Shown here piece after piece: positions 1 through 64,000 of a stretch of 64,000 nt of DNA; within the stretch, counting starts at the first letter, position 1, and each line of letters starts with the position of its first letter. The stretch lies in NCBI GenBank assembly GCA_028865725.1, contig JAGWJP010000001.1, forward strand, positions 377,954 to 441,953. The letters are read 5' to 3'. Under the pieces are notes generated by a model. That model did no database searches, was not told the origin of the DNA, and saw only the letters and a list, made by a program, of their open reading frames with translations. The DNA is from Patescibacteria group bacterium (lineage in GTDB: Bacteria > Patescibacteriota > Minisyncoccia > UBA6257 > JACRHW01). The position numbers and the translations under genes were made by a program.

Positions 1-43
1 TTATTATCCTAACATACTCTCATACACTAAAACACTATTATTT

Positions 44-325
44 ATGGCACATACCAAATCGGGCGGTTCTACTAAACTAGGAAGAGATTCCGCCTCAAAA
101 CGTCTCGGGGTGAAAATTTTTGATGGACAGTCCGCAGGTCCGGGTAATATTTTAGTGCGGCAGCGTGGTACAAAATGGCATCCTGGCACCAATGTTCGGC
201 GTGGGAGCGATGATACTCTCTATGCTACCGTCGCTGGAGTTGTCAGATTTACGCGCAGACAAAAAACAAATTTTGACGGATCCCATAAAAAAGTATCTGT
301 AGTGAGTGTCATCCCGCATAATTGA
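44..325 (+). CDS. rpmA: 50S ribosomal protein L27
   Basis: N-terminus [24 protein letters not shown] matches the L27 signature (AHKKGGGS..NGRDS). Confidence 0.9.
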
Positions 326-327
326 AT

Positions 328-768
328 CTATTTTTTTTCGATATGGAGATGAAGTAGGGCACGTACTCCTTCATGCAAAGAAACAGGAACTTCCATGTCT
401 CCTGTTTTTTTAATAGGTTTATCTAACAGAATTGCATTGCGAGGAAGAGTGATGCCTTCTTTCAAAAGCGCGTCTTCAATCATTTGTTTCGTGATGGATC
501 CAAACGTAGTATTTTTCGATATTTTAAGAGTAAATCGAAGCGTGATATCGTTAACGCATGTAGCGAGTATTTGTGCGTTTTCTCGTTCTTTTTCTGCCCG
601 GGAAGCATCGGCTTGTTTGGTTTGCGCAAGAAAAGCAAGCGCTTCTTGTGTAGCAAGTTTTGCAAGTCCTCTTGGAAGAAGATAATTTTTTACGTATCCC
701 TCTTTGCATTCTTTTACTTCTCCTTTTTTACCGACTGCGCGTACGTCGTGTAACAGAATTACTTTCAT
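328..768 (-). CDS. rplI: 50S ribosomal protein L9
   Basis: MKVILLHDVRAVGKKGEVKECKEGYVKNYLLPRGLA is the typical L9 N-terminal domain. Confidence 0.85.
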   Translation of the reverse strand: MKVILLHDVRAVGKKGEVKECKEGYVKNYLLPRGLAKLATQEALAFLAQTKQADASRAEKERENAQILATCVNDITLRFTLKISKNTTFGSITKQMIEDALLKEGITLPRNAILLDKPIKKTGDMEVPVSLHEGVRALLHLHIEKK

Positions 769-1301
769 AAGCCTGATTTTTGAGCCGTCTCTGCTGGGGG
801 CATATCGTGATGCTCGAATATTAAGTTTTTAATGGCATTTGGATTGGGAATAGAATAGAGTACAAATTGTTCCTCCTCACCGGCAGTTTGTACTTCAAGG
901 TCTCCGAAGTTCAGAAGAGACGGAACAAGTCCCATAACCGCGATATGGATATCTTGAATTTTTTCCAAGCGCATTTCCGAAATATCACGGGCAAAAAGTC
1001 CAAGCTGTTCTACTTTCACGAGGCGACGATTCGTAATGAGAATGTAATCAAGATAATAATTAATTGTCCATATGACTGCTGTTATATTCCATATGCAAAG
1101 TACCCATGCTGCGTAGAGAAAAGATGCGGTGTGTGGTGTGATCAGCAAGGGCCGTGTAGTCAATGTTTTTTGGGGAAGTATCGCTATCACAATGAGAGGG
1201 AGAATGATAAGTATAAGAAACAAAAAAATATCGAGAAGTACAATATACCAATGTCGACGCACTGTTTTAATAATTGTTTCGTCTTGATAGAGGTTAATCA
1301 T
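765..1301 (-). CDS. membrane protein with bacterial PH (bPH_2/YdbT-like) domain
   Basis: Two N-terminal TM helices followed by ITNRRLVKVEQLGLFARDISEM...FGDLEVQTAGEE, which is a bPH_2-like pattern. Confidence 0.45.
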   Translation of the reverse strand: MINLYQDETIIKTVRRHWYIVLLDIFLFLILIILPLIVIAILPQKTLTTRPLLITPHTASFLYAAWVLCIWNITAVIWTINYYLDYILITNRRLVKVEQLGLFARDISEMRLEKIQDIHIAVMGLVPSLLNFGDLEVQTAGEEEQFVLYSIPNPNAIKNLIFEHHDMPPAETAQKSGL

Positions 1302-1504
1302 GATGAAATATTAAAAAAAGTAATTAGAGTAATTAAGAATAATATCGCAGTGATGATGGTATACGTAAGTTGAACAACTTTTGCGCTGACAGTATTTGCG
1401 CTATAGTGTCCCCAATGATAGTTCAATATGAGGAGGATAATTCCTGTAATGAGTGCAAGAGCGCCAAATATAAGCCTCACTACTGCGTAAAGTGATGTAT
1501 TCAT
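1298..1504 (-). CDS. small hydrophobic membrane protein (hypothetical)
   Basis: 68 aa with two hydrophobic helices; 4-nt overlaps with both neighbours suggest a real coupled gene. Confidence 0.35.
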   Translation of the reverse strand: MNTSLYAVVRLIFGALALITGIILLILNYHWGHYSANTVSAKVVQLTYTIITAILFLITLITFFNISS

Positions 1505-2742
1505 TGTGTCGAGGTTAATTGTTGTTGTAATATCTCAATCGCTTTTTGAAGCTGCGGGTCGCGTCCATGCGCTACATCGTCTTCAGAAAGATTAACCGTA
1601 TAATCTGGGATAAGTCCCCCATTCGCAAGGGATGTGCCGTGTGGGGTAAGCCATTTTGCAACGGTAACCTTGATTGATGATCCATCGCTAAGATTTCTCA
1701 ATTCTTGTACGAGTCCTTTTCCAAACGTTTTTGTTCCTACCACCTTTGCGCCTCTATCATCACGCAACGCCCCTGTTACAATTTCTGATGCAGAAGCTGA
1801 TCCGCCGTTTACCAGGAGGACGATGGGTGTGTGTTGTAAAATAGCGTCTCCCCCCAGTGGAGCACGATGAATTTCCGTTTCGTTGTTTGCGTTTTCCTCT
1901 TTTACGATGATAGCACCCGGTGCCACAAAATGACTTGCGATATCAATGCCTACGTCAAGAAATCCGCCTGGGTTGTTGCGCATATCAAGAATATATCCTC
2001 GCGCACCTTGTCGCAGTGAATTCACAATAATTTGATTGATCTTTGATTCAGCAAGTGCATTAAAATTATATAATTTCACGTGCGCGATTCCTCCCGGAAG
2101 CATTTCGAGTTCCGCGGTCGGCAGTGTTATTTCTTCACGTTTCACCGAAATTTCTTTTGGTGTCCGCGTGCCTTTTTTGAGAATAGAGAAGATGACAGTG
2201 CTTCCCACTTTTCCTCGTATCATACTGATTGCAGCGTCGAGTGAGAGATCCTTTGTTACAATCGTATTATCTATTTTGAGGATTTTATCTCCCGATTCAA
2301 GTCCTGCATGCTCTGCCGGACTACCTTTGAGCGGCGCCACAATAGCAAGATATCCTTCTTGAAATCCAATTTCTGCCCCAATGCCTCCAAAGCTTCCCCC
2401 CACATCTTCTTGAAATGCTTGGTTTTCTTGCGGAGTAAAGAATTCCGTATAAGGATCTCCCAACGAATTCACCATTCCTTTTATTGCGCCATAAACCATA
2501 TCTTGATTATTGAGGTTGTTTTTTGAAAGATACAATGTTTTTACTGCATCCCATGTTTCCCAGAATATGCTGAAATTGACATTGGGTACATGCGATCCTT
2601 GTTCGATATTTGGCGGGATGCTCTCTGTAAAACTAAAAGAAGGAGCAGAGAGTCGACCCAAAACAAAACCGCCGATTCCTACTAAAAAGAATAGTCCAAT
2701 AACAATCAGAATTTTCAGAGTGTTACGTGTTGTGAGGTTCAC
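1501..2742 (-). CDS. ctpA: carboxyl-terminal processing peptidase, S41 family
   Basis: PDZ region GGIGAEIG...GSPAEHAGLESGDKILKID; catalytic region LLVNGGSASASEIVTGAL...TFGKGLVQ; N-terminal TM anchor. Confidence 0.85.
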   Translation of the reverse strand: MNLTTRNTLKILIVIGLFFLVGIGGFVLGRLSAPSFSFTESIPPNIEQGSHVPNVNFSIFWETWDAVKTLYLSKNNLNNQDMVYGAIKGMVNSLGDPYTEFFTPQENQAFQEDVGGSFGGIGAEIGFQEGYLAIVAPLKGSPAEHAGLESGDKILKIDNTIVTKDLSLDAAISMIRGKVGSTVIFSILKKGTRTPKEISVKREEITLPTAELEMLPGGIAHVKLYNFNALAESKINQIIVNSLRQGARGYILDMRNNPGGFLDVGIDIASHFVAPGAIIVKEENANNETEIHRAPLGGDAILQHTPIVLLVNGGSASASEIVTGALRDDRGAKVVGTKTFGKGLVQELRNLSDGSSIKVTVAKWLTPHGTSLANGGLIPDYTVNLSEDDVAHGRDPQLQKAIEILQQQLTSTQ

Positions 2743-2828
2743 GTTTTTTTGCGTATTTCTATTTACTTGTGTACGCTAACAATAGATACTAGATGCTATA
2801 AATAACTCTTTTAGTATCGGTTTTTTGC

Positions 2829-4751
2829 GTGATGGTGTCAACAAATAGCCCCATGTATACGATTAAGGCACTCGTGATAGAATCTTCTCTTCCGGATCCA
2901 ATTCTTATTTATTATGCAAAAGAGGATCTTTCCCGCGGAAGTTTGGTTGTGGTTCCTCTCCGCAACAAACTCGTCCCCGCATTTGTTATGGAGTCATCCC
3001 CTCTTCTCGATCGTAAATTATCGATTAAGCAAGCCGGATATTCCTTACAGCGGGTGACGCGCGTGATTACGTATGCCCCTATTATTTCGCCGCGTCAAAA
3101 AATTTTTTTTGAACGTCTTTCTTTTTATTATCATGTATCAATTCCCTCACTTTTAAAATTTCTACTTCCACCCATACAAAAAACATTCTTGCATTTTCCC
3201 ATAGTGCAACCTAAGACAGATCGTATTACACCACACGTTTTTTCTATTGTCTTTCGTTCTGTACATGATTCACCCTACATGATTGATGATGCTCTACTTC
3301 AACGCTTGTCTGAAGAAGGGGGGCAGCACTGCATTATCTTTCCCACCCATGCCATTCTTTCAGAAACACTGGCGCGTCTTGCTCCCTCTCAACACATTGT
3401 CGCGTATAAGAAAAGCATGAAAGCGAAAGAAGTTCGTGAACTTTGGATACGTATCTTGCAAGGAGAACCTGTTGTGGTATTAGGACTTCCTTCAGCGTTA
3501 TACCTTCCATGGCAATACCTGTGTTCAGTTCATGTGGCACATGCTTCACGTGAATTATACAATTCATCGTCCTTTCCTTTTATCGATGGCGTGCGCGCGG
3601 CCAGAGAAGCAGGTATGATATATAATGCGCGAGTAGTGCTTCTTGATGTACTCCCGCGTGTGGGATGGGGACTTTCTAATCATGAAGGATCGCGCTTTGC
3701 TTTACCCACAATCACACTGTTTACTGAACATTCCATCCCTTCTTGGCACATGCCGCAGGAGCGACCTTTGTGGCCTGACGTCATGCGTAATGCGATCATT
3801 CAAAAACGAGATTCTGCAAAAAAGATTTTAATTTTTGTCAATCGACGTGGCTATATCCCTCTTGTTGCGTGTGCATCGTGTGGTTATACTTATGCGTGTC
3901 CAAAATGTTCCGCAGGATTCACTCTTCACAAGGAGAAGGGCGCCTTACTCTTACGTTGCCATCGTTGTGGATATGAAGAGGTCTCCCCCCATGATGTCTG
4001 TCCGTTGTGCCACGGTTTTTTTACGCGTTGGTATGGGGCGGGAACTGCGCGCGTAATACAGGAGAGCCTGCAGTTGTTTCCCGGATATACTCATGTGCAA
4101 TTTGATAGTGATGTGGCACACACTAATCTTCAAGAAGAAAAATTATTAGATACGTTTTTATATGCAGAGCATGCCGTACTTGTGACGACGGAATTACTCT
4201 TCAAACATATTCTACCCGCGAGCGATCTGACTCTCGTTGTTGATGTGGATCGTATGATGAATATTCCAGATTTTTCTACGGAAGAACGCATGGTATATCG
4301 ACTTTCTGCGCTTGGTATGCGTTCTCGTTGCTGCATGATATCAACTCATAATCCTGACCGTGCGGTTTTTCGCGCACTTACCGATCCCTCGCAATTTTTT
4401 GAAGACGAACTTGCTAATCGGAAGCGGTACGAATTTCCCCCGTATTGTGAGATAGTACGCGTAACATATGCGCACAAAGATAAAAGACGTGTTCAAGAAT
4501 TACTCGTTCATATTGCGAACGATATGCGCAAGGTGCTTACTAAAATTCAAAAAGAACATGAATTTGAGATTATAGATCCGTTTCCTGCATATGTTGAGCG
4601 TATACACAATCGCTATCAATACCACCTTCTTGTGAAAATGAAAAAAAATATTTGTGAACGTACTGATGCGGATATTGCAGCGCGTAATACACTCCTCCGC
4701 ACGATACCACAAGGATGCACGATAATTATCGAACCCCCTTCTATTTTCTAA
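2829..4751 (+). CDS. priA: primosomal protein N' (PriA)-like, helicase motifs degenerate
   Basis: N-terminal 3'-DNA-binding-like segment; Cys-rich zinc region CASCGYTYACPKCSAGFTLH...LRCHRCGY...CPLCHG typical of PriA; but no GxxxxGK[ST] Walker A anywhere, and the DEEH box position reads VHVAHAS. Confidence 0.6.
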   Translation: MMVSTNSPMYTIKALVIESSLPDPILIYYAKEDLSRGSLVVVPLRNKLVPAFVMESSPLLDRKLSIKQAGYSLQRVTRVITYAPIISPRQKIFFERLSFYYHVSIPSLLKFLLPPIQKTFLHFPIVQPKTDRITPHVFSIVFRSVHDSPYMIDDALLQRLSEEGGQHCIIFPTHAILSETLARLAPSQHIVAYKKSMKAKEVRELWIRILQGEPVVVLGLPSALYLPWQYLCSVHVAHASRELYNSSSFPFIDGVRAAREAGMIYNARVVLLDVLPRVGWGLSNHEGSRFALPTITLFTEHSIPSWHMPQERPLWPDVMRNAIIQKRDSAKKILIFVNRRGYIPLVACASCGYTYACPKCSAGFTLHKEKGALLLRCHRCGYEEVSPHDVCPLCHGFFTRWYGAGTARVIQESLQLFPGYTHVQFDSDVAHTNLQEEKLLDTFLYAEHAVLVTTELLFKHILPASDLTLVVDVDRMMNIPDFSTEERMVYRLSALGMRSRCCMISTHNPDRAVFRALTDPSQFFEDELANRKRYEFPPYCEIVRVTYAHKDKRRVQELLVHIANDMRKVLTKIQKEHEFEIIDPFPAYVERIHNRYQYHLLVKMKKNICERTDADIAARNTLLRTIPQGCTIIIEPPSIF

Positions 4752-4811
4752 TATTTCGTGGTACAACAGATACATCGACTGTGATTACGTTCATCGTATG
4801 CGTGTTCATAT

Positions 4812-5300
4812 TTGTTAAGAAACGCTATTGCCATGTTCAAAATTCTTACTATCCACGACAAACAATCAGAGCTATTTTTGAGAAAGAAGACAAATTCTGT
4901 CTCAGATCCCAAAATGGTCACCCGTTCATTTATCAATGAAATGAAAAAAACAATGATCGGGGCAAATGGCATTGGGCTCGCGGCGAATCAAATCGGTAAT
5001 AATACGCGTATTTTTGTGGCGACTCATGCGGGTAAGTTTTATGTGTTTATCAACCCGATACTTCTAAAATCCTCAACGGAAGAAGACACAATGGAAGAAG
5101 GCTGCCTAAGTGTCCCGAATGTATATGGAGCAGTGACACGAGCCTCGAAAGTGGTAATTCAAGGAATCGATGTGCGTGGCAAATTGGTGAAGTTAAAAGC
5201 AGTCGGCCTCCTTGCGCGTATTTTTCAGCATGAACTTGACCATCTTAATGGAACGTTATTTATTGATAAAGCATCAGAAACCTATTCAGTAGAAGACTAA
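4812..5300 (+). CDS. def: peptide deformylase
   Basis: Motifs GIGLAANQIG, EGCLSVP and HELDHLNG. Confidence 0.9.
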   Translation: MLRNAIAMFKILTIHDKQSELFLRKKTNSVSDPKMVTRSFINEMKKTMIGANGIGLAANQIGNNTRIFVATHAGKFYVFINPILLKSSTEEDTMEEGCLSVPNVYGAVTRASKVVIQGIDVRGKLVKLKAVGLLARIFQHELDHLNGTLFIDKASETYSVED

Positions 5301-5306
5301 TCGACA

Positions 5307-6161
5307 TTGTGTATGCGTTATGTATTTTGGGGAACTCCTGAGTTTGCGGTTATTATCCTGCGCGGTCTTATAGACGGAGGGTATATTCCCTCCGCAGTTG
5401 TTACGAATCCAGATAAACCGGTAGGACGAAAACACATTATTACCCCCCCGCCGATAAAGCAGTATGTTGATGAATACTGTCTGCGTACAGGCGTAGTTAT
5501 TCCTATCTTGCAGTCCGAGAAAATACATGATATAGCCGAGCAATTGCGGGCGTTTATCCCTGATATATTTATCGTCGCCGCGTATGGAAAATTAATTCCA
5601 CCCTCTATCCTCGATATTCCCGCGAAAGGGAGTATTAACGTGCATCCGTCACTTCTCCCTCGTTATCGTGGTCCCACGCCCATTCAAACCTCCCTGCTCA
5701 ATGGTGATAAAAAATCTGGCGTTTCTGTAATGCTTCTTGACAAGCAAATGGATCATGGACCAATCCTTATGCAACGCGAAGCACCAATCGAGAAACAAAA
5801 TTACCTTGAATTATCAAAAGAGTTCGCAGAAATGGGTGCGCAGCTTCTTCTAGAAGCTATTCCAAAATGGATAGAGGGAAAGATTCAACCTATCTCGCAA
5901 AATGATAATGAAGCAACATTTACACGAATTTATACAAGAGAAGATAGTTTCCTTGACCTCACAAGTTCAATAGAAATGCTAGACCGTCAGATTCGCGCCT
6001 TAAATCCAGAGCCAGGTACTTATGTAATAAAGAATGGGAAACGTATTAAAATATTAAAAGCCCATATTGCTCATGATGTGCTTGTTCTCGACACCATCCA
6101 GCATGAGGGAAAGAAAGCAATGATCTGCGGAAAATCACTCGAAACTTTCCTTTCTCAATAG
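5307..6161 (+). CDS. fmt: methionyl-tRNA formyltransferase
   Basis: N-terminal VFWGTPEFA, HPSLLPRYRGPTPIQ, and a C-terminal domain; lies downstream of def. Confidence 0.9.
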   Translation: MCMRYVFWGTPEFAVIILRGLIDGGYIPSAVVTNPDKPVGRKHIITPPPIKQYVDEYCLRTGVVIPILQSEKIHDIAEQLRAFIPDIFIVAAYGKLIPPSILDIPAKGSINVHPSLLPRYRGPTPIQTSLLNGDKKSGVSVMLLDKQMDHGPILMQREAPIEKQNYLELSKEFAEMGAQLLLEAIPKWIEGKIQPISQNDNEATFTRIYTREDSFLDLTSSIEMLDRQIRALNPEPGTYVIKNGKRIKILKAHIAHDVLVLDTIQHEGKKAMICGKSLETFLSQ

Positions 6162-6163
6162 AA

Positions 6164-7180
6164 TTATGAGCGTGGCACTCCTTTGCATGCGCCAAAAAGG
6201 GTGATGCTGTCCCACGGTTTCCAGTTTGCGCCATTGCCAGACATTTCTGCAAATTTTTTAAGATTTGTAACCGGATCTTTTGCAGCTTGCACGCACTGTT
6301 CATACAACGCCTTGTCTTTAATGGTGCATGCATCCCGTTTTCCGAGCGGGGTAGAGGCTCCCTTACCTACGTAGTTATCAAACGCGGCGGGGCAGTTTAA
6401 GCCTCCAATAGAGTTTGCAGCAATGTTAATTTGTCCCAGTCCGAATACGGTGGATTGTGGTGTCGTATATCCATATTTACTTGGGTTATTATAGCCCCCG
6501 CAATAGGCAGTTGAAAGATATTGATCATTAGGATTAGGTGGAGAGATGTTGGGGTTGCCTCCGCTTTCTGCATTGCACACACACGCAGCAAGTTCTACAT
6601 TGTGTGTAAAAAATTGCTTGAGATAGTCTACCGAACAGAATCCTGTCGAAGAAGGTTTATATGTTTGTTGCGAAGATGCTGAAGAAGGCACCCATACCGC
6701 ACTTTCTCGTGTACTAAGCCCAATACTTTGTACGTTTTGATTAAGACCGATATTAAGTGGTTGGCTCGCGGTGCATGAAAATTTGTACCACGTGCCTTCG
6801 ATGTTGCTGCCCCCCGCGAGAAATCGTACCACGGTATTTACAATCACAAACGAACAGTAGATTATTACGAGCCACTTCAATGTCGACCAAATCATAGTGC
6901 GTGCCTCGTTAATTTTCCCCGTGTTTGAGCTGTAGACAATCATCAAGACTCCTGCGTAGGCAATGCGCAGAATAGCTACGACGGGGCTCCACGTGAGAAG
7001 AAAAAGATAGATATTATTAAGGAGCACCCCAAAATCGCATAGTCCGCAATTTCCCCCATTACACGGCACTAACCCTTGTGCAGACGCTAAAAATGGGAGA
7101 GTGATTAACAAAAGCGTACAGGAACATGCAAACAGAATTTTTCTAGCGAGATTTATAGACGGCAGCATAGTCATTAGCAT
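6164..7180 (-). CDS. secreted pilin-like (VirB2/TrbC-like two-TM) protein with Cys-rich C-terminal domain
   Basis: Signal peptide; conserved GLVPCNGGNCGLCD motif; two hydrophobic helices separated by a short loop; C-terminal domain with ...NAESGGNPN...GLGQIN...GNGANWKPW, weakly reminiscent of SLT lytic-transglycosylase motifs (ES / GLMQ / AYNAG); paralog of 7143..8183. Confidence 0.45.
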   Translation of the reverse strand: MLMTMLPSINLARKILFACSCTLLLITLPFLASAQGLVPCNGGNCGLCDFGVLLNNIYLFLLTWSPVVAILRIAYAGVLMIVYSSNTGKINEARTMIWSTLKWLVIIYCSFVIVNTVVRFLAGGSNIEGTWYKFSCTASQPLNIGLNQNVQSIGLSTRESAVWVPSSASSQQTYKPSSTGFCSVDYLKQFFTHNVELAACVCNAESGGNPNISPPNPNDQYLSTAYCGGYNNPSKYGYTTPQSTVFGLGQINIAANSIGGLNCPAAFDNYVGKGASTPLGKRDACTIKDKALYEQCVQAAKDPVTNLKKFAEMSGNGANWKPWDSITLFGACKGVPRS

Positions 7181-8183
7181 TCGAGCTGTATTTTACATTC
7201 GTATCCCAAAATTTATCTTTTGAATTTAATTTTCTGATAAGTGCTGGCTTTCCTGAGCCACTGTATCCATTTGGATCAACGAAGTAGATATCGTAACTTC
7301 CATCGCTTTGTGCTTTCATATCAAGTACCATGGTCCAATGTTCTCCGCTTCCTTCTCCTCTTGTGTGCGTTTGAAGAACCTCCCCCTTTGAAATATAAGT
7401 ATCTGCAAGATTTTTGAAAAATGAGTCTGGAGGATGAGCTCCTTTTGATACGGTGTCTGGTACAAGCCCTATGAACGTACCGCTATTATCCCCGAGTTTA
7501 TTCATATTTCTCGCACACGCAGTTGGTCCATAGGTTGGGTTGTTGGGATTATTTTGGTTATATGCAGACGGATTCATAAGATAATTGTTATACATTGTTT
7601 TTGCAAGCGGATTCAAATTGCTTACAATATCTGAAGGAAGACTGGTTGCTATTTTTCCTCCCGACGTAATTGTTCCTGTGGGATTGGAGGTTGGGGGGTT
7701 TAGTGCCGCACTTTCTGTTGTTCGTAGACCTACCATTAAGACGTTTTCATTGAGTCCTATTTGTGCCGCAGAACCTGTACAGGAGAAGGTAAGAAATCCA
7801 TTCGGACCGCCACGTTGTATTGCATCACCACCCACCGCCAGAAGTACCTGATCTACAATGAGCCAAGAACCAAACGCGATCGCGAGGCCAATAAGAGTCG
7901 TAATAATAAGTCCTCGAGATTTCTCTGCTTTTCCAGGATTCGCACTGTTGATAATCATTTGAACCCCGGCATACGTTAAAAGTCCAATGGCAAATAATGC
8001 AGCAATACCCAATAGCCACATATAAATATTGTGGATAAGGACCAGCACGTCGCAGAGAGAGCATTGAAGTACATCGCCTTGGCATGCGGAAGGAACGAGA
8101 CCTGCATCAGCCGCAAACACTGCGACAGGAAACAGAACAACTGATACAAGCGCGATCATAACTAATAAAAAACGAAATGGCAT
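7143..8183 (-). CDS. secreted pilin-like (VirB2/TrbC-like two-TM) protein with C-terminal putative papain-like hydrolase domain
   Basis: Signal peptide; GLVPSACQGDVLQCSLCD motif; two-TM hairpin; C-terminal Cys...His pattern (PTACARN ... GEHWTMVLD ... DPNGYSG), weakly NlpC/P60/CHAP-like; overlaps the downstream paralog by 38 nt. Confidence 0.45.
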   Translation of the reverse strand: MPFRFLLVMIALVSVVLFPVAVFAADAGLVPSACQGDVLQCSLCDVLVLIHNIYMWLLGIAALFAIGLLTYAGVQMIINSANPGKAEKSRGLIITTLIGLAIAFGSWLIVDQVLLAVGGDAIQRGGPNGFLTFSCTGSAAQIGLNENVLMVGLRTTESAALNPPTSNPTGTITSGGKIATSLPSDIVSNLNPLAKTMYNNYLMNPSAYNQNNPNNPTYGPTACARNMNKLGDNSGTFIGLVPDTVSKGAHPPDSFFKNLADTYISKGEVLQTHTRGEGSGEHWTMVLDMKAQSDGSYDIYFVDPNGYSGSGKPALIRKLNSKDKFWDTNVKYSSNANDYAAVYKSR

Positions 8184-8216
8184 GGTATATTTGGGTGGTT
8201 AACAATGCACAACTCT

Positions 8217-8570
8217 TTATGCAGCGGGTGGAGTAAGATTGGGGGGCAAGGGGGTAAATGAGTTTGAAGGAGGTGGAGTTGGGACGGAAGGCGCGGAAAC
8301 ACATGCTCCGGTGCGGCTCCCTAAAACTTCTAGTACTGCATAGACGAGACCTTGCGCGAACAAAATAACCGCAAGGCCTATCACGCTCCACTTAAGCGTT
8401 TCAGCACCCTTTTTCACACCTTGGCCGCCTTGCGAGGTGAGAAATTGAAACGCGCCTATAATGATATATACCACGACAAGTGCAATCCCGATATTTCGAA
8501 TAAATGCCGTGATATTCGCGATGATATCGCAAATTGTTTTTCCTGCGAGCGGATCGATAGCGTTAAACAT
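8217..8570 (-). CDS. small two-TM protein (pilin-like or holin-like), Pro-rich tail
   Basis: 117 aa; two TM helices separated by a short GGQGVKKG loop; C-terminal Pro-rich tail; no signal peptide or Cys motif. Confidence 0.4.
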   Translation of the reverse strand: MFNAIDPLAGKTICDIIANITAFIRNIGIALVVVYIIIGAFQFLTSQGGQGVKKGAETLKWSVIGLAVILFAQGLVYAVLEVLGSRTGACVSAPSVPTPPPSNSFTPLPPNLTPPAA

Positions 8571-8580
8571 ACTGTACAGA

Positions 8581-9093
8581 TTATTTCTTGTGTGAAAAAT
8601 TAGTAATTACTTTTATCTCACTGTTAGGAACAAAGTGTATGGCATCATCTTCGCCTTGTAATACTGTATTTTGGAAGTTTATTTCTTTCACCACGCCACT
8701 CACCCCTGCAAGAGTGACCGTGTCCCCCACTTCGTAAAATCCACTAAGAAGAAGCGAAAAACTGATTGCAAAGTTTTTAAGCGTCGATTGAAAACTAATT
8801 CCCGCAATAACTCCCACAACCCCCGCTCCCGTAAGAAGGGCGGTGATGTTGATGTGGAATTGAACGAGAATGACAATAATGGTTACAACCCATAGTACTA
8901 TTGTTGCGATACTGTCAATGAATCCAAGGATAGTGACAAGACGTTTTTTGTGAAGTAGTTGCGGAGTCGCGTGACGTACATGAAATAATACCCACGCAAG
9001 CGGACGTATGAGTTGTTTCGCTACATAAAATATCAACAGAATAATGCCGATGCGTACCGCGATATTATCAAAAATAGTGAGGTAGGATTCCAT
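8581..9093 (-). CDS. small-conductance mechanosensitive channel (MscS family)
   Basis: TALLTGAGVVGVIAGISFQSTLKNFAISFSLLLSGFYEVGDTVTL matches the MscS TM3/beta-domain signature. Confidence 0.7.
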   Translation of the reverse strand: MESYLTIFDNIAVRIGIILLIFYVAKQLIRPLAWVLFHVRHATPQLLHKKRLVTILGFIDSIATIVLWVVTIIVILVQFHINITALLTGAGVVGVIAGISFQSTLKNFAISFSLLLSGFYEVGDTVTLAGVSGVVKEINFQNTVLQGEDDAIHFVPNSEIKVITNFSHKK

Positions 9094-9167
9094 TGAGTGG
9101 AAGATTTAAAATGGTGTACTACTGTATGGGTGGTTGTTTCTAGTATACTATTTTTTGTAGTAAGTTT

Positions 9168-10472
9168 CTATATGGTGTCTTCGCTGCGTATAATATTGGC
9201 ACCAATATTTTTAAGTCGTTCATCAATATGCTCATATCCACGATCAAGCTCTTCGATATTATGAAGTTCTGATGCCCCTTCTGCGACAAGCGCAGCAATC
9301 ACATGTGCCATCCCTGCCCGCAAGTCTTTTATGGTGAGGCACGATGCATGAAGCGGCGTAGGCCCGTTTACAAGAATACTGTGCCCGTGATTCATGCCGC
9401 TAAATCGACAAGGAATTTCTCCTAAGCATTTTGAAAAAACTCTAATATCTGCTCCCATGGTGTTGAGGTCGATAATATGCCCGAATCGATCTTCATAGAC
9501 TGTTTCGTGAAGAATAGACGTGCCGTGAGCTTGAGTAAGCGCTACGGTGAAGGGCTGTTGCCAATCAGTCATGAATCCTGGATGGGTATCAGTTTCTATT
9601 TCAATACTGCGCAACGTGCCAGCACGCCAAAAAGTAATGCCCATAGGTTCTATTTTATACTCTCCCCCTACTTTTCTGTAGGCATTCAAAAATGTAATGA
9701 GATCGTCTTGTCGTGCTCCACGCACAAAAATGGTTCCATTGTTTGCGAGTGCTAAGGAGGCAAAGGAGACTGCTTCATTGCGATCAGGAAGAATCGTATA
9801 TTCTCCTCCATGAAGCGCGCTAACCCCATCAATGTAGATCCTTCTGTTTGTTCCAAGCTCTATTATAGCTCCTATGTTTTGCAGGAATTTGATCAAGTCA
9901 ATAATTTCTGGCTCCACTGCTGCGTTTTCAATCACCGTTCTTCCTTTAGCAAGAATGGCGGCGAGAAGCGCGTTTTCTGTCGCGCCTACGCTAGGATAAC
10001 GCAGTACGATTTTTACACCCTTGAGTCCTTGTGGCGCTGTTGCGTAGTAGGACGATTCCCGTTTTTCAATGAGTGCTCCCATTGCGCGTAATGCCTCAAG
10101 GTGCATGTCGACTGGGCGTGGTCCAATCTTGTCTCCTCCAAGGAGCGGGATTTCTGCCGTTCCTTGTCGCGCAAGAAGGGGTCCAAGAGCGAGAATAGGT
10201 ATTCTATTTTTACGGCTCAACGACAGTACGCACGTATTGATAATTTCCGGCGTATGGATAAAAATATTTGTTTCTTCCCGTTGTATCGAACTTCCCACAG
10301 ATTCACAAAGCTCTCCCGTGATCGCAACATCAAGAATATCGGGGATATTATGAAGTGTGATTGGCTTTGCGGAAAGAAGAGACGCCACAAGCATTTTTGT
10401 TGCGGCATTTTTTGCTCCTGCAAGCGTAATTTCTCCCTTGAGCGGGTTTCCGCCTTTGATAATGAATTTCAT
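9168..10472 (-). CDS. murA: UDP-N-acetylglucosamine 1-carboxyvinyltransferase
   Basis: MKFIIKGGNPLKGEITLAGAKNAATKMLVASLL..., full-length EPSP-synthase fold. Confidence 0.9.
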   Translation of the reverse strand: MKFIIKGGNPLKGEITLAGAKNAATKMLVASLLSAKPITLHNIPDILDVAITGELCESVGSSIQREETNIFIHTPEIINTCVLSLSRKNRIPILALGPLLARQGTAEIPLLGGDKIGPRPVDMHLEALRAMGALIEKRESSYYATAPQGLKGVKIVLRYPSVGATENALLAAILAKGRTVIENAAVEPEIIDLIKFLQNIGAIIELGTNRRIYIDGVSALHGGEYTILPDRNEAVSFASLALANNGTIFVRGARQDDLITFLNAYRKVGGEYKIEPMGITFWRAGTLRSIEIETDTHPGFMTDWQQPFTVALTQAHGTSILHETVYEDRFGHIIDLNTMGADIRVFSKCLGEIPCRFSGMNHGHSILVNGPTPLHASCLTIKDLRAGMAHVIAALVAEGASELHNIEELDRGYEHIDERLKNIGANIIRSEDTI

Positions 10473-10543
10473 GTCTTTAGTGTACTCCCTGGTACCTAAA
10501 ATAAAAACCCCTGCAAAAGGAGTTTCTATACAACATTACCGGT

Positions 10544-10936
10544 TTATAATAGATACTTCAAGGCCTCCGATAATTTTTGTTGTTGTTCCTCTATTTTCCT
10601 TACTCTTGATTCTAGTTTGGTTTGCGATGCTTGTATGCGCTCTTTTGCTTTTTGAGAAGTAAGAACATGATATGAAATCTCATCTGACTCAAAATCTTCT
10701 ATCGCGTGTGCCTCCCTCAAAATAATTTGGCCGCTTGGTAAGATGACAAGACGGTCATGCTGGTAATTTCCTTTTGTTGCAAGCGTAGCGGATGGGAGTT
10801 GCTTTTCTAGCTCTTCAAATACACGGTCTTCCTCAGCTGTAAATGATGTCTGAGAATTTTCCTTGGTGCTTTGAAGAATAGAAGAAATCAAAACCTCAAG
10901 TTGCCCCCCCTTTTTTTCTGTCGAAAAATTTTCCAT
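10544..10936 (-). CDS. hypothetical protein (coiled-coil C-terminus)
   Basis: 130 aa ORF with a coiled-coil-like tail; no recognisable domain. Confidence 0.35.
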   Translation of the reverse strand: MENFSTEKKGGQLEVLISSILQSTKENSQTSFTAEEDRVFEELEKQLPSATLATKGNYQHDRLVILPSGQIILREAHAIEDFESDEISYHVLTSQKAKERIQASQTKLESRVRKIEEQQQKLSEALKYLL

Positions 10937-11009
10937 ATCGTTTTATTTTATTTTTCTCAATTACCAGTATATTATAATTTCATTATTTTTTTTGTGCAAT
11001 AGGGAATTT

Positions 11010-11036
11010 AAAAACCCTGCGCAAGGAAGGGTTTTT
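11010..11036 (-). terminator. rho-independent terminator (bidirectional) downstream of rpsI
   Basis: AAAAACCC-tgcgcaaggaa-GGGTTTTT, a perfect 8-bp stem flanked by A/T runs. Confidence 0.55.
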
Positions 11037-11076
11037 AAATTTCTAAACGCTAATACATTCACAGCTAAAAGTTCAA

Positions 11077-11529
11077 TTAGCGTTTACCCCATTGCGGAGC
11101 GCGCCGTGCCTTTTTTAGACCATATTTTTTGCGCTCTACCATGCGAGGATCACGCGTAAGATATCCTGCGCGCTTCAATCTACGCTTGAATTCGGGATTA
11201 AACGCAAGGAGCGCTCTACTGATTCCATGGCGTACCGCTTCTGCTTGCGCAGAAACGCCGCCCCCTACAAGTTTTACTTCTCCTCCAAACGATTCAGTTT
11301 TCATTTTTTTGAAAGGCGCTTCTATCGTGAGTTGGGCGCGTTTTGTAGGAAAATAGTCGTGATAATCTTTTCCATTTACTGTAATGGTTTTGTGCTTCGG
11401 ATACAAGCGTACCTGAGCTATCGCAGTTTTTCTGCGCCCAACTCCATAAAAATAACGGTTCTGATCTTCCGATCCAGAAACTATTTCTTTATTTTTTTTT
11501 GCAACTGGCTTTTTAGTGATAGTAGGCAT
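11077..11529 (-). CDS. rpsI: 30S ribosomal protein S9
   Basis: C-terminus ...KKYGLKKARRAPQWGKR; N-terminal extension. Confidence 0.9.
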   Translation of the reverse strand: MPTITKKPVAKKNKEIVSGSEDQNRYFYGVGRRKTAIAQVRLYPKHKTITVNGKDYHDYFPTKRAQLTIEAPFKKMKTESFGGEVKLVGGGVSAQAEAVRHGISRALLAFNPEFKRRLKRAGYLTRDPRMVERKKYGLKKARRAPQWGKR

Positions 11530-11538
11530 AGAACTTAC

Positions 11539-11892
11539 TTATACGAATAGCAATCGTTTAATACGGCGCGCACGTAGCTTATTTTTGGGTAGCATCCGAT
11601 AAACCGCAATTTTTAAGATTTGTTTTGGATCTTTCTCAAATATATTTTCTGCAGAACGTTCTTTGAGGTGACCGGGATAACGCGTGTGTTTATAATATAT
11701 TTTTTGTTCCATCTTTTTTCCTGAAAACTTGATTTTGTCCACGTTTGCTACACGCACTACTGTAGTTCCTGCAAGGCGAGGTTCGTAGGCAGGTTTGTGC
11801 TTATCTTGAAGTAGAGATGCAATGTGAGATGCGACACGGCCTACCATTTTGTCTCGTACGTCTATTTCTATTGTTCCTGAAGAATGTGCCAT
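11539..11892 (-). CDS. rplM: 50S ribosomal protein L13
   Basis: L13-like sequence, directly upstream of rpsI. Confidence 0.88.
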   Translation of the reverse strand: MAHSSGTIEIDVRDKMVGRVASHIASLLQDKHKPAYEPRLAGTTVVRVANVDKIKFSGKKMEQKIYYKHTRYPGHLKERSAENIFEKDPKQILKIAVYRMLPKNKLRARRIKRLLFV

Positions 11893-11900
11893 AATTTAAT

Positions 11901-12260
11901 TTAAACGAATTCGATAATTGCCATCTTTGCTCCGTCTGCAAGCCGATCTTTTCCATGAATAATACGTGTATATCCACCTCTCCGTTCTTGATAGCGAGGT
12001 GCAATTTCGTGAAATAATTTTTTCGAAGAAATCTTAGGCAGCCGACGGAGCAAAAGACGTAATGAAGCGGTGTCTTGTTTTTTTGCTACCGTTACTAGCT
12101 TTTCTATTTTGGTTTTAATTTCTTTTGCGCGGGCCAACGTTGTTTCCATTTTTCCGTGCATAACTAAATTGTGTTCCAAGCCCTTAATAAACGCCCTGCG
12201 TTCTGATATCTTTCTATGAAATTTTCTTCCTTTATTGACGTGTCTCATAACTACAAACAA
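11901..12260 (-). CDS. rplQ: 50S ribosomal protein L17
   Basis: MRHVNKGRKFHRKISERRAF... Confidence 0.9.
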   Translation of the reverse strand: MFVVMRHVNKGRKFHRKISERRAFIKGLEHNLVMHGKMETTLARAKEIKTKIEKLVTVAKKQDTASLRLLLRRLPKISSKKLFHEIAPRYQERRGGYTRIIHGKDRLADGAKMAIIEFV

Positions 12261-12271
12261 AATACATGCGT

Positions 12272-13057
12272 TTATTTTTTTGCTTTTTTCTCTTTTTTTG
12301 TCTTTATTTCACTATCTTCTCCATTCTCTTCAGGCTCTTTTGATTCCTCACTCATCATACCAAGTGCTTCATTTTCTGTTTCATGGACGAGTGCCCCAAA
12401 CTGACTAATGAGAATGTTCACCGCATCTTCAAACGCTTGTTCAGGGGTAATACTTCCGTCCGTTTCGAGAGCAAGAAGAAGACGATTAAAATCAGTCCGT
12501 TCTCCTACACGCATGTTTTCTACACTATCCCGCACCTTTTGTACAGGAGTAAAGATAGCATCGATAGCAACCATACCAATAGGCAGCTTTTCTTTTTGCA
12601 TTGTTTCAGAAGTCTGATATCCTCGACCGCGTTCTACTACTATTTCCATAGTAATCGTGGTTTTTTTATCAGTTACAGTCATGAGAACTAAATCTGAATT
12701 AATAATCTCTACATTTGGATTTTTTTCAATATCATTACCGGTAATTTCTTTTTCTCCTTTTGTATGTATATAAAGCGTTTCCGGGCCGTCACTTAAAAGC
12801 TTTATGCGCAATTTCTTGAGATTAAGCATAATTTGAATAACGTCCTCGAGCACCCCCGGAATGGTTGAAAATTCATGATCGACTCCTTCTATTTTGAAAG
12901 AAGTTACTGCCGCGCCGCGAAGCGAGGACAAAAGAACCCTGCGCAAAGCGTTGCCAAGCGTAATACCGTATCCGGGGTATAACCCCTCAATGTTAAATAC
13001 GCCGGCGTTATCTCCTGTAGACGTAAAGACTGGTTTGTGAGGAAGAGGAATTTGCAT
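12272..13057 (-). CDS. rpoA: DNA-directed RNA polymerase subunit alpha, N-terminal domain only (no alpha-CTD)
   Basis: GYGITLGNALRRVLLSSLRGAAVTSFKIEGVDHEFS...; 261 aa ending in a Glu/Lys-rich tail instead of the helix-hairpin-helix CTD. Confidence 0.85.
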   Translation of the reverse strand: MQIPLPHKPVFTSTGDNAGVFNIEGLYPGYGITLGNALRRVLLSSLRGAAVTSFKIEGVDHEFSTIPGVLEDVIQIMLNLKKLRIKLLSDGPETLYIHTKGEKEITGNDIEKNPNVEIINSDLVLMTVTDKKTTITMEIVVERGRGYQTSETMQKEKLPIGMVAIDAIFTPVQKVRDSVENMRVGERTDFNRLLLALETDGSITPEQAFEDAVNILISQFGALVHETENEALGMMSEESKEPEENGEDSEIKTKKEKKAKK

Positions 13058-13077
13058 AATAAATAATTATGTTAATT

Positions 13078-13701
13078 TTAGCGCGAATAAAATTCAACGA
13101 TTGCATTAAGATTAAAGGGCAGGTTGATTTCTTCTGGTTTAGGAAGCCCTGTTATGGTTGCGCGTATTGCTTCTCGATCAAGGGAAAGCCATCCCGATAA
13201 TTCATGATTTTTAATACGGGCAGGGATATCCTTGAGTTCTCCTTTAGTTTTAGAACTTTCACGAATGGATATCACATCCCCCTTTTTTACGCTGAAAGAA
13301 GGAATCGTGACGCGCCTCTCGTTTATTAAAAAATGACCATGACGCACAAGAGCTCGCGCGACTCCGCGTGAAGGGGTAAAACCAAGGCGGAATACCACAT
13401 TATCAAGACGCTGCTCTAACATCTGCAAAAGATGATCAATTGTGACACCTTTTTTGGAGAGCGCTTTTTTGAAATACCGTTCAAACTGTTCCTCACGCAA
13501 TCCATAACTCCATTTTAGTTTCTGCTTTTCGAGAAGTTGTTTTCCATACTCTGTTTTATTGTGCCTTTTTTTGCTTTGTCCGTGCACGCCGGGACGGTAA
13601 GGTCGACGCACTGCGCCACATTTCGCAGAAAGACAGCGCTCCCCCTTTAAGAAGAGTTTTTCGCCTACCGCTCGGCATTTTTTACATTTTGGACCAATCA
13701 T
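13078..13701 (-). CDS. rpsD: 30S ribosomal protein S4 (N-terminal Cys4 zinc ribbon)
   Basis: CKKCRAVGEKLFLKGERCLSAKC and VVFRLGFTPSRGVARALVRHGHFLINERRV. Confidence 0.9.
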   Translation of the reverse strand: MIGPKCKKCRAVGEKLFLKGERCLSAKCGAVRRPYRPGVHGQSKKRHNKTEYGKQLLEKQKLKWSYGLREEQFERYFKKALSKKGVTIDHLLQMLEQRLDNVVFRLGFTPSRGVARALVRHGHFLINERRVTIPSFSVKKGDVISIRESSKTKGELKDIPARIKNHELSGWLSLDREAIRATITGLPKPEEINLPFNLNAIVEFYSR

Positions 13702-13737
13702 ACGTTACAAGATTATTTTTGTGAAAATAAATTAGGA

Positions 13738-14190
13738 TTATACCCGTCTTACTTTTTTGGGGCGAGGACCGTTATGGGGAACAGGGGTCATATCAACAAT
13801 AGAATCTATTTCAAATCCTTTGCCCGCAAATGCGCGAATAGCTGCGTCACGCCCCCCCCCGATTCCTTTAACTATAATATCTAGTTTGGTGGGGCCTGAT
13901 TTTGCAGTTTTTTCTGCGACTGCCTCTACTGTCTTTGATGCAGCAAAAGGCGTTGCCTTTTTGGGACCCTTGAACCCCAATGCTCCCGCCGAATTCCACG
14001 CCAACACGTTTCCTTGCATATCGGTAAGGGTGATCACTGTATTGTTGTAGCTTGCTTTAATATACACTTTCCCTTTTTCAAGCAATTTGCGAGAGGATTT
14101 TGCACCACTCTCTTTTACTTTTTCTTCAAGCGCCTTGCTTTCGCTGAGAACTTGATCTTGTGTTTCTTGTATAACCCTTTTTTTTCCCAT
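13738..14190 (-). CDS. rpsK: 30S ribosomal protein S11
   Basis: KASYNNTVITLTDMQGNVLAWNSAGALGFKGPKKATPFAA. Confidence 0.9.
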   Translation of the reverse strand: MGKKRVIQETQDQVLSESKALEEKVKESGAKSSRKLLEKGKVYIKASYNNTVITLTDMQGNVLAWNSAGALGFKGPKKATPFAASKTVEAVAEKTAKSGPTKLDIIVKGIGGGRDAAIRAFAGKGFEIDSIVDMTPVPHNGPRPKKVRRV

Positions 14191-14210
14191 AGTTAAAGGA
14201 TCCCTTTCAA

Positions 14211-14600
14211 TTATTTCAACCCAACTTTTCTACGTCCGCTTCCGACTGTTTTTCTCACATTTCCACGCACTGTGCGTGAATTTGTTTTTGTTTTCTGGCC
14301 GCGCACAGGAAGATGCTTCATATGGCGCATGCCTCGATAGGCCCCGATGTCTTTAAGCCGTTTTATGTTTGCCCTTACTTCTCTGCGAAGGTCATTTTCA
14401 GTTTTATATTTTTCCGTAATCACATCCTGGAGTAATTTAATGTCTTTTGCATCGAGATCTTTCACTTTTGTACGCGGGTCGATTTTTGCGTATTTTAAAA
14501 TTTCTTTTGAACGAGAAAAACCTACCCCATAGAGATACGTTAATGCTATTTCAACATTTTTTTGTTCCGGAAGATTAATTCCGCTAATACGCGCTGCCAT
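14211..14600 (-). CDS. rpsM: 30S ribosomal protein S13
   Basis: MAARISGINLPEQKNVEIALTYLYGVG. Confidence 0.9.
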   Translation of the reverse strand: MAARISGINLPEQKNVEIALTYLYGVGFSRSKEILKYAKIDPRTKVKDLDAKDIKLLQDVITEKYKTENDLRREVRANIKRLKDIGAYRGMRHMKHLPVRGQKTKTNSRTVRGNVRKTVGSGRRKVGLK

Positions 14601-14602
14601 AA

Positions 14603-14716
14603 TTATCCTTGTCGTTGTTTATGTTTTGGAATAACGCATATAACACGAAGACGCCCTTTTCTTCGTACGAGCTTACATTTCTGACACACTTTTTTTACTG
14701 ATGCGCGTACGTGCAT
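14603..14716 (-). CDS. rpmJ: 50S ribosomal protein L36
   Basis: Hand-translated 37-aa [40 protein letters not shown], between infA and rpsM; below the ORF-track length cutoff. Confidence 0.8.
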
Positions 14717-14744
14717 TGCCGTGATTCGTTATTACCTTAATTTG

Positions 14745-14951
14745 TTACTTTCTTTTAATAATTCTCCCTTTAGTTTCATCATAAGGGCCAAGCTCTATAG
14801 TGACTTGGTCTCCTGGAATCACTTTAATATAATAAATCCTCATTTTTCCAGAAAGATGCGCTAGTACAAGAGAGTTATTGTCCAAACGCACACGAAAAGT
14901 GCCGCCCGGGAGCGCTTCCTCGATCACCCCATCCACTGTCTTTTTTTGCAT
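14745..14951 (-). CDS. infA: translation initiation factor IF-1
   Basis: S1-like [31 protein letters not shown]. Confidence 0.9.
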
Positions 14952-15048
14952 AGGTTAATCGCGCGAGATGCAGGGTCGGGACTATCTAAAAAAGAAAAGC
15001 CTAACCAGCTTCCCACGCCACCTAGATATAGTAATCAAATACACGAAA

Positions 15049-16485
15049 TTAGTCAATAGCTACGGATACTTTGGCGCTATTTTTAGGTACCGAGGTAACC
15101 CAGAAGGGCCATAATGATATTTTTAGGGATTCAATTGCTGTATCGGTGCTCAGCAATTGTTTGATTTCATCGGTGTTTTTTCCAAGGATTGCGTGTGTGA
15201 GTGCTTTCGTATCGATAGGGGTACGCAACATGTCTTTTGCCTCATAGGAAAATGCGGCGAGCGTACGCGCATCATTAATGCGTAAGGTACCGTATGAGAG
15301 GGTCATATCCACTGATTCCAGAGAGCTTGCCTCTTGCAACAACAGATTTTGCGCAAGTGTTTTCACGTCGTCTTCTTTGAATCCAAGGGCGCGGAGTTCC
15401 ACAGTCCCCGTAAACTTAAACGATGAAACAGCATCCCCCAGTGCGTGGTCTGCCGACGAGTCGGTAAGTGTGTAGTCAGTCGCGCCATTTAAAAATATAT
15501 ATCCTTTTGATTTTTCAGTAAGCTCTGTGTTGAGAACTGTTTGTACTGAATTGATGATATCTGTTTTTGCATGTTGAATATCGTTGGCATTTACCGCTTG
15601 TATATTGCCCTCAGACCCCCCGCTCATCGTTTGCGTAGATTTACCATAGAAACCTTCATATCGCGCAGACCCTTTAAAGCCCGGGATAGTAAACGTAGTT
15701 GGCGCGATATTGAAAGAGGCTCCAGGCTGATCTGCCGTTACGTGTGCATCTATGAAATTGGGTACCAGTTTTCCTCCTACCAGCTTTGCTCCCGGGACAG
15801 TAATACCGGTATCAAGTCGGAACAATTTTCCATCGAGGGATAAAAAGCGCGTGGTTGCGATAAGACGTTGCGGACTCGTCGAATAGTTATTATAAATAGT
15901 AATACTGCCCCTTGCTTTTTGTGTTGATGTCTCTTTTGTCGTGGTATATTCTTTGGTGAGTGTGCGAGTGAGAGTAAACACTTTTGCCGGAATCGTTTGG
16001 TTTTGTGTATCTATTTCATGCACAGCGGTGGAGGCTGTTGCTGCGGATGTAAGCGATTTTATGGTTTGTTGAGCGTGAACAGTAATAGTTGCGCGAGGAA
16101 GAAGCACAGTAGCTACATACCATACCACGAGTAGGCACCCCAAACCTATCGCGATATTGATATATAAAACAGTACGCTTTCGTGGGGAAAAAGGATTAGG
16201 ATTGTCTTCGGGTTTTGCGTGCGTGTCAGGTACCTCCTCCTCATTATTGCGTTCTTTTTTCTTTTTAAATAGTTCCCAATGAGAGAGTGAATTCGAATTC
16301 TTCAAATCTTCCTTTGAATAGAGCGTTTCTATAGGATCCCTACCTTCTCGTTGGGGAGAGGTGGAATCGTGTCGCGGTTTTATATCAACTACAAGTGGGT
16401 GGTGATCAGACATGTTGCTAAGCTTACTGGTATTATACCAGATTTGCATCAAAACACACAATCCACATATAACACAGATTGACAT
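15049..16485 (-). CDS. membrane-anchored hypothetical protein with large extracytoplasmic domain
   Basis: Charged N-terminal region, single TM (VLYINIAIGLGCLLVVWYVATVLL), about 330 aa Thr/Ser-rich ectodomain; true start probably an internal Met. Confidence 0.4.
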   Translation of the reverse strand: MSICVICGLCVLMQIWYNTSKLSNMSDHHPLVVDIKPRHDSTSPQREGRDPIETLYSKEDLKNSNSLSHWELFKKKKERNNEEEVPDTHAKPEDNPNPFSPRKRTVLYINIAIGLGCLLVVWYVATVLLPRATITVHAQQTIKSLTSAATASTAVHEIDTQNQTIPAKVFTLTRTLTKEYTTTKETSTQKARGSITIYNNYSTSPQRLIATTRFLSLDGKLFRLDTGITVPGAKLVGGKLVPNFIDAHVTADQPGASFNIAPTTFTIPGFKGSARYEGFYGKSTQTMSGGSEGNIQAVNANDIQHAKTDIINSVQTVLNTELTEKSKGYIFLNGATDYTLTDSSADHALGDAVSSFKFTGTVELRALGFKEDDVKTLAQNLLLQEASSLESVDMTLSYGTLRINDARTLAAFSYEAKDMLRTPIDTKALTHAILGKNTDEIKQLLSTDTAIESLKISLWPFWVTSVPKNSAKVSVAID

Positions 16486-16614
16486 CTTATGTATTCAGAT
16501 GTGATTTCCATTTTTATACAAAGTGTGTTGGCATTATCATTTTTCGTGAATATCATTTTTTCTTTTTATGTTTTTGAGGTATACTAGCAAGAGATAATTT
16601 TAACGTACTGAGTT

Positions 16615-17100
16615 ATGAAAAATTTTTATGTTATTGCGGCAGGGTTGATATTGTTTGGCATTTTGATTTTAATCTTTGCGTTTGTTCGACCCGCCGGCGA
16701 ACCCATTAAATCGTCCCCGCAATTCACCGAGACCTCATCATCTTCATCACATATATCTTCATCAACTTCTCGCGATGGACTTGGTATTCAGGACGTGGTG
16801 GTGGGAACAGGGACAGAGGCAAAAAATGGAGACAAGGTCGTAGTTCATTATCGAGGGACTCTTGAAAACGGGACCCAGTTTGATAGTTCTTATGACAGAA
16901 ACCAGCCTTTCTCTTTCACATTAGGCGCAGGTATGGTTATTCGGGGCTGGGATCTTGGTGTGTTGGGTATGAAGGTGGGGGGTGTGCGCAAACTTACTAT
17001 TCCCGCCTCGCTTGGATACGGTGATGCCGGCGTGCCGGGAGTAATCCCCCCCCGCGCAACGCTTCTGTTTGAAATCAAATTATTAAGTGTTCATCAGTAG
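16615..17100 (+). CDS. FKBP-type peptidyl-prolyl cis-trans isomerase (membrane-anchored)
   Basis: N-terminal TM; VVHYRGTLENGTQFDSSYDRNQPFSFTLGAGMVIRGWDLGVLGMKVGGVRKLTIP. Confidence 0.8.
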   Translation: MKNFYVIAAGLILFGILILIFAFVRPAGEPIKSSPQFTETSSSSSHISSSTSRDGLGIQDVVVGTGTEAKNGDKVVVHYRGTLENGTQFDSSYDRNQPFSFTLGAGMVIRGWDLGVLGMKVGGVRKLTIPASLGYGDAGVPGVIPPRATLLFEIKLLSVHQ

Positions 17101-17115
17101 AGGCACTTACTACAT

Positions 17116-18342
17116 ATGTCATTTTCTGTTCACAAAGGCAGGATAGGAGCCGTGCTCGCCTTACTCCTTGTGGGAGGTGGAGTTTTGATATATTTTGCAT
17201 ATACCTCATCACGGTTACCCGGTTCATCTGTCCCATCCTCTCCCTCTTCGGTGCAGCAACCTTGGATAGAAGTTGTTACTCCTCCTGTGTTTGATGTCGC
17301 GACTCATAAGGAATTGCAAACAGGTGATGAGCTTGCTGAAGGTAGCACTGTCGAAGCCGGGCCTGCGGGTCTTGCAAACATTTATTTTGCCAACGGCTCA
17401 CTTATGCGTGTTGATTCCAATACCCGATTTACATTACAGAATGTTTCTTATGATACAAAAACACGTACTTCAGTTACCAGAATACAACTTATTATCGGGA
17501 GGGTGTGGTCAAAGCTTATTGCGCTTGCAACACCCGAATCGGTGTGGGAGGTAAAAACAGTAAATGCGGTGGCGACTGTGCGTGGAACCGCATTTGGTGT
17601 AGAATACACGCCGGATAATGGTGGTACCACGCGGATTATTGGTGCCGAACATCAAATTAGTGTAGGTTTGGTGGATCCCGCGACGCAGAATGTCGTCGCG
17701 GATAATGCGGCAACAGTAACCTCAGGAACTTATGTTCAGATTACGACTCCCGACGTAGGCCGTGTGATCGCACACCAGGTTCCTGTTTCAGAAGTCGTTG
17801 TGGTGAAGAAAACCCCCGATACTATTTTGCAGCAACCATGGATTCAGCAATCCTTACAGGCAGATACAACCGTGGATAATCAATTGCAATCACTTCACAA
17901 CGACGTCAATGCGTACCAGGGACTCGTTGAACAACGGAAAATAGAGCTTCAAAATACAAATGGAACTCGGCCCACAACCAGTATTTCTGTTCCTCTCGCC
18001 AGCACCACGCTTACTATTGAAACGAACATGAATACCGATGACAGTCTTGCGGTCGGTGCTACCACTTTTTTCCATGCATACGTGCATCTTGAGAATGGCG
18101 CTACACAAGACGTGACTCCACATGCATCGTGGCAAGTTCATGGACCAATCGGAACGATTACTTCGGATGGAATATTTACTGCCGCACTTGATTCTCAGCG
18201 CGAGGCATATGGAAGCGGAACCGGATTCATATCGGCCTCATGGGAAGATGCTGCTCACCGTGTTTACAGTGCATCTTCACCAACGCTTGTGGTCGAAATT
18301 CCCGAACCCGCTCCTCCCGCTAACACTGTTGAGGGACAATGA
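17116..18342 (+). CDS. FecR-domain protein with C-terminal Ig-like (Big_2-like) domain
   Basis: N-terminal TM; FecR-like beta-rich region (TRFTLQNVSYD...RVWSKL...VATVRGTAFGVEY); C-terminal HASWQVHGPIGTITSDGIFTA. Confidence 0.5.
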   Translation: MSFSVHKGRIGAVLALLLVGGGVLIYFAYTSSRLPGSSVPSSPSSVQQPWIEVVTPPVFDVATHKELQTGDELAEGSTVEAGPAGLANIYFANGSLMRVDSNTRFTLQNVSYDTKTRTSVTRIQLIIGRVWSKLIALATPESVWEVKTVNAVATVRGTAFGVEYTPDNGGTTRIIGAEHQISVGLVDPATQNVVADNAATVTSGTYVQITTPDVGRVIAHQVPVSEVVVVKKTPDTILQQPWIQQSLQADTTVDNQLQSLHNDVNAYQGLVEQRKIELQNTNGTRPTTSISVPLASTTLTIETNMNTDDSLAVGATTFFHAYVHLENGATQDVTPHASWQVHGPIGTITSDGIFTAALDSQREAYGSGTGFISASWEDAAHRVYSASSPTLVVEIPEPAPPANTVEGQ

Positions 18343-20111
18343 AGCAAGAACGCATTTCATTTTTTATCATTGGATTATGTGTGGGCATAGTAACCCTTAT
18401 TTCTTTGTGGGCTGGATTTTTTACTGGATTCGAACACATATTTGAAGATCTTTTGATAACGACGAAGCCTTTTAGCGATTCTATCGTGCTTGTGACGATT
18501 GATAATAGTTCGCTCGCTACCCTGGGGCAATGGCCATGGCCTCGAGCGTTTTTTGCACAAGCACTCACCACGCTGGAAAACGTTCATCCTAAAGCGGTGG
18601 GGCTTGATGTGGCGTTTTCCGAAGCATCTCGATTGGGTTCGGCAGACGATGAAGCATTGGCGGGTATTCTCAAAAACCTTTCCTATCCGCTCGTGTTACC
18701 CCTCGAGAGTAATGGCGCTCTTCATCTTGGGTATACACCTCCTCGTGTGGATTCTTTGCTCACGCCTCTCCCGTTATTTACTGACAATACCCACACTTCG
18801 CTTGGGGATGTTCATCTTGTTCCTGACGTAGACGGTGTTGTGCGCAGATTTGCCCCCCGCATAGAAGTTGGAGGGAATGCTACAGAGCAATACAATTCAT
18901 TTGGCTATGAGGTGGCGCAACAAGCACGCCTTCCTGTATCTCCGCTTCCCAACGATGCAACATTACGTATTGTTTACGCGGCCTCAACCGGACATATCCA
19001 ACGTATACCTTTTTCTCGTATCATCGATAACGATCCCACCGCTCTCTCGCTCCTCAAGAACAAAATTATTCTGATTGGTGCAACCGCGCCCGATCTTCAC
19101 GATGAACAGCGAACTCCTTCTTCCGGAGGGAGCAATATGAGTGGTGTAGAAATCCAGGCCAATATTCTGAATATGATTCTTTTAGGATATCGGGAAACAA
19201 ATCTTCCCTTTTTTCCCGCCTCCATGATTTTATTTTTCGTTGCGCTTATTCCTGCGCTTGTTTTCACTCTATTGAAAGGCGCGATAAAACCGTTACTGGT
19301 AAATGTCGCGTTAGGCGTGATATATCTCATCATTATTGTGCTTTTGTTTGAACAAGGCATTGTAGTAAATCTTGTACACGTTTCGCTTGCGTGGATCCTT
19401 TCATCGCTTTCACTTTTTGTCTATCGTTATTTCAGGGTCGAGCGCGAGAAACGTGAAGTACAAAAAATATTCTCAAAATATGTGTCAAGTGATGTACTGA
19501 ACCTTATTTTAGAACATCCGGAACACGTCGCATTGGGTGGTGAGGAGAAAGAGATCACCGTCCTCTTCACCGATATTCGGGGATTTACTACCATTTCTGA
19601 AGCGACATCACCCCAAGACTTGGTTCAGCTTCTTAATCGTTATTTTAGTGCGATGACAGAGGTGGTACTCAAGAACAAGGGATTACTTAACCAATATATT
19701 GGCGATGCCATCATGGCGTTTTGGGGTGCTCCCGTGAACGACCCTGATCAGGCAGACCATGCGGTAGAGACGGGATTTGAGATGTTAGAGCGACTTCATA
19801 TTTTAAATGAGGAATTTACGCGCGAAGGAAAACCCGCTATTCACATAGGGGTAGGAATTTATACCGGTCCTGCAGTGATTGGTAATATCGGTTCCGAGGT
19901 GCGTTTGGAATATACTGCGATTGGCGACACAGTAAATGTTGCCTCCCGTTTTGAGGGATTGAATAAGAAATACGAGAGCTCGATTATTATCGGAGAAACT
20001 ACAAAAGAAAAATTAAAACACGACTATCAGTTTAAGTTTCTCGATACCACGGAGGTAAAAGGAAGAAAAGAAGCATTGCGTGTTTATACTGTTGAACGCT
20101 CGTTAGAATAA
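18339..20111 (+). CDS. CHASE2-sensor class III adenylate/guanylate cyclase
   Basis: Periplasmic CHASE2-like N-terminal region, TM helices, then cyclase core VLFTDIRGFTTISE...YIGDAIMAFWGAP; start ATGA overlaps the FecR stop. Confidence 0.8.
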   Translation: MKQERISFFIIGLCVGIVTLISLWAGFFTGFEHIFEDLLITTKPFSDSIVLVTIDNSSLATLGQWPWPRAFFAQALTTLENVHPKAVGLDVAFSEASRLGSADDEALAGILKNLSYPLVLPLESNGALHLGYTPPRVDSLLTPLPLFTDNTHTSLGDVHLVPDVDGVVRRFAPRIEVGGNATEQYNSFGYEVAQQARLPVSPLPNDATLRIVYAASTGHIQRIPFSRIIDNDPTALSLLKNKIILIGATAPDLHDEQRTPSSGGSNMSGVEIQANILNMILLGYRETNLPFFPASMILFFVALIPALVFTLLKGAIKPLLVNVALGVIYLIIIVLLFEQGIVVNLVHVSLAWILSSLSLFVYRYFRVEREKREVQKIFSKYVSSDVLNLILEHPEHVALGGEEKEITVLFTDIRGFTTISEATSPQDLVQLLNRYFSAMTEVVLKNKGLLNQYIGDAIMAFWGAPVNDPDQADHAVETGFEMLERLHILNEEFTREGKPAIHIGVGIYTGPAVIGNIGSEVRLEYTAIGDTVNVASRFEGLNKKYESSIIIGETTKEKLKHDYQFKFLDTTEVKGRKEALRVYTVERSLE

Positions 20112-20162
20112 CAATTCGCATGCAAACCGAGGATCACATTGTACTGGATCCGCAGTTCAATT

Positions 20163-22073
20163 TTATGGTTCGATAACGCCTCGGATGCGGCGCACCCCTG
20201 CAGCAACGGCTTCTTCTTTTGCAATCTTAAACACACCCACTTCCCTTGTATGTGCAACATGAGGGCCTCCGCAGAATTCCTTGCTTACGGCGTCCTCTAA
20301 CGAATGCCCTGCGTAATAAACTTTTACCACCTCAGGATATTTTTCTTTAAAGAAATAAAGCGCCCCTGTTTTTACCGCTTCTTCTTTTGGAAGTTCCTTA
20401 TACTGCACAGGCAAATCCATTTTAATATACTTGTTTACGAGATTCTCAACACTTTGGATTTCTTCTTTTGTAAGTTTGCGAGGAAATGTAAAATCAAATC
20501 GTGTACGTTCTGTCGTGATGTCAGATCCTTTTTGTCCCACTTCATTCCCTAATACATTACGCAAGGCAGCCTGAAGAAGATGGGTTGCGGTATGGAGCCG
20601 TGTTACTTTTTTAAGTTCTTCTTCATTTCGTGCTTTGAGTTCTCCTGTGTCGAGAAGAAGACCATGACCACCAAATTTCTTTTCTTGTCCTGCGCGCGAG
20701 AGTTCCCTGTGGTGCGCCACCTCACGCGCAAAGGACTCCTTATCTACACCAATACCTTTTTGTGCGGCAAGTTCCTCAGTAAGTTCAATAGGAAACCCAT
20801 GGGTAGCAAGGAGTAAAAATGTATCTGCACCCGAAATGACACCCCCAGGTTTTGTTTCTGCAGCGATCTTCTCAAACTCTTTAATTCCGCTTTCGTAAGT
20901 ACGCGCAAACGCCGCTTGTTCTTTCATGAATACTTCGCGAATCAGTACCCTTTTCTCCGAAAGCTCTGGATATGCATGTGTATACGAGTCGATTACCACG
21001 TCAATGGTACTGCCCCAAAAATCTCCTTCAAGACCAATGAGGTATTGGCCATGCATAACAGCGCGGCGGATAAGGCGTCGCAAGAGATATCCGCGTTCTT
21101 TGTTTGAGGGAATAACGCCGTCACCGATTAAAAAGATACTTGCGCGAATATGATCCGTAATAATTCTTTCAGATCGAATGTGGGGTCGGACAGCTGCGGC
21201 GCGAATCGCGAGAATAAGGGGTTTTAATATATCAATATTAAAAATATCCGGATCATCCAAAGATGCTGCGGCAATACGCTCAAGACCGCCGCCAAAATCT
21301 ACATTGCGTTGTGCGAGTTTAGAAAATGATCCATCTTCATTTTTTCGATATTCCATAAATACCGAGTTTCCTATTTCGACAAAGCGGCCACAATCACAGT
21401 TGGGGTGGCAGTGTGCCCCAAATGCAGGATCATGAGGCACAGAGGTGAACTCATAAAACACCTCGGAGTCTGGTCCCCCAGGCTCTCGTGGTGGCATATT
21501 CTCAGGTGTACCCGCCCTGCTCCACCAATTTTTTTTGACCCCATAGTAAAAAATACGTCCCCCTTGCATGCCCTTTTCACTTGCTCGCTGCTCCGTATCG
21601 AGTACTACCGCCTCTGCAGTAATTCCTTTTTTCGCAAAGAGTGCTTTCCAGATCGCAACTGATTCTTCATCACGAGGAATTTGGCGCTCGGTGTCGCCCG
21701 CAAAAACCGTAACGTATACTTTTTGCGGATCGAGGTCCACCTCATCAGTAAGAAACTCAAAAAACCATGGAAGTTGCTCTTCTTTAAAGTAGTCACCAAA
21801 AGACCAGTTACCGAGCATTTCAAAAAATGTGGTGTGCCGATTGTCCCCCACCTCATCGATGTCTTCTGCGCGCACACACTTTTGTGCATCAGTAAGACGC
21901 TTTCCTCCTGGGTGAGCCTCACCTAATAAATATTTAATAAGCGGCTGCATGCCAGACCCTGTAAACAGCGTGGTTACATCACCCTCAGGCAAAAGAGAGG
22001 ATGACGGGATCACTGTGTGACCTCGTTTTTTAAAAAACTCTAGATATTTTTTACGAATTTCGTGAGTAGACAC
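20163..22073 (-). CDS. alaS: alanine--tRNA ligase, short form (catalytic + editing domains, no C-Ala domain)
   Basis: N-terminus MSTHEIRKKYLEFFKKRGH...GNWSFGDYFKEE; editing motifs HTATHLL and CGGPHV; 636 aa. Confidence 0.85.
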   Translation of the reverse strand: MSTHEIRKKYLEFFKKRGHTVIPSSSLLPEGDVTTLFTGSGMQPLIKYLLGEAHPGGKRLTDAQKCVRAEDIDEVGDNRHTTFFEMLGNWSFGDYFKEEQLPWFFEFLTDEVDLDPQKVYVTVFAGDTERQIPRDEESVAIWKALFAKKGITAEAVVLDTEQRASEKGMQGGRIFYYGVKKNWWSRAGTPENMPPREPGGPDSEVFYEFTSVPHDPAFGAHCHPNCDCGRFVEIGNSVFMEYRKNEDGSFSKLAQRNVDFGGGLERIAAASLDDPDIFNIDILKPLILAIRAAAVRPHIRSERIITDHIRASIFLIGDGVIPSNKERGYLLRRLIRRAVMHGQYLIGLEGDFWGSTIDVVIDSYTHAYPELSEKRVLIREVFMKEQAAFARTYESGIKEFEKIAAETKPGGVISGADTFLLLATHGFPIELTEELAAQKGIGVDKESFAREVAHHRELSRAGQEKKFGGHGLLLDTGELKARNEEELKKVTRLHTATHLLQAALRNVLGNEVGQKGSDITTERTRFDFTFPRKLTKEEIQSVENLVNKYIKMDLPVQYKELPKEEAVKTGALYFFKEKYPEVVKVYYAGHSLEDAVSKEFCGGPHVAHTREVGVFKIAKEEAVAAGVRRIRGVIEP

Positions 22074-22082
22074 GGAGAGTAA

Positions 22083-23489
22083 TTATGCGAATGTACGCGC
22101 TATTGTTTTAATCTTGTAGGACATAAGGACTGCAAGAAGCCCCACATCGCACCATAACGCGGTTGAGAGTGCGAATGCGATGCCGCTGAGCCCATATTTT
22201 TGAAGAAAGATAGGACCTAAAATGATGTACAACCCTGTATTCAAAAGGCTTGTGAGAAGCGGGGTGGTAGTGCTTTCAAGAATAAAGGATACGCGAACAA
22301 GGTAGGGCAAAAGCGCACTCGCGACAATACCGATATTCAAGTACATGAGTACAGCGCTTATCGCCGCGGCAGACTCCGGCTTTAAAGAACCATGTTGCAA
22401 GAAATATCTTACAATAATTTCACCTCCGTATGCAAACATGATAAAAAAGAGCACCCCAAGTCCTATAAGTTTCTTGAATGTAGAAAAAAACAATTGCGCG
22501 AATTTGTGTTTTGATTGAGCGTAGAGCTTTGCAAGCGCAGGAAAGCTTGCCGTGATGAGTGATATCGCAAAAATGTTAAGCGGGTAGTTATACATGTCGT
22601 ACGCAAAATTGAAAATTGCCACAGAGCCATTGGCAAGGTGAGAGATAAAGTTGAGGGTAATCACAAGGTTGATCTGAATGAGAATAATGTTAAGAACTCG
22701 TGGTAATGCGAGTGCAATTACACCCATGAGCTCTTGTAGAGTAAGGAGACGAAACTTGTGATTGTATCCTGACCCCAAAAAAGCGATAAGCTGAAGTGTG
22801 CTGTGTGCGAGTGCCCCCAACAACACACCAAATACTACCCCTTGAATCCCTAAGAATGGGGACAAAAAAAGAATGCCGCATATAATCCCAAGATTGTAGA
22901 GAATGGGTGCAATGGTGGTAATAAAAAATTTATTAAGTGTTTGTAGGGCACCAGAAGCAAGACTGGAAATACCTAGTAGAATAGGTTGAAGAAGCAGTAG
23001 TCGCGCAAGACGTATAGTAATATCTAATTTTTCTTTATTAAATCCCGGCACAAGCATGTGCATAAGAAGCGGCATCATGGCCAAAAGCACTACTGCAAGC
23101 ACGAGACTTAATAAAAGGTATCCATTAATAATCTTTGCGGCAAACTCCCATGCTTTTTCTTTTGATTCTGCCAATTCACGTGAAAATGTGGGAATAAATA
23201 CTGCTGAGAGTCCCCCTGTAATGATGAGGAGAAAGATAAGATCTGGAATACGGAACGCAGCAAAGTAGGCATCAAGTTGAGATGATGCTCCAAAATGAGC
23301 AGCAAGAAGTATATTTCTCCCGATAGAGAGTACGCCGTTTATGAGTGTTCCTGCGCCGATAGTGAGCGCTGAGGCGCTAATGCTGCGGGATTCGATGTGA
23401 AGTAATTTGTGAAATAGTGCACGCATAGTATAATGGTACTCGGTTTTTCCTTGAATTTCATCCCTCACCTTTAACGCATTTTTATGCAT
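22083..23489 (-). CDS. murJ: lipid II flippase MurJ/MviN family
   Basis: Multi-TM protein; SQLDAYFAAFRIPDLIF...FIPTFS pattern conserved in MurJ. Confidence 0.7.
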   Translation of the reverse strand: MHKNALKVRDEIQGKTEYHYTMRALFHKLLHIESRSISASALTIGAGTLINGVLSIGRNILLAAHFGASSQLDAYFAAFRIPDLIFLLIITGGLSAVFIPTFSRELAESKEKAWEFAAKIINGYLLLSLVLAVVLLAMMPLLMHMLVPGFNKEKLDITIRLARLLLLQPILLGISSLASGALQTLNKFFITTIAPILYNLGIICGILFLSPFLGIQGVVFGVLLGALAHSTLQLIAFLGSGYNHKFRLLTLQELMGVIALALPRVLNIILIQINLVITLNFISHLANGSVAIFNFAYDMYNYPLNIFAISLITASFPALAKLYAQSKHKFAQLFFSTFKKLIGLGVLFFIMFAYGGEIIVRYFLQHGSLKPESAAAISAVLMYLNIGIVASALLPYLVRVSFILESTTTPLLTSLLNTGLYIILGPIFLQKYGLSGIAFALSTALWCDVGLLAVLMSYKIKTIARTFA

Positions 23490-23544
23490 TACGTGAGACC
23501 GTAATAAATAAAGGTGAGAGGTTCATCCGAATGCGTAAGTTCTA

Positions 23545-25767
23545 TTATTGTCCATTCGAGGGAACAAGAGTCAATGTTATTGAAAGCTCCCTTGGATCGA
23601 TTGAGAAGTGGGTTCGATAGGTATCAAGCCCGGTTTCTTTAAAGACATACCCTGTGGGCGCGTTGATAGTCAGGTCGAGTACGCTCGTGACGCCCGATTG
23701 TTTTTGGTACGTGAGATTATAGATTGCATTGCTGAGGGGTGACGCAGAATTTGCAAGGAATCGAGTACTATATTGCAAGGTAATTTGTTGATGCTCCCCC
23801 GCCGCAAGCACGGACCAGCCCGCGTAGACTTTTTTCCCTTCCTCGGGATATGTTTCAAGCCCGTGGGTACCTGCCAACGTGACAGCGCGCGATTCGCTTG
23901 CAGCCAACAGAGGATCGGGCGCGGTATCAGGATTTGTTTTTGCGTAGGTGTGTGGAGTGAGCCCGGCAGCGTAGGACAACGCGGTGTTTAGGGGAAGATA
24001 CGCCCTCACATAATCCTTGTTCGTACTTCTCCATAATGCAAACGAGGCTTGGTCTCCGTTGTGGGCTCGTGACACGATAAGGGTGTGGCTCGCGGTACCA
24101 TCTGAACGCAAATCAATCGTATCATTTATTTTCTGCGTAATTACGTAATCACTCTTTCCTCCTGCGACGTTTGAATCAATAAATGCAAGATAATCTTCGA
24201 GCGCACTTGAAGCTGTAATGTGCCCATCGTACCCTAATGTACGCAATGATTCTGCCGCTTGCGTGAGGTCGGGGTTTATCATCGCAATTTGTATTTCTTT
24301 TTCGTCAAGCATAGCCATTACGACAGAAAATATGTCTTGTTTGTGGGGAAGCGCCGAAAGAGCAGTTAAAAAGCGCGGGATAAAAATCTTTAAGATACGT
24401 TTCGGATCTCCGTACGTACTATTATCTCCTCCGAATTCAACAGTATTTTGAACGCTTTCCATAAAATTATCGCTCGAGATCGACATGTTATATTCTGGCA
24501 TTTCGATCGGTCCAGTTTTTTTCAAAAGTTCTGTTACTAATTTTGTATTCACTGCGATAACCCCGTCTATGGTGCGGTGCGGATTTGTGTCTAGTTTTGA
24601 TGCTTCAAAAAACTCAGCGGCTTTTTGGGCAGAAGTAGGAAAATCGAAAAACCAGTTTGCGTCCCGTGTACCCCAAGTAGGAGTGATATTTTGTAACGCT
24701 TTTGGTGGCGTTATTTTTTCAGCCAATTGACCGTCCAAATCATAGATATTCCGAATATCCATAGCAGTAATTTTTCCGTTCTGAAGGCTTACGAGCATAT
24801 AACTTCCCCAAAAACCTCCCGTCGCACGCAGTTCTGAAGGATTTTGAAATGCAATAAGATACGTCCTTGGTGTATTGTGATCTCCCAGCGCGCGCGCGAG
24901 CATTTCAAGTGCGAGATGGCTATCGTTTAATTCATTTTGAAGTGCAAAGTATTGATTTTTCAGGCTTTGTGACCAGTCTTTCATGCCGGGCAAAACAGAC
25001 AGATCAGCAAGGTTAGTAATAATCTTTGGAGTTGCATGAGAAATGGTGATTAGCTTAGTGTCGATGTTTTTTATAGTCTGGATGTTTATTCCTGCACCAA
25101 ATGCATTTGTTACGCTTGAATTTAGAAGAGAGTTCATGTCATCCGCGATTGTTAACGAAGTCGCTAACATAGCGCGGAGCTCATCGACTAGAGAAAATGG
25201 AGGCGCATACAATATTTTTGCTGCCGATGCCTTATTAAGTAATATCTCGAGAGCATTCAATGAGGATTGTGCAACGGTCAAATGTTCTTTGCCTGCTTTG
25301 AAATTAAAATGCTTAAAGTCAGTAATTCCTTCTTCGATATTTTGATAGACATCTTTTCCCAAGGCCTGCAGGCGATCGTAGTGGTCTACCACCGATACTT
25401 TTACTGCGGCACTATATGCGATAACGAGAATAACGCATCCTAGCACGATCGGCTTGATATGTGATATACGGAACAATCGATGGATCGTTCGATTTATTAC
25501 AATTTTTTTAGCGGGATTCGGACGTTTAAACAGCTGTGACGTAATGTTTTTATTGCGAAAAACAATATCAGAAAATAATATGTTTCCTTGCGAAACACTA
25601 CATTCTCGAGCACGAATAGGCCCTAAATTAATAACTGGGTTTGGGATTTTCGTGCAAATCATATCTAAAAACCCATCTTTCATGGGTCTCACGTCAAAGA
25701 GAATTTGAAGAACAAGACTACGTTGTACCACAACCAGGCGGTGTTTTAATTGAATAATGCAAAACAA
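23545..25767 (-). CDS. DUF4012-like envelope protein (hypothetical)
   Basis: N-terminal TM, then a large domain with NPSELRATGGFWGSYMLVSLQNGKITAMD, resembling the E.R..GG core of DUF4012; adjacent to glycosyltransferases. Confidence 0.4.
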   Translation of the reverse strand: MFCIIQLKHRLVVVQRSLVLQILFDVRPMKDGFLDMICTKIPNPVINLGPIRARECSVSQGNILFSDIVFRNKNITSQLFKRPNPAKKIVINRTIHRLFRISHIKPIVLGCVILVIAYSAAVKVSVVDHYDRLQALGKDVYQNIEEGITDFKHFNFKAGKEHLTVAQSSLNALEILLNKASAAKILYAPPFSLVDELRAMLATSLTIADDMNSLLNSSVTNAFGAGINIQTIKNIDTKLITISHATPKIITNLADLSVLPGMKDWSQSLKNQYFALQNELNDSHLALEMLARALGDHNTPRTYLIAFQNPSELRATGGFWGSYMLVSLQNGKITAMDIRNIYDLDGQLAEKITPPKALQNITPTWGTRDANWFFDFPTSAQKAAEFFEASKLDTNPHRTIDGVIAVNTKLVTELLKKTGPIEMPEYNMSISSDNFMESVQNTVEFGGDNSTYGDPKRILKIFIPRFLTALSALPHKQDIFSVVMAMLDEKEIQIAMINPDLTQAAESLRTLGYDGHITASSALEDYLAFIDSNVAGGKSDYVITQKINDTIDLRSDGTASHTLIVSRAHNGDQASFALWRSTNKDYVRAYLPLNTALSYAAGLTPHTYAKTNPDTAPDPLLAASESRAVTLAGTHGLETYPEEGKKVYAGWSVLAAGEHQQITLQYSTRFLANSASPLSNAIYNLTYQKQSGVTSVLDLTINAPTGYVFKETGLDTYRTHFSIDPRELSITLTLVPSNGQ

Positions 25768-26918
25768 TTACGATAGTGCGCTACCGCACTATTCCAATTA
25801 AATTGTACCGCATTTTCTTTTCCTAGCCTAATAAGACGGTTTCGTGTTTTTTCTTCTGTGAGGGCAACAGAGATAGCCTCTGCAATATCCAAACGGTTAT
25901 AAGGATCTACAAGTAATGCCGACTCTCCCAATATTTCTGGTAACGATGCGCGGTTGGATGCTACTACCGGGGTCTGCGAGTATTGTGCCTCAAGAGGTTG
26001 AAATCCAAAGCCTTCAAAAAAACTTGGGTATACAAATACACGAGCTGCTTGATACAACTTTGGTCGGTCTTCTGATGAAACTTGGATTAATTTAATACGG
26101 TTGTGATATGGCGACCGTGCGATCGCTTCAAGACATTGTTCAAAAAGCCACCCCAAGTTTCCCGCGAGTACCAGCGATATTGTATCGTGTTTTTGAAACA
26201 CCAACTCCGCTGCGTGAATAAGAGTAGTGATATTTTTTCGCGGTTCGATTGTGCCGAGATATAAAATAAACGATTCAGGAAGTTTGTGAATAGCCTTGAA
26301 CTGTTCGATTTCCTCGTCGCGGTAGGAAGCGGAGAAAATTGGATTTATTCCGTGATAAATAGTACTCACGCGTTTTTCAGGAACATGAAGCAAATTTACG
26401 ACATCATCTTTTGTGCATTGAGACGGGGTGATGATATGGTCAGCATGCTTGATTTGACGCTCCACATTCATCCAGCGAAGCCACACGTGTTGCCGTAACG
26501 AAAAAAACTGAGGAAATCGCAAGAATGAGAGATCGTGAACCATAAGAATGCGTGGCGCACGTTTCAAGGGTGTTAATAGAAAGTGCGGGCTGAAGAAAAG
26601 ATCGCTCTTCGTTATTTCGTCGAGGAATGGGACTCCTAGTATTTTTGCGGAAAAGTTTTGAAGCCTATTGGGATGTGTAGTTGCCACTACTTCTCTATTA
26701 TCAAAATACGGGTCAAGCTTTCGTGTCGCCGCATTGTAATAAAACGTATATAAATTGTTTGCGTCTTCCGGAACAAGGTGCTTTGCGAGTTGGAGCGTAT
26801 ATTCCTCAACCCCTGTCACGCGCCCCGTGGAAAGTACTCGAAGATCGAATCCTATGCGCATATTATTTGTACATAATCTCAGTATATCAAGATTGATTGT
26901 CTCTATCCATTGCGGCAT
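25746..26918 (-). CDS. glycosyltransferase family 4
   Basis: C-terminal VYPSFFEGFGFQPLEAQYSQTPVVASN (GT4 EX7E region). Confidence 0.8.
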   Translation of the reverse strand: MPQWIETINLDILRLCTNNMRIGFDLRVLSTGRVTGVEEYTLQLAKHLVPEDANNLYTFYYNAATRKLDPYFDNREVVATTHPNRLQNFSAKILGVPFLDEITKSDLFFSPHFLLTPLKRAPRILMVHDLSFLRFPQFFSLRQHVWLRWMNVERQIKHADHIITPSQCTKDDVVNLLHVPEKRVSTIYHGINPIFSASYRDEEIEQFKAIHKLPESFILYLGTIEPRKNITTLIHAAELVFQKHDTISLVLAGNLGWLFEQCLEAIARSPYHNRIKLIQVSSEDRPKLYQAARVFVYPSFFEGFGFQPLEAQYSQTPVVASNRASLPEILGESALLVDPYNRLDIAEAISVALTEEKTRNRLIRLGKENAVQFNWNSAVAHYRNCFALFN

Positions 26919-28005
26919 AGTGGCGCAAAAATTCCTGTTCTATATTTGTACGCAACGTATTTCGAAATACATCACGGGAAAATGGCAGTGCTGATTCGCG
27001 GCATGCGGCATGTGTAATATGATATGTGTCCAATTTATGGATCGCATCTGCGAGAGATTCTTTTGTTTGTTCCTCAAAGAATACTCCATTGTAACCGGGT
27101 GTTATGATCTCTGTTGGCCCACCTCCGCGGGCAAATGCGACGACAGGTGTGCCACATCCTAGTGCCTCCACGGGTACAAGCCCGAAATCTTCTTCGTGTG
27201 GAAAAATGAGTGCCCTACTTGCAGAATAACAATCACGCAATGTTTCATCAGATACGTGCCCCAGAAATTCTATGTTGTGGTTGGCACGTGCTTTGAGCGC
27301 ACGATATTCTGGTCCGACACCTATAATTTTAAGCGGGAGACCCAACATGTTAAATGTATCCACCACAAGGTCAAACCGTTTATAGTGCAGCAACCTCCCT
27401 ACTGCACAATATGTGGTTTCCTTTGCACGCGTGGAATAAAAAAAGTCGGTTCTTACTGGAGGGTAGATTATTCTCGTATCACGTCCGTAGTAACGTTTTA
27501 TTTTACGAGCAATATGGTTTGAGATCGTGTACATCACGTGCGGCGCACGCGATGTTTTTAGATCCCATGCTTTCAGGAATGTACGAAGCGGGGTTACCCC
27601 ATAATGCAACGCACGAAACCACGGATATGTTTCCAAATATTTTTCTTCCCATGCATATCGCAATGGCGTATAGCAATAATTAATGTGTAAAATACGGGGG
27701 TCGGCCGCGAACCCCTTCGCAAATCCACTCGAATCAGAGAGGATAAGATCAAAATCTCGTATAAAAAAAGCCTGTGCGGCAAGCGGCATAAGGGGAATCA
27801 TGTAATGATGGCGGCGGGTGCCTCCAGGAACATGTTGAAGAAACGAGGTGTGGATTGTTTTGTTGTGAAACTCTCCGTGCGTACGCTCCTCATCATAGAG
27901 AAGCGTAAAAATTGGTGCTTCAGGGAAAAGCGAAGTGAGTTCATGTAACACGCGCTCCGCTCCTCCAAGCTGATTCAAGTAATCATGTAAAATCGCAACT
28001 TTCAT
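26887..28005 (-). CDS. glycosyltransferase family 4
   Basis: MKVAILHDYLNQLGGAERV...FPHEEDFGLVPVEALGCGTPVVA. Confidence 0.8.
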   Translation of the reverse strand: MKVAILHDYLNQLGGAERVLHELTSLFPEAPIFTLLYDEERTHGEFHNKTIHTSFLQHVPGGTRRHHYMIPLMPLAAQAFFIRDFDLILSDSSGFAKGFAADPRILHINYCYTPLRYAWEEKYLETYPWFRALHYGVTPLRTFLKAWDLKTSRAPHVMYTISNHIARKIKRYYGRDTRIIYPPVRTDFFYSTRAKETTYCAVGRLLHYKRFDLVVDTFNMLGLPLKIIGVGPEYRALKARANHNIEFLGHVSDETLRDCYSASRALIFPHEEDFGLVPVEALGCGTPVVAFARGGGPTEIITPGYNGVFFEEQTKESLADAIHKLDTYHITHAACRESALPFSRDVFRNTLRTNIEQEFLRHYAAMDRDNQS

Positions 28006-28010
28006 AGAGG

Positions 28011-28613
28011 TTATACCGCGTTAGAATCAGTGAAAATGATAGCTACTGTTTTCACTATAATACGAAGATCTTCCTTGAATGAGGGTTGTTTAAGATACAT
28101 GTTATCAAGCTCTAATTCTTTAAGAAACGGAAGCGCCGAGGCGCCACTTACCTGCGAAAGCCCTGTGACGCCTGCTTTTGCAAACACAATATGTCGAAAT
28201 TCTGAAGGGTAGTGATCCACTTCTTCTTTTTCGTGCGCGCGCGGACCGACAAGCGCAAGCTCGCCACGAAGCACGTTGATAAGCTGAGGAAACTCATCAA
28301 TACGATATTTGCGCAATACCTTACCCACACGCGTGATACGCGGATCGTTTCTCATTTTAAAAAAAGGACCATCGTTGCGTTCGTTGAGATGCAAAAGATC
28401 ATTTCTCATCAGATGAGCATTCTCCACCATAGTTCTAAATTTATAGATGTTAAAGAGTTTTCCTCCGCTCACGCGCGGAATTTTTACGAGCACCGGTCCT
28501 CGTGATGATACCTTTATCGCACACGCAATGAAAGGCCAAAACGGAAGAATACAAAATAATCCTGCGATTGCTCCGCACACATCAAGCGCTCTTTTTACGA
28601 GGCGTGAGTACAT
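28011..28613 (-). CDS. undecaprenyl-phosphate sugar phosphotransferase (small bacterial sugar transferase, WbaP C-terminal-domain type)
   Basis: LKRALDVCGAIAGLF...NIYKFRTM...DEFPQLINVLRGELALVGPRA. Confidence 0.8.
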   Translation of the reverse strand: MYSRLVKRALDVCGAIAGLFCILPFWPFIACAIKVSSRGPVLVKIPRVSGGKLFNIYKFRTMVENAHLMRNDLLHLNERNDGPFFKMRNDPRITRVGKVLRKYRIDEFPQLINVLRGELALVGPRAHEKEEVDHYPSEFRHIVFAKAGVTGLSQVSGASALPFLKELELDNMYLKQPSFKEDLRIIVKTVAIIFTDSNAV

Positions 28614-28848
28614 ACATATATTTTAATTCGTTTTTCTGTACTTCACTAGCCTTGCTATTTACGAAAGTAGTGGCGTCGGTAACCATAAAACAAGTATCTC
28701 GTATTTATTATCTGGTATCTAATATGCTAGAAAACCAAAATTCAAAAATTAAAATGTAAAATTGCAATTCAAAATTAAAAAATTTTCATACGTCATCCTG
28801 TGGGCTCATTTCTCGTCCATAAGTGCGTAGCATTCACCTCGGGTTTAA

Positions 28849-28873
28849 TAAAAAATCCCAGATAATACCGGGA
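28849..28873 (-). terminator. rho-independent terminator of lipoprotein gene
   Basis: Minus-strand hairpin UCCCGG-uauuau-CUGGGA (with a G-U pair) followed by a U run. Confidence 0.5.
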
Positions 28874-28888
28874 CTCTGCTACTCTTTA

Positions 28889-29260
28889 TTACTTGTGAGA
28901 CGCCGTGGGCACCACGTACTTTCCGTTCTGGATTGAATTTATGTCGACACCGAGCAACTTCGCGGCCTCATCGAATCGCCCGTTCGCCACTTGAACCCTG
29001 TTGTACCAGCCAGAAATATGGATCAGATGACCTGTAACGCTATCCTTCCAGTAAATTCCATCTGAATGCGTCTCGTTGGTTACGCTTACCCCATTAAGCT
29101 TCCACGCGCACTTCGGCTGCATTTGGTAATCATACTGGACGATGATCCAATCGCTCCCAGCAGTTTCTGCCCACCAAGACGAAACACCTCGCGAAGCTCC
29201 TGCACACCCGGTCATGGACAGCATACTAAGGGTAATAAGCACGAAAAACATCTTTTTCAT
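28889..29260 (-). CDS. lipoprotein (hypothetical)
   Basis: Signal peptide with lipobox LSMTGC; 123 aa. Confidence 0.5.
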   Translation of the reverse strand: MKKMFFVLITLSMLSMTGCAGASRGVSSWWAETAGSDWIIVQYDYQMQPKCAWKLNGVSVTNETHSDGIYWKDSVTGHLIHISGWYNRVQVANGRFDEAAKLLGVDINSIQNGKYVVPTASHK

Positions 29261-29353
29261 AACTTACAACTCCCTCTCGAGCGATAACTTATATTTACAC
29301 CCATCAAGTATAAATGTCCACAGCCTTGAATTGACATATCTATTTTTTAAGGT

Positions 29354-29359
29354 ATAATA
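29354..29359 (+). promoter_or_regulatory. -10 box TATAAT immediately upstream of rnpB 5' end
   Basis: ggTATAATatatac, then the P1 helix starts about 6 nt downstream. Confidence 0.4.
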
Positions 29360-29364
29360 TATAC

Positions 29365-29757
29365 GGGTTGCGGGTGGACAGTCGCGAATTAAGGAAACTT
29401 AATTTGAGGAAAGTCCGGACACTCATTGTTATTCGCAAGAGTAGCATAACAATAACGGGTAACACCCGTCGCCCGCCCTGGGCGGATAGAGGTGCGAACA
29501 GAGACGTCGCAATCGAAAGAACGCGACACCCTGGGAATTCTTAGGGTGAGCTTCTGTGGTAACACAGAAGGTGCAACGGCCAAATCCTTATTGGGTGCAA
29601 GGTCGTGCCCAGCACCACTTTTATGCTTAAAGAAAGCATAAAAGTGGTGCTGGGAGTGCCGCTACGATTCCTTCAAGTAATTGAGGAACTCAGATAAATG
29701 GCTGTCGGTCCGATGTTACATCGGACTACAGAATCCGGCTTATAACCCACAACCCTA
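29365..29757 (+). ncRNA. rnpB: RNase P RNA (bacterial type A-like)
   Basis: Conserved P4 strands GAGGAAAGUCCGGAC and ACAGAAUCCGGCUUAU; AGGGUGA element; P1 pairing GGGUUGCGGGUGG with ACCCACAACCC; long perfect apical hairpins. Confidence 0.8.
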
Positions 29758-29766
29758 ATAAAAATG

Positions 29767-29788
29767 CCACTCTTTGAGTGGTGTTTTT
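29767..29788 (+). terminator. rho-independent terminator after rnpB
   Basis: CCACUC-uuug-GAGUGG followed by UGUUUUU. Confidence 0.6.
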
Positions 29789-29799
29789 ATTAGTGGTTT

Positions 29800-30267
29800 T
29801 TACAACTTGCCACAAATATCCTGAAAGCAATCGAAAAAAAAGAGTTCCATCTTAATGGCGCCGGGGTGTTTCACAAGATTTTGGGATCGTCGTGGCAAAT
29901 AATTTCTGTCGGAAGGTTCCCTTTCACCTCGCCGAATTTCTTCTTCTTTTTTCAGAAGTGCGCGCAATACGATGATATCACCATTTCGCGGACTACTTCT
30001 TGTATCCACCGGAACGTTTTTGCCTTCCTTTTCATGGTACTCTTGAAGTTTTTGTGCATACTCATCGAATCTTCCTTTTTCTGCCGCGCGATAGAGCACA
30101 CTAAGCGCGTTTGCGTCTTGCGCCTCAAAGCAGTTTGTTACTCTTTGAGCTAGTTTTTGTGCCTCTTCGCGCTTTTCCGGAGGAAGAAATGCGAGTATCT
30201 CCATGATGACAGCTTCTCTGTCTCTCTGTGCGAGTTCGAACATCTCATGTCCCCTTCCTTTTTTCAA
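29800..30267 (-). CDS. hypothetical protein (charged, helical)
   Basis: 155 aa ORF, Glu/Lys/Arg-rich; no recognisable domain. Confidence 0.35.
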   Translation of the reverse strand: MKKGRGHEMFELAQRDREAVIMEILAFLPPEKREEAQKLAQRVTNCFEAQDANALSVLYRAAEKGRFDEYAQKLQEYHEKEGKNVPVDTRSSPRNGDIIVLRALLKKEEEIRRGEREPSDRNYLPRRSQNLVKHPGAIKMELFFFDCFQDICGKL

Positions 30268-30336
30268 TGAGCCACGCTAAAAACATAGCACACAATATAC
30301 CATATTATCAAGATCCTTAACTATTACAAAACTACA

Positions 30337-30762
30337 CTAGAAAAGTGCGTCTTGGTGGTTGTCGAGGGCGGCGTTTACCATGGCATCAGCGCCTTTGTTC
30401 AGTTTACGGCGTACGTGCCTAAAAATAACGTCCTTAAAATCGAGAGTAAGGTTCCAGACATCCATAAAAAGCATTTTCATACGGTCGTCCGATATTTTGT
30501 ACTCCTTATTCATTTGTTTACAAATAAGTTCTGAGTCCATATTCACATGGACTACTTCTTGCTTGGTGTGTTCTTTGCCGATCAACTGCTTTACCTTTTT
30601 GAGTGCAAAGATAACCGCCGCATATTCTGCTTCGTTGTTGGTTCCTTTTCCTAGATATTCACCATATTCTTTGCGCGTTCCGTCGATTTCAATTACGACC
30701 CCAAGCGCAGAAGGGCCTGGGTTTCCCCTCGATCCTCCGTCTGTATGTACTATGATATTCAT
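30337..30762 (-). CDS. rnhA: ribonuclease HI
   Basis: MNIIVHTDGGSRGNPGPSALGVV...NNEAEYAAVIFALK. Confidence 0.8.
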   Translation of the reverse strand: MNIIVHTDGGSRGNPGPSALGVVIEIDGTRKEYGEYLGKGTNNEAEYAAVIFALKKVKQLIGKEHTKQEVVHVNMDSELICKQMNKEYKISDDRMKMLFMDVWNLTLDFKDVIFRHVRRKLNKGADAMVNAALDNHQDALF

Positions 30763-30781
30763 ACTGTTTTCCTTGCGTTAA

Positions 30782-31903
30782 TTATTGTAGTGCCTTGATT
30801 CCGGGCAATTCTTTGCCGCTCAAGTACGCGATCATTGCGCCTCCGCCGGTTGAAACAAAATCAAATTTACTTACGAGATTAAGCTTGCGGATCAGCGCCA
30901 CCGTCTCCCCTCCCCCTACGATGCTTGTGGCAGGTGATTCTGATATTTTGCGTGCAATTGCAACCGACCCCGCTTCAAATCGCGGGTCCTCAAAAAAACC
31001 GAGCGGCCCATTCCACATAATCATCGCGGTATCGCGAAGGCAAGCAGCATAGCGCTCGATAGCTATGGGGCCAATATCAAGAATGGTGTGCGTTTCTCCG
31101 TGTGTTACATTAATATCGTGCAGTAAGAATGTGGACACATCATCACCATGCCGGACGACTACATCTTCGGGCAAGATAAGTTTACCGGTGTTAAGAAGCA
31201 CTTTTATTTCTTCTTGGTTTTGTGTCAACAATGGGGCAACCAACCCACTCCCCAGAAGAATGGTATCTGCAAAACGAGCCAAATGCGTTAAAAGAGGTAG
31301 CTTTGTGTCTATCTTGATTCCTCCCACTATGCACACAAGCGGGTGTTTGGGGGTAAGAAGAATAGTATTAAGTTTTGTAATTTCCTTCTCAAGCTGAAAC
31401 CCCGCAAATGAGGGAAGAAGCCCCGCAAGCGCCACAAGGGACGCGTTGTTTTTATGGCTTACCGCAAACGCATCGTTGACATATATATCTCCAAATTCAG
31501 CAAGTTTTTTCGCTAGTCCGATGTCGTTGCTGTATTCTTCAGGCAAAAACCGGATATTTTCAAACAAAATAAGCGACGCACCTTCTGCGCTCTTTGCGGC
31601 AAGCTCCTCAAGCGTATGTACAAATACCGCGTCTGAATAATACTTCACGAGATATTGAAATATTGGCTCGAGAGACAATGCGGGGTCAATCCCCTTAGGC
31701 TCCCCGAGGTGCGCAAGAAGTACAATGCACGCATGATGACGCAGCAGATAATCGATCGATTCAAAACTTGCTTGAACTCGATAATCATCGAGCATGGTTT
31801 TATGCCCATCGGGTTGAGATACAAGTTCCGTGTTGTAATCTACGCGAAGCAACACACGCTTTCCCGACAGATCTTTTTCGGTACACTCTCGTAACCATTT
31901 CAT
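30782..31903 (-). CDS. pgk: phosphoglycerate kinase
   Basis: RVDYN...; MWNGPLGFFE; GGGETVALI; STGGGAMIAYLSGKELPGIKAL. Confidence 0.9.
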   Translation of the reverse strand: MKWLRECTEKDLSGKRVLLRVDYNTELVSQPDGHKTMLDDYRVQASFESIDYLLRHHACIVLLAHLGEPKGIDPALSLEPIFQYLVKYYSDAVFVHTLEELAAKSAEGASLILFENIRFLPEEYSNDIGLAKKLAEFGDIYVNDAFAVSHKNNASLVALAGLLPSFAGFQLEKEITKLNTILLTPKHPLVCIVGGIKIDTKLPLLTHLARFADTILLGSGLVAPLLTQNQEEIKVLLNTGKLILPEDVVVRHGDDVSTFLLHDINVTHGETHTILDIGPIAIERYAACLRDTAMIMWNGPLGFFEDPRFEAGSVAIARKISESPATSIVGGGETVALIRKLNLVSKFDFVSTGGGAMIAYLSGKELPGIKALQ

Positions 31904-32670
31904 ACTTCGGACGCGATACGAATAATACGCTCAAATTTTTCCGCATCAAGACTTGCGCCGCCAACAAGAGCCCCTTCAATTTCTGACTCTCCTAAATACA
32001 TACGCGCATTTTCATCATTTAACGAACCTCCATAGATAAATGTGAAAGAAAATGCAGAATACTCTGAAACTAAGGTTTTAAGGAAGCGAATCACCTGGAC
32101 TGTGTCTTCTGCTGTTTCTGGTGTACCCGTGCCAATTGCCCAACGGGGCTCATAGGCAACTACTATGCGTCTCTGTGTCTCAGAATCTGCAATTTCTTCT
32201 ATTCCTGATAGCCCATCTCGTATTTGGCGTTCGAGTACTGCATGAGTTTCTCCTTGTGCTTTTTCGGTTGCAGTCTCACCGACACAAAAAATCGGGATTA
32301 AATTATGCTGCAATGCGGCATTTATTTTTTTCTGTATTGTTTCGTCGGTTTCTTTGAGGTAATTACGGCGCTCCGAATGTCCTATAATCACATAACGCAC
32401 TCCACATGCGGTAAGCATCACGGGAGACGTTTCGCCAGTATAGGCGCCTTCTTCTTCCCAAAACATATTCTGGGCACCACGCATTACGTGATGTTGTTCA
32501 CTTGGCGGGTCTTCTTCGGCGAGCATAGCAAGGTAACACGTTGGCGAACAGAGTACCGTCGTAACACCTTGAACTCCCACCGCTCCTTTATACTCGACCT
32601 CATACAACACTTTGGCGTCATGTGGTGTCAGCGGATTCATTTTCCAATTTGCAATAATAAGTTTGTTCAT
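31900..32670 (-). CDS. tpiA: triosephosphate isomerase
   Basis: IIANWKMN; IIGHSERR; VAYEPRWAIGTG. Confidence 0.9.
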   Translation of the reverse strand: MNKLIIANWKMNPLTPHDAKVLYEVEYKGAVGVQGVTTVLCSPTCYLAMLAEEDPPSEQHHVMRGAQNMFWEEEGAYTGETSPVMLTACGVRYVIIGHSERRNYLKETDETIQKKINAALQHNLIPIFCVGETATEKAQGETHAVLERQIRDGLSGIEEIADSETQRRIVVAYEPRWAIGTGTPETAEDTVQVIRFLKTLVSEYSAFSFTFIYGGSLNDENARMYLGESEIEGALVGGASLDAEKFERIIRIASEV

Positions 32671-33677
32671 AGACGTAATAATGCTGCGGCGTCTTTAGGG
32701 TCTACGACCACAATATCAATTCCTGTGCCCAGCTCGAGCCCCGCAAGATGTGACATGCGCGGAAGAACTTCAATATGCCAATGATAGTATTGCCACAACT
32801 CTTTATTGTGTACAGGAGCAGTATGAATAAAAAAGTTAAGGTCAGGGTCATCTAATTTCTTTTTTATTTGCGCGAGCGTAAATCGCAATGCCTCCGCAAT
32901 CGCAAGACGCGCGCGGGATGTTGCGTCCTCAAAATAAGATTGATGTACTTTTGGAAATATGCGTACCTCGTATGAGGTGCGTGAGACATAAGGCGCGATC
33001 ACGATTGCTTGCTCGTTTTCAAAAATAATGCGTTCCTGCTCTCTTTGTTCCCAGTTGATGATTTCGCAATGCACGCAACTGCCATATTTTTTGTAGTAGC
33101 GCTTTGATCCTAATAGCGAATCCTCAATGTCGGGAGGAACAATAGGGAGAGAGAGAATCTGAAGATGAGGATGATCCAACGAAGCTCCTCCTTCAGGGCC
33201 CCAGTTGTGAAAAATAGAAATATAATCGGCGCACGGGTTTTCTGCAATCACACGATAGCGATCCTGTAACGCACGGAGGAGAATATCCATTTCTTCGCTT
33301 ATGAGATCTCCGATAGGCATTGCGTGATCATGGAGTATCAAAAGTTCATGGAAACCAATGCCCTCCATGCGTGAAAAAGGACCGTGCTGCTCTTTTACGG
33401 GGCAGATGTCTCCTTTTGTTACCCCAGGATATTTGTTGGGAATAATCTGAAGAAACCACGTGTCAGGATGGCGCGGCGAACGAAACGTAAGAAGCGGATC
33501 TCCGTGTCCGGTGGCCTGAGGATTCTCAAAAGGACAGTGTTCTTTGGGAGATACTGTGCGATGTAATGCACTTTGAGAGTCCTCTTTTCGTCTGGCACGT
33601 GTGGGAGCAATAAGAACCCACTCTCCGGAAACAAGATCACGCCGTAATTCAGAATATGGAGAAGGATCTTCACGCAT
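32667..33677 (-). CDS. galactose-1-phosphate uridylyltransferase-like (GalT/HIT superfamily) nucleotidyltransferase
   Basis: Two HIT-like half domains; HPHLQIL motif (GalT HPHGQ-like) and a second-half HWHIEVLPR. Confidence 0.6.
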   Translation of the reverse strand: MREDPSPYSELRRDLVSGEWVLIAPTRARRKEDSQSALHRTVSPKEHCPFENPQATGHGDPLLTFRSPRHPDTWFLQIIPNKYPGVTKGDICPVKEQHGPFSRMEGIGFHELLILHDHAMPIGDLISEEMDILLRALQDRYRVIAENPCADYISIFHNWGPEGGASLDHPHLQILSLPIVPPDIEDSLLGSKRYYKKYGSCVHCEIINWEQREQERIIFENEQAIVIAPYVSRTSYEVRIFPKVHQSYFEDATSRARLAIAEALRFTLAQIKKKLDDPDLNFFIHTAPVHNKELWQYYHWHIEVLPRMSHLAGLELGTGIDIVVVDPKDAAALLRL

Positions 33678-33680
33678 AAC

Positions 33681-34403
33681 TTATCGATATCGTTTCATCC
33701 ACATGTTCCAACGCACTCGCAATGTCTCTAGAAGTACCTGAACATATGCGCTGCTGCTGACATGAGAGTGAATATCGTTGACCCATGTGATACCCACTTC
33801 TTTAATGTTGTGGTGAAGCACGCGTGCGATGACGAGTGCTTCAATATCAAATCCCCACCGATAGACGGTAAGGCGAGAAAAAATGTCCCGTGCCGCTTCA
33901 GCAGAAAAGAGCTTAAACCCGCATTGGGTATCGTGAATACCAGGAAGAACCAGTATTTGAATGATCCCGTTCCCTATATGTCCCAACACGCGTCGAATCC
34001 ATGGTTGAGGAACGGGAATAATCGATCCTTTTACTGCACGTGATCCGATCACGACATTATAACCCTCCCTAAAAAAGGGCAAGAGACGTTCAATTTGATC
34101 AATACTCGTCGAGTTATCTGCATCGGTGAAAAGACAATATTCACCTTTTGCCTCAAGCATGCCCTGCCGCACCGCTGCGCCCTTACCTTTATTTTCTTTA
34201 TTATCAATAAGACGCGAATATTTAACGACTTTTTCATGATTGCGCACCAACTCTGCGGTGGTATCACGCGATCCATCGTTCACCACGATAATCTCATAAG
34301 AAAATGTTTTTTTAGAAAGATAGGCGTCAATATCTAATAACGTACGGGTGATGCGCTCTCCTTCGTTATAAGCAGGAATAATAACAGATAGATACGGTTG
34401 CAT
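33681..34403 (-). CDS. glycosyltransferase family 2 (Dpm1-like)
   Basis: LSVIIPAYNEGERI...EIIVVNDGSRDTT...FTDADNS. Confidence 0.8.
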   Translation of the reverse strand: MQPYLSVIIPAYNEGERITRTLLDIDAYLSKKTFSYEIIVVNDGSRDTTAELVRNHEKVVKYSRLIDNKENKGKGAAVRQGMLEAKGEYCLFTDADNSTSIDQIERLLPFFREGYNVVIGSRAVKGSIIPVPQPWIRRVLGHIGNGIIQILVLPGIHDTQCGFKLFSAEAARDIFSRLTVYRWGFDIEALVIARVLHHNIKEVGITWVNDIHSHVSSSAYVQVLLETLRVRWNMWMKRYR

Positions 34404-34632
34404 ATCCGGTAGTGAAACTGGGATTATATTACGGTAACCCCAGATTTTTATGTAATTTAATTATCTACTAATTCTTTACTACACCCTTTGAAGTACTGCG
34501 TAGGCGAAAAACCTCATCGCAGTTTTACTACCGGGCATACCTTTTCAGTATACCGAATCTATAATATAGAATCCAGAGTATAACTTAAAACCATATCGTG
34601 TGAGCATGGCAAGATCTTAATCCGCCAGTTAA

Positions 34633-34657
34633 CAAAAACCTCGCGTTGCGCGAGGTG
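34633..34657 (-). terminator. rho-independent terminator (bidirectional features)
   Basis: ACCUCGCG-uug-CGCGAGGU flanked by an A run and a downstream T run. Confidence 0.5.
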
Positions 34658-34682
34658 TGACACTTTTTTCTCTCACTCTTTT

Positions 34683-35039
34683 TTATTCTGGCAGTTCTGT
34701 TTCCATCTCCATTTCCGTCTCTCTCTCTCTTATTGCAACTACCCAGTTCACCATAATATGTTCCCATTTTTTGAGAATCCGGATCAGAACTCCTCGAATG
34801 AGAAACGAGAGGACCGTCACGATGCCCAAAGTAAAAACCATGCGGCAAATTCCCCACAGTGTTGAGACATAAAATGCATTGATACTCCACCGCAGCAAAA
34901 GCAATGTAAGTAATACGAGCCCTAGGAATGCATGCACAAGCGCAAACATGAAGATCCCAATGCTCAACACAAAAACCATTATACATATTGGAATGGACAT
35001 TGCTATCTGTGTGCGCAGCGCCGTTAGCTTTTTATGCAT
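34683..35039 (-). CDS. small membrane protein (hypothetical), acidic ERETEMEMETE tail
   Basis: Three hydrophobic helices; followed by a terminator; the C-terminal tail is encoded partly by a (TC)6 tract. Confidence 0.4.
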   Translation of the reverse strand: MHKKLTALRTQIAMSIPICIMVFVLSIGIFMFALVHAFLGLVLLTLLLLRWSINAFYVSTLWGICRMVFTLGIVTVLSFLIRGVLIRILKKWEHIMVNWVVAIRERETEMEMETELPE

Positions 35040-35090
35040 CTCTCCTGCCTCCGTGTAATGTGCTGACTCTTTTTAGCATATCAGACTTAT

Positions 35091-35120
35091 AAACGCAAAA
35101 AGCAACGATTGCCGTTGCTT
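35091..35120 (-). terminator. rho-independent terminator
   Basis: Minus strand AAGCAACG-gcaau-CGUUGCUU followed by UUUUGCGUUU. Confidence 0.45.
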
Positions 35121-35130
35121 AACTATAGTT

Positions 35131-35472
35131 TTAACGATATGCCTCTCGACCTTCACCGCTCGGAGCAACGAGAATTCCTTTGCATTGTTTATGTACCACA
35201 CACGCGTTTACGACTGGAGCAAGAAAATGCGCAGCATCGTACCTGCTGTGAGGTACCACTGCACGCGGTTCTCGTGGATGCCACCATGCGATTTTCGATC
35301 CGCACAATGGACACATGGGCAAGGTAAGTATAGGAATTGCGTTCCAGGTTTGATCGTTCTTTCCTCTATGAATAGGGGAATTTTGTTTTCCTATTTTTCC
35401 CCGATCTTTAAGATAGAAAATATACCACCACACGGCACTAATGATCATGCACACGAAAGTATACATATTCAT
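35131..35472 (-). CDS. hypothetical protein with N-terminal TM and CxxC motif
   Basis: 113 aa; N-terminal TM; PMCPLCGSKIAWWH. Confidence 0.3.
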   Translation of the reverse strand: MNMYTFVCMIISAVWWYIFYLKDRGKIGKQNSPIHRGKNDQTWNAIPILTLPMCPLCGSKIAWWHPREPRAVVPHSRYDAAHFLAPVVNACVVHKQCKGILVAPSGEGREAYR

Positions 35473-35488
35473 AATTCACCCTTTTTCT

Positions 35489-36046
35489 TCATGAGACGGG
35501 AGTGAAAAACTCTCGAGCGTTCTCATCATAGGGGATTACGAGATTTCCTGTATAAAAGTCGCCAATCGCGATCTCGAAAAGAAGATGATCTTCGTCCTTC
35601 CGAGAGATAATAAGCGATGTCTGCGATGCGAGATAACGTGATACGAGGTCTTGTATGAGTTTTTCGAAAGTGCATACCCTAATAAGCATCTCAAGTGGTA
35701 TTTGTCCTTCAAGCATATCAAGAAAGTCTCCCATAAGTACTTCGGGAAATAACAATCTTAGTTCCCTGTTTTCAAAATAGGAGACAAGACTGATAGAAAA
35801 TTCCCAAAAATGAGGGGGCGCTGGAACATTAGGTGTAAAGTGAGATTTTTGAATGCCTCCACAAAGACCAAAAGCTGGTTTACGAACCCCATGACAAGTA
35901 CTATAAGAATTCAGCACAACCCCACTACAAAAAACAGATCTCTCTGCAAGGAAATTATTTTCCAGTGCCTTCCCAATAATCATTGCAACCCCCAAGTATG
36001 TATATGAACTGGTTTTAGTTAAACACGGACTGTTTATTTTTGTCAA
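35489..36046 (-). CDS. hypothetical protein
   Basis: 185 aa ORF in an operon with ruvX/map; no recognisable domain. Confidence 0.4.
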   Translation of the reverse strand: MTKINSPCLTKTSSYTYLGVAMIIGKALENNFLAERSVFCSGVVLNSYSTCHGVRKPAFGLCGGIQKSHFTPNVPAPPHFWEFSISLVSYFENRELRLLFPEVLMGDFLDMLEGQIPLEMLIRVCTFEKLIQDLVSRYLASQTSLIISRKDEDHLLFEIAIGDFYTGNLVIPYDENAREFFTPVS

Positions 36047-36425
36047 TCCATGCTTGGAGTATCAGGGCTGCAGCATGAGCATCCACCTGATCTTTGATAA
36101 GCCCCGCGCTGCGTAATACATGGCGCGCCTCTTTTGTGGTAAAAAATTCGTCCTCTGTTTCAATGGGAAGATTAATATGTGTGCGGAGAAATGCGACAAA
36201 TTTCATGGTAATCTCTGTTTGCGCGGTGGGTTCACTGGTCGAAAAGCGCGGTTCCCCGACAATAATCCGCGTCACATGATATTCATCAATCGCCTGCCGC
36301 AATTGAGCAAGAAATTCTTTTTGGGGCATGGTTTGTATTACGCGCCATGGCGTCACTACGCCCGTTTCCATATCTCCGAGTGCAAGACCGATTCTTTTTG
36401 TTCCGTAATCAATACCGAGAAGCAT
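36015..36425 (-). CDS. ruvX: Holliday junction resolvase-like protein RuvX/YqgF (putative pre-16S rRNA nuclease)
   Basis: MLLGIDYGTKRIGLALGD... RNase H-like fold signature. Confidence 0.85.
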   Translation of the reverse strand: MLLGIDYGTKRIGLALGDMETGVVTPWRVIQTMPQKEFLAQLRQAIDEYHVTRIIVGEPRFSTSEPTAQTEITMKFVAFLRTHINLPIETEDEFFTTKEARHVLRSAGLIKDQVDAHAAALILQAWIDKNKQSVFN

Positions 36426-36430
36426 ACTAT

Positions 36431-37195
36431 CTATAATGCAGTAAGGAGAAGAGGCCCTTTTTCAGTGATGGCAAGAGAGTGTTCAAAGTGTGCGGCAAGA
36501 CTACCGTCTGCAGTTGCAAAACTTTCGTCGGAGCGTTGTACAATACGCTCCGTATGTTCTGCAATAATAGGTTCAATGGCAATGACAAGTCCGGTCTCGA
36601 GCGTCATCCCCGTTCCCGGTTTTCCCGTGTTAAATACATAAGGGTCTTCATGAAGTTCAAACCCCACCCCATGTCCGGTAAGTTCTTTTAACACCTTAAA
36701 GCGTGCCTCCCGTACGCACTGTTCTATCACATACCCGATGTCTCCAAGCGTGTTTCCTGATTCTGCGGCGGACATGCCCATCTCCAAGGCGCGACGGGCC
36801 GTATCGATAAGCTCATATGCGCGTTTCGTTACCCGTTTTCCAATTGGAACGGTTATTGCCATATCGGTAATCAAGCCATTATATCGCATCCCAATATCAA
36901 TACTCACAATATCACCGTCTTTGAGATGATATGCGGTGGGGTGTTCGTGTACCGCAACATCATTCACGGATGTGCAGAGTGTGTTGGGATAAGCCTTAGT
37001 CGCAGCACTTGGTGTATATCCCTTAAAAGCCGGCTCCCCGCCGGCTTTACGAATCAATTGTTCTGCGAGTTCATCGAGAGAAAGAAGCGAAATTCCCGGT
37101 TTTGTGTTTTCTCTAATTGTTTCGAGGATGTGCGCCAAACGTTTACCCCCTTCTCGCAAATCGTGTATTTGTTTTTGTGTTTTAAGTCGAATCAT
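36431..37195 (-). CDS. map: methionine aminopeptidase type I
   Basis: GHGVGFELHEDPYV...; metal ligand pattern D..D..H..E..E. Confidence 0.9.
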   Translation of the reverse strand: MIRLKTQKQIHDLREGGKRLAHILETIRENTKPGISLLSLDELAEQLIRKAGGEPAFKGYTPSAATKAYPNTLCTSVNDVAVHEHPTAYHLKDGDIVSIDIGMRYNGLITDMAITVPIGKRVTKRAYELIDTARRALEMGMSAAESGNTLGDIGYVIEQCVREARFKVLKELTGHGVGFELHEDPYVFNTGKPGTGMTLETGLVIAIEPIIAEHTERIVQRSDESFATADGSLAAHFEHSLAITEKGPLLLTAL

Positions 37196-37197
37196 TA

Positions 37198-37788
37198 TTA
37201 TTTGTGAAGTCCTAACGCTGTACGCATGCGCATATGTACCTCATTGATAGTTCCCTCCCCATTCACAGTCACTAAGCGATCTGTCGACTCATAATAACGC
37301 ACAACGGGCATTACTTCCGTATCGAACCACTCAAGACGACTCGTAATTGCGTGATCTGTGTCATCTGTTCTTCCGCGCGCCTTAAGACGTTGGAATACCT
37401 CTTCATGTCCCGTATCAAGTAATACGGCGACCGTATCCTCTTTTCGTTCAAACCACTCGAGCAGCGCATCGAGCTTTTCTGCTTCGTGCAGCTTGCGAGG
37501 CGATCCATCAAAAAAAACAATTTCACTGTTATCGGTCATGCGCGTCATTACATCGTTTTGCCATAGGTAAATTGCGACCCACTCATCAATGAGAATACCA
37601 TTATCAATAATCTGCTTAATCTTTTTTCCCGCAAACGTAGCTGAGGCGCCAATATGACGCAAAAGCTCTCCTATAGAGATATAGAGCGTTTTTTCGCCTT
37701 GCGCGGTGAGATAGTCGTTTAAAAGCTTAAGCTGAGTTCCTTTACCCGCCCCACTCTTCCCTAAAACGATGATATTTTTATATTTCAT
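37198..37788 (-). CDS. adk: adenylate kinase
   Basis: IIVLGKSGAGKGTQ P-loop; follows secY as in the spc operon. Confidence 0.9.
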   Translation of the reverse strand: MKYKNIIVLGKSGAGKGTQLKLLNDYLTAQGEKTLYISIGELLRHIGASATFAGKKIKQIIDNGILIDEWVAIYLWQNDVMTRMTDNSEIVFFDGSPRKLHEAEKLDALLEWFERKEDTVAVLLDTGHEEVFQRLKARGRTDDTDHAITSRLEWFDTEVMPVVRYYESTDRLVTVNGEGTINEVHMRMRTALGLHK

Positions 37789-39049
37789 ATTCGCGCATCA
37801 CTACTTGTGATTGTACCTGTTTCATCGTCTCAATTGCAACTGATACGACGATAAGGAGCGCGGTGCCTCCTAACCGGAAGGAGTTAATTCCACTGGCTGC
37901 TTGGATAATATTAGGCAAAATAGCAACCAGACCAAGTCCAAATGCGCCAAACAATGTAATGCGGCCCATGACTTTAGTAATGAAATCTGCGGTTGAGTTC
38001 CCTGGACGAATCCCCGGAATAAATCCACCAAACTGCTGAAGATTTTTGGCAATTTCTGAAGGATCAAAGGTAATGGCAGTATAAAAATAGGTGAAGAGAA
38101 CCACGAGCAAGAAGTAGGCCGTATTATAAAACCATTGATTTGCATAGAAGGCATTCACAATGTCTTGTGCTTTTGTAGCCCAGCCAATGTGAAACACCGC
38201 AAGAACTTGAGTGACAAACTGGGGAAACAGCAATACGGAAATAGCAAAGATAATAGGAATCACTCCCGCTTGAATGAGGCGAAGTGGTAAGTACGTAGAT
38301 ACGCCTCCATACACTTTTGATCCTCGCACCTGTTTGGCATAAGAGACCGGAATTTTGCGTTCCCCCTCATTGAGAAACACTACCCCCGCAATAACAAGAA
38401 GACCCATTGCCACAAAACCAATGTAGGTAGGGAGAAGTCTTGGATCATAGGTTTGAACAAGCTGCCATGCGCTTTGAGGTACTCCAGCCACGATTCCCGC
38501 AAAAATAATAAGTGAAACTCCGTTACCTACTTTTTGTTCTGTGATTAATTCGCCAAGCCAGGTGAGAATCATGGTTCCCGCGATAATGAGTATCAAATTG
38601 CGCGCTAAATCAAACGGACTAAGGGCCGGAATAACTTGTTGTGATTGCAGTAAGCGCAAAAATCCAAAACCTTGCAACAGAGCAAGTGGTACTGTCGCAA
38701 TACGTGCGTACTGATTAAACTTCATACGTCCTGATTCCCCTTCCTCATAATACATTTCTTTGATAGCAGGAAATACCATCATCAATAATTGCATAATGAT
38801 TGTTGCGGTGATATAAGGACCAACCCCCAGCATTGCAATGGAAAAGTTTGCAAATGAACCGCCAGAAAATAAGTTAAACAAACCGAATAATTGATTTGAT
38901 GCTAAGAAACTTTTGAGACGCAATACATCAACGCCCGGGATGGGAATACTGGCAAATAAACGTACTACCACGAGAATACCTAACACAATAAGAATCTTCT
39001 TACGAAGTTCCGTAGATTTCAAAACATGTAAGAATGTTTCTTTTTCCAT
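37778..39049 (-). CDS. secY: preprotein translocase subunit SecY
   Basis: 10-TM protein; conserved SecY segments; operon position after rplO. Confidence 0.9.
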   Translation of the reverse strand: MEKETFLHVLKSTELRKKILIVLGILVVVRLFASIPIPGVDVLRLKSFLASNQLFGLFNLFSGGSFANFSIAMLGVGPYITATIIMQLLMMVFPAIKEMYYEEGESGRMKFNQYARIATVPLALLQGFGFLRLLQSQQVIPALSPFDLARNLILIIAGTMILTWLGELITEQKVGNGVSLIIFAGIVAGVPQSAWQLVQTYDPRLLPTYIGFVAMGLLVIAGVVFLNEGERKIPVSYAKQVRGSKVYGGVSTYLPLRLIQAGVIPIIFAISVLLFPQFVTQVLAVFHIGWATKAQDIVNAFYANQWFYNTAYFLLVVLFTYFYTAITFDPSEIAKNLQQFGGFIPGIRPGNSTADFITKVMGRITLFGAFGLGLVAILPNIIQAASGINSFRLGGTALLIVVSVAIETMKQVQSQVVMREYEI

Positions 39050-39055
39050 AACATT

Positions 39056-39499
39056 TTATTGTGCCGTTACCACCGTTCCCCCACACGCAATTACTTGTTT
39101 CGTTGCAGATTCTGACAACGCGATTCCCTGTATTGTTACGGCTTTCGTAAGTTCTTTTTTCCCCTTGAGAATTTTAATCTCTGATAACTTTTCCGCTTTG
39201 CCACTCAAAATACCTTTTTTCATAAGCCATGTGGGCGTAATTATATCTCCCTTTTGAGCTGCCCGTTCAATGAGATCAAGTGATATGATTCGCGCAGCGG
39301 GTTTTTGGGGTTTAAACTTAATGCCGCGTAATTTAGGAAAACGCAACATCATTTCCCGTACTTGGGGTTTCAGGCTTCTTCCTGCGCGCGCTTTCTGACC
39401 CTTCTGTCCTGCGCCTGACGTGGTACCACGTTTTCCTCCTCTTCCGATTCGTTTCTTTTTTCGGGCAAGGTGTGTAGGTTTAATGTGATGTAGCTGCAT
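39056..39499 (-). CDS. rplO: 50S ribosomal protein L15
   Basis: KKKRIGRGGKRGTTSGAGQKGQKARAG. Confidence 0.9.
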   Translation of the reverse strand: MQLHHIKPTHLARKKKRIGRGGKRGTTSGAGQKGQKARAGRSLKPQVREMMLRFPKLRGIKFKPQKPAARIISLDLIERAAQKGDIITPTWLMKKGILSGKAEKLSEIKILKGKKELTKAVTIQGIALSESATKQVIACGGTVVTAQ

Positions 39500-39517
39500 A
39501 AGTTTTTTATTTAATGA

Positions 39518-39982
39518 TCATGAGGTTTTTCGCGCAAGAGATTGCAGGGCTACAAAAACTGCCTGTGCATTATTGAGCTTATTCTTTGTTGAGGAAAGAA
39601 TTTTTGCGGAAATATCTACATACCCCGCAAGCGTCAGTACGCTCCGTACAGAACTGCCCGCAATAACACCGCGTCCTTTTGCAGCAGGTTTGATCATAAT
39701 GTGTGCTGCTCCAAAATGCCCTTCCACTTCATGAGGAATGGTCCTTTTGTCTTTAATAGGCACAATCATGACATTTTTTTTTGCGTTTGTTTTTGCTTTA
39801 TCCAACGCTTGAGCTACATCAAGCCCCTTTCCAATTCCCAACCCCACTTCCCCCATTCGCGTTCCTACCACCACGGTTGCACGAAAACTCATGCGTTTTC
39901 CTCCCGCGACAACACGCGTGACACGTCGAAGGTCGATAGTAGTAGATTCGTATTTATCTTGTTGTTTATTTGAATAATGCAT
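39518..39982 (-). CDS. rpsE: 30S ribosomal protein S5
   Basis: VTRVVAGGKRMSFRATVVVG... S5 dsRBD plus C-terminal domain; directly followed by rplO (no rpmD). Confidence 0.9.
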   Translation of the reverse strand: MHYSNKQQDKYESTTIDLRRVTRVVAGGKRMSFRATVVVGTRMGEVGLGIGKGLDVAQALDKAKTNAKKNVMIVPIKDKRTIPHEVEGHFGAAHIMIKPAAKGRGVIAGSSVRSVLTLAGYVDISAKILSSTKNKLNNAQAVFVALQSLARKTS

Positions 39983-39991
39983 GGAGTTTTC

Positions 39992-40348
39992 TTAAAATTG
40001 TAATCCTCTTTCCCGCGCGGCATCTGCCAAAGCTTTCACACGACCTACATAAGAAAACCCTCCACGATCAAACACCACATTGTTGAGTTTTGCTTCCAAT
40101 GCGCGAGATGCAATAAGCGCACCCACCTCACTTGCACGTTCAGTTTTTGTTTTTTTGCTCTTTTTTAATTCTAAATCAGATGCTGCAGCAAGCGTTGTTC
40201 CTTTTTCATCATTAATAACCTGTGCGTACACATGTTGGCTTGATTTGAATATTGCAAGACGCGGTCGTTTCGCGGTACCCACAACAGACATGCGAATTTT
40301 GTGATGTCGTTTTGCGCGCAATTTTTTGGTTATATTTTTTTTGGTCAT
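39992..40348 (-). CDS. rplR: 50S ribosomal protein L18
   Basis: Order L6-L18-S5 and L18-like sequence. Confidence 0.88.
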
Positions 40349-40366
40349 ACTCTACAGTATCGATAA

Positions 40367-40918
40367 TTATGAAGAAGCTCCCGCCATTTTCTTACCCGCT
40401 TTGCGACGAATAATTTCTCCTACGTAATGAATACCCTTTCCTTTGTACGGTTCTGGTTTTTTAAGCGCGCGAACATTCGCGGCTACTTGCCCTACTAACG
40501 CTTTATCCACCCCCGATACCGTAATCGTGTTCTTTTCGGTTCCAATCGTTACTCCTTGAGGAGGAACTACGCGGATAGGATGGCTTAATCCGAGATGAAG
40601 TATCAATGCTTCTCCCTCCATAGCTGCGCGATATCCGACTCCTTCAAGTTCCAGTTTTTTTTCATATCCATTTTGTATACCCTCTACCGCATTTGCAAGC
40701 AGTGCGCGTTGTGTCCCCCACAACGCCATGCTATTCTTTTGTCTTTCCGCTTCCAGTTTGGTCACTGTTAATACTCCTTGTTCATTATTAAACTCAAGCC
40801 CCTCCAAACGAGGTATGAGCAAGGTTCCTTTTTTACCAGAAACAGTAATACTATCCGCTCCAATGGTAATTGTTACTTCTAGTGGTACTATAATTTCTTT
40901 TTTTCCTATTTTTGACAT
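40367..40918 (-). CDS. rplF: 50S ribosomal protein L6
   Basis: MSKIGKKEIIVPLEVTITIGADSITVSGKKG. Confidence 0.9.
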   Translation of the reverse strand: MSKIGKKEIIVPLEVTITIGADSITVSGKKGTLLIPRLEGLEFNNEQGVLTVTKLEAERQKNSMALWGTQRALLANAVEGIQNGYEKKLELEGVGYRAAMEGEALILHLGLSHPIRVVPPQGVTIGTEKNTITVSGVDKALVGQVAANVRALKKPEPYKGKGIHYVGEIIRRKAGKKMAGASS

Positions 40919-40934
40919 AATTTCGTATACGTTT

Positions 40935-41324
40935 CTAGTAGATTTTAAGAAGAACCTCTCCTCCTATGTTTTTTTCACGCGCTTCTTTATCAGTTATAAT
41001 TCCGTGAGAAGTCGAGATAAGACTCAATCCGTACCCATTACGAACACGCCCAATTTCTTTTGCCCCGCGATATACTCTTTTTCCGGGCTTACTTACAAAA
41101 GTAATCTGATGAATGCATGGGGTTCCCTCCGGATATTTCAATTTCAATTCGAGATATTTTTTAATTCCTCTTCCTTTTTTCGCCACCGCCTCAAGGTATC
41201 CTTCGCGCACTAAAATGTCGGCAACGCGGGCATTCAGTTTTGATACAGAAACCTTAACAACATCTTTCTTGACAAGACTTCCATTTTTAATTTTCACCAT
41301 CATTTCAAAAAAAGGATTCATCAT
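40935..41324 (-). CDS. rpsH: 30S ribosomal protein S8
   Basis: DILVREGYLEAV...; operon position. Confidence 0.9.
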   Translation of the reverse strand: MMNPFFEMMVKIKNGSLVKKDVVKVSVSKLNARVADILVREGYLEAVAKKGRGIKKYLELKLKYPEGTPCIHQITFVSKPGKRVYRGAKEIGRVRNGYGLSLISTSHGIITDKEAREKNIGGEVLLKIY

Positions 41325-41345
41325 ATTCTTTAGTGTCTTACTGCC

Positions 41346-41531
41346 TCACCATGAAGACTTGCGTACGCCTGGAATCTGGCCTCGCGAGGCAAGCTCGCGG
41401 AAACAAATTCGACAGAGATTAAAGTTTCTTATATACCCTCGCTTTCTTCCGCAACGAAAACAACGGCGTACCTCACGAGTACTGTATTTTGGTTTCTTTG
41501 CTGCACGCGCAATGACTGATTGTTTTGCCAT
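41346..41531 (-). CDS. rpsZ: 30S ribosomal protein S14 type Z (zinc-binding)
   Basis: 61 aa with [23 protein letters not shown]. Confidence 0.9.
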
Positions 41532-41551
41532 AATACAATGATAAGTGGAAT

Positions 41552-42058
41552 TTATTTTTTAAATCGTACGCCGAGAGATTCGAAGAATGCTTGCGCGTCT
41601 TCTTTTTTGTCAGTAGTGGACACTACCACTACCTGGAGTGAAAATGGTGCTTTTGCATTTTCATTAATCACTTCTGGAAATACATTAAATTCCTTAAATC
41701 CGATTGAAAGACTATTGGTAGATATTGTGGAATGTTCAATGCCGCGAAAATCGCGTACACGAGGAAGCGCAAGGTTTACTAGGCGTGTCATGAAGTCGCG
41801 GGCCCGCACCCCCCGTAATGTCGCTTTGAGGCCAACAGGCATCCCCTTTCGTAATTTGAATGTCGCAATCGACTTATTACTTAACACTATTTTCGGTTTC
41901 TGTCCACTCAAAAGACTAAAAAGCCGCGCCACATCATCAAGTGTCTCTTTTTGGTTTTTTGACTGGTTTAAAATCCTACCAATACCTGCATTTACTACTA
42001 CTTTAGTAACGCGCGGTGTAGCCATTTTGTTTTCTTTTTTTGCGTGTGTCTTATTCAT
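41552..42058 (-). CDS. rplE: 50S ribosomal protein L5
   Basis: [14 protein letters not shown]...; start placed at an internal Met because the ORF-track start would overlap rplX by about 80 nt. Confidence 0.8.
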
Positions 42059-42065
42059 ACTGTGC

Positions 42066-42374
42066 TTACAATTCTGCGTGGCATTTTTTGCATACCTCAA
42101 TTTTGGTTCCATTTGCCACACTATGTCCTCTGCGCGTGCGTACGCCACATTTACCGCATACGCGCATCACATTTGAAGCATGAATGCTTCGCGATACTGA
42201 AATAATCTCGCCTTTTTGTCCTTGTTGCTTGGGGCGAGCATGCTTTTTATACATATTTGCCCCTTCTACCACTACACGCGTGGAATCCTTAAGGACCCGC
42301 ACTATTCGTCCTGTTTTTCCACGCTCCTTTCCTTTAATAATGTAGACCGTGTCTCCTTTCTTAATCATAGACAT
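42066..42374 (-). CDS. rplX: 50S ribosomal protein L24 with C-terminal Cys4 zinc-ribbon extension
   Basis: KOW motif IKKGDTVYIIKGKERGKTGRI; tail CGKCGVRTRR...CKKCHAEL. Confidence 0.85.
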   Translation of the reverse strand: MSMIKKGDTVYIIKGKERGKTGRIVRVLKDSTRVVVEGANMYKKHARPKQQGQKGEIISVSRSIHASNVMRVCGKCGVRTRRGHSVANGTKIEVCKKCHAEL

Positions 42375-42376
42375 GC

Positions 42377-42748
42377 TTAAACAATGTTATCTGCCATTGA
42401 AATAATTTTTGCATACCCTTTTTCTTTGATCTCTCTTGGAATAGGGCCAAAAATACGAGTTGCTTTTGGATCCACTTTATTGGTATCGAGCACCACTACC
42501 GCATTCTCATCAAAACGAACACTCGTACCATTTGTACGTCGCACCACATCCTTGGTGCGTACTACGAGAGCTTTTACCACTTCCTTTTTTTTCACCCCTT
42601 TCCGTGGTTCAGCAACTTGAACCGATGCAACGATAATATCGCCCACACTTGCATACCGCCTTCTTGAACCTCCCAGCACTTTAAAGCACCGCACTGTTTT
42701 TGCGCCGGAATTATCTGCTACCTGTAATATGGTGCGTGGTTGTATCAT
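42377..42748 (-). CDS. rplN: 50S ribosomal protein L14
   Basis: [31 protein letters not shown]. Confidence 0.9.
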
Positions 42749-43044
42749 ATATGTTCACTAAGCGAAGCATCGCTTTCTTCTTTTTCCTCCTTGCCAGCTT
42801 CGCGAGGCCGAGATATTAATTTAACGATATTCCATCTTTTTTGTCCAGAGATTGGACGTGTTTCCTCAATCATGACCATATCGCCTACATGAAATTCATT
42901 ATGTTCATCATGTGCTTTCATGCGTTTCACGATACGGAGTAGCTTGTGGTACTGGTCGTGTTTTTTAAACCGTGTTACCGCAACAACACGTGTTTTTTGC
43001 ATCACGTCGCGCATTACTTTTCCTTCAAACGTACGATGTGCCAT
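42745..43044 (-). CDS. rpsQ: 30S ribosomal protein S17 (acidic C-terminal tail)
   Basis: [20 protein letters not shown]... OB-fold S17. Confidence 0.9.
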
Positions 43045-43048
43045 ACTT

Positions 43049-43231
43049 TTATTTAAAATTCAATAACGTAAGTAAGCGCGCAATATCCTTCTTTGTCGCC
43101 CGGATAGTATGCGCATTTTTAACCTTTCCCTGTGCAATTTCAAATCTTAAATCACGCAATGTCTGACGTTTTTCATAAAGAGCCTTCCGCATCTCATCCT
43201 GATTTAATTGTCGAAAGTCTTGATGTTTCAT
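43049..43231 (-). CDS. rpmC: 50S ribosomal protein L29
   Basis: 60 aa helical protein between rplP and rpsQ; L29-like LRDLRFE. Confidence 0.8.
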   Translation of the reverse strand: MKHQDFRQLNQDEMRKALYEKRQTLRDLRFEIAQGKVKNAHTIRATKKDIARLLTLLNFK

Positions 43232-43238
43232 ATTATAT

Positions 43239-43652
43239 TTATATTCGTACTACCATTCGTGTTTTTACCGGGAGTTTGTGCGCGGCGCGGCGCAAGGCTT
43301 CGCGTGCAGTGGTTTCCGGAAGACCATCAATCTCAAACAACATTCTCCCTGGACGCACAGGAAATACATAATGGTCAACGGCCCCTTTTCCACCTCCCAT
43401 GGTAACTTCTGGTGGGCGTTTTGTTACTGGCTTATCGGGAAAAATGCGAATCCATAATTTCCCCCCTTTCTTTAGAAAAAACGTGATGGATTTTCTCGCT
43501 GCTTCTATCTGGCGAGAGTTAATCCATGCCGCGTCACATGCCTGTAATCCCAAACTCCCGTATGTCAATGCCGTACCGCGCGTTTCTTTCACTCTATCTC
43601 GCGAACGTCCTTTTTGCCATTTTCGATGTTTTACTTTTTTGGGAATCAGCAT
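43239..43652 (-). CDS. rplP: 50S ribosomal protein L16
   Basis: MLIPKKVKHRKWQKGRSR... Confidence 0.9.
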   Translation of the reverse strand: MLIPKKVKHRKWQKGRSRDRVKETRGTALTYGSLGLQACDAAWINSRQIEAARKSITFFLKKGGKLWIRIFPDKPVTKRPPEVTMGGGKGAVDHYVFPVRPGRMLFEIDGLPETTAREALRRAAHKLPVKTRMVVRI

Positions 43653-43654
43653 GA

Positions 43655-44332
43655 TTAATTGTTCGGGATGAACTCACCTTTATAAATCCACACTTTTATT
43701 CCTACCGCCCCATAGGAACAAAAGGCTGTTGCTTCACCATAATCAATATTAGCACGCAGTGTTTGAAGAGGGATTGTCCCCTTGGAAAGCCATTCCGCAC
43801 GTGAAATTTCATTTCCATCAAGTCTCCCGGACATTCTAATTTTAGCCCCCGCAATCGCAGGATTTTGAAGAATATGTTCAAGTCCTTTTTTCATTGTTCT
43901 TCGGAAGGTACTCCTGTGTTCAATTTGAGCGGCAAGTTCCTGAGCGACCACAGTGGCGCTGACATCATTTTTTGGCACTTCCTCTACGTTAATAGAGAGT
44001 ACGCGCTTAGATAAATTCTGTCCGGGATATTTCTTGGATATCCTACCAAGAATCGCTTCAATGTGCTTTTTAAGACTTTCGATATCCTTTCCCCCACGAC
44101 CGATCACAATACCCGGTTTCGAAACACGCAATGTAATTTTGAGATTATTACCAAATCGCTCAATAGAAACAGAATCTACTTCAGTTTGACGCAATCGTTT
44201 GCGAAGATATTCTCGAATACCCCAATCCTCCTCGAGAAGATAAGGAAATTTTTTCTTATTCGTAAGCCACTTGCTGCTCCATGTGTTCTGTACGCTAAGA
44301 CGAAATGATTTTGGATGAATTTTGTGTCCCAT
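43655..44332 (-). CDS. rpsC: 30S ribosomal protein S3
   Basis: MGHKIHPKSFRLSVQNTWSSKW... plus KH domain GRGGKDIESL. Confidence 0.9.
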   Translation of the reverse strand: MGHKIHPKSFRLSVQNTWSSKWLTNKKKFPYLLEEDWGIREYLRKRLRQTEVDSVSIERFGNNLKITLRVSKPGIVIGRGGKDIESLKKHIEAILGRISKKYPGQNLSKRVLSINVEEVPKNDVSATVVAQELAAQIEHRSTFRRTMKKGLEHILQNPAIAGAKIRMSGRLDGNEISRAEWLSKGTIPLQTLRANIDYGEATAFCSYGAVGIKVWIYKGEFIPNN

Positions 44333-44337
44333 AATGA

Positions 44338-44871
44338 TTAAACGGATTTTCTTCGAAACATCTTTTTAAGCGCCCCGGGTTCCTTGATATCCTTCTTCGT
44401 TTTCTGGTTCGCTTCATTTCGTTCTTCGGCCGCTGCTTTTGCTTGTTTCTCGCGCTCAAAATCTTTTACTAATTTACGAGCTTCTTTTTGCGTTTGAGGA
44501 CGATAAAATTCTTTAAACTTCTGGCTTACGGATCCTTTTTCTTCGACAGTAATATATACGTGGGATGTCTTTTTCTGAATCATGGCGGCTCTACCACTCG
44601 CGCGCGGCATAAACCGTTTAAACATAGGACCCTGATCTACGCGGATATCTGTGATATAGAGTTTTTCAGGAACAAGGGAGGCCTGTTTTGCGTTTGCAAG
44701 AACGGAGCGTAATAATTTCAAAACAGGTCGTGCTGCTTTTTTTGCGCTATAACGCAACTCAGCTTCTGCCTGATTTACTGATTTACCCCTAAGCAAGCTC
44801 GCGATCAGGCGGGTTTTTCTGGGGGCGACATGTAAATATCGTAATATTGCTGAAGCTGATTTCTTTTCCAT
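44338..44871 (-). CDS. rplV: 50S ribosomal protein L22 (about 65-aa Lys-rich C-terminal extension)
   Basis: L22 core (LRYLHVAPRKTRLIASLLRGKSV...) followed by an extra charged tail. Confidence 0.85.
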   Translation of the reverse strand: MEKKSASAILRYLHVAPRKTRLIASLLRGKSVNQAEAELRYSAKKAARPVLKLLRSVLANAKQASLVPEKLYITDIRVDQGPMFKRFMPRASGRAAMIQKKTSHVYITVEEKGSVSQKFKEFYRPQTQKEARKLVKDFEREKQAKAAAEERNEANQKTKKDIKEPGALKKMFRRKSV

Positions 44872-44883
44872 AGCAAATATCTA

Positions 44884-45177
44884 TTATTCTGATTTCGCTT
44901 TTTGCTCAAGTTCTCGTTGCATTTTTCCTCCATGCTTCACGAATTTTCGCGTCGGAGAAAATTCACCGAGTTTATGTCCTACCATTTCCTCTGAGATAAG
45001 TACAGGAGTAAATGTGCGGCCGTTGTGCACATTCAAGGTAATTCCAATCATTTCAGGACTGACAGAAGAAGCGCGTGACCATGTATTGATCACCATTTTT
45101 TCGCCCGCCTTTAACCGAGCTACTTTTGCGAGGAGCTTGTCATCAATGTAGGGACCTTTTTTAATTGATCTGCTCAT
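44884..45177 (-). CDS. rpsS: 30S ribosomal protein S19
   Basis: [19 protein letters not shown]...HNGRTFTPV. Confidence 0.9.
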
Positions 45178-45257
45178 AAGCTAATTATGGTATGTGATGA
45201 CGTGATAAGTCTATCAAGGAATGTACCTTTTTAATAGCGACTCGTCAAGATTGATCG

Positions 45258-46115
45258 TTATTTTTTCTTTTTCTTTCTTCGAGAAATGATAAGATTGTTA
45301 CTCCATTTATTTTTTCTTCGTGTTTTAACGCCTCCGGTGATCTTACCCCACTTGTCTTTCGGCCTTCGTGTTCCTCGAGATTGTCGCCCTTCGCCGCCTC
45401 CATAAGGATGGTCCCGCGGATTCATTACTGAACCACGCACCGTTGGACGCACACCACGATGTCTGGTTTTTCCCGCCTTTCCGTGTGTAGTAAGATTGTG
45501 TTCGGGGTTTGATAGCGGGCCGATACTTGCAAATGAAGCAGAAAGAACCATGCGCACCTCTCCCGAGGGAAGCTTGAGATGAGTATATCGGCCATCGTGA
45601 CCTAAAATTTCTGCATATGACCCTGCTGAACGAATAAGCGATCCTCCGCGTTCCGGTTCTAGCTCAATATTATGTACAGGAGTTCCCGGAGGAATCGCAT
45701 GTAACGCCATTCGGTTTCCTGGCGTAAATGGTGCGATCTCTGACGTAATTACGGAATCATTGACGTTCAATCCGTGCGGAGCAAGAATATAACGTCGCTC
45801 ACCGTCGTGATAACGTACCAAGGCAATAAAAGCGGTACGAAAAGGATCATATTCGAGCGAAAGTACTTTTCCTGGAATATCTTTTTTGTTTTGTCGAAAA
45901 TCTATCATCCGATAGCGCTTCTTATTTCCTCCTCCCTGGTGACGTACAGTAATTCTCCCACTATGATTTCTTCCCGATTTCTTTGAAATTTTCTTCAAGA
46001 GCCCTGGATATGGTGCAACAGAACTAAGTCCTCGATAGTCTACTACCGTGATATGTCGTAACGAGGGTGTTTTAGGCGCGTATCGTTTCATAATTTTATT
46101 GTGTAGCAAATTCAA
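45258..46115 (-). CDS. rplB: 50S ribosomal protein L2
   Basis: Conserved L2 C-terminal GGGEGRQSRGTRRPKDKWGK-type region. Confidence 0.9.
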   Translation of the reverse strand: MNLLHNKIMKRYAPKTPSLRHITVVDYRGLSSVAPYPGLLKKISKKSGRNHSGRITVRHQGGGNKKRYRMIDFRQNKKDIPGKVLSLEYDPFRTAFIALVRYHDGERRYILAPHGLNVNDSVITSEIAPFTPGNRMALHAIPPGTPVHNIELEPERGGSLIRSAGSYAEILGHDGRYTHLKLPSGEVRMVLSASFASIGPLSNPEHNLTTHGKAGKTRHRGVRPTVRGSVMNPRDHPYGGGEGRQSRGTRRPKDKWGKITGGVKTRRKNKWSNNLIISRRKKKKK

Positions 46116-46515
46116 GTTTATCCCCTGCCGCGAGGGTAATTACCGCTTTTTTATAGCCCGGTTTTTCACTCGTTTTTCCCCCCCGCGTCTTTCTTGTTTT
46201 AGGAGGAATATGAACCATATTTACCGCCACTACTGTTACGCCATATCCTCGCTCAAATAATTTTTTAATCTCTGTCTTGTTTGCATGCGGCGCAACGCGA
46301 AACACATACTTATTACCCGCAGTTCCTCGCAATGCTTTTTCCGTAAACCATGGGTGGCGTACTAATTCCCAAGAGAGAGACGCTCCTTGCGTCTTAGATC
46401 CGAGCAGCATTTCTTTTTTGTTTTTTATAGGAGCAACCACAACCTCATTCTTTTGAGAGGCGGAAGTTTTTGCTGGGTTATCATGATTATTTTTTGCTAA
46501 AAAAGGAAGGCTCAT
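46096..46515 (-). CDS. rplW: 50S ribosomal protein L23 (N-terminal extension)
   Basis: L23 core (...YVFRVAPHANKTEIKKLFE...) between rplD and rplB. Confidence 0.85.
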   Translation of the reverse strand: MSLPFLAKNNHDNPAKTSASQKNEVVVAPIKNKKEMLLGSKTQGASLSWELVRHPWFTEKALRGTAGNKYVFRVAPHANKTEIKKLFERGYGVTVVAVNMVHIPPKTRKTRGGKTSEKPGYKKAVITLAAGDKLEFATQ

Positions 46516-46535
46516 AGTATTTAAAATAATGCGCG

Positions 46536-47198
46536 TTATGCGACGGTGTAATACTTCTCTACGATAGGAAGCGAATCTTTCAGTATCACGACGTTCTTAT
46601 ACGTAATGATCTTTTTTGCATTTAAATCATTGGCGAGAACCCAATTCGCCGCCTTAAGATTATGAATAGAACGACGCAGGGATTCATGGTGCTGAGGAAT
46701 AACGATTAAGAGCTGATGCGCTTTTTCTAAATTTGCAAATGGCTTCAACGTATGTGCGGTACTTTTGGTCTTTGAATCCGAAAACTCCATCACGTCTACC
46801 ACTTTCAGTTCTTGTTCGCGTAATTTTTGAGAAAGCGCCATCGCGATTGCCTTTCTCGCCATTTTTTTGGGTAATGCGACGTGATAATTTTTTTCCTTGA
46901 GCGGCCCATGTGTAACTCCCCCTCCTTTCCAAATAGGCGATCGACTTGATCCTGCACGTGCGCGACCGGTTCCTTTCTGCTTCCAGGGTTTTTTACCTCC
47001 TCCTTGTACCGCGCCACGATCTTTTGTGTGCGCCACAGGACGGCGCGCATTATTTGTATAGGCGCGTAATACCTGGTGAACGAGATCCGCATTCCATTTC
47101 ACATCAAAAACCCCATCTGCGACATCGACGGATCCAACCGTGCTTCCTAATGCATTATACAATTCGAGCTTCATACTATTTTGTAGATACAATTTCAA
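46536..47198 (-). CDS. rplD: 50S ribosomal protein L4
   Basis: L4-like; operon position. Confidence 0.88.
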   Translation of the reverse strand: MKLYLQNSMKLELYNALGSTVGSVDVADGVFDVKWNADLVHQVLRAYTNNARRPVAHTKDRGAVQGGGKKPWKQKGTGRARAGSSRSPIWKGGGVTHGPLKEKNYHVALPKKMARKAIAMALSQKLREQELKVVDVMEFSDSKTKSTAHTLKPFANLEKAHQLLIVIPQHHESLRRSIHNLKAANWVLANDLNAKKIITYKNVVILKDSLPIVEKYYTVA

Positions 47199-47787
47199 TC
47201 ATGCTCCCCTTATTTCCAGGGACGCTTCCTCTTAAGGCAATGAGCTGCTGGTCATTATCTATTTTGACGACCAGCAAATTTTTTATAGTTTTACGCTCTC
47301 CACCCATACGTCCTGCCATTCTGCGTCCCTTAATGACCTGCTGCGGCGTAGTAGCTCCAATAGAGCCCGGAGCACGGTGACGATTTTTTTGTCCATGTGT
47401 TTTCGGACCGCCGCGAAAACTATAACGTTTCACCACGCCCTGAAATCCTCGGCCTTTCGTAAGTCCTGAGATGCGCACCTTTTTTCCTTCTTCAAAGCTC
47501 TCTACGCCAAGTGTTTGGCCTAACGCATAAGTACCTATTTCGTTGGGATTCACACGAAATTCTTTTACATGGGCAAATGAGGGCATATCCTTCAATTGAC
47601 CTTTTCGCGGCTTGGTGGGGTGTTTCTTTGTCCCCCATCCAATACCTACGGCGGTATAGCCGTCTTTTTCCAGTGTACGAATATGTGCAACGATTGCGGG
47701 ACCTGCCTCAAGTAAGGTTATAGAAACCCGTTTTTCTCCATCGTATATTTGAGACATTCCCAATTTTTTAGCTAATGCGAAAGCCAT
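47176..47787 (-). CDS. rplC: 50S ribosomal protein L3
   Basis: Start set at MAFALAKKLGMSQIYD (L3 N-terminus GxxGxKxGMTQIF-like); upstream ORF-track extension judged spurious. Confidence 0.88.
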   Translation of the reverse strand: MAFALAKKLGMSQIYDGEKRVSITLLEAGPAIVAHIRTLEKDGYTAVGIGWGTKKHPTKPRKGQLKDMPSFAHVKEFRVNPNEIGTYALGQTLGVESFEEGKKVRISGLTKGRGFQGVVKRYSFRGGPKTHGQKNRHRAPGSIGATTPQQVIKGRRMAGRMGGERKTIKNLLVVKIDNDQQLIALRGSVPGNKGSMIEIVSTK

Positions 47788-47925
47788 AAATAATATAAAT
47801 AAAAATACCGGAAACAAAGCCGGCTGTAACAACCTCTGCTTTATTTCGTACTTGTTATGATGTTGTAAATGTCATGTGTGCTCCTTGTGGGTTTATTCCT
47901 CTTTCGGAAGACACGGTTTCCAATC

Positions 47926-48252
47926 TTACATCATCTTAATCTCAATATCAACACCAGCAGGCATAATCAAACTCATAAGCGAATCGATCACTTTCTCATT
48001 GGGATTCAAAATATCAACGAGACGCTTGTGAATACGCAACTCGAATTGTTCACGACTGTCCTTGTGGACAAACGTGGAACGATTCACGGTATACTTTTTG
48101 ATTTCAGTCGGAAGAGGAATGGGTCCACTCACCGTTGCTGCGTATCGCTCTGCTATTTCGACAATTTGTCGCGCAGAGTTTTCGATTATCTTATAATCGT
48201 ATGCCTTTAAGCGAATCCTTATTTTTACTTTTTCTTCTTTTTCCTTAGCCAT
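47926..48252 (-). CDS. rpsJ: 30S ribosomal protein S10
   Basis: [38 protein letters not shown]. Confidence 0.9.
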
Positions 48253-48345
48253 TTTTTTATTTTCTGCAGAGCACGAGGCTCTACATTAAGTGAGTGCGCC
48301 CTATACATATCGCATAGAGCGCACCTCTTAACATAGATTTCTCGT

Positions 48346-49545
48346 CTATTTCAGAATGCTGGTTACTACTCCGGCACCTACAGTTTTACCACCCTCACGG
48401 ATTGCGAAACGTTGTTTTTCTTCAAGTGCCACAGGAGAAATAAGTTTGACTTTAAATTTAATGCTATCACCCGGCATTACCATCTCTACTCCTTCCGGCA
48501 AGGTTACCTCACCTGTCACATCCGTTGTGCGAATATAGAACTGCGGTTTATAGCCTTTAAAGAATGGGGTATGCCGTCCTCCTTCTTCTTTCGTAAGGAT
48601 GAGAACCTCTGCCTCGAATTCTGTATGAGGAGTTACAGATCCTGGTTTTGCAAGCACCTGACCGCGCTCTACATCTTCTTTTTTAACACCGCGAAGAAGA
48701 ATACCGACATTATCGCCCGCACGCCCCTCATCAAGGGTCTTTTGGAACATTTCAACACCCGTGACGACTGTTTTCTGGGTAGGACGAAGACCAATAATCT
48801 CAACTTCTTCGTTTACTTTTACAATACCGCGCTCTACGCGTCCCGTGACTACGGTGCCACGTCCTTCAATCGTAAAGATATCTTCGATGGGCATCAAAAA
48901 TGGCTTGTCAGTAGGACGTACAGGCTCAGGAATATAAGAATCTAATGCATCCACGAGATCAAGAATAGGTTTGGTCGCAGGATCATCGAGCGAGGTTGCA
49001 TTTAATGCTTTTAACGCGGAACCACGAATAACCGGCACCTCGTCTCCAGGAAATTCATACTTGTTCAAAAGCTCGCGCACTTCTGTTTCGACGAGATCGA
49101 CAAGCTCTGGATCATCCACCATGTCCGCTTTATTCAAAAAGACCACAAGTGCGGGCACCCCTACTTGACGTGCAAGCAAAATATGCTCGCGAGTTTGCGG
49201 CATAGGGCCGTCCGCGGCAGATACCACAAGAATTGCGCCATCCATCTGCGCGGCGCCGGTAATCATGTTCTTGATATAGTCCGCGTGGCCTGGTGCATCA
49301 ATGTGTGCATAGTGGCGCTTTTCTGATTCGTACTCAGAGTGGTGCAAGGCAATCGTAATTCCGCGCGCCCTTTCTTCTGGTGCGTTGTCGATCTGATCAA
49401 CCGACTCTTCTTTTGCCACGAGTCCTTTAAGATGAAGGACGTGCGTGATTGCCGCCGTTAAGGTTGTTTTTCCATGGTCAACGTGACCAATGGTGCCCAC
49501 GTTGACGTGTGGCTTTGTGCGCTCAAATTTTGCTTTTTCTGCCAT
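48346..49545 (-). CDS. tuf: elongation factor Tu
   Basis: [23 protein letters not shown]-loop GTPase; full EF-Tu. Confidence 0.95.
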
Positions 49546-49628
49546 TGTGGTTGTAGTGTTGCGAATAAAAAGTAACGATGAGTTACTCTTGTATCCTTAA
49601 GTTACTCTTATTAATAGCTACCTGATTA

Positions 49629-49656
49629 AGTTTAGCGATATTTTAAATAATGTCAA
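49629..49656 (-). promoter_or_regulatory. putative sigma70-type promoter for tuf
   Basis: Minus strand TTGACA, 16-nt spacer, TAAACT, about 75 nt upstream of the tuf ATG. Confidence 0.35.
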
Positions 49657-49679
49657 GGCCTTATCATGTGTGAGGTAAT

Positions 49680-49875
49680 GAACCTCCCCGGGCTGACGCC
49701 CGGGGTTTCTTTGCGTACCTTCGGGGAGCCAAAGAAACACGGTCGCAAATAACCATTCGGTTATACTGAAGGCTTGCTGGAGGTGCTTTAGACCCTCTGT
49801 CCGCCCTGGGCGGACTCCGGACGGGGATGCATCCCCCACCCTTACGGGCAAGGTATTCATGCTTCCGGTTCTTAT
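49680..49875. ncRNA. GC-rich hairpin-dense element, putative structured ncRNA of unknown identity
   Basis: Series of perfect hairpins: CCCCGGGC-ugac-GCCCGGGG; a UUCG-tetraloop hairpin nested in UUUCUUUG/CAAAGAAA; GUCCGCCC/GGGCGGAC; GGGGAUGCAUCCCC. It lies between the kinase terminator and the tuf promoter; no plausible ORF; strand undetermined. Confidence 0.3.
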
Positions 49876-49904
49876 AAAAATCCGCACGCGAAGCGGTGCG
49901 GATT
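49875..49904 (-). terminator. rho-independent terminator of Ser/Thr kinase gene
   Basis: Minus strand AAUCCGCAC-cgcuucgc-GUGCGGAUU followed by UUUUUA. Confidence 0.6.
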
Positions 49905-49926
49905 ATGGAAACAACGACATAGGAGA

Positions 49927-51351
49927 TTACCAAATTTTTTGGGTAAGAACCTTCAATACTTTTGTACGAAACGGTACGCATGTTTCGGGTGGTTTCTGTA
50001 TTTCTTGAGGAACCGATACCATAAGCGATGCCTTCTCGCCTCGATCAATCCGCTCAATACCGTCCCGCGCCTCGAGAAGAATATCAATATTATTGTCCAC
50101 GCTATTTGGATTAGCGCACAAAAGCGCATTTTGAAATGTCTTGCGCGCGTGTTCTGTTTCTCCAAGCAGCTCTTCTATTAATCCGCGTGCGACGAAGAAA
50201 TAGAGAGGTGGAGTACAACCCTCTTTGATGCCTACATCCTTATACTCTAACAAATAAGTAATAGCCCCTTGGATTCTTTGCTTGAGCGTTTCTACTGTTA
50301 CGCGCGCGTGTTCTGGTACTCCATATACAGCTGCACTCACTGCTGCGGCAACCCAAACATTCGCAGGAGGAGAAAGTGCGACTGTTAATCGCAAAGGAGC
50401 TTGTCCGTGGCGGCCATACTCTAGAGAAATGTTCTGCCAAAAAAATCTAGTGCCAAACACGCGTTTCATGCTTTTGACAAAGCGTTGCCACTCTTCACGC
50501 GTAATTACTTTTTCCGTCTTCTTCAGAGAAGGGTGGTCCTCCCCGCGTGTGCGAATCGCCTCTTTCATTGCGTGGGCACTTTCATACCGCGCGGTTTTTT
50601 CAAGCTTGGTTGCGCGTACGATCACCGGCACGAGCGGAATCTGAAGCTTGTTGAGTTCTACGTGTGCCTCATCAAACGGAATTGGGTTTGCCCCCGTAAG
50701 AAGTATCTCCATGGTACGCCCAAGACAGTAGAGATCGCTCTGCGGTCCCGTAAAACCGCTGACGTGCTCAGGAGATGCAAATTCAATCGTCAAAACGCTC
50801 GTATGCTGAGTTCCCTTGCTCTTTCCTGCGCTGTAACACGCGATGCCGAAATCGATGAGCACAATGGTACCATCCTTCTTGCGCACAAGATTGCTCGGCT
50901 TAATATCCCGGTGGAGTACAATAGGCTTTTCATCGCGTGCAGTATGGAGATATTCAAGAATAGAAAGAACTTGAAGTGCCATATCGGCAACTTCATCGTC
51001 GGACAAGGTGCCTTTTTTCTCTAAAATTTCTTCAAGCGTTTCTCCTTCGATATATTCCATCACAATGCAATAGCGGTCTCGTTCCTCGTCATAAAACGAA
51101 TCGTAATATTTCGGAATACCTGGATGTTCTAATGTGCGAAGCAATTCACACTCGCGCGTCCATGTTCGCACAAGGTCAGCACGCGGGTCTTTGCCCTGCA
51201 CGCCATCAGACAATGTAATAGTTTTCAATACACATAGTCTGTTGTCCGTATTGCGTATCACAAGTATGGTATGCCCCATGCCGCCTTCACCCAGATGATG
51301 GACTTGCGCGTAGTTCGCAAAGCTTCCGTAAGCGTTTTCTTGTGTAGCCAC
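49927..51351 (-). CDS. Hanks-type Ser/Thr protein kinase with about 200-aa C-terminal domain of unknown function
   Basis: LGEGGMG...VLK (Gly-rich loop and Lys); HRDIKPSNL catalytic loop; DFG; SPE-like; no TM segment. Confidence 0.8.
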   Translation of the reverse strand: MATQENAYGSFANYAQVHHLGEGGMGHTILVIRNTDNRLCVLKTITLSDGVQGKDPRADLVRTWTRECELLRTLEHPGIPKYYDSFYDEERDRYCIVMEYIEGETLEEILEKKGTLSDDEVADMALQVLSILEYLHTARDEKPIVLHRDIKPSNLVRKKDGTIVLIDFGIACYSAGKSKGTQHTSVLTIEFASPEHVSGFTGPQSDLYCLGRTMEILLTGANPIPFDEAHVELNKLQIPLVPVIVRATKLEKTARYESAHAMKEAIRTRGEDHPSLKKTEKVITREEWQRFVKSMKRVFGTRFFWQNISLEYGRHGQAPLRLTVALSPPANVWVAAAVSAAVYGVPEHARVTVETLKQRIQGAITYLLEYKDVGIKEGCTPPLYFFVARGLIEELLGETEHARKTFQNALLCANPNSVDNNIDILLEARDGIERIDRGEKASLMVSVPQEIQKPPETCVPFRTKVLKVLTQKIW

Positions 51352-51500
51352 GCCTATCTCTCCTTTTCATTGTGGAATGAACTGCGATAAGTATAACACA
51401 AGATAAGTAGGAAGTCAAAATTGTTCTTTTATGAGAATCTTGTGGTACAGATAAAAACATGGTACGTTTGATGGGAACTACTGGGCACTGGAGGCAACGA

Positions 51501-51830
51501 ATGCACAGTAAGAGCGAATTGGGTGCAGGAGTAATATTGCTCAGCATGCTTGCCTTGCCGCACAGTCACCCCGACTATGACATCGCCCTGCTGCGGAGGA
51601 GATTCTATGAATGGGAACGTACGATGATCACCCTTGGTTGCATTAAGTACTGGCGCGGGGAGGTCTCCGAGCCTATTGCTCCGCATGCGTGGACAAAACT
51701 GCTTCTTGAGGTATTTTGGAATGAAACCGTGCGGGAACTCCCCGTGCTTGATCGCGCGCATCTCCCCACCGCTGAACTTGCATGCATCAAAGACGCGCTT
51801 TTTGATTCTATATTAAGACGAGACAGTTAG
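51501..51830 (+). CDS. hypothetical protein
   Basis: ORF with a GGAGG 7 nt upstream of an internal ATG (MHSKSELG...); followed by a bidirectional terminator; overlapping antisense ORFs judged less likely. Confidence 0.3.
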   Translation: MHSKSELGAGVILLSMLALPHSHPDYDIALLRRRFYEWERTMITLGCIKYWRGEVSEPIAPHAWTKLLLEVFWNETVRELPVLDRAHLPTAELACIKDALFDSILRRDS

Positions 51831-51848
51831 CTCTTACGAAGCCTCAAG

Positions 51849-51882
51849 TAAAAAAAGCCGCCCCATACAGGGCGGTGTTTTT
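51849..51882. terminator. bidirectional rho-independent terminator
   Basis: AAAAAAA-GCCGCCC-cauaca-GGGCGGU-GUUUUU. Confidence 0.6.
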
Positions 51883-51893
51883 AATGTATCCTC

Positions 51894-52073
51894 TTACTCT
51901 GTCCAAACGAGTTCTTCGCTGTCGTCCGTGCGTCTCCCCCACCGTGTACGCCCCTTATCAGAATGTTCGCAATCGATCAATCCCTTTTCTAAAAGTTCCT
52001 GAAACTCTGTGGGTTTGACATATTCTCCGCTTTTTCCCATTTTCAGTTCATCCAGCATCATTTCACGGTTCAC
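51894..52073 (-). CDS. small hypothetical protein (about 59 aa), GTG start with strong RBS
   Basis: AAAGGAGGG 7 nt upstream of GTG; hand translation ...NREMMLDELKMGKSGEYVKPTEFQELLEKGLIDCEHSDKGRTRWGRRTDDSEELVWTE; ends just before the terminator; missed by the ATG-only ORF track. Confidence 0.3.
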   Translation of the reverse strand: MNREMMLDELKMGKSGEYVKPTEFQELLEKGLIDCEHSDKGRTRWGRRTDDSEELVWTE

Positions 52074-52263
52074 TCTTTTTCCCTCCTTTGGTTTGTATGT
52101 GCCTACGGTAGCTCGACAATTTTTTCGATACGCCCTTCTGCCTCAAGAATAGCAACCTTTTTCCCGTTTTGATATGTCACTTCAGCAGGAAATCCATATT
52201 GGATTGATGCACACAGGATGAACGCGCACCACAAAAATAGCACATCACGTGCTATTTTGTCAA

Positions 52264-52533
52264 TTATCGGTAGGGGAGGTCATCGAGAGAAAGCTTATCG
52301 GAGGGAGCAGGCTGCGGAGACAGCGCGCGTTGCTCAGGAAGACTGCGAAGAACATCGATCGCATGCAGCATTTTTTCATACTCCCGCCAGCTTAATACAA
52401 TGAATTCCGGATCGCCCGCCCCATCAAGCACAACCGCTTTTCCGCTGCCATACTCCAAAATCTTTTTAATCTTCGCGAAAGTATCCACAAATTTAATATA
52501 CGTAATAATACGAATCAACACGAATGCGCGCAA
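52264..52533 (-). CDS. Phd/YefM-like antitoxin-family protein (orphan)
   Basis: FAKIKKILEYGSGKAVVLDGAGDPEFIVLSWREYEKMLHAIDVLRS resembles the Phd/YefM N-terminal fold; hexamer repeats (ACGAAT-like) lie upstream of and within its 5' end. Confidence 0.4.
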   Translation of the reverse strand: MRAFVLIRIITYIKFVDTFAKIKKILEYGSGKAVVLDGAGDPEFIVLSWREYEKMLHAIDVLRSLPEQRALSPQPAPSDKLSLDDLPYR

Positions 52534-52604
52534 GAAAAGTGAGAAGATTGCAAAATTCGTTTCTCGTATTCGTAGTCAGTCGTATCATTCGTATAGTGGT
52601 ATCT

Positions 52605-54731
52605 TTATAATTTTTTTCCAGAAATAATCTGTTCCGCTACGCTTTTAGGCGCTTCCTCGTAACTCCCAAACTCCATGGTAAACGTACCCCTTCCCTCGGT
52701 CATAGAACGAAGTTTCGTGGCATAACCAAACATTTCAGAGAGCGGAACCTTGGCATCAATGACCTTAATGTTCATCCTATCTTCAATAGATTCAATTCTT
52801 CCTCGTTTTGCATTGAGATCTCCCGTAACATCTCCAAGAAATTTAACAGGTACCGTAACTTGAATTTTCATAATAGGCTCAAGGATCACAACCCCCGCAC
52901 GTTTTGCGGCCTCTTGGAATGCCATAGAACCTGCGATTTTGAATGCTGCTTCTGAAGAATCAACTTCGTGGAATGAACCGTCATAGAGGGTTACTGCCAC
53001 ATCCACGACTGGATACCCCGCCACGACGCCTTTTGCAATAGATTCTTTGATACCTTTTTCCGCCGCGGGAATGAACTCCTGGGGAATAGCGCCTCCTTTG
53101 ATGGCGTTCACAAACTCAAAACCCTTCCCCCGCTCAAGCGGTGCAATGCGAATACGCACATGACCATACTGACCCTTTCCTCCCGACTGGCGAATATATT
53201 TTCCTTCTGCTTCTGCCTCTCCTCTGATCGCTTCTTTGTAGGCAACTTGAGGACGTCCCACATTTGCTTCCACTTTAAACTCGCGAAACATACGATCCAC
53301 GATAATCTCAAGATGGAGCTCACCCATTCCATAAATCAGAGTTTCGTTAGTATCAGGATCGCTCTTAATACGAAAGGTGGGGTCTTCTTGAGCAAGACGA
53401 CGCAATGCGATTCCCATTTTTTCCTGATCAGCTTTTGTTTTAGGTTCGATACGCACGGAGATAACAGGTTCGGGGAATATAATTTTTTCTAATACAATGG
53501 GCGCATCAGGATCACACAATGTATCTCCGGTAATCGTTTCTTTAAGCCCCACAACTGCCCCAAGGTCACCTGCATACATCTCCTCAATTTCTTCACGATG
53601 GTTGGCGTGCATGCGCACCAAGCGCCCCACGCGTTCTGTTTCTCCCTTTGTTGAGTTCAGTACGTAGGTACCGCGTTTCAACACTCCGGAGTAGACACGC
53701 ACGAAAATAAGACTTCCAATGAAAGGATCTGTTGCAATTTTGAATGCAAGTGCTGAAAGAGGCTCCTCATCGCTTGGATGACGCTCGCTTTCACCGCCAG
53801 TCTTTGGGTCCTCCCCCTTAATGGCCGGGATATCCGATGGCGCAGGAAGATAATCAATGACTGCATCGAGTACAAGCTGGACTCCTTTATTTTTGAGAGC
53901 AGAACCGCACAATACCGGAACAATAGTACCTGCAATAGTTGCTTTCCTCAATGCGCTACGCAACTCATTTTCACTAATTTCTTTTCCTTCTAAATACTTG
54001 GTGAGCAGGGCATCATCTTGTTCTACAATTTTTTCGATAAGATTATGACGATGTGTTTCTGCTTCTGCAGAAAGTGATGCAGGAATTTCTGAAATGGTAA
54101 TGCGTTCTCCATGCTCCCCTTCAAATCCTACTGCTTTCATGCGAATAAGATCTACCACGCCGCTAAAATCCGCTTCCAAGCCAATCGGCAACGAAATAGG
54201 TACCGCGTGTGGCGTAAGGCGCTCATGAATAGACTGAAGAGAATGCTCAAAGCTTGCCCCCATACGATCAAGTTTGTTGATAAAGCAAATACGCGGCACA
54301 TGATACTTGTCTGCTTGGCGCCATACGGTTTCCGATTGAGGCTCTACTCCCGCCACCCCATCGAACACCACAACACCACCATCCAATACGCGCAACGATC
54401 GTTCTACCTCTACAGTAAAATCAACGTGACCCGGCGTATCGATAATATTAATGCGATGTTCATGTTCTTTTTTTATCTTTTCAAGATCCGCGGCGCCCTC
54501 CTTAAGATATGAGGGTGTCCAAAAACACGTCGTCGCTGCAGCGGTAATCGTAATACCGCGCTCCTGCTCCTGTTCCATCCAGTCCATCACGGCGGCCCCT
54601 TCGTGTACCTCACCAATTTTGTGTGAAATACCCGTATAGAACAAAACACGCTCGGAAACAGTTGTTTTTCCTGCGTCGATATGTGCAATAATGCCGATAT
54701 TTCTATATTTCTCTAAAGGATATTGTCTCAT
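52605..54731 (-). CDS. fusA: elongation factor G
   Basis: [22 protein letters not shown]; 708 aa five-domain EF-G. Confidence 0.95.
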
Positions 54732-54806
54732 AAAAGAAAACAGAACTTAGTAAACAGAAAATAGATTCTCGCTATATTCTGCTTTCTAGTTTCTCCTTAC
54801 TAAGTC

Positions 54807-55274
54807 TTACCATTTAAAGTGCGCGAATGCCTTATTAGCCTCTGCCATACGATGCATATCGCTGCGCTTTTTCATTGCCGCACCTTCTTTTTGTGTCGCT
54901 AAAATAAGTTCTTCGGCCAAGCGTTCCTTCATTGGTTTTCCGCTTTTTGATTGTGCGGCTCCAATAAGCCAGCGCAATGCGAGTGCAAATCTGCGCGTGG
55001 GACGCACTTCGCGGGGTACTTGATAGTTTGCTCCACCTACACGGCGCGATGCCACCTCAACAGTAGGAGAAACATTTTCAATCGCGGTTTTTAATGCTTC
55101 CGCGGGGTTTAGTTTGGTGCGCTCTTCTACCAAAAGGAGAGCATCATACATAATCTTTTCTGCTGCCGCTTTTCTCCCATCGGACATGAGTTTATTCACG
55201 AATCGAGTTACCTCTACGCTGTCATAGACCGCATCCGGCTCAAACTCTCTGGTATATTTTCTTTTTCTTCTCAT
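54807..55274 (-). CDS. rpsG: 30S ribosomal protein S7
   Basis: MRRKRKYTREFEPDAVYDSVEVTRFVNKLMSDGRK... Confidence 0.9.
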   Translation of the reverse strand: MRRKRKYTREFEPDAVYDSVEVTRFVNKLMSDGRKAAAEKIMYDALLLVEERTKLNPAEALKTAIENVSPTVEVASRRVGGANYQVPREVRPTRRFALALRWLIGAAQSKSGKPMKERLAEELILATQKEGAAMKKRSDMHRMAEANKAFAHFKW

Positions 55275-55355
55275 TTTTTTTAGAGGGTAGAGATTAGTAC
55301 ATAGAAAACAAGATATTTTTTGTTTCTGTTTTATATGTTCTAAATTCCGTTTAAA

Positions 55356-55775
55356 TTATTTTTCTTTTTTAGGTGCCTTAGCACCATATTTCGATCGTTG
55401 TTGTTTTCTGTTTTGCACCCCGCTCGTATCAAGCTTGCCACGTATAATATGATAGCGCACTCCGGGCAAATCTTTTACCTTTCCTCCACGGATCAATACC
55501 ACCGAATGTTCCTGTAAATTATGTCCTTCTCCGGGAATATAGGCAGTTACCTCCATCCCGTTTGTTAAACGTACACGGGCAATTTTACGCATTGCGGAGT
55601 TTGGTTTTTTTGGAGTTGTCGTTGTCACCTTAATGCACACGCCTCGCTTGAATGGAGATGAGGCCATGACTGGTTTATTTTTGAGAGAATTAAAACGAGA
55701 ATCAAGCGCAGGCGCTTTTACTTTTTTGGCGATACGTTTTCGTCCTCGTTTAACGAGTTGATTGATTGTAGGCAT
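55356..55775 (-). CDS. rpsL: 30S ribosomal protein S12
   Basis: [13 protein letters not shown]...KKPNSAMRK... Confidence 0.9.
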
Positions 55776-55951
55776 TGGTTTAGAGTTTAGAGTTTAGAGA
55801 CCGCAAACATGCATATTTCTCTACTCATAAAATTCAATAGTAAAGTCGTTATCGGTACTATAATGTAACAAAGTTATTTTAAAACGTCAACATAAGGATA
55901 GATTTCTGTCCGGAAACTCCCTCTCCCGCTTTCTTATGCTACCTGAACACA

Positions 55952-55997
55952 TTAAAAAATAGAAATCGTCTAGAATTTTCCAGACGATTATTTTTTA
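55952..55997. terminator. bidirectional rho-independent terminator
   Basis: AAUCGUCU-agaauuuucc-AGACGAUU flanked by A and T runs; overlaps the stop codon of the 55988..56413 gene. Confidence 0.5.
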
Positions 55998-56413
55998 TTT
56001 AGTTTCCTCTCGTGATTCTTTGGTGCCACAGGGTTGCCCTCGCGATCGAACTCACAAATAAGTTTAAGTTTGAATGAAAGTGTGGGCGCCTCACCCCCAT
56101 GAAGAGAACCACACAGGATCCCTTCGTAATCAATTACTCGGTACAGCCGGACAAGGCAAGGAGCCGGATTCATGGCGCATTTGTTTTGCGCCTGCGCAAT
56201 ACGCTTCAAATCATTCAAAATGTCTCGTAGGATGCTTTTATCTGTGTGAGGATCCACGAGACACTCTAACTCTCGTTCATACCGCTGCCCTTCGCGTCCC
56301 TCAACGGTTGTGGTTGCGATCTCTGTATTGCAATGATCCCACGTCCATTGAGATTCTAATACATAAATCGCATAGGATGGCACCATAACAACGTCTCCCT
56401 CGACACCGTCCAA
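55988..56413 (-). CDS. hypothetical protein
   Basis: 141 aa ORF with its own terminator; no recognisable domain. Confidence 0.4.
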   Translation of the reverse strand: MDGVEGDVVMVPSYAIYVLESQWTWDHCNTEIATTTVEGREGQRYERELECLVDPHTDKSILRDILNDLKRIAQAQNKCAMNPAPCLVRLYRVIDYEGILCGSLHGGEAPTLSFKLKLICEFDREGNPVAPKNHERKLNKK

Positions 56414-56613
56414 CCCATGCGATATTAACAGTTACCGACTACCACGTCAAACCTTCGTGTAAAGTCTCAATGCGTCACAATAAAGCGGCTTACTCGAATG
56501 CCATTTTAGGTGCTCGTTTTATACAAGCTATCATATATCAAATACTAGATACGCATTTCGCGTGGTTGTATTTTCTGTTCACTCAGTTACACTTAGTACA
56601 TAATGATAACCTT

Positions 56614-57471
56614 ATGGCCAGAGAATCTATTAATTTTCACAACAATAGAGAAGAACCTTCCACGTCATACTTATACGCCCCCTTTCTTCCTCGCGAAAAA
56701 CAGGGCGTATTTAACGAGCTTTCACAAAATCTTGGGATGATTGTAGACCATCTCCATACCCTGCCCGGATCGTGCTATCATATGGTCGAAACAGAAGAGG
56801 GGGCGATAAAAGGTTCTGATCCGCTTATTGTGATACCTGAAGACGTTGAAGGCCAAATAAGACGTTTGCGTACTGAAGGCGAAATAGTATTGCGCGGCGA
56901 ATCCTCACTACGCATTGAACACATCCCAAGTGCGCCCGCCTTCGAATCCCTGCTACGCGAATGGGTCCGCGTAATAACCGAGCACCTCGAAAGCCATAAT
57001 GATTTTGAACTTGTCTTTGGTGAAAAACTCACAAACGCCATGTGGCACGGCAATGAATATCGCAATGATAAATACATAACGATTGAACTAATGCTTGATC
57101 ATGCGAAAAAAACCATTACGGCAAAAATCATGGATGAAGGCGATACGCTTATCAAGGATATCATTCGCATCCAGACGCACGAAGATGCTACCCAAGCAGA
57201 ACAGCTTCTTTCTCATGAACGAGGCGATGAAATCACACGCGGCTTAGCAGAAGAATACAATCTCGCCCCGCATGAGGTAGAAGAGTACGCGGGAATATGG
57301 CGACATGTCTCAACGGGAGCCACCCACCAGATACCAGTATCTACTCCCGATGCAAGAGATAAAGTGGTCCATGCCGATGCAGAAACCGCAATATCTCGTA
57401 ATCCGGATTATAAAAAAATAGGGACAGTGGTAATACTTCACTGGCCTTATGAAAAACCCGCTGCTGCATAG
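56614..57471 (+). CDS. GHKL-type ATPase / anti-sigma-factor-like serine kinase (RsbW/SpoIIAB-like) with extra N- and C-terminal regions
   Basis: ELVFGEKLTNAMWHGNEYRNDKYITIELMLDHAKKTITAKIMDEGD fits the HATPase_c N-box (E..NA..HG) and G1 (D.G) pattern; start chosen at MARESINF with CATAAT about 11 nt upstream. Confidence 0.45.
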   Translation: MARESINFHNNREEPSTSYLYAPFLPREKQGVFNELSQNLGMIVDHLHTLPGSCYHMVETEEGAIKGSDPLIVIPEDVEGQIRRLRTEGEIVLRGESSLRIEHIPSAPAFESLLREWVRVITEHLESHNDFELVFGEKLTNAMWHGNEYRNDKYITIELMLDHAKKTITAKIMDEGDTLIKDIIRIQTHEDATQAEQLLSHERGDEITRGLAEEYNLAPHEVEEYAGIWRHVSTGATHQIPVSTPDARDKVVHADAETAISRNPDYKKIGTVVILHWPYEKPAAA

Positions 57472-58089
57472 TTATCTCCATACCGCAAGAAGTGATACGA
57501 GTGCGTTAATCGCAGGCACGATAAGACCGAACCCAAAAAAAATAAACAAAAAAAGAATCAACAACCCATTGCGTTCTAAAAAAACTTGAACATTCCGCAT
57601 GTGCGGAGGCAGGAGTGCAAACAAAACTTTTGAGCCATCGAGAGGCGGAATAGGAACAAGATTGAATAGAGCAAGCGATACGTTAATGAGAATAACGGTA
57701 TTGATAAGGAGCAATGAAACTGGCGTTACCAGCTTGAGCCACAATAATCCATGAAGCAATAACGAAAAAAGTCCCGCAAACACCAAGTTTGATGCAGGTC
57801 CTGCAAGCGCAATCAAACCTCCGCCTTTTTGTGGATCTCGAAGATTATAAGGATTATAAGGCACCGGTTTTGCCCATCCGATAATCGGCGCACCAGATAT
57901 AAAAAGAACGAGCGGCAGCAATACCGAACCGATCGGATCAAGGTGGGACAATGGATTTAGAGTAAGCCGTCCGGCGCGGCGTGCTGTCTCGTCCCCAAGC
58001 ATTTCAGCCACATAACCATGAGAAATCTCATGAATAATGACGGAAAAGATCAAAATAGCAATTTCAGCAATGGCTATTGAAAAATTCAT
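57472..58089 (-). CDS. site-2 protease family (peptidase M50) membrane metalloprotease
   Basis: HEISHGYVAEMLGD (HExxH) in TM1, multiple TM helices, LDG motif (PPLDGSKV). Confidence 0.7.
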   Translation of the reverse strand: MNFSIAIAEIAILIFSVIIHEISHGYVAEMLGDETARRAGRLTLNPLSHLDPIGSVLLPLVLFISGAPIIGWAKPVPYNPYNLRDPQKGGGLIALAGPASNLVFAGLFSLLLHGLLWLKLVTPVSLLLINTVILINVSLALFNLVPIPPLDGSKVLFALLPPHMRNVQVFLERNGLLILFLFIFFGFGLIVPAINALVSLLAVWR

Positions 58090-58133
58090 ACCGTTGTGTT
58101 AATAATAACTATTCGCATTAACTTGAACCAACT

Positions 58134-58325
58134 ATGAAACAATGTTACTTCTGTGAAAAGAAATCTATCAATGGAGGCACGCGCATCCTTCTTCGTGGTA
58201 ATTATAACCCAACCAACCGTACGCGCAAACAGCCTAATCTCCAATGGCTCAAAAACCCAACGGGAAATGGGCGCGTGAAAGCCTGCGTAAAATGCATCAA
58301 AACGATTACCAAGAAGGGAAAATAA
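58134..58325 (+). CDS. rpmB: 50S ribosomal protein L28 (zinc-ribbon type)
   Basis: CYFCEKK...PNLQW...GRVKACVKCIKT. Confidence 0.8.
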   Translation: MKQCYFCEKKSINGGTRILLRGNYNPTNRTRKQPNLQWLKNPTGNGRVKACVKCIKTITKKGK

Positions 58326-58335
58326 TTTTCAGGTC

Positions 58336-58362
58336 AAAAATCATCCTTACGGATGATTTTTT
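58336..58362 (+). terminator. rho-independent terminator after rpmB
   Basis: AAAUCAUCC-uuac-GGAUGAUUU-UUUU. Confidence 0.55.
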
Positions 58363-58585
58363 CTCTTACCAGGAAACCCCAATGACTCAACAAATTCATG
58401 AACCCGCTTTGTACCTATTCCTTCATTTCTATTCGGAATAGGTTCTAGAATCTGAGCACGAAAGTTCTCCCGTGCAAGAGGGGTCTCTACAGTACGGCGC
58501 GAGTTTGGTTCATTATTATTAATCGCAACAAAAGTGTGGTGCTTTTATATATATTTTTTTACTGACCCCTCATCAACCTTTTCAG

Positions 58586-58656
58586 TCGGGCTGCCGGGAA
58601 TCGGACCCGGGTCACACCCACCCCAAGGGTGCATACTACCATTATACTACAGCCCG
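58586..58656 (-). tRNA. tRNA-Pro (anticodon GGG), CCA not encoded
   Basis: Manual fold: acceptor CGGGCUG/CAGCCCG; D-loop with GG; anticodon stem CACCC/GGGUG with loop UUGGGGU (U33, GGG, G37); T-arm CCGGG-UCCGAUU-CCCGG (unusual C55); discriminator A. Confidence 0.6.
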
Positions 58657-58792
58657 CGGTATACACACGCACGGTGAAACACACGCCATGAGGCATTCCT
58701 CACACAGCGTAACAGACGCGCAAAGGTTCTGCAATGCACGACCGTGTACTGCAAACAAAAAACCGTACATTATTATGGCACGGCGATTCTTT

Positions 58793-59086
58793 TTATTCTT
58801 CCGTTTTTTGTTTCCATATCCATTCCACATACACTACACCAGCAGCGCCCCAGCACAACACCTGAAATATAAACCAGCAAAAACCCGCGATACTCAAAAA
58901 AACAGACTTCTCCCAAAACCCTTCAGGATGTAGGAAACTCTTAATCCAAAAGAAGATTCCTGTAGGAGCGAAACTAATGATCCCTACAGTAATACTCATG
59001 ACTATTTTCCAAAGCATATTCCATACCTTTGTGAAAATACTCATAATCATAATATGTTTCCTCCTTCTTTTGTTGATGGACGCCAT
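58793..59086 (-). CDS. small membrane protein (hypothetical)
   Basis: 97 aa, three hydrophobic helices. Confidence 0.35.
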   Translation of the reverse strand: MASINKRRRKHIMIMSIFTKVWNMLWKIVMSITVGIISFAPTGIFFWIKSFLHPEGFWEKSVFLSIAGFCWFIFQVLCWGAAGVVYVEWIWKQKTEE

Positions 59087-59166
59087 GAGAGTATCATCTT
59101 ATTGTACGTTTGTAAAGCGTGTGGTATATATTGAGGAGCACTTTACAACAAAAGGAGGCCTGTGGA

Positions 59167-60264
59167 ATGAGCCCGATCTCTCTTATTGAACGCGTGCATG
59201 GCTGTCTTTTGGGTGTCGCAATCGGCGATGCGCTTGGCATGCCGTGGGAAACGATGACGCGCGAAGAGATTAATGAAGCAACGGAAAGAAAAGGAGTTCT
59301 CAGATTTCACGATGCGGTGCAACAGCGGCTTCGTGACACCAAAGATTTTCGCGCAGGAGATACTACCGATGATTGGCAACTCACGAAAGTTGTCGCACGT
59401 TCTTTGATTCGACAAGGACATTATGATGTAATCGATTGCGCACAAGAACATGTGAAAGAATTACACCACTCCACGTTTGGATGGGGTAAAAGCACGACAA
59501 AAGGCATTCAGAATGTCAGCAATTTTTTATACCATATCCCAAAACCTGGTGAACGGTATTTTGCGTCTCAGTCATTTGCTACCCCAAAAGGATGTGGAAA
59601 TGGTGTTGCTATGAAAATCAGTCCTCTTGCCCTTTTCTATGGTATCCGCGCAGCATCGCGTGGTGAACAAGGCAATGATGTTTTTTCATTCTATTCAGAT
59701 GTAATGAGTCTCGGATCATTGACACACGGAGATCGACGCACCTCGTTTGCTGCATTTGCATTCGGACGGACGCTTATAGCCCTCCTCACCAGAAACCTAC
59801 CCCTTTGTGACGTCGCTCTTGAATCACATTTGAATGAACTACTCTCGGGCATGTTACTCTGCGAAATTATTTTGCAAACAAGAGGATGGGAACATTGTTA
59901 TGATGCACACGAACCTGATCCTTTCTATGCGAGACTTCACAAACTTTGCAGCGAAGAATGTCTCAACCCGGCACGCGCTGCATCCATTCTCTCTACTGCA
60001 ACGGGTACAGGCTGTTTTGCCCTCGAATCGGTGCCGTTCGCACTGGGAACATTTTTGCGTCATCCTCATGATTTCGAGGCTGGCGTACTTGAAGCCGTCA
60101 ACGCGGGCGGAGATACTGATACGAATGCATCCATGGTGGGTGCACTTATTGGGGCCAATGTGGGGGTCCATAACATACCTGATTCCTGGCATTATTTCAG
60201 AAAAGCATACGAAGAAGCAGAAACGCTCGCGGTGCAGCTTTTTCACACTGCGACAAAAACGTAA
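59167..60264 (+). CDS. ADP-ribosylglycohydrolase family protein (DraG-like)
   Basis: GCLLGVAIGDALGMPWE; C-terminal GGDTDTNASMVGALIGA; start set at MSPISLI. Confidence 0.8.
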   Translation: MSPISLIERVHGCLLGVAIGDALGMPWETMTREEINEATERKGVLRFHDAVQQRLRDTKDFRAGDTTDDWQLTKVVARSLIRQGHYDVIDCAQEHVKELHHSTFGWGKSTTKGIQNVSNFLYHIPKPGERYFASQSFATPKGCGNGVAMKISPLALFYGIRAASRGEQGNDVFSFYSDVMSLGSLTHGDRRTSFAAFAFGRTLIALLTRNLPLCDVALESHLNELLSGMLLCEIILQTRGWEHCYDAHEPDPFYARLHKLCSEECLNPARAASILSTATGTGCFALESVPFALGTFLRHPHDFEAGVLEAVNAGGDTDTNASMVGALIGANVGVHNIPDSWHYFRKAYEEAETLAVQLFHTATKT

Positions 60265-60265
60265 T

Positions 60266-60298
60266 AAAAAACGAGGGGGCTCCTCGTTTTATTGTTTT
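60266..60298 (+). terminator. rho-independent terminator
   Basis: AACGAGG-gggcu-CCUCGUU-UUAUUGUUUU. Confidence 0.55.
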
Positions 60299-60401
60299 CT
60301 ATTCCTCTATCCCCTCCGTTTTCTTAAAAAAAGATCCGATACGACACGTTTCATATAAATCATTACGCAACATTATCCACACCCTCTCCCGATCTTCTCT
60401 A

Positions 60402-60407
60402 CGGTAT
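60402..60407 (+). promoter_or_regulatory. -10 box TATAAT 9 nt upstream of yjjX-like ATG (possible leaderless mRNA)
   Basis: ggTATAATaatccaATG; no SD sequence in between. Confidence 0.35.
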
Positions 60408-60416
60408 AATAATCCA

Positions 60417-60947
60417 ATGGCTCACATTATTATCACCTCAAAAAATCCAGTAAAAATACACGCCGCTTGTGATGCGTTTAAAAAAATGTTTCCGGGAGAA
60501 TCGCACACAGTGCAAGAAGTGTCAGTACGCTCTGATGTTTCAGCGCAGCCTATGAGCGACGAGGAAACATTTCGAGGTGCAGTAAATCGTGTACAAAATG
60601 CTGTGAAATTTCATCCTGGCGCTGATTTTTGGGTGGGGATGGAAGGCGGAGTAGACACGCATCAGGAACATCTCTCTTCATTTGCTTGGATTGTAGTACG
60701 TTCGAAAGAGGGAAAATGGGGAAAAGGAAAAACAGGAACATTTATTCTCCCCACACAAGTAGCTTCCCTTGTACGTGCCGGTACAGAACTCGGCGATGCC
60801 GATGATATTGTTTTCGGCAACACAAACTCTAAACAGCAAAATGGCGCCATCGGCCTCCTTACTGACAATCTCATTGATCGAACTCACTTTTATTCTTCGG
60901 CCACAATCTGCGCGCTTATTCCTTTCAAAAAACCGCACCTCTATTGA
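60417..60947 (+). CDS. yjjX: inosine/xanthosine triphosphatase (YjjX family non-canonical purine NTP phosphatase)
   Basis: IIITSKNPVKIHAACDAF...VRSDVSAQPMSDEETFRGAVNRV...GMEGG...GAIGLLT...ICALIPF. Confidence 0.75.
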   Translation: MAHIIITSKNPVKIHAACDAFKKMFPGESHTVQEVSVRSDVSAQPMSDEETFRGAVNRVQNAVKFHPGADFWVGMEGGVDTHQEHLSSFAWIVVRSKEGKWGKGKTGTFILPTQVASLVRAGTELGDADDIVFGNTNSKQQNGAIGLLTDNLIDRTHFYSSATICALIPFKKPHLY

Positions 60948-60983
60948 TTTTGCATTCATTCCGGATTAGCATAGGTTCAGTTC

Positions 60984-61316
60984 TTGAAAAGGGCAGGTAA
61001 CAAAATCATGCCTCACTGGTTTCTCCATTTATTACTCTACCAGCAAATAATGCTTTGTGTCGTGAGTTATGCAGCATGCGGGACATTTACCATGATTATT
61101 GCAGCACGCCATAACCATAACTCGAAAAGGTGGAAACCCAAAAACAAACCCTCTTCTGCAAATCAAGATGAATTTGAGCGCATGCTCGGTATTACATTTT
61201 GGCTGTGGCCTCTCGTTCTTTTGATTTGTTTTTGTGTGATATTCGTTTCGACGATCATGGGCGACTTTGCAGCACTTCCTTGCGCAATCTATCAGATTTA
61301 CGGACCAAGAGGCTAA
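60984..61316 (+). CDS. membrane protein (hypothetical)
   Basis: 110 aa, three TM helices; its own terminator downstream. Confidence 0.4.
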   Translation: MKRAGNKIMPHWFLHLLLYQQIMLCVVSYAACGTFTMIIAARHNHNSKRWKPKNKPSSANQDEFERMLGITFWLWPLVLLICFCVIFVSTIMGDFAALPCAIYQIYGPRG

Positions 61317-61323
61317 CCGTTAT

Positions 61324-61353
61324 AAAAATCGCCGAGCATACGCTCGGTTTTTG
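61324..61353 (+). terminator. rho-independent terminator
   Basis: AAAAAUCG-CCGAGC-auac-GCUCGG-UUUUU. Confidence 0.55.
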
Positions 61354-61361
61354 TAGAAAAC

Positions 61362-61480
61362 AAAACTCCGCTTTTTTATTCCGGCAAAACCCAAGTGGGA
61401 ACTCTCAACGCACAACCCACAGGTTGTGGTAATTCGAGCATCCCGAACGGAATTATTTGATCCGAAAAAAGCGGAGCTTT
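61362..61480 (+). other. nested-hairpin structured region upstream of ddl (possible leader/attenuator or small RNA)
   Basis: Outer 12-bp stem AAAACUCCGCUUUUUU...AAAAAAGCGGAG enclosing about 90 nt, with UUCCG/CGGAA and mutually exclusive AACC-CACAG-GGUU versus CCACA-GGU-UGUGG hairpins. Confidence 0.3.
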
Positions 61481-61559
61481 GCTTTTATTATATCAGGTTT
61501 CATATTTTTTAAAACAAGGCTATACTGTTAATAAGTTTTTCGTTATAGAGATTATTGCC

Positions 61560-62549
61560 ATGCGTCACAAAACCCGTGTCGGCGTTCTTATGGGAGGGAT
61601 ATCAAGTGAACGAAATATTTCTCTGCTCTCAGGGGCGGAAGTTATCACGCATCTTCCCACGGATCGTTATGAAGCATACCCCATAGAAATTACGCGGGAT
61701 CAGAAATGGATCTTTAATAGGACGAGGGTATTGTCGCTCTTTCCCCGCAATGATCTTAAGCACTATTGCGACGTAGTGTTTGTCGCTTTGCATGGCGCGT
61801 TTGGAGAAGATGGCACCGTGCAGGCAATTCTTGAAACGCTTCAAATCCCTTATACCGGCTCCGACGTGCGCGCAAGCGCACTCGGTATGAACAAAATAAG
61901 AACATCTCGTTTCCTTGCTGCGCACAAAATCGCGATACCTCGATCAATCCTCATTACTAATGCTATGTCCACACAAGAATGTAAAAGCGCTCTTGCACAG
62001 ATCGGGTTCCCTTGCATCATAAAACCGAACGCATCAGGCTCAAGTGTGGGAATCAGCGTGGTGCACGCACAAAAAGATATTGCGCCCGCATTACGCAAGG
62101 CGTTTCGCGAAGGAGGTGCTGTCATCGCTCAAGCATACATTCGGGGACGAGAATTTTCTTGCGGTGTAATGGGAAATACATTCTCGTCCCTTACCGCTCT
62201 TCCTCCTATCGAGATTATCACTTCGAGAACCTTTTTTGATTATCATGCCAAATATCATTCTCGTACTACGCAAGAAATTTGTCCTGCGCCCATTTCTTTA
62301 TATCTCCGAAACAAGATTGCGGAGGTAAGCCTGCGCGCCCATACCCTACTAGGGTGCAGCGGGCTTACACGTTCTGATTTTATGCTCACCTCTGACCATT
62401 TGCTCTATTTTCTTGAAATAAATACAATCCTGGGCATTACCCAATCGAGTCTTTGTCCAAAGGCGGCACGCGCGGCAGGCATACCATTTCCTGAATTTTT
62501 ACATCAACAAGTACAACTCGCGCTTTTAAAAATGAATCACCTCTCTTAA
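61560..62549 (+). CDS. ddl: D-alanine--D-alanine ligase
   Basis: RVGVLMGGISSERNISLLSGAEV...ALHGAFGEDGTVQAILETLQIPYTGS; ATP-grasp; start set at MRHKTRVGVL. Confidence 0.85.
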   Translation: MRHKTRVGVLMGGISSERNISLLSGAEVITHLPTDRYEAYPIEITRDQKWIFNRTRVLSLFPRNDLKHYCDVVFVALHGAFGEDGTVQAILETLQIPYTGSDVRASALGMNKIRTSRFLAAHKIAIPRSILITNAMSTQECKSALAQIGFPCIIKPNASGSSVGISVVHAQKDIAPALRKAFREGGAVIAQAYIRGREFSCGVMGNTFSSLTALPPIEIITSRTFFDYHAKYHSRTTQEICPAPISLYLRNKIAEVSLRAHTLLGCSGLTRSDFMLTSDHLLYFLEINTILGITQSSLCPKAARAAGIPFPEFLHQQVQLALLKMNHLS

Positions 62550-62592
62550 TATCCTTTATCTGACGATCGTCGCTTACAGGATATTTTCACAT

Positions 62593-62622
62593 AAAAACCG
62601 CATTACGCGGTTTTTATTATTT
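62593..62622. terminator. bidirectional terminator between convergent ddl and ndk
   Basis: AAAAACCGC-auua-CGCGGUU-UUUAUUAUUU. Confidence 0.55.
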
Positions 62623-62635
62623 CTTACCTCTTGAT

Positions 62636-63232
62636 TCAAAACATGATATCCTCTTCTGCGCGAGGATATGCATGAATATCTTTCGGACTAAACCAAAGCT
62701 TTATCTCAAACTCAGCTTCCGCCGCATTTCCTGATGCGTGAACAATATTACGCACAGGACGTTTTTGTGCATTTGCAAGCAGTGGAGAGTCTACAGAATA
62801 ATCCCCTCGTACCGTACCCATTTCCGCTTGTGACGGCATCGTGCCTCCTGTGATTTTTCGTACCATCTCAACCGCGTGAAGCCCCTGTACCACCATTTTC
62901 ACAATAGGACCCGATGCCATAAAATCTACAATCCATCCATGCACCATCTTTCCTATCTTAACAGGATCGTTGGTTCCCATTTCTTTTTTTACATCAAATC
63001 CATACTTTTCATACGTAGCAAGAGTTTTCTCGCCCATTGCACGAAGATTTGAGTCTGCGGACGAATAGTGTTTTGCGAGATCTTTTTTCGATGCTTCAAT
63101 CATTTCTATCGCAACAATTTTTAACCCACGTTGCTCAATACGGCGAATAATTTCTCCGACAAGCCCTCTCTTTACCCCATCTGGTTTTACAATAACCAGC
63201 GTACGCTCTTCTTTAAGCAGTAATTTGGACAT
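62636..63232 (-). CDS. ndk: nucleoside diphosphate kinase (long form with about 50-aa internal insertion)
   Basis: RTLVIVKPDGVKRGLVGEIIRRIE...; NIVHASGN (active-site His); 198 aa. Confidence 0.85.
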   Translation of the reverse strand: MSKLLLKEERTLVIVKPDGVKRGLVGEIIRRIEQRGLKIVAIEMIEASKKDLAKHYSSADSNLRAMGEKTLATYEKYGFDVKKEMGTNDPVKIGKMVHGWIVDFMASGPIVKMVVQGLHAVEMVRKITGGTMPSQAEMGTVRGDYSVDSPLLANAQKRPVRNIVHASGNAAEAEFEIKLWFSPKDIHAYPRAEEDIMF

Positions 63233-63325
63233 ACAAATAATTAGTTATTTGATACAAGTATACCTGGGAAATGCAAAAGCGCAAGAAAAAAACTCACCAC
63301 AAGATGTGGTGAGTATATAACATTG

Positions 63326-63988
63326 CTACGGCGCAGGAGAAGGTGCAGGAGTGGCGGGTGCAGAAACAGGAGCAGTAGGTGTTTCAAGGCCGCGCTCACG
63401 CATAATCGCATACAGCTTAGCCTTTGCTACACCCATGGAATTTATTTTTCCATTCGAAAAAATCACTTCATAATCAGGCGCGATACCATGTCCCCAGCTA
63501 ATAAGCCTGTCCCCATCAGGAATACTAGACTTATAGACAGTCATATAGGCCACAAACCCATTGGGAAAAATGCGAAGCACTTGAGAAACATTTTTACCAA
63601 ATGTCTTTGATCCAACAACGATATTTCCATGTTCACGAAGCGACGCAACAACAATCTCTGATGCGCTCGCGGTAAGACCGTTTACAACCACAGCCACCGG
63701 ACCCGTAAATTTAGGAACACCGGGGAGCGGAAGAGTCTTCTGGAATTCATTTTTGCCGTGTTCGGTAGTCACTAAAATATAAGGATCGTTCGTAAAAAAA
63801 CTCGATACCGCAATAGCTCCATTTACGTATCCGCCCGTGTTATCTCTCAAATTGAGAATAATCCCTTTGACATGGTGAGCCACCACTAAATCAAGATAAA
63901 CTTTTAGGAACTGTTCCTCTATTTCTCGAGAAGAAAACGTCTTGATTGTAATGATACCAATGTCTCCATCTATTTCTTCAAGAACCAA
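63326..63988 (-). CDS. S41-family C-terminal processing peptidase, second paralog, 5' end beyond window
   Basis: VVVNGLTASASEIVVASLREHGNIVVGSKTFGKNVSQ; Pro/Ala-rich C-terminus; the ORF runs off the window edge. Confidence 0.7.
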   Translation of the reverse strand: MVLEEIDGDIGIITIKTFSSREIEEQFLKVYLDLVVAHHVKGIILNLRDNTGGYVNGAIAVSSFFTNDPYILVTTEHGKNEFQKTLPLPGVPKFTGPVAVVVNGLTASASEIVVASLREHGNIVVGSKTFGKNVSQVLRIFPNGFVAYMTVYKSSIPDGDRLISWGHGIAPDYEVIFSNGKINSMGVAKAKLYAIMRERGLETPTAPVSAPATPAPSPAP

Positions 63989-64000
63989 ATTTTTTCGCGG

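Follow-up and report, generated by a model that had tools for sequence, protein, structure and literature searches.

The window, a 64-kb stretch of Patescibacteria DNA, carries the ordinary priA gene of its organism—that is, the positional orthologue of priA—in a form from which the motifs of the ATP motor have been erased. The original prediction had suggested that its product is an ATPase-dead PriA, and our analysis supports this view: because six separate ATP-site elements are gone, well beyond the change of a single residue, the sequence argues strongly that the canonical site can neither bind nor hydrolyze ATP. By analogy with the pseudohelicase of Deinococcus radiodurans and with E. coli priA300, the protein probably serves as an ATP-independent scaffold for fork recognition and helicase loading.

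The reading frame 2829..4751 (+ strand) is present and intact, giving 640 aa when counted from the GTG at 2829. Since all close homologues begin with MY(I/T)(I/V)K, a pattern matching the ATG at 2853, this ATG is likely the true start, yielding a protein of 632 aa; the identical NCBI protein (P0001) uses the same start and is labeled hypothetical. PriA structures from E. coli and K. pneumoniae align to the window protein at E ~1e-30, and the alignment with PriA runs without a break over the whole length. The features discussed below are as follows.

2853..4751, + strand: priA orthologue; its product, 632 aa before the stop codon, is a PriA without the motor motifs ('pseudohelicase') that matches PriA structures from E. 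coli and K. pneumoniae
2853..3188, + strand: 3' DNA-binding domain (3'BD), with helicase lobe 1 immediately after it; Pfam PriA_3primeBD
3252..3275, + strand: former Walker A/P-loop (motif I), FRSVHDSP, aligned to GVTGSGKT; no Gly-Lys-Ser/Thr
3528..3548, + strand: former Walker B/DEEH (motif II), VHVAHAS, aligned to E. coli IVIDEEH
3834..3854, + strand: motif IV, FVNRRGY (NRRG), retained with its two conserved arginines
3870..4010, + strand: Cys-rich region (CRR) with four CxxC pairs; Pfam Zn_ribbon_PriA
4182..4217, + strand: degenerate motif V, VTTELLFKHILP; retains the Thr that contacts nucleic acid but has lost KGH by deletion
4302..4346, + strand: former motif VI, LSALGMRSRCCMIST; GRxGR arginine fingers lost, with a deletion of ~6 residues
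4440..4748, + strand: PriA C-terminal domain; Pfam PriA_C (PF18074), 46.5 bits, E 6.7e-12
4812..5300, + strand: def (peptide deformylase), conserved downstream neighbor; Pfam Pep_deformylase, E 5e-43
5307..6161, + strand: fmt (methionyl-tRNA formyltransferase), second conserved downstream neighbor; Pfam Formyl_trans_N and Formyl_trans_C

Locus, fold and retained elements

The gene order priA-def-fmt is common to the motif-less genes (L007-L009) and to motif-complete priA genes of Patescibacteria (L010, L012), and this shared synteny establishes the positional orthology with priA. A tblastn search with E. coli PriA as the query returned no second PriA in the 64-kb window, and a Pfam search of 40 ORFs, including every ORF of at least 200 aa, detected no DnaB, DnaC/DnaI, DciA, DnaD, PriB or SSB in the window; likewise, no gene for DnaT was found within it.

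As originally proposed, the N-terminal DNA-binding region of PriA and the Cys-rich zinc-binding insertion are kept, which both the Pfam matches and the alignments bear out. Pfam recognizes only PriA_3primeBD (PF17764, 28.5 bits against a cutoff of 22.7), Zn_ribbon_PriA (PF18319, 26.6 bits against a cutoff of 26) and PriA_C in the window protein, and neither DEAD nor Helicase_C. The winged-helix domain is absent, with an alignment gap that spans the entire E. coli winged-helix region between the 3'BD and lobe 1; this domain does not define the PriA family, since short motif-complete PriAs such as P0083 are also devoid of it. The TIGR00595 (priA) model scores the window protein at 208.6 bits, below the cutoff of 230.35, and NF004066 at 224.9 against a cutoff of 813, while PRK05580 models match it at up to E 1.9e-66 and PRK14873 models at E 4e-20 or weaker. 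Less degenerate members of the clade pass TIGR00595 (P0028 with 376.6 bits and P0100 with 284.5 bits)—and, because this cutoff is passed, many clade proteins without helicase motifs are automatically named 'replication restart helicase PriA', with the most degenerate members, including the window protein, being left as 'hypothetical protein'.

The AlphaFold2 (AF2) model of the window protein (pLDDT 92.6, pTM 0.91) superimposes on E. coli PriA in 8FAK (8fak_H) with a TM-score of 0.81, and the top nine PDB matches retrieved by Foldseek are all PriA chains. The model confidently predicts two RecA-like lobes in the PriA arrangement, i.e., the full PriA fold minus the winged helix. We considered whether the CRR of the motif-less form is fixed in its fork-bound position, as the model fits 8FAK (0.81) better than the apo structures (0.68-0.70), but the AF2 model of the motif-complete control P0083 displays the same preference (TM-score of 0.85 for 8FAK vs. 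0.73 for apo), and the better fit was therefore rejected as specific evidence for this idea.

Conservation was assessed across 145 clade members, defined as the closest full-length representatives of 50%-identity clusters. In the 3'BD, Y20 (Y18 in E. coli) and the column of E. coli K61 are conserved. The motif IV arginines are likewise maintained, the R427 column (E. coli numbering) being R in 142 of the 145 members and the R428 column R or K in 142 of 145; in E. coli PriA, R427 and R428 bind ssDNA inside the pore (PMC13594977). The four CxxC pairs (C340/343, C349/352, C369/372 and C383/386 in the 632-aa numbering) align with C436-C479 of E. coli, all eight cysteines are present in 143/143 clade members, and the CRR of the window protein presumably binds two zinc ions. 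H359, the counterpart of E. coli H455, occurs in 126/145 members; H455 is a contact in the rotated, fork-bound CRR position known as CRR-UP and stabilizes the partner-recruiting position of this region (PMC13594977). The motif V threonine (T539 column in E. coli) is kept in 142/145 members, and the C-terminal PP motif (P631/P632 in E. coli) is invariant.

These retained elements suggest how a motor-less PriA might operate. [quoted passage not shown] The ssDNA of the lagging-strand template would be held in a pore formed by the CRR, lobe 2 and the C-terminal domain—a pore whose supporting residues (the arginines of motif IV, the threonine of motif V and the histidine equivalent to H455) are all retained. 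The CRR surface could then act as a platform that recruits DnaB, the replicative helicase, whether by direct contact or by way of an adaptor or loader. Deprived of a motor, the protein would be unable to clear a duplex lagging-strand arm, so restart would be limited to forks already exposing ssDNA or would rely on another helicase. We infer DNA binding, recruitment of DnaB and the absence of ATPase activity; conservation of the 3'BD, motif IV, the motif V threonine and the CRR lends indirect support to the binding of ssDNA and forks and to an interaction with the cognate DnaB. The probable retention for a scaffolding or restart-loading role is supported by selection, fold, kept residues, locus and the precedents in Deinococcus and E. 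coli.

An unlikely, albeit more serious, alternative is that PriA-type recognition of DNA structures has been kept for a transaction other than restart, such as origin-dependent loading, binding of recombination intermediates or regulation. The family evolves fast, the window protein being only 23% identical to the nearest motif-complete PriA, compared with 45-53% identity between a motif-complete PriA of Patescibacteria and clostridial PriAs, and the clade has gained conserved 3'BD residues of its own: K55 and K59, basic in 96-97% of the motif-less clade and not in motif-complete PriAs, and an aromatic residue at position 21. Furthermore, the position equivalent to D17 of E. coli, an Asp in contact with the 3' end, carries Ser or Thr in most clade members and Ile in the window protein, and a helicase-loading role at the origin is conceivable in the reduced genomes of Patescibacteria. 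However, the locus and the domain order match those of motif-complete PriAs, the pore and CRR residues on which primosome assembly depends in E. coli have been conserved, and the gene neighborhood gives no hint of a new pathway.

Loss of the ATP-motor motifs

The original prediction, that no GxxxxGK[ST] motif exists anywhere in the protein, holds, and a pattern search found GxGK[ST], D[ED]x[HQ] and GRxGR to be absent from the protein as well. Similarly, alignments with the PriA of E. coli and with motif-complete PriAs confirmed that VHVAHAS occupies the DEEH position. A cryptic P-loop or DExH box, the observation that would have overturned the claim, appeared neither in careful alignments nor in a six-frame pattern search of positions 2600-4900.

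In the AF2 model, FRSVHDSP forms the end of a strand (131-136) and the loop before a helix (146-155), i.e., the place of the P-loop in the helicase lobe; the loop is short and varies between members of the motif-less clade. The acidic pair of motif II is absent from the five closest relatives too. Motif III has changed from SAT to DVL and the Q-motif is lost in the window protein. In motif V, GTQMxAKGH has become VTTELLFK-H, and the columns of E. coli K544 and G545 are gaps in at least 90% of the clade; in motif VI, QxAGRAGR aligns to ALGMRS, and the R587 column—R in 100/100 motif-complete PriAs—is a gap in 121/145 clade members and never R. Because K230, D320, E321, R584 and R587 are invariant in all 100 motif-complete PriAs, this loss goes beyond chance. 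Columns with at least 90% conservation among motif-complete PriAs that the clade has lost fall only in the Q-motif, motifs I, Ia, II and III, motif V (KG) and motif VI. The arginine of motif Ib is lost as well (GTRSA to GLPSA in the window protein), and, as this residue is likely a DNA contact, its loss counts against the scaffold model.

It is very improbable that the protein is a cryptic, non-canonical NTPase drawing on residues outside the classical motifs. About 70% of the wider clade keeps acidic residues (D/E-D/E-E) at motif II, unlike the window protein and its closest relatives, and the pseudohelicase model does not account for these Walker B acids; a weak second nucleotide site has, moreover, been proposed for E. 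coli PriA (PMC5778457). Against this idea, AHAS stands at motif II of the window protein, and the loop at the former Walker A site is short and unconserved across the clade. Deletion or replacement has also removed the Q-motif, the motif V KGH and the two arginines of motif VI, and a single K230R change suffices to abolish the activity of E. coli PriA (PMC4504706, PMC5778457).

Selection, spread and origin

The gene is under purifying selection and is neither an artefact nor a pseudogene. The dN/dS between two orthologues (L004 and L005) is ~0.11, and lobe 1, the most relaxed region at 0.18, is yet constrained. Patescibacteria genomes are reduced, and this setting, together with the highest dN/dS of the protein in lobe 1 and the NCBI annotation as hypothetical, might point to a decaying, functionless relic on its way out of a shrinking genome. 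The conservation data leave that reading with scarcely any credibility and effectively refute it: full-length, intact ORFs occur in at least 140 clusters differing by more than 50% in sequence, the overall dN/dS is 0.11, the eight cysteines and many other columns are invariant and the AF2 fold is very confident. Even less plausible—to the point of being negligible—is that an assembly, frameshift or binning artefact makes the motifs seem lost, for although the source is a metagenome-assembled genome, the PriA alignment is unbroken over the full length, the other frames hold no motif remnants and the same state recurs on five other independent contigs. Thus, the frameshift or sequencing error that could have undone the original prediction is excluded by independent assemblies with the same losses in full-length ORFs.

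The motif-less state is lineage-wide and not peculiar to the source genome. Orthologues from independent assemblies (L002/L003, L004, L005 and L006; 38-43% identity) are motif-less and are encoded by full-length ORFs. Only two of the 145 closest representatives (P0083 and P0156) keep the aligned GK[ST], DEEH and GRxGR, and the named motif-less members among them all belong to Patescibacteria or Parcubacteria. A profile search with 8000 candidates scored returned mostly motif-complete PriAs. The best BLAST matches of motif-less members outside the clade are the short, motif-complete PriAs of Patescibacteria.

A second motif-less group consists of actinobacterial PRK14873-type PriAs. It constitutes a separate family, matched by NF011452 at E 1e-234 with true members scoring 600-1000 bits, and the best score of the window protein among the NF011451-NF011455 models (NF011453, 71.4 bits against a cutoff of 812) shows that it is not a member. 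In BLAST, the two motif-less groups score ~70-150 bits against each other, less than either scores against motif-complete PriAs. A first neighbor-joining (NJ) tree kept the Patescibacteria and actinobacterial groups separate, whereas a larger one united all motif-less PriAs with a bootstrap of only 13/100—a joint grouping that probably reflects long-branch attraction. Since the two trees disagree and the bootstrap is weak, the case for separate origins rests on best-hit scores, the HMM family split and synteny. From the Patescibacteria and Parcubacteria organism labels, with Deinococcus compared by description only, we also infer an origin independent of the Deinococcus-Thermus proteins.

Implications and comparison with known PriA proteins

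Motif-less PriA is thus much wider than Deinococcus, encompassing a big, fast-evolving Patescibacteria clade under purifying selection as well as the actinobacterial PRK14873 PriAs. This distribution strengthens the view that the essential job of PriA is structure-specific recognition and primosome nucleation, with the motor as an accessory, and the clade offers a natural mutation set separating the two; it also raises the question of how DnaB is reloaded in genome-reduced bacteria. We suggest, tentatively and with less confidence than for the scaffold role itself, that much of Patescibacteria has long run replication restart with a motor-less PriA, across at least ~140 clusters (50% identity) whose named members are of the Parcubacteria type. 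If so, the clade would represent a natural minimal PriA whose defining residues—the eight cysteines, the arginines of motif IV, the threonine of motif V, the histidine equivalent to H455, the tyrosine of the 3'BD, the PP of the C-terminal domain and the clade-specific lysine pair in the 3'BD—suffice to sense forks and load the helicase. It would further imply a direct or novel hand-off from PriA to DnaB, independent of PriB/DnaT or DnaD/DnaB/DnaI, in bacteria whose set of repair genes is very small. Our literature search found no relevant paper on PriA in Patescibacteria, Parcubacteria or Saccharibacteria, where the motif loss is apparently undescribed, and nothing specific on motif loss in actinobacterial PriA.

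Among known systems, the actinobacterial PRK14873-type proteins (e.g., P0204 and P0207, annotated as 'primosomal protein N' family DNA-binding protein') are also without Walker A, Walker B and motif VI and, as does the window protein, keep the 3'BD and the CxxC pairs. The motif-complete short PriAs of Patescibacteria (e.g., P0083 from Ca. Torokbacteria, P0238, P0239 and P0340) resemble the window protein in their length class (~650-670 aa), the lack of a winged helix and the priA-def-fmt order; unlike it, they have GSGKT, DEEH, GRxGR and full DEAD/Helicase_C scores.

E. coli PriA (4NL4, 6DCR and 8FAK) has the same domain order—3'BD, lobe 1, lobe 2 with the CRR inserted and C-terminal domain—and the eight cysteines, R427/R428, T539 and H455 in common with the window protein, which differs in its ~20% identity and in having neither a winged-helix domain nor an ATP site. 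The PriB-contact residues D438/T482/H483 of E. coli are S/F/F in the window protein. The ATPase-dead E. coli variants K230R (allele priA300) and K230A still assemble primosomes, sustaining the PriA-PriB restart pathway in vivo and the loading of DnaB in vitro (PMC5778457, PMC10175261), a precedent for loading by a PriA with an altered ATP site.

The closest functional parallel is the PriA of D. radiodurans, which has no ATPase or helicase activity and binds ssDNA, forks and DnaB (Lopper, Boone and Morrow 2015, PMC4504706). Like the window protein, it is a PriA orthologue retained after losing the catalytic Walker A and Walker B residues. In Deinococcus-Thermus PriA, the P-loop is still recognizable, with Lys replaced by Arg in GKT (PMC4504706), whereas in the window protein nothing is left of it, nor of DEEH, motif III, the motif V KGH, motif VI or the Q-motif. 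The two proteins come from different phyla, and the loss of activity was measured in Deinococcus and is read from sequence in our case. Given its clear descent from PriA and its loss of the catalytic Walker A lysine and the Walker B residues, the window protein can be counted among the PriA pseudohelicases. A dead-helicase PriA was already known from Deinococcus; what is new here is how common such proteins are across a large group of very small bacteria that have not been cultured.

Motif state, integrity and fold of the PriA homologue

The ORF at 2829..4751 (+ strand) is intact, and the close homologues of its product all start with MY(I/T)(I/V)K; since this start matches the ATG at 2853, the window gene likely encodes a 632-aa product, which is identical to P0001 (NCBI 'MAG: hypothetical protein KGI50_02075 [Patescibacteria group bacterium]'). 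Pfam recognized only three PriA-specific domains in it, i.e., the 3' DNA-binding domain (3'BD), a Cys-rich zinc ribbon and the C-terminal domain, and found no DEAD or Helicase_C domain. NCBIfam groups the protein with PriA, with a TIGR00595 score of 208.6 bits (below the cutoff of 230.35), and its residues 156-627 align with the PriA structures of E. coli and K. pneumoniae (E ~1e-30). An alignment to E. coli PriA (from NC_000913) and to several motif-complete PriAs, namely those carrying GSGKT, DEEH and GRxGR, gave the following picture.

Helicase motifs in motif-complete PriAs and in the window protein
Motif I (Walker A): GVTGSGKT in motif-complete PriAs; FRSVHDSP in the window protein
Motif Ia: PEIxLTPQ; PTHAILSE
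Motif Ib: GTRSA; GLPSA
Motif II (Walker B): IVIDEEH; VHVAHAS, at window 3528-3548
Motif III: SAT; DVL
Motif IV: NRRG; NRRG, kept
Motif V: GTQMxAKGH; VTTELLFK-H
Motif VI: QxAGRAGR; ALGMRS, with a deletion of ~6 residues

The original prediction—a PriA homologue without Walker A, reading VHVAHAS at the DEEH position, that keeps the PriA N-terminal DNA-binding region and a CxxC...CxxC...CxxC...CxxC zinc insertion—proved right in all details. The 3'BD was found by Pfam, and the four CxxC pairs line up exactly with E. coli C436-C479. A cryptic P-loop or DExH box was looked for in the alignments, and regular-expression searches covered the protein and all six frames of 2600-4900; no P-loop, DExH or GRxGR was detected.

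A frameshift or sequencing error was also sought and not found: orthologues on independent contigs, 38-43% identical to the window protein, are full length and have all motif losses in common. These contigs comprise L002 and L003 (two assemblies, identical protein), L004 and L005 (groundwater Parcubacteria MAGs) and L006 (a MAG labelled Saccharibacteria). Between L004 and L005 (75% amino-acid identity), dN/dS (Nei-Gojobori) is 0.11 overall; by region, the 3'BD gives 0.05, the Cys-rich region (CRR) 0.08, the latter half of lobe 2 0.06, and lobe 1, once the ATP-binding lobe, 0.18—all approximate values, because dS is near saturation. The AlphaFold2 model of the window protein (81-sequence alignment) reached a pLDDT of 92.6 and a pTM of 0.91. 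Full-length orthologues with the same losses, the dN/dS values and this confident fold rule out an artefact or a pseudogene.

A Foldseek search of the PDB returned PriA chains as the first nine matches, the best being 8fak_H (TM 0.81), the E. coli PriA chain of a fork complex with PriB. Present in the model are the 3'BD, the two RecA-like lobes, the CRR and the C-terminal domain; the winged-helix domain is absent, and is also missing from the motif-complete short PriA P0083. The better fit to fork-bound 8FAK than to apo structures (0.68-0.70) was rejected as a trait specific to motif-less proteins, as a control model of P0083 behaved likewise (0.85 and 0.73, respectively). Without templates, AlphaFold2 modelled the CRR of either short PriA, motif-less or motif-complete, in the rotated orientation of fork-bound 8FAK (released in 2023) and not in the apo position of older crystal structures.

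Genomic setting and spread across Patescibacteria

The GC content is ~43%, and the genes around priA have housekeeping functions (L27, L9, an S41 peptidase, def, fmt, a MurA-type EPSP-family enzyme, rpoA, AlaRS, MurJ, SecY, ribosomal proteins, EF-Tu and EF-G); the setting is ordinary Patescibacteria chromosome. Other features observed in the window are listed here.

6164-7180, 7143-8183 and 8217-8570 (- strand): three adjoining ORFs (window 6164-8570), secreted- or membrane-protein-like; two match Pfam T4SS_pilin, and one ORF shows a weak lysozyme-like (SLT_3) match
15049-16485 (- strand): 478-aa ORF, no Pfam match at E 1e-4 or better
17116-20111 (+ strand): FecR-domain protein, then a CHASE2-sensor adenylate/guanylate cyclase, a signalling pair amid otherwise housekeeping genes
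41520-42176 (+ strand): 218-aa ORF, opposite strand within the ribosomal-protein cluster, no match at E 1e-3 or better; probably spurious
49927-51351 (- strand): gene for a 474-aa Ser/Thr protein kinase that separates tuf (48346-49545) from fusA (52605-54731), an unusual insertion in a normally tight fusA-tuf arrangement (window 48346-54731)

The motif-less priA gene has def and then fmt downstream of it not only in the window but also in three distant members (loci L007, L008 and L009). MAGs carrying a Patescibacteria or Parcubacteria label also contain motif-complete PriAs (P0238, P0239, P0265, P0295 and P0340), and two of the three motif-complete Patescibacteria loci examined (L010 and L012) share the priA-def-fmt order; the third, L011, has neither def nor fmt, but has neighbours in common with L010. 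This shared locus marks the motif-less proteins as degenerate orthologues by position rather than extra paralogues; the motif loss took place within Patescibacteria.

When 1.84 billion cluster representatives were searched exhaustively with a profile, 13,982 PriA-family matches were obtained, the best 150 of which are nearly all 590-690 aa long. Among the 145 full-length sequences in these best 150, aligned GK[ST], DEEH and GRxGR occur together in only two, P0083 (Ca. Torokbacteria) and P0156; P0093 and P0109 have apparent P-loop matches, but lack DEEH and GRxGR, and the match in P0109 is well away from the Walker A site. The eight Cys are all present in 143 of 143 clade members, and the former P-loop has become a short variable loop, often 'W-GEx-R'. 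About 70% of the clade keep acidic residues at motif II (D/E-D/E-E) despite having neither a P-loop nor arginine fingers. In the window protein and its five closest relatives, which form the most degenerate branch, these acidic residues are missing too, along with the motif Ib arginine. Named motif-less members all belong to Patescibacteria, the Parcubacteria group or Ca. Spechtbacterales, with one exception labelled only '[bacterium]'.

Many motif-less members pass the TIGR00595 cutoff (e.g., P0028 with 376.6 and P0100 with 284.5 bits) and are therefore automatically named 'replication restart helicase PriA'; the window protein, just below it, is labelled hypothetical—an annotation inconsistency.

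Residues lost and kept, and a possible motor-free role

When 145 motif-less Patescibacteria sequences were compared with 100 motif-complete PriAs, the columns at least 90% conserved in the latter but lost in the clade fell almost entirely in ATP-site elements, with few exceptions outside the motifs. In E. coli numbering, they are Q203 (Q-motif), 224-233 (motif I), 257-258 (Ia), H323 and D324 (tail of II), A357 and T358 (III), K544 and G545 (V), and Q580, G583, R584, G586 and R587 (VI). Both groups conserve, among others, the eight Cys, H455, H464, R427/R428/G429 (motif IV), T539 (motif V), Y18, G29 and K61 of the 3'BD, and the C-terminal PP. The clade also gained two basic residues in a 3'BD helix (K55 and K59 in the window protein; 3'BD at window 2853-3188), basic in 96-97% of its members and not conserved in motif-complete PriAs, together with an aromatic residue at 3'BD position 21 (Y21); our guess is that these gains might confer extra DNA affinity. 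At the position of E. coli D17, an Asp in contact with the 3' end, most clade members have Ser or Thr and the window protein has Ile.

In E. coli PriA, R427/R428 bind lagging-strand ssDNA inside the pore, and H455 stabilises the rotated CRR position that encircles ssDNA and exposes a partner-docking surface (2026 study, PMC13594977; see also PMC10175261). Given these roles and the conservation of the residues, the clade has retained the ssDNA-pore and platform residues and dropped the motor. We consider it fairly probable, from sequence and from analogy with characterized PriAs, that the window protein acts as an ATP-independent scaffold or loader, i.e., a fork sensor and primosome nucleator. 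D. radiodurans PriA has no ATPase or helicase activity, binds ssDNA and forks at affinities near those of E. coli PriA and interacts with DnaB (PMC4504706), and K230A E. coli PriA supports DnaB loading in vitro (PMC5778457; PMC10175261). Since in E. coli a duplex lagging arm has to be removed by the helicase for the CRR to close round ssDNA (PMC13594977), a motor-less PriA would act only on forks or D-loops with ~9-11 nt of lagging-strand template already exposed, or via another helicase. The E. coli PriB-contact residues D438/T482/H483 are not conserved (S/F/F in the window protein), and no partner gene was found within the 64-kb window.

Comparison with other motif-less PriAs

Actinobacterial PRK14873-type PriAs (P0199-P0210; Nocardioidaceae and Nonomuraea, 640-1014 aa) likewise have no Walker A, DEEH or GRxGR (motifs I, II and VI) and keep the 3'BD and the CxxC pairs; some are named 'primosomal protein N' family DNA-binding protein' in NCBI/UniRef, and our literature search found no paper on their motif loss. 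Neighbor-joining trees disagree on a shared origin with the Patescibacteria proteins: one sets the two groups apart, and a larger one puts all motif-less PriAs together, at only 13% bootstrap support. Patescibacteria motif-less proteins score far higher to motif-complete Patescibacteria-type PriAs (P0028 to P0083, 402 bits) than to the actinobacterial group (~100 bits), the converse holds for the actinobacterial proteins, and the two fall into different curated HMM families. On these scores and families, independent loss is better supported than a shared origin. A third small group from metagenome contigs (P0192, P0196 and P0197; 715-779 aa) lacks the P-loop and motif VI, with DEEH retained in P0192; its best matches are motif-complete PriAs and not the other motif-less groups.

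The literature search also found no paper tying PriA motif loss to Patescibacteria, Parcubacteria or Saccharibacteria, and the main review gives Deinococcus as the only exception (PMC5778457). The motif-less Patescibacteria PriAs are of interest to replication-restart specialists and useful for annotation. As the PriA pseudohelicase, exemplified by D. radiodurans PriA, has been known as a kind since 2015, they represent a more extreme and far more numerous case of it, rather than a new category of system.

Follow-up and report, generated by a model that had tools for sequence, protein, structure and literature searches.

What might a bacterium be doing when it attaches apparent wall-degrading enzymes to a membrane hairpin that resembles a pilin? 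The question is raised by three genes, pC, pB, and pA, which run in one direction on the minus strand of the window (the whole 64,000-nucleotide stretch of DNA that was analysed, from an ultrasmall bacterium of the Patescibacteria) between an MscS-like gene and a convergent fmt. Patescibacteria, which live attached to other microbes, account for a large part of bacterial diversity. An earlier note, drawn up from the sequence, described three ORFs here, with those of pA and pB overlapping by 38 nt and with MscS and MurA as neighbours. The coordinates were confirmed and both neighbours are supported by profile scores, as follows:

5307..6161, plus strand: fmt (Formyl_trans_N/C), convergent, its stop 2 nt from the pA stop
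6164-7180, minus strand: pA, 338 aa
7143-8183, minus strand: pB, 346 aa
8217-8570, minus strand: pC, 117 aa, a two-helix VirB2/TrbC-like module only
8581..9093, minus strand: MscS-like channel gene, next upstream of pC at a distance of 10 nt (PF00924, 49.2 bits)
9168..10472, minus strand: murA, upstream and in the same orientation (TIGR01072, 480.5 bits versus a cut-off of 392.7)

The 38-nt overlap is that of the longest ORFs; if the NCBI start is taken instead, for a product of 334 aa, it shrinks to 26 nt. The context of the array is one of housekeeping genes, and the array is tightly packed, i.e., with spacings of 10 nt and 33 nt plus the one overlap. Promoter and terminator scans of the locus returned background level only. 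No gene of a type IV secretion system (T4SS) was seen among the window ORFs profiled, a set drawn largely from the first 28.6 kb. Nor did the gene tables covering ±10 kb around loci L001, L003, and L005 contain VirB3/VirB4/VirB6-type machinery, nor the flanks of locus L007 a T4SS gene, there as judged by ORF size and synteny.

Within pA and pB the following parts can be distinguished, all on the minus strand, with signal peptides assigned by hydropathy and their cleavage sites by inspection:

8112..8183, minus strand: pB signal peptide, residues 1-24, cleavage inferred at VFA/A
7773..8111, minus strand: pB pilin-like module, residues 25-137 (C34/C41/C44, TM1, basic loop NSANPGKAEKSR, TM2, C135)
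7614..7772, minus strand: pB junction and low-complexity linker, residues 138-190 (IGLNENV..VGL.T.ES)
7146..7613, minus strand: pB orphan C-terminal domain, residues 191-346, candidate Cys223/His282/Asp303
7079..7180, minus strand: pA signal peptide, residues 1-34, cleavage inferred at ASA/Q
6767..7078, minus strand: pA pilin-like module, residues 35-138 (GLVPCNGGNCGLCD, TM1, loop SSNTGKINEAR, TM2, FSC)
6641..6766, minus strand: pA junction and Ser/Pro-rich linker, residues 139-180
6167..6640, minus strand: pA lysozyme-like domain of SLT_3 type, residues 181-338, with 8 Cys

All of the motifs quoted previously are present, i.e., GLVPCNGGNCGLCD, NAESGGNPN, GLGQI, GNGANWKPW, TACARN, and GEHWTMV, with the Cys motif of pB taking the variant form GLVPSACQGDVLQCSLCD.

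All three proteins carry a two-helix module of the VirB2/TrbC type. The common architecture that had been proposed for pA and pB, that is, signal peptide, Cys motif, and hairpin, is upheld: hydropathy gives both two TM helices after a signal peptide (pC, two TM helices), and over their first ~160 residues the two are 39% identical paralogues (E=1e-25). So too is the assignment of this region to the pilins of T4SSs. Against T4SS_pilin (PF18895; gathering score, GA, 26.6) pC scores 39.4 bits and pB 30.4 bits. pA lies below GA for both pilin profiles (PF18895, 15.5 bits; TrbC, PF04956, 15.4 bits) and is included by way of its homology to pB. The TrbC gathering score of 27.9, versus which pC itself attains 18.9 bits, is exceeded by C-type orthologues at 33.7 and 28.6 bits, and there are weak NCBIfam matches to a family of pilin-like conjugal transfer proteins. 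In an AlphaFold2 (AF2) model of pA the hairpin is formed by helices at 45-82 and 87-121 (pLDDT ~80), with residues 123-172 below 50; the junction that follows the hairpin is a conserved one, common to pB and pA (E=2e-5). Both proteins have Lys/Arg-rich loops, and topologically the short basic loop would be cytoplasmic with both ends of the hairpin directed outward. Four Cys are invariant in A- and B-type modules, probably stapling the hairpin's outer ends.

As mature proteins pA and pB are of ~300 aa, with ~200 aa past the module, so that only pC is small in the manner of a plain pilin. Previously pC had been taken as either a pilin proper or something holin-like. The first of these possibilities is supported by its 39.4 bits to PF18895, but the second is not, there being no Pfam or PHROGs holin match. 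As a holin pC was rejected, with only pilin families matched, no holin family, and no phage context. Present in its orthologues, and missing from pC, are a signal peptide and a C-terminal domain; its Pro-rich tail (residues 86-117, nt 8220-8315) occupies the position of the orthologues' linker ahead of that domain.

What the earlier reading overlooked is that the array is syntenic, and that its C-terminal domains are swapped among relatives. Synteny extends to at least six related loci; a genome scan and a metagenome scan returned three loci each. The full order of MscS, array, and fmt is seen in the window and in L003, L005/L006, and L007; L009 keeps the MscS-like left border without the fmt side, and in L010 and L011 there are portions of the array with neither border. 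Across these loci the N-terminal modules are 49-64% identical to others of their own type, but C-terminal parts are unrelated. Thus A-type orthologues share 55-64% identity with the pA module, and the pC module shares 52-60% with C-type orthologues that carry instead CHAP, M23, or a ‘domain X’. In six B-type orthologues the hairpin, residues 41-120, is 70-83% identical, with identity dropping to 0.2 or less past about residue 140, at the junction and linker; pA conservation likewise collapses at the linker. C-terminal domains are therefore exchanged between orthologous slots while the hairpin is kept.

The domains found in relatives are of CHAP, NlpC/P60, C39-like, M23, GH73-like, or unassigned types. 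Above GA are CHAP (41.2 bits), NlpC/P60 (67.8 bits), Peptidase_M23 (46.9 and 34.2 bits), and Peptidase_C39_2 (26.1 bits), with Glucosaminidase, at 28.1 bits, under its GA of 30.2. Downstream of some B-slot genes (in L003, L009, and L010) lie small TM ORFs, though inconsistently. No frameshifted remnants of the relatives' C-terminal domains were detected in the window by tblastn.

The C-terminal domain of pA appears, by sequence, to belong to a lysozyme-like SLT_3 group. Against SLT_3 (PF18896; GA 27) it scores 21.7 bits at full length and 25.0 bits as the domain alone, and within the aligned pA family seven of nine members match SLT_3 and four of nine match SLT (PF01464); the homologues P0003, P0004, and P0013 carry PF18896. 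The family profile matches c-type lysozymes in the PDB, 1ivm (E=7e-5) and 6ukc (E=2e-4), in an alignment that spans Glu35 plus the beta-sheet region and that places the family's ES upon Glu35-Ser36. The SLT-like character that had been suggested for this domain is in this way strengthened, as well by the invariance within the family of that Glu-Ser pair, i.e., E205 and S206, along with G247, Q250, and W323. Glu205 of the ES motif, encoded by nt 6566-6568, is the candidate catalytic residue and ends a helix, 195-206, in the AF2 model, and GLGQIN is found at residues 247-252.

Where c-type lysozymes have Asp52/53, pA has Val245 and the family consensus has Ser. As there is a single candidate catalytic residue, Glu205, and no equivalent of Asp52, a c-type lysozyme is a less likely identity for pA than a g-type muramidase or a lytic transglycosylase. 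Its AF2 model, built from an eight-sequence alignment, has a pLDDT of 62.6. By Foldseek the full-length model gave helical noise only versus the PDB (E>1), and SLT proteins as the top, though not significant, matches versus BFVD. pA is like the SLT_3, GH23, g-type, and GH22 c-type lysozymes in its ES motif, its GLxQ(I/V)N, and its richness in Cys, and unlike them in scoring below SLT_3 GA when taken alone, in its Val245, and in the non-significance of its fold matches. The Cys-rich label formerly applied to both C-terminal domains suits pA, with its eight Cys, but not pB, which has one (C223).

The C-terminal domain of pB, of ~160 aa, is a sequence orphan. An exhaustive phmmer search of 1.84e9 representatives recovered only itself and a 26-aa repeat-motif match to P0016, a 2,416-aa protein in which the beta-hairpin motif DGSYDIYFVD is repeated 17 times and whose make-up suggests a surface protein. 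Searches of Pfam, NCBIfam, and PHROGs returned no match, hhalign probabilities versus the relatives' C-terminal domains, C39-like included, were below 1%, and AF2 run without an alignment produced a failed model (pLDDT 39.7). The papain/CHAP reading previously offered for this domain, given an orphan sequence and a failed structure model, is unproven. A Candidapepsin match of full-length pB (phmmer versus PDB sequences, E=0.002) falls upon the low-complexity linker and was judged compositional.

In relatives slot B is held, wherever identifiable, by peptide-cleaving hydrolases, and by analogy the likeliest identity of the domain is that of a peptidase or amidase. Possibly it is a very divergent C39/papain-like enzyme. 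The alternative, that it is a pseudo-enzyme, or else a module of binding or adhesin-like kind, and is simply displayed by the pilin-like carrier, is conceivable though rather doubtful. Catalytic families give no match at any threshold, the sole outside match is the beta-hairpin motif of P0016, other pilin-module proteins bear non-enzymatic domains (e.g., fn3 in P0015), and when pB is aligned three ways with C39-like domains it has Tyr where the canonical Cys belongs, with Cys223 four residues later. Arguing the other way, besides the peptidoglycan peptidases of the relatives' B slots, C223, H282, and D303 are in canonical papain order, and the low-confidence model (pLDDT 39.7) places them compatibly, i.e., C223 on a short helix, H282 just before a strand, and D303 just after the next strand. 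In addition, the L010_B2 domain of C39-like type is matched weakly by BLAST (E 0.02-0.06), with the similarity centred on GxH(W/I)xM...DGSY.

How, then, might the whole be understood? The reading that we prefer, and to which we give even chances, is of a conserved pilin-like carrier array that displays exchangeable peptidoglycan hydrolases outside of the membrane, where these would act upon the producer's own wall. The array would consist of three slots for modular VirB2/TrbC-like proteins, each led by a Sec signal peptide (except for pC, which has lost it), then a two-helix membrane hairpin, and then, past the junction and flexible linker, an extracytoplasmic domain exchangeable between lineages, which is a predicted peptidoglycan hydrolase wherever identifiable. 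Slot A would supply a lysozyme-like, glycan-cleaving SLT_3 domain, slot B the orphan domain, and slot C would have kept the hairpin alone. Co-transcribed, as we propose, with murA and the mscS-like gene, the array would yield putative enzymes acting at the membrane's outer face, where they would open the producer's own wall for growth or for passage of surface filaments. In that case a VirB2-type module may have a VirB1-type function provided to it in cis, and most Patescibacteria genomes that have VirB2 homologues have no VirB1 homologue (Quinonero-Coronel et al. 2025, PMC12102498).

Housekeeping context, tight spacing, and the lack of a T4SS gene among the window ORFs profiled and in the flanks of four syntenic loci count towards such a carrier. 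Replacement of C-terminal domains among close relatives counts against the own-wall target, being more typical of proteins of conflict or host interaction than of housekeeping autolysins. Counting against as well are that a hydrolase nature for pB follows from array position only, and, for pA, its individual SLT_3 score and its fold searches. The strongest conservation being that of the hairpin, a specific partner beyond anchoring is suggested by the alignments, such as a T4SS or self-assembly.

That same conservation, of a hairpin and N-terminal module that in close relatives are joined to unrelated C-terminal domains, is a hallmark of polymorphic toxins and effectors, and it raises the possibility, which we view as rather unlikely, that the array is host-directed. 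A T4SS encoded elsewhere would extract the VirB2-like module, making of it a minor pilus subunit or displaying it at the contact site, with the hydrolases cutting the wall of the host, the bacterium that the epibiont feeds upon, and the swaps tracking host wall chemistry. Clade-specific VirB4 is present in 2,407 of 3,026 Patescibacteria assemblies (~80%), and variable small TM genes after some relatives' B-slot genes could be immunity proteins. In a Southlakia, the only species tested, epibiotic growth requires homologous ‘pilin’ arrays in T4SS clusters, together with the T4SS (Wang et al. 2023, PMC10633639; PMC12857230). However, neither the window ORFs profiled nor the flanks of the syntenic loci supply a T4SS gene, and the array lies within a housekeeping, operon-like block. 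The window has no immunity-like gene, with pB overlapping pA and pA abutting the convergent fmt. Furthermore, a domain of ~160-200 aa upon a VirB2-type subunit has no known structural precedent, and no Patescibacteria T4SS has yet been shown to make a pilus. A broader version would have Patescibacteria VirB2-like modules serve as a general delivery platform for polymorphic peptidoglycan hydrolases, with fused subunits, or domains released at the junction, presented by a T4SS or pilus at the contact site so as to breach the host wall, and with swaps as adaptation to host wall chemistry; this we consider unlikely.

Less probable still is that the pilin likeness is incidental, i.e., that the hairpin is a generic two-TM anchor for ordinary autolysins that bears no relation to a T4SS. 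Consistent with such an anchor are the T4SS genes not found nearby, the sub-GA scores of pA for PF18895 and PF04956, and a comparison of the module profile with the PDB, which returned no VirB2/TraA structure and, as its sole match, a spurious one to the TM region of RibU. Against it are pB and pC, over GA for PF18895, the C-type orthologues, over GA for TrbC, the weak NCBIfam matches to conjugal transfer pilins, and a conservation of hairpin and loop far beyond what would be expected of a passive anchor. Were the proteins indeed merely anchored autolysins, then the result would be a modest improvement in annotation. A phage-type lysis cassette of holin and endolysins, or its decaying remnant, has next to no probability despite a small two-TM protein adjoining wall hydrolases and a pC shortened at both ends relative to orthologues, as no PHROG matches pA, pB, or pC below E=0.05 (the only match listed being of phrog_814, of unknown function, to pC at E=0.079), phage genes were not found among the window ORFs profiled, several genomes keep the array in synteny among housekeeping genes, and the hydrolases possess their own signal peptides and membrane modules.

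As for novelty, the previous statement that such fusions are not a standard described architecture went too far. Both pilin arrays and the combination of pilin module and SLT_3 are already in databases, with PF18895 and PF18896 together on P0003, and relatives are named ‘C40 family peptidase’ or ‘Type IV secretion system pilin’ by NCBI and JGI. The literature searched describes neither a fusion of pilin module to hydrolase domain nor syntenic swapping of C-terminal domains. Returning to the carrier of wall hydrolases, its significance is that hydrolase-type domains, as predicted here, may ride on the VirB2-like module itself, with payloads exchanged in relatives among at least five enzyme families as the hairpin stays 70-83% identical. 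This offers a concrete, testable hypothesis for one thing that VirB2-like modules may do, that is, bring wall-cutting enzymes to a defined place, whether in the producer's wall or the host's, and the locus family supplies natural domain swaps for use in experiments.

Among known systems, the closest in kind are the Patescibacteria arrays of VirB2/TrbC-like pilins, which are alike in their Pfam family (PF18895), their tandem arrangement, and their monoderm CPR host. As described, these are of 2-11 divergent paralogues, small pilins often near virB4 (PMC12102498, PMC10633639), and the 39% identity of pA and pB is within the range reported for such paralogues. Unlike in those arrays, two of the three members here add a C-terminal domain after a 40-50-residue linker, these domains are swapped between orthologous slots, and the neighbourhood is one of ribosomal genes, murA, and fmt, with no T4SS gene among the window ORFs profiled. 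TraG (pIP501), PrgK (pCF10), and TcpG are VirB1-type wall hydrolases of Gram-positive conjugation (as cited in PMC12102498). To the extent that they are portrayed there, they too are membrane-anchored, and they combine SLT/lysozyme-like, CHAP/NlpC-P60, and LytM/M23 activities so that the wall is opened for a T4SS; the same families occur in the array and its relatives. They differ, again as portrayed, in that several domains share one protein, which is anchored by a plain N-terminal TM segment and encoded inside T4SS clusters, whereas in the present array each predicted enzyme has its own VirB2-like hairpin, outside of any T4SS cluster.

Two further comparisons are with systems of different carriers. 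In modular type IV pilins, e.g., PilB and PilC of Streptococcus sanguinis, a pilin module carries a bulky functional C-terminal module. Type IV pilus pilins have, though, a single-helix fold with a class III signal peptide, unrelated to VirB2, and the modules are adhesive rather than hydrolases. Polymorphic toxins (CdiA-CT, Rhs, LXG, and T6SS amidase effectors) combine a constant N-terminal trafficking part with exchanged C-terminal enzymes, and peptidoglycan hydrolases are common payloads of such toxin and effector systems. The array resembles these in its conserved N-terminal part and in the unrelated C-terminal domains of close relatives. It departs from them in that no cognate immunity gene is present in the window and in that a membrane hairpin, not a soluble secretion domain, serves as carrier.

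The three genes considered here lie on the minus strand, with pB and pA each joining a pilin-like module, that is, a VirB2/TrbC-type two-helix hairpin, to an additional C-terminal domain:

8217-8570, minus strand: pC, an ORF of 117 aa
7143-8183, minus strand: pB, an ORF of 346 aa
6164-7180, minus strand: pA, an ORF of 338 aa

Ten nucleotides separate the stop of an MscS-like gene (8581-9093) from the start of pC, 33 nt separate pC from the start of pB, pB and pA overlap by 38 nt as longest ORFs or instead by 26 nt given the start in the NCBI record, and the stops of pA and of convergent fmt are 2 nt apart. Upstream, in the orientation of the array, is murA (TIGR01072, 480.5 bits), followed in that same orientation by a 130-aa ORF (10544-10936, minus strand) lacking Pfam or NCBIfam matches and then by rpsI, rplM, rplQ, rpoA, rpsD, and rpsK. 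MscS and MurA are indeed neighbors of the cluster, as had been noted previously. The database record is KGI50_02090/02095 (Patescibacteria MAG GCA_028868355.1, contig JAGWUQ010000001.1).

The three proteins share the hairpin, as judged against PF18895 (T4SS_pilin; gathering score, GA, 26.6) and PF04956 (TrbC; GA 27.9).

Profile matches of the three proteins, in bits
pC: PF18895, 39.4; PF04956, 18.9
pB: PF18895, 30.4; PF04956, no match at E up to 1
pA: PF18895, 15.5; PF04956, 15.4

The pA score is below GA, but pA is a paralogue of pB over the first ~160 residues (39% identity, E=1e-25), and the VirB2/TrbC-like hairpin of the earlier note therefore stands. NCBIfam matches to the Mbov_0395 pilin-like conjugal transfer family are weak. 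By hydropathy, pA and pB consist of a signal peptide and then two long hydrophobic helices, and pC of two helices without a signal peptide; AlphaFold2 (AF2) places the pA helices at 45-82 and 87-121 (pLDDT ~80). As the loops between helices are Lys/Arg-rich, the positive-inside rule would put the loop in the cytoplasm and both hairpin ends outside, and with them the C-terminal domains. Modules of the pA and pB types possess four invariant Cys, of which three precede TM1, in GLVPC..C..CD, and the fourth follows TM2, in FSC. Since they flank the helices on the outer side, all four would be extracytoplasmic and could form two disulfides. A pB-type protein of related locus L007 (9620-10897, plus strand) carries an extra secreted glutaredoxin/thioredoxin-like domain N-terminal to the module (WCGAC; PF00462, 30.1 bits), a hint at the importance of disulfides forming within the four-Cys motif.

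The array is not peculiar to the window. The block rpoA-rplQ-rplM-rpsI-murA-mscS-[array]-fmt(convergent)-def-priA-ctpA recurs in related Parcubacteria/Patescibacteria loci, with N-modules of three orthologous types (C, B, and A, as in pC, pB, and pA) in the order seen in the window and with identities to the window's own type of 52-60% (C), 49-62% (B), and 55-64% (A). The C-terminal parts are unrelated, the exception being pA versus P0002, the slot A protein of L003.

C-terminal domains by array slot, in the window and in related loci
Window. C: none, signal peptide also lost. B: orphan domain. A: SLT_3-type.
L003. C: 'domain X' with Cys...His pattern, 412 aa. B: CHAP-like. A: SLT_3-type (P0002).
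L005. C: 'domain X' split, 289+105 aa. B: NlpC/P60, 67.8 bits. A: 'P12-type' Cys-His domain.
L007. C: CHAP, 41.2 bits. B: glutaredoxin + module + NlpC/P60-like, 22.8 bits. A: Glucosaminidase, 28.1 bits (GA 30.2).
L009. C: none, signal peptide kept. B: Peptidase_C39_2, 23.2 bits. A: not on contig.
L010. C: Peptidase_M23, 46.9 bits. B1: Peptidase_M23, 34.2 bits; B2: Peptidase_C39_2, 26.1 bits. A: partial, domain not on contig.
L011. C: not on contig. B: P12-type. A: partial, no domain recognized.

The CHAP-like domain of L003 slot B and the CHAP domain of L007 share 45% identity (E=2e-34). Block-wise identity among B-type proteins (n=6) is 0.70-0.83 over hairpin residues 41-120 and at most 0.2 past about residue 140-160, with the same pattern among A-type proteins (n=4). 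The membrane hairpin thus is the most constrained part, and the point of exchange is the junction plus linker. By sequence, the exchangeable domains follow a conserved VirB2/TrbC-type hairpin. Wherever recognizable, these domains are predicted peptidoglycan hydrolases, with putative glycan-cleaving domains mostly in slot A and putative peptide-cleaving ones in slots B and C.

Variations on the array were also seen. The L005 C-type gene (7208-8527, plus strand) is present as 289-aa and 105-aa ORFs versus the intact 412-aa L003 orthologue, which might reflect a frameshift, a pseudogene, or faulty assembly. A TM-anchored PD40/TolB-like beta-propeller (374-378 aa) lies between slots B and A in L003 (2862-3998) and L007 (8481-9605, plus strand) and is absent from the window, and small TM ORFs, which may encode immunity proteins or regulators, are found 3' of the B-slot genes of L003 (99 aa), L009 (147 aa), and L010 (240 aa). 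Among database proteins, P0003, P0005, P0006, P0008, and P0009 (from ENA, Logan, and JGI) are distant combinations of module and SLT_3-like domain; P0014 joins module and CHAP-like domain in a non-syntenic context; P0015 (387 aa) has fibronectin-III domains N-terminal to the module; and in P0004/P0013 (469-473 aa), which do not match PF18895, SLT_3 follows a long Gly/Ala/Ser-rich stretch along with TM segments. Saccharibacteria contig CAYRVA010000087.1 (L008:112-1151) shows three module matches within about 1 kb, distributed over two overlapping reading frames, and resembles a tandem array of small pilins, perhaps frameshifted.

For the pA C-terminal domain, the SLT-like elements previously pointed out are supported. 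pA itself scores 21.7-25.0 bits against SLT_3 (PF18896), below the GA of 27; 7 of 9 aligned family members match SLT_3 and 4 of 9 match SLT (PF01464), with PF18896 precomputed on homologues P0003, P0004, and P0013. Invariant in the alignment are E205-S206, G247, Q250, W323, and three Cys. In the PDB, the family profile picks up c-type lysozymes (1ivm, E=7e-5; 6ukc, E=2e-4; many human lysozyme entries), with ES aligned to Glu35-Ser36 and G(L)xQIN to DYGIFQIN. Where c-type enzymes have Asp52/53, the family consensus has Ser and pA has Val245; established lysozyme enzymology therefore suggests a mechanism nearer that of the single-Glu GH23 enzymes (lytic transglycosylases or g-type lysozymes) than that of retaining c-type lysozymes. 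Fold searches with a moderate AF2 model of pA gave no significant match.

The pB C-terminal domain (residues ~191-346) has no Pfam, NCBIfam, or PHROG match, and exhaustive phmmer against 1.84 billion representatives returned only itself and P0016. The latter, its sole outside match, is a 2,416-aa protein of ~17 repeats, each ending in TDGSYDVYVVDAAGN (pB counterpart, DGSYDIYFVDPNG), and has in common with pB only the 26-residue motif DGSYD(I/V)Y(F/V)VD, more likely a beta-hairpin motif common to the two than a sign of domain homology. The description 'Cys-rich' does not apply here, since the domain has one Cys (C223), along with three His. A papain/CHAP-like reading had also been offered, and the Cys...His arrangement is present, C223...H282...D303 being in canonical papain order; in a poor AF2 model made with no alignment (pLDDT 39.7), C223 is on a short helix, with H282 immediately preceding a strand and D303 immediately following the next one. 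In pairwise comparison the domain most resembles the Peptidase_C39_2-type domain of L010_B2, a B-slot orthologue (E 0.02-0.06), and the similarity takes in GxH(W/I)xM...DGSY. Since profile-profile probability versus the relatives' C-terminal domains is <1%, however, and pB has Tyr at the canonical Cys position in a three-way alignment with C39-like domains, the papain-like reading is a lead, not a result.

Among profiled window ORFs (about 1-28.6 kb) there is no VirB3, VirB4, VirB6, or VirD4-like gene; beyond 28.6 kb, judging by ORF sizes only, the window appears to hold largely ribosomal-protein and translation-factor genes. Searched with a module HMM, the whole window yields no additional pilin module, and T4SS genes are likewise not found within ±10 kb in L001, L003, L005, and L007 (L007 by ORF size and synteny). 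As 2,407 of 3,026 Patescibacteria assemblies have a clade-specific VirB4 (PMC12102498), a T4SS encoded elsewhere in this genome is plausible.

Elsewhere in the window, MurA (9168-10472, minus strand) has LGGDKIGPRPVD at the stretch of the fosfomycin target Cys115, versus GGCAIGARPVD in the E. coli enzyme, and Cys115 thus is replaced by Asp. Asp at this place is a trait of naturally fosfomycin-insensitive MurA enzymes. Also present are a 478-aa ORF (15049-16485, minus strand) without Pfam or NCBIfam match; a FecR-domain protein (408 aa) and a CHASE2-adenylate/guanylate cyclase (590 aa) overlapping by 4 nt (17116-20111, plus strand), which is a sensory nucleotide-cyclase pair in a small genome; an envelope-polysaccharide cluster (22083-28613, minus strand) of a MurJ-like flippase, a 740-aa DUF4012 protein, two GT4 glycosyltransferases, and a Bac_transf sugar transferase, adjoined by RNase P RNA (29366-29758, plus strand); and tRNA-Pro.

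What might such proteins do? Following Sec export, the hairpin would insert with the C-terminal domain outside, and enzymes would be held at the wall by a 40-50-residue linker. Cleavage at the conserved junction FSC...IGLN is possible, a precedent being the VirB2-family propilin RP4 TrbC, which is processed at its C-terminus. Our preferred reading, which could as readily prove right as wrong, is of a set of wall-opening tools, tethered at the surface, that act on the producer's own sacculus, either as a VirB1-type function in cis to a VirB2-type module or in general autolysis, favored as it fits the housekeeping, operon-like context. The main rival, which we consider somewhat unlikely, makes the module a domain through which host-directed, polymorphic hydrolase effectors are trafficked or assembled; favoring it are the payload swapping, the unusually strong hairpin conservation, and the Saccharibacteria pilin arrays, which are essential yet unexplained (PMC10633639, PMC12857230). 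No immunity-like ORF is found between pB, pA, and fmt.

pC is without the signal peptide and C-terminal domain of its orthologues (L003, 412 aa; L007, 367 aa; L010), ending in a Pro-rich tail that corresponds to their linker; the L009 C-type protein also is module-only, but keeps its signal peptide. pC may be a minimal 'pilin proper' or instead a decaying gene. A holin reading of pC is rejected, there being no holin-family match in Pfam or PHROGs for pC, pB, or pA and no phage genes found among the profiled window ORFs.

In the searchable literature, no description was found of VirB2-like modules as peptidoglycan-hydrolase carriers, of this conserved murA-mscS-linked three-slot array, or of payload exchange between orthologous slots. 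Even so, the earlier claim that the architecture is not a standard described one is overstated, as PF18895 and PF18896 already occur together on database proteins. The architecture is real and provides a testable handle on an open question. The individual hydrolase families are already known, as are Patescibacteria PF18895 pilin arrays, 441 of them with 2-11 genes each (PMC12102498).

Follow-up and report, generated by a model that had tools for sequence, protein, structure and literature searches.

The canonical str operon, rpsL-rpsG-fusA-tufA, is arranged in this order in E. coli and most bacteria, and the same order and strand are found in the metagenome-assembled genome (MAG) of an uncultivated Patescibacteria bacterium, from which a stretch of 64 kb (the window) was analysed here. 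In this genome fusA and tuf are parted, raising the question of whether a foreign module was inserted between them or whether the separation is an older property of the lineage. An earlier note on this DNA had reported a gap of about 3 kb, which was confirmed from the gene coordinates: between the end of fusA at 52605 and the start of tuf at 49545 lies a spacer of 3,059 bp with four genes, one of them on the opposite strand, and two terminators, while rpsJ and the S10 operon lie downstream of tuf. The inventory of spacer parts given in that note was accurate, each feature being found where it had been placed. The features, in the direction of fusA transcription, are as follows.

52605-54731, minus strand: fusA (EF-G, 708 aa), from its ORF and Pfam EF-G domains; upstream boundary of the spacer
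52264-52488, minus strand: orf74, 74 aa, GTG start at 52488, from gene call and alignment with relatives
52234-52258, minus strand: perfect 10-bp, A/T-flanked hairpin, an inverted repeat directly after the orf74 stop
51894-52073, minus strand: orf59, a small genome-specific ORF between orf74 and the bidirectional terminator
51857-51876, both strands: bidirectional intrinsic terminator with T-runs on both strands, between the convergent orf59 and orf109
51501-51830, plus strand: orf109, from gene call; member of a clade-restricted family of about 110 aa, opposite in strand to fusA and tuf
51390-51418, minus strand: kinase promoter-like site, TTGACT-17-TATACT with an extended -10 TG, from a consensus scan (10/12 matches)
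49927-51351, minus strand: gene for a soluble Hanks-type Ser/Thr kinase, 474 aa
50581-51312, minus strand: kinase domain, residues 14-257
49930-50571, minus strand: kinase C-terminal domain, residues ~261-474, mostly alpha-helical, orphan
49868-49915, minus strand: likely kinase terminator, hairpin AATCCGCAC...GTGCGGATT followed by TTTTTAT, from inverted repeat and fold
49664-49872, minus strand: GC-rich cluster of 5-6 consecutive hairpins, genome-specific, flanked by the kinase terminator and the tuf promoter
49629-49656, minus strand: tuf promoter, TTGACA-16-TAAACT, from promoter scan and alignment
49546-49628, minus strand: tuf 5' leader, with a conserved hairpin and, some 20 nt ahead of the ATG, a TTTTTATTCG block
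48346-49545, minus strand: tuf (EF-Tu, 399 aa), from its ORF and Pfam; downstream boundary of the spacer

In a background survey of diverse bacteria, 53 loci were informative: 41 have tuf after fusA (median gap 116 nt, maximum 1178 nt), and the remaining 12 have no tuf downstream; a 3-kb spacer is therefore unusual, yet separation of fusA and tuf is not rare. Besides the length of its spacer (3,059 bp, compared to the median of 116 nt), the locus differs from the canonical operon in that tuf has its own promoter, conserved in the clade, and in that the spacer carries a gene on the opposite strand.

Comparison with close relatives, defined by EF-G proteins 80-86% identical to that of the window (about nine contigs, with a top identity of 86%; loci L082, L083, L085, L086, L087, L088-L090 and L095/L096), demonstrated that fusA and tuf are split in every one sampled, by spacers of 0.9-3.4 kb. 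In all of them fusA is followed by a homologue of orf74 (the orf73 family) and then by variable genes, with tuf coming next where the contig is long enough; the EF-Tu proteins of these relatives are 88-91% identical to the window tuf product. The relatives have in common the orf73-family gene, an invariant tuf promoter, a bidirectional terminator and, on the opposite strand, one or two genes (about 110 aa and 139 aa), giving a clade layout of fusA -> orf73 -> [slot A] -> bidirectional terminator <- orf110 (<- orf139) -> [slot B] -> tuf promoter -> tuf-rpsJ. Across the relatives, identities amount to 54-85% for orf73, 38-77% for orf110 and 64-77% for orf139. The dN/dS values of the three families are 0.03-0.2 where computable, the synonymous sites being saturated elsewhere, indicating that orf73, orf110 and orf139 are real, old genes. 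Further out, the next-closest relatives (Wolfebacteria-like, with EF-G 75-77% identical) carry fusA-rplM-rpsI with tuf not nearby, so that these sister lineages also depart from the canonical operon, and across the broader group gene order has repeatedly been broken at the fusA/tuf junction.

The two slots hold different genes in different genomes. In the window, slot A is occupied by orf59, and slot B by the kinase unit and the GC-rich hairpin cluster; all three are absent from every relative, where other cargo is found in these positions, such as a bestrophin-like gene (L083 and L088-90), ORFs of 168 aa and 114 aa (L082), an ORF of 157 aa (L086) and an ORF of 300 aa with 62% GC in a genome of 43% GC (L090). 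With GC contents of 52-62%, compared to about 43% for the genomes, slot ORFs of the relatives are clearly atypical. The DNA specific to the window genome is only about 2.2 kb, comprising the kinase unit with the GC-rich element (about 49664-51450) and the orf59 segment. The impression that this is an accessory-looking, variable locus is borne out by these differences in cargo, whereas the proposal of a single, integrated insertion of about 3 kb fails, because the split, orf74, orf109, the terminator and the tuf promoter are conserved in every sampled close relative. Synteny, the comparison by which that proposal was to be judged, thus gives a divided answer: the split and the backbone are shared by the relatives, and the cargo is not. 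It is likely, with a probability of roughly 0.7, that the spacer is inherited in a narrow Patescibacteria (Parcubacteria-type) clade in which the split operon acts as an accessory-gene slot, rather than being the product of a single recent insertion; the direction of change was read by parsimony from about nine contigs without a rooted genome tree. Slots A and B would have accumulated different genes, genome by genome, and orf139 would have been lost in the window genome. The kinase could also be ancestral and have been lost repeatedly, and its gene may be old or derived from a donor of similar GC.

The GC-rich element was proposed in the earlier note to be structured, and this was confirmed both by composition and by folding. 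The cluster has a GC content of 0.57, and no other 150-nt segment of the 64 kb is as rich in GC as positions 49687-49836 (0.607, z 3.24); the element also folds better than shuffled sequences, with z-scores of -3.64 on the minus strand and -2.73 on the plus strand. A search of 49664-49872 against Rfam 15 gave nothing at threshold, the best match being CRISPR-DR29 (25.5 bits, cut-off 39, E 0.021) in a single copy. The element is absent upstream of tuf in the relatives, has no second copy in the window or in the relatives' loci, and its pattern is absent from viral contigs.

The kinase gene is specific to the window genome. Residues 14-257 of its product match Pkinase (PF00069) with an E-value of 4.5e-41 and 141.4 bits (gathering cut-off 31.7), and all catalytic motifs (GEGGMG, CVLK, HRDIKPSN, DFG and ASPE) were read in the translation, from which we infer that the kinase would be catalytically competent. 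Similarity to its best homologues is confined to the kinase domain and amounts to 35-43% identity. NCBIfam NF033483 (PknB_PASTA) likewise matches the kinase domain only, with 122.9 bits against a cut-off of 450, and neither a PASTA domain nor any other Pfam family was found in the C-terminal half, residues ~260-474. The 214-aa C-terminal domain gave 0 matches among 1.84 billion representatives, so that the possibility of a common housekeeping family, which would have spoken against an accessory locus, finds no counterpart; its AF2 model (pLDDT 39.8) was unusable. Presumably this orphan helical domain senses a signal or recruits a substrate. The GTG start is preceded by an AAGGAG ribosome-binding site.

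The gene directly behind fusA had been described as that of an orphan Phd/YefM-like antitoxin. A gene is present and has no toxin partner, but it is shorter than proposed (74 aa) and falls below the family thresholds; the longer ORF from 52533 is not supported by the gene call or by the alignment with relatives. The orf73 family is clade-restricted, has members of 72-91 aa and always lies directly behind fusA, its start abutting the fusA stop in L085, L090 and L095. orf74 is predicted to fold into an alpha-beta-beta-alpha core weakly resembling the Phd/YefM type, followed by a disordered tail, which in the family ends in the conserved motif L-[ST]-L-x-D-L-P-[LY]. It shares with Phd/YefM antitoxins (E. 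coli YefM, 2a6q, and phage P1 Phd, 3hs2) the disordered C-terminal tail and weak profile matches, namely to PF02604 (E 0.043, 14 bits against a cut-off of 29.8), to PF18506 (15-18 bits against 27) and to PHROG 2268, as well as a probability of 17% with YefM in hhalign. Unlike these antitoxins, it has no counterpart of the fold's first beta-strand, stays below all curated thresholds and belongs to a family fixed behind fusA in one small clade with no adjacent toxin gene. An AF2 model (pLDDT 74.7, about 84 over residues 1-50) retrieved no match at E < 0.45 in Foldseek. The probable role of orf74 is that of a regulator that binds DNA or a partner and is expressed together with EF-G.

The variable slot, of which the L090 cargo is compositionally foreign, and the GC-rich element as the GC outlier of the window would suit a different origin, in which the spacer, or at least its kinase segment, arrived recently as a mobile or anti-phage module by integration, and the kinase serves as an effector of abortive infection like Stk2 or PD-T4-6. 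In line with this, the kinase domain matches the HMMs of PD-T4-6, a single-gene anti-phage Ser/Thr kinase in PADLOC (E 4.6e-49), as well as mad6 and a phage Ser/Thr kinase PHROG. However, the PD-T4-6 match covers residues 14-228 only, leaving the C-terminal region uncovered, and is non-specific: five arbitrary, unrelated Hanks kinases, among them FHA-linked, cyanobacterial and clostridial examples, score 180-215 bits on these models (E 1e-55 to 1e-64), compared to 165 bits here. The suggestion in the earlier note of a defence-like module thus comes down to a generic kinase domain, which moreover reaches no NCBIfam equivalog cut-off and lacks a defence-island context, the other spacer genes having no PADLOC match beyond one chance-level hit. 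Nor does the spacer bear marks of integration: profile searches found no recombinase, integrase or transposase among its ORFs, no att-like, direct or terminal inverted repeats flank it (only chance-level repeats of <=19 nt), the sole tRNA of the window lies away from it at 58585, and no relatives were found on viral contigs. Codon usage, another check proposed for the insert, indicated a native-like kinase gene, with a KL divergence of 0.08, as native as fusA, and a GC3 of 0.449 compared to a window mean of 0.390 (sd 0.05), that is +1.2 sd. A recent mobile or defence origin is accordingly judged decidedly improbable. What the locus does share with integration hotspots and other plasticity slots, such as defence or genomic islands, is conserved flanks (fusA-orf73 and the tuf promoter) and cargo that differs between genomes and is partly compositionally foreign; unlike hotspots, the slot is very small (0.9-3.4 kb) and without recombinase, tRNA or att repeats, and unlike defence islands it holds no recognisable defence genes and sits inside a super-operon of ribosomal proteins and translation factors. 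As the window derives from a MAG, a chimeric contig from assembly or binning would be another way to part fusA from tuf, to which we give next to no weight, given that two MAG contigs (260 kb and 463 kb) carry identical proteins, that the backbone fusA-orf73...orf110...tuf promoter-tuf recurs in independent NCBI, JGI and ENA assemblies, and that composition is continuous across the spacer junctions.

With an inherited accessory-gene slot as the preferred reading, two further proposals concern what its present cargo does. The kinase might regulate its neighbours by phosphorylating EF-Tu and/or EF-G and so throttling translation, for example in episymbiont dormancy, which would make the spacer a module devoted to regulating the str operon. 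Phosphorylation of EF-Tu and EF-G, with a drop in translation, is documented for the Hanks kinases PrkC and YabT of B. subtilis, PknB of M. tuberculosis and PrkA of L. monocytogenes (PMC6213207). The window kinase has the same Pkinase fold and intact catalytic motifs, is soluble, and has the tuf promoter directly downstream; by analogy, EF-Tu and EF-G are plausible targets. It differs from those kinases in having no transmembrane segment, PASTA, FHA or other known accessory domain, and in a C-terminal 214-aa domain without homologue. Furthermore, no PP2C phosphatase or FHA partner was found in the spacer (Pfam), and tblastn detected no second kinase-domain gene in the 64-kb window. The kinase is absent from all relatives' spacers, where slot B holds unrelated cargo, and its position therefore does not imply function; its place beside tuf is more likely incidental, and regulation of the neighbours rather unlikely. 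Doc, the toxin partner of Phd, is an EF-Tu kinase, and a type II toxin-antitoxin system could be imagined in which orf74, with its antitoxin-like disordered tail and conserved motif, is a Phd/YefM antitoxin and the toxin is either the kinase (compare the Doc and HipA kinases) or orf59. This is very improbable, as the orf73 family is kept after fusA in all relatives, which have neither the kinase nor orf59, and no toxin gene of the Doc, YoeB or RelE type neighbours it in the window or the relatives (about 10 loci); in L085 the gene after orf73 is even on the opposite strand. Two genes and the bidirectional terminator lie between orf74 and the kinase, which is of the Hanks rather than the Fic/Doc or HipA type and is preceded by a promoter-like site of its own, while orf59, 190 nt downstream of orf74, has no toxin-family match.

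The remaining spacer genes gave few matches. orf59 is preceded by a Shine-Dalgarno-like AGGAGGG, and it has no homologue in the relatives' spacers and no family match, forming a cluster of one. orf109 is 38-41% identical to family members in L082, L083, L086, L087 and L090, and dN/dS among the relatives' copies is 0.08-0.20, pairs with the window copy being saturated and uncomputable. It has no match in Pfam, NCBIfam, PHROG or PDB, and a PADLOC match to DUF2290 appeared in only one of six members of the family. The terminator between orf59 and orf109 is the positional equivalent of one conserved in five relatives (AAAAACACCC-N4-GGGTGTTTTT).

Judging from these signals, the locus is most likely transcribed as several separate units, although the promoter scan as such returned a number of hits near the shuffle expectation (7 promoter-like sites compared to 5.1 expected). 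rpsL-rpsG-fusA-orf74 would be read through as one transcript, of which the hairpin at 52234-52258 is a possible weak terminator; this hairpin overlaps a promoter-like match, TTGACA-18-TATTTT (52263-52234, minus strand). orf59 and, on the other strand, orf109 would form two units ending at their shared bidirectional terminator, and the kinase a self-contained one with its own promoter, ribosome-binding site and terminator. The last unit, tuf with the S10 operon, would start from tuf's own conserved promoter. The tuf leader has no obvious Shine-Dalgarno sequence, and its consensus fold is weakly supported, by one compensatory pair. As for the idea that tuf has acquired its own promoter, the promoter-like sequence is indeed present, but it is not a recent acquisition, being invariant across the clade: the promoter and the TAATCAGGTA block that follows it form invariant columns in the window, L082, L083, L085, L089 and L090.

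The fusA-tuf junction is usually regarded as among the most stable in bacteria. In the window, fusA (52605-54731, minus strand), flanked upstream by rpsL and rpsG, and tuf (48346-49545, minus strand), with the S10 operon downstream, are separated by a spacer of 3,059 bp (49546-52604); for these two genes, the six-frame ORF list matches the public gene calls of the source contig. Reading from fusA to tuf, the following features were found:

52264-52488, orf74, the first gene
51894-52073, orf59, between orf74 and the bidirectional terminator hairpin
51857-51876, the terminator hairpin, with T-runs on both strands
51501-51830, orf109, on the strand opposite to the other spacer genes
51418-51390, promoter-like TTGACT-17-TATACT with an extended -10, 5' of the kinase gene
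51351-49927, kinase gene (474 AA)
about 49904-49876, hairpin and T-run 3' of the kinase gene
49664-49872, GC-rich hairpin cluster of 200 nt, between the kinase hairpin/T-run and the tuf promoter
49656-49629, tuf promoter, TTGACA-16-TAAACT
49546-49628, tuf leader, the last part of the spacer before tuf

The ORF list, gene calls and signal scans demonstrated that every item in the parts list of the earlier note is real, including its Phd/YefM-like gene, orf74, although this gene starts at GTG 52488 (74 AA) and not at 52533.

NCBI labels the proteins of the window 'Patescibacteria group bacterium'. Two MAGs encode them identically, one contig measuring 260 kb and the other 463 kb (GCA_028868355.1 contig JAGWUQ010000001.1), which makes an assembly artefact unlikely. 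An EF-G scan of species-representative genomes, of which the matches listed came from distant phyla (≤64% identity) and did not include the window's own genome, served solely as background for the fusA-tuf spacing. Among these matches, 53 loci extend far enough 3' of fusA to be informative: in 41, tuf lies directly after fusA (gap 28-1178 nt, median 116 nt), and in the other 12 no tuf was present within 5.8 kb or more. A gene-filled 3-kb spacer is therefore unusual, but separation itself is not rare.

The relatives that a protein search with EF-G gave fall at three levels of identity, 86% (P0129-P0132), 77% and, in large number, 72-76%, the last group including Wolfebacteria, Brennerbacteria and Paceibacterota. 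Fetched genomic contexts of fusA (L-numbered loci), four metagenome loci and one further locus pair were compared; the four were those confirmed in a metagenome scan with the alignment of the orf73 family, to which orf74 belongs, the patterns being too unspecific. Using tblastn and all-against-all BLAST of the loci, a common backbone was derived: fusA -> orf73 -> (slot A) -> bidirectional terminator <- orf110 <- orf139 -> (slot B) -> tuf promoter -> tuf -> rpsJ, in which orf110 is the family of orf109, orf139 is a third family, and slots A and B are positions of variable content. The spacer measures 861 bp in L085, 1,734 bp in L083, 2,847 bp in L082 and about 3,360 bp in L090. orf73 is present in every locus (54-85% identity), with its ATG abutting the fusA stop codon in L085, L090 and L095; orf110 is present in all loci except L085, and orf139 is missing from the window and L083. 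The terminator AAAAACACCC-N4-GGGTGTTTTT is kept in five relatives, with 51857-51876 as its positional counterpart in the window, and the tuf promoter block TTGACAT...TAAACTTAATCAGGTA, together with part of the leader, is invariant in six sequences. dN/dS values of 0.03-0.2, obtained where dS was computable and with dS at or near saturation, mark orf73, orf110 and orf139 as genuine, long-maintained genes.

The two slots differ from genome to genome. Slot A is empty in L085, contains a long GC-rich hairpin in L082 and L087 (fold z -5.57 in L082), a bestrophin-like gene in L083 and L088-L090, and orf59 in the window. Slot B is empty in L083 and L085, and contains ORFs of 168 AA and 114 AA in L082, a 157-AA ORF in L086, a 300-AA ORF with 62% GC in L090 (contig 43% GC), and the kinase unit with the GC-rich element in the window. 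The cargo in L090 and L082 is clearly foreign in composition; in the former, the region in question is 7671-9250, with the ORF (8234-9136, no family match) in the slot just upstream of the tuf promoter. The GC-rich hairpin in slot A of L082 (10523-10640) and L087 (1958-2080) is about 110 nt long and separates orf73 from the bidirectional terminator. Its closing stem has 14 bp (ACCTACCCCTCTCC / GGAGAGGGGTAGGT); the two relatives share the hairpin with a few changes, and it may represent either a small RNA or a palindromic element.

The earlier note had read the spacer as one insertion of about 3 kb, possibly an integrated regulatory or defence-like module. With the backbone shared and the cargo differing, the genome-specific part reduces to about 1.8 kb, at about 49664-51450, and a further 0.4 kb or so around orf59; the rest is ancestral, both the split and its gene core are clade-wide, and the reading as one insertion or integrated module is only partly right. 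No integrase, transposase, tRNA or att-like repeat was found at the spacer, and no target-site duplication or terminal inverted repeat around the kinase unit; a tblastn search of the window showed no trace of orf139 or of cargo genes known from relatives. Nor was the kinase gene compositionally atypical: its GC3 of 0.449 is no outlier from 0.390 ± 0.050 (66 ORFs), and its codon-usage divergence, 0.08, is the same as for fusA. In the picture with the best support, the fusA-tuf split is ancestral and clade-specific, with a few conserved genes as its core and two plastic slots; in the window, slot B holds a lineage-unique, self-contained Hanks kinase gene. The locus reveals no new kind of system.

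In three relatives with EF-G at 75-77% identity (L084, L091 and L092, the last being the Wolfebacteria genome GW2011_GWC1_37_10), the order is rpsL-rpsG-fusA-rplM-rpsI, with no tuf within 6-8 kb. Here rplM-rpsI lies directly 3' of fusA and tuf is elsewhere, a different rearrangement of the same junction, and thus the fusA 3' junction is a recurrent rearrangement point in this part of Patescibacteria. Within the ribosomal super-operon of this lineage, whose genomes are small, the fusA-tuf interval is a slot that is both inherited and plastic, at a recurrent breakpoint of the wider group. Annotation that relies on synteny, and checks of binning, should take this into account in such genomes. A second variable slot was observed in the window at 55988-57471, between a conserved Peptidase_M50 gene and rpsL; it contains a 333-AA ORF with an RsbW-like HATPase_c_2 domain (29.2 bits vs cut-off 27.4) and a 141-AA ORF without family. 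At this position L082 has nothing and L083 has an unrelated 209-AA gene.

The locus yields a kinase whose catalytic part is apparently intact and whose C-terminal half has no detectable relative. Pfam Pkinase covers residues 14-257 (E 4.5e-41), and GEGGMG, the beta3 lysine (CVLK), HRDIKPSN, DFG and SPE are all found in the translation, suggesting that the enzyme should be catalytically active. A Pfam search and hydrophobicity gave no PASTA, FHA, TPR or other domain and no transmembrane-length hydrophobic stretch, no NCBIfam equivalog threshold was reached, and no relatives were present on viral contigs. In a search of 5.8 billion clusters, the best homologues (35-43% identity) matched the kinase domain only, and no orthologue was found outside the two identical MAGs. 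The earlier note had left the C-terminal domain unassigned; its 214 residues indeed matched no housekeeping family, with zero matches at E ≤ 0.001 in an exhaustive phmmer/HMMER search of 1.84 billion representatives. As even a self-match was absent, the region is evidently missing from the sequence that represents the protein's cluster. A single-sequence AlphaFold (AF2) model of it was mostly helical but unusable (pLDDT 39.8). A 35-nt direct repeat (50130-50164 and 50289-50323, 77% identity, 159 nt apart) encodes two '(P/T)EHAR(V/K)T' segments at a distance of 53 residues, a hint of a repeated or duplicated helical unit.

The PADLOC models PD-T4-6 and mad6 match the kinase domain, but five unrelated Hanks kinases match the same models more strongly, so that the match says nothing about defence and the PD-T4-6 assignment was rejected. 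The substrates of Hanks kinases in Bacillus, Mycobacterium and Listeria include EF-Tu and EF-G, and these kinases lower translation (PMC6213207); by analogy, the two neighbours are plausible substrates here. As relatives have unrelated genes in the slot, adjacency counts for little as evidence of such targeting. For the kinase and the small proteins, function is something that we infer. It is improbable, although conceivable, that the spacer core (orf73, coupled in translation to EF-G, with the antisense orf110 and the Zn-ribbon orf139) forms an unrecognised translation-linked module, extended here by a dedicated soluble kinase whose orphan C-terminal domain would target EF-Tu or EF-G and switch translation off, in dormancy or abortive infection of an episymbiont. 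Should the kinase act on EF-Tu/EF-G, a minority possibility, it would offer a rare means of regulating translation in an episymbiont that is uncultivated.

The conserved core adds three clade-specific protein families under purifying selection without assigned function. The orf73 family has ten members in the 5.8-billion-cluster database, none with a recorded Pfam domain, in a search that depends on shared 5-residue words and could miss very distant relatives. Antitoxin signals were weak but repeated (PF02604, E 0.04-0.1; PF18506, E 0.003-0.017; PHROG 2268, E 8e-4), and the profile aligned with E. coli YefM (sequence checked against PDB 2a6q) at no more than 17% probability, over the beta2-beta3-alpha3 region. 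An AlphaFold model from the ten-sequence alignment (pLDDT 74.7) has a helix at 3-13, strands at 17-21 and 27-32, a helix at 34-49 and a disordered tail; Foldseek with this model gave nothing significant. We conclude that the core of orf74 is probably Phd/YefM-like. It is not a canonical antitoxin, given that no toxin gene is adjacent in any locus, that the gene is fixed behind fusA and that the protein's tail terminates with a conserved L-[ST]-L-x-D-L-P-[LY] motif. This motif, at the extreme C-terminus after a variable proline-rich linker, is invariant in the family (52264-52290 in the window, and relatives) and looks like a short linear binding motif.

Neither the orf110 nor the orf139 family had a match in Pfam, NCBIfam, PHROGs or PDB sequences, or relatives on viral contigs. 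Assignment of orf109 as DUF2290 (PADLOC, E 7e-4) was rejected because the match is confined to one of six family members. The invariant pattern C-x2-C...C-P-N-S-x-E-C suggests a zinc ribbon in orf139; matches to desulfoferrodoxin N merely reflect this CxxC motif, and a PDB profile search found nothing.

The GC-rich element consists of 5-6 consecutive hairpins (fold z -3.64 on the minus and -2.73 on the plus strand) and includes the most GC-rich 150 nt of the 64 kb (49687-49836). It is absent 5' of tuf in relatives, no second copy was found in the window or any fetched locus, and its pattern was not found on viral contigs. A tRNA, tmRNA, SRP RNA, 6S RNA or CRISPR repeat was rejected, with no ARAGORN or Rfam match at threshold for a single-copy element without repeats. 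With a terminator on one side of it and a promoter on the other, it may be left out of the transcripts of both neighbours, and could be a small RNA gene, the palindromic-element footprint of an insertion event or an insulator.

In the tuf leader (49546-49628 in the window; also L082, L083, L085, L089 and L090), a hairpin is conserved and, 3' of it, an invariant TTACTTTTTATTCG block lies some 20 nt ahead of the tuf ATG; no Shine-Dalgarno sequence is evident. The stem varies between genomes (AGTAAC/GTTACT vs AGTAGTGC/GCATTACT), and the hairpin could act as an attenuator in the leader or as an element of translation; as a covarying structure it was set aside, one compensatory pair giving weak support. 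Elsewhere in the window, a class A RNase P RNA (29366-29758) scored barely over the Rfam threshold (105.8 vs 100 bits) and holds a perfect 21-bp hairpin at 29608-29654 that may be a lineage-specific insertion. Stretches of 150 nt with about 60% GC (z about 3) also occur at 23859-24008 and 16913-17062, comparable to the tRNA and RNase P regions.
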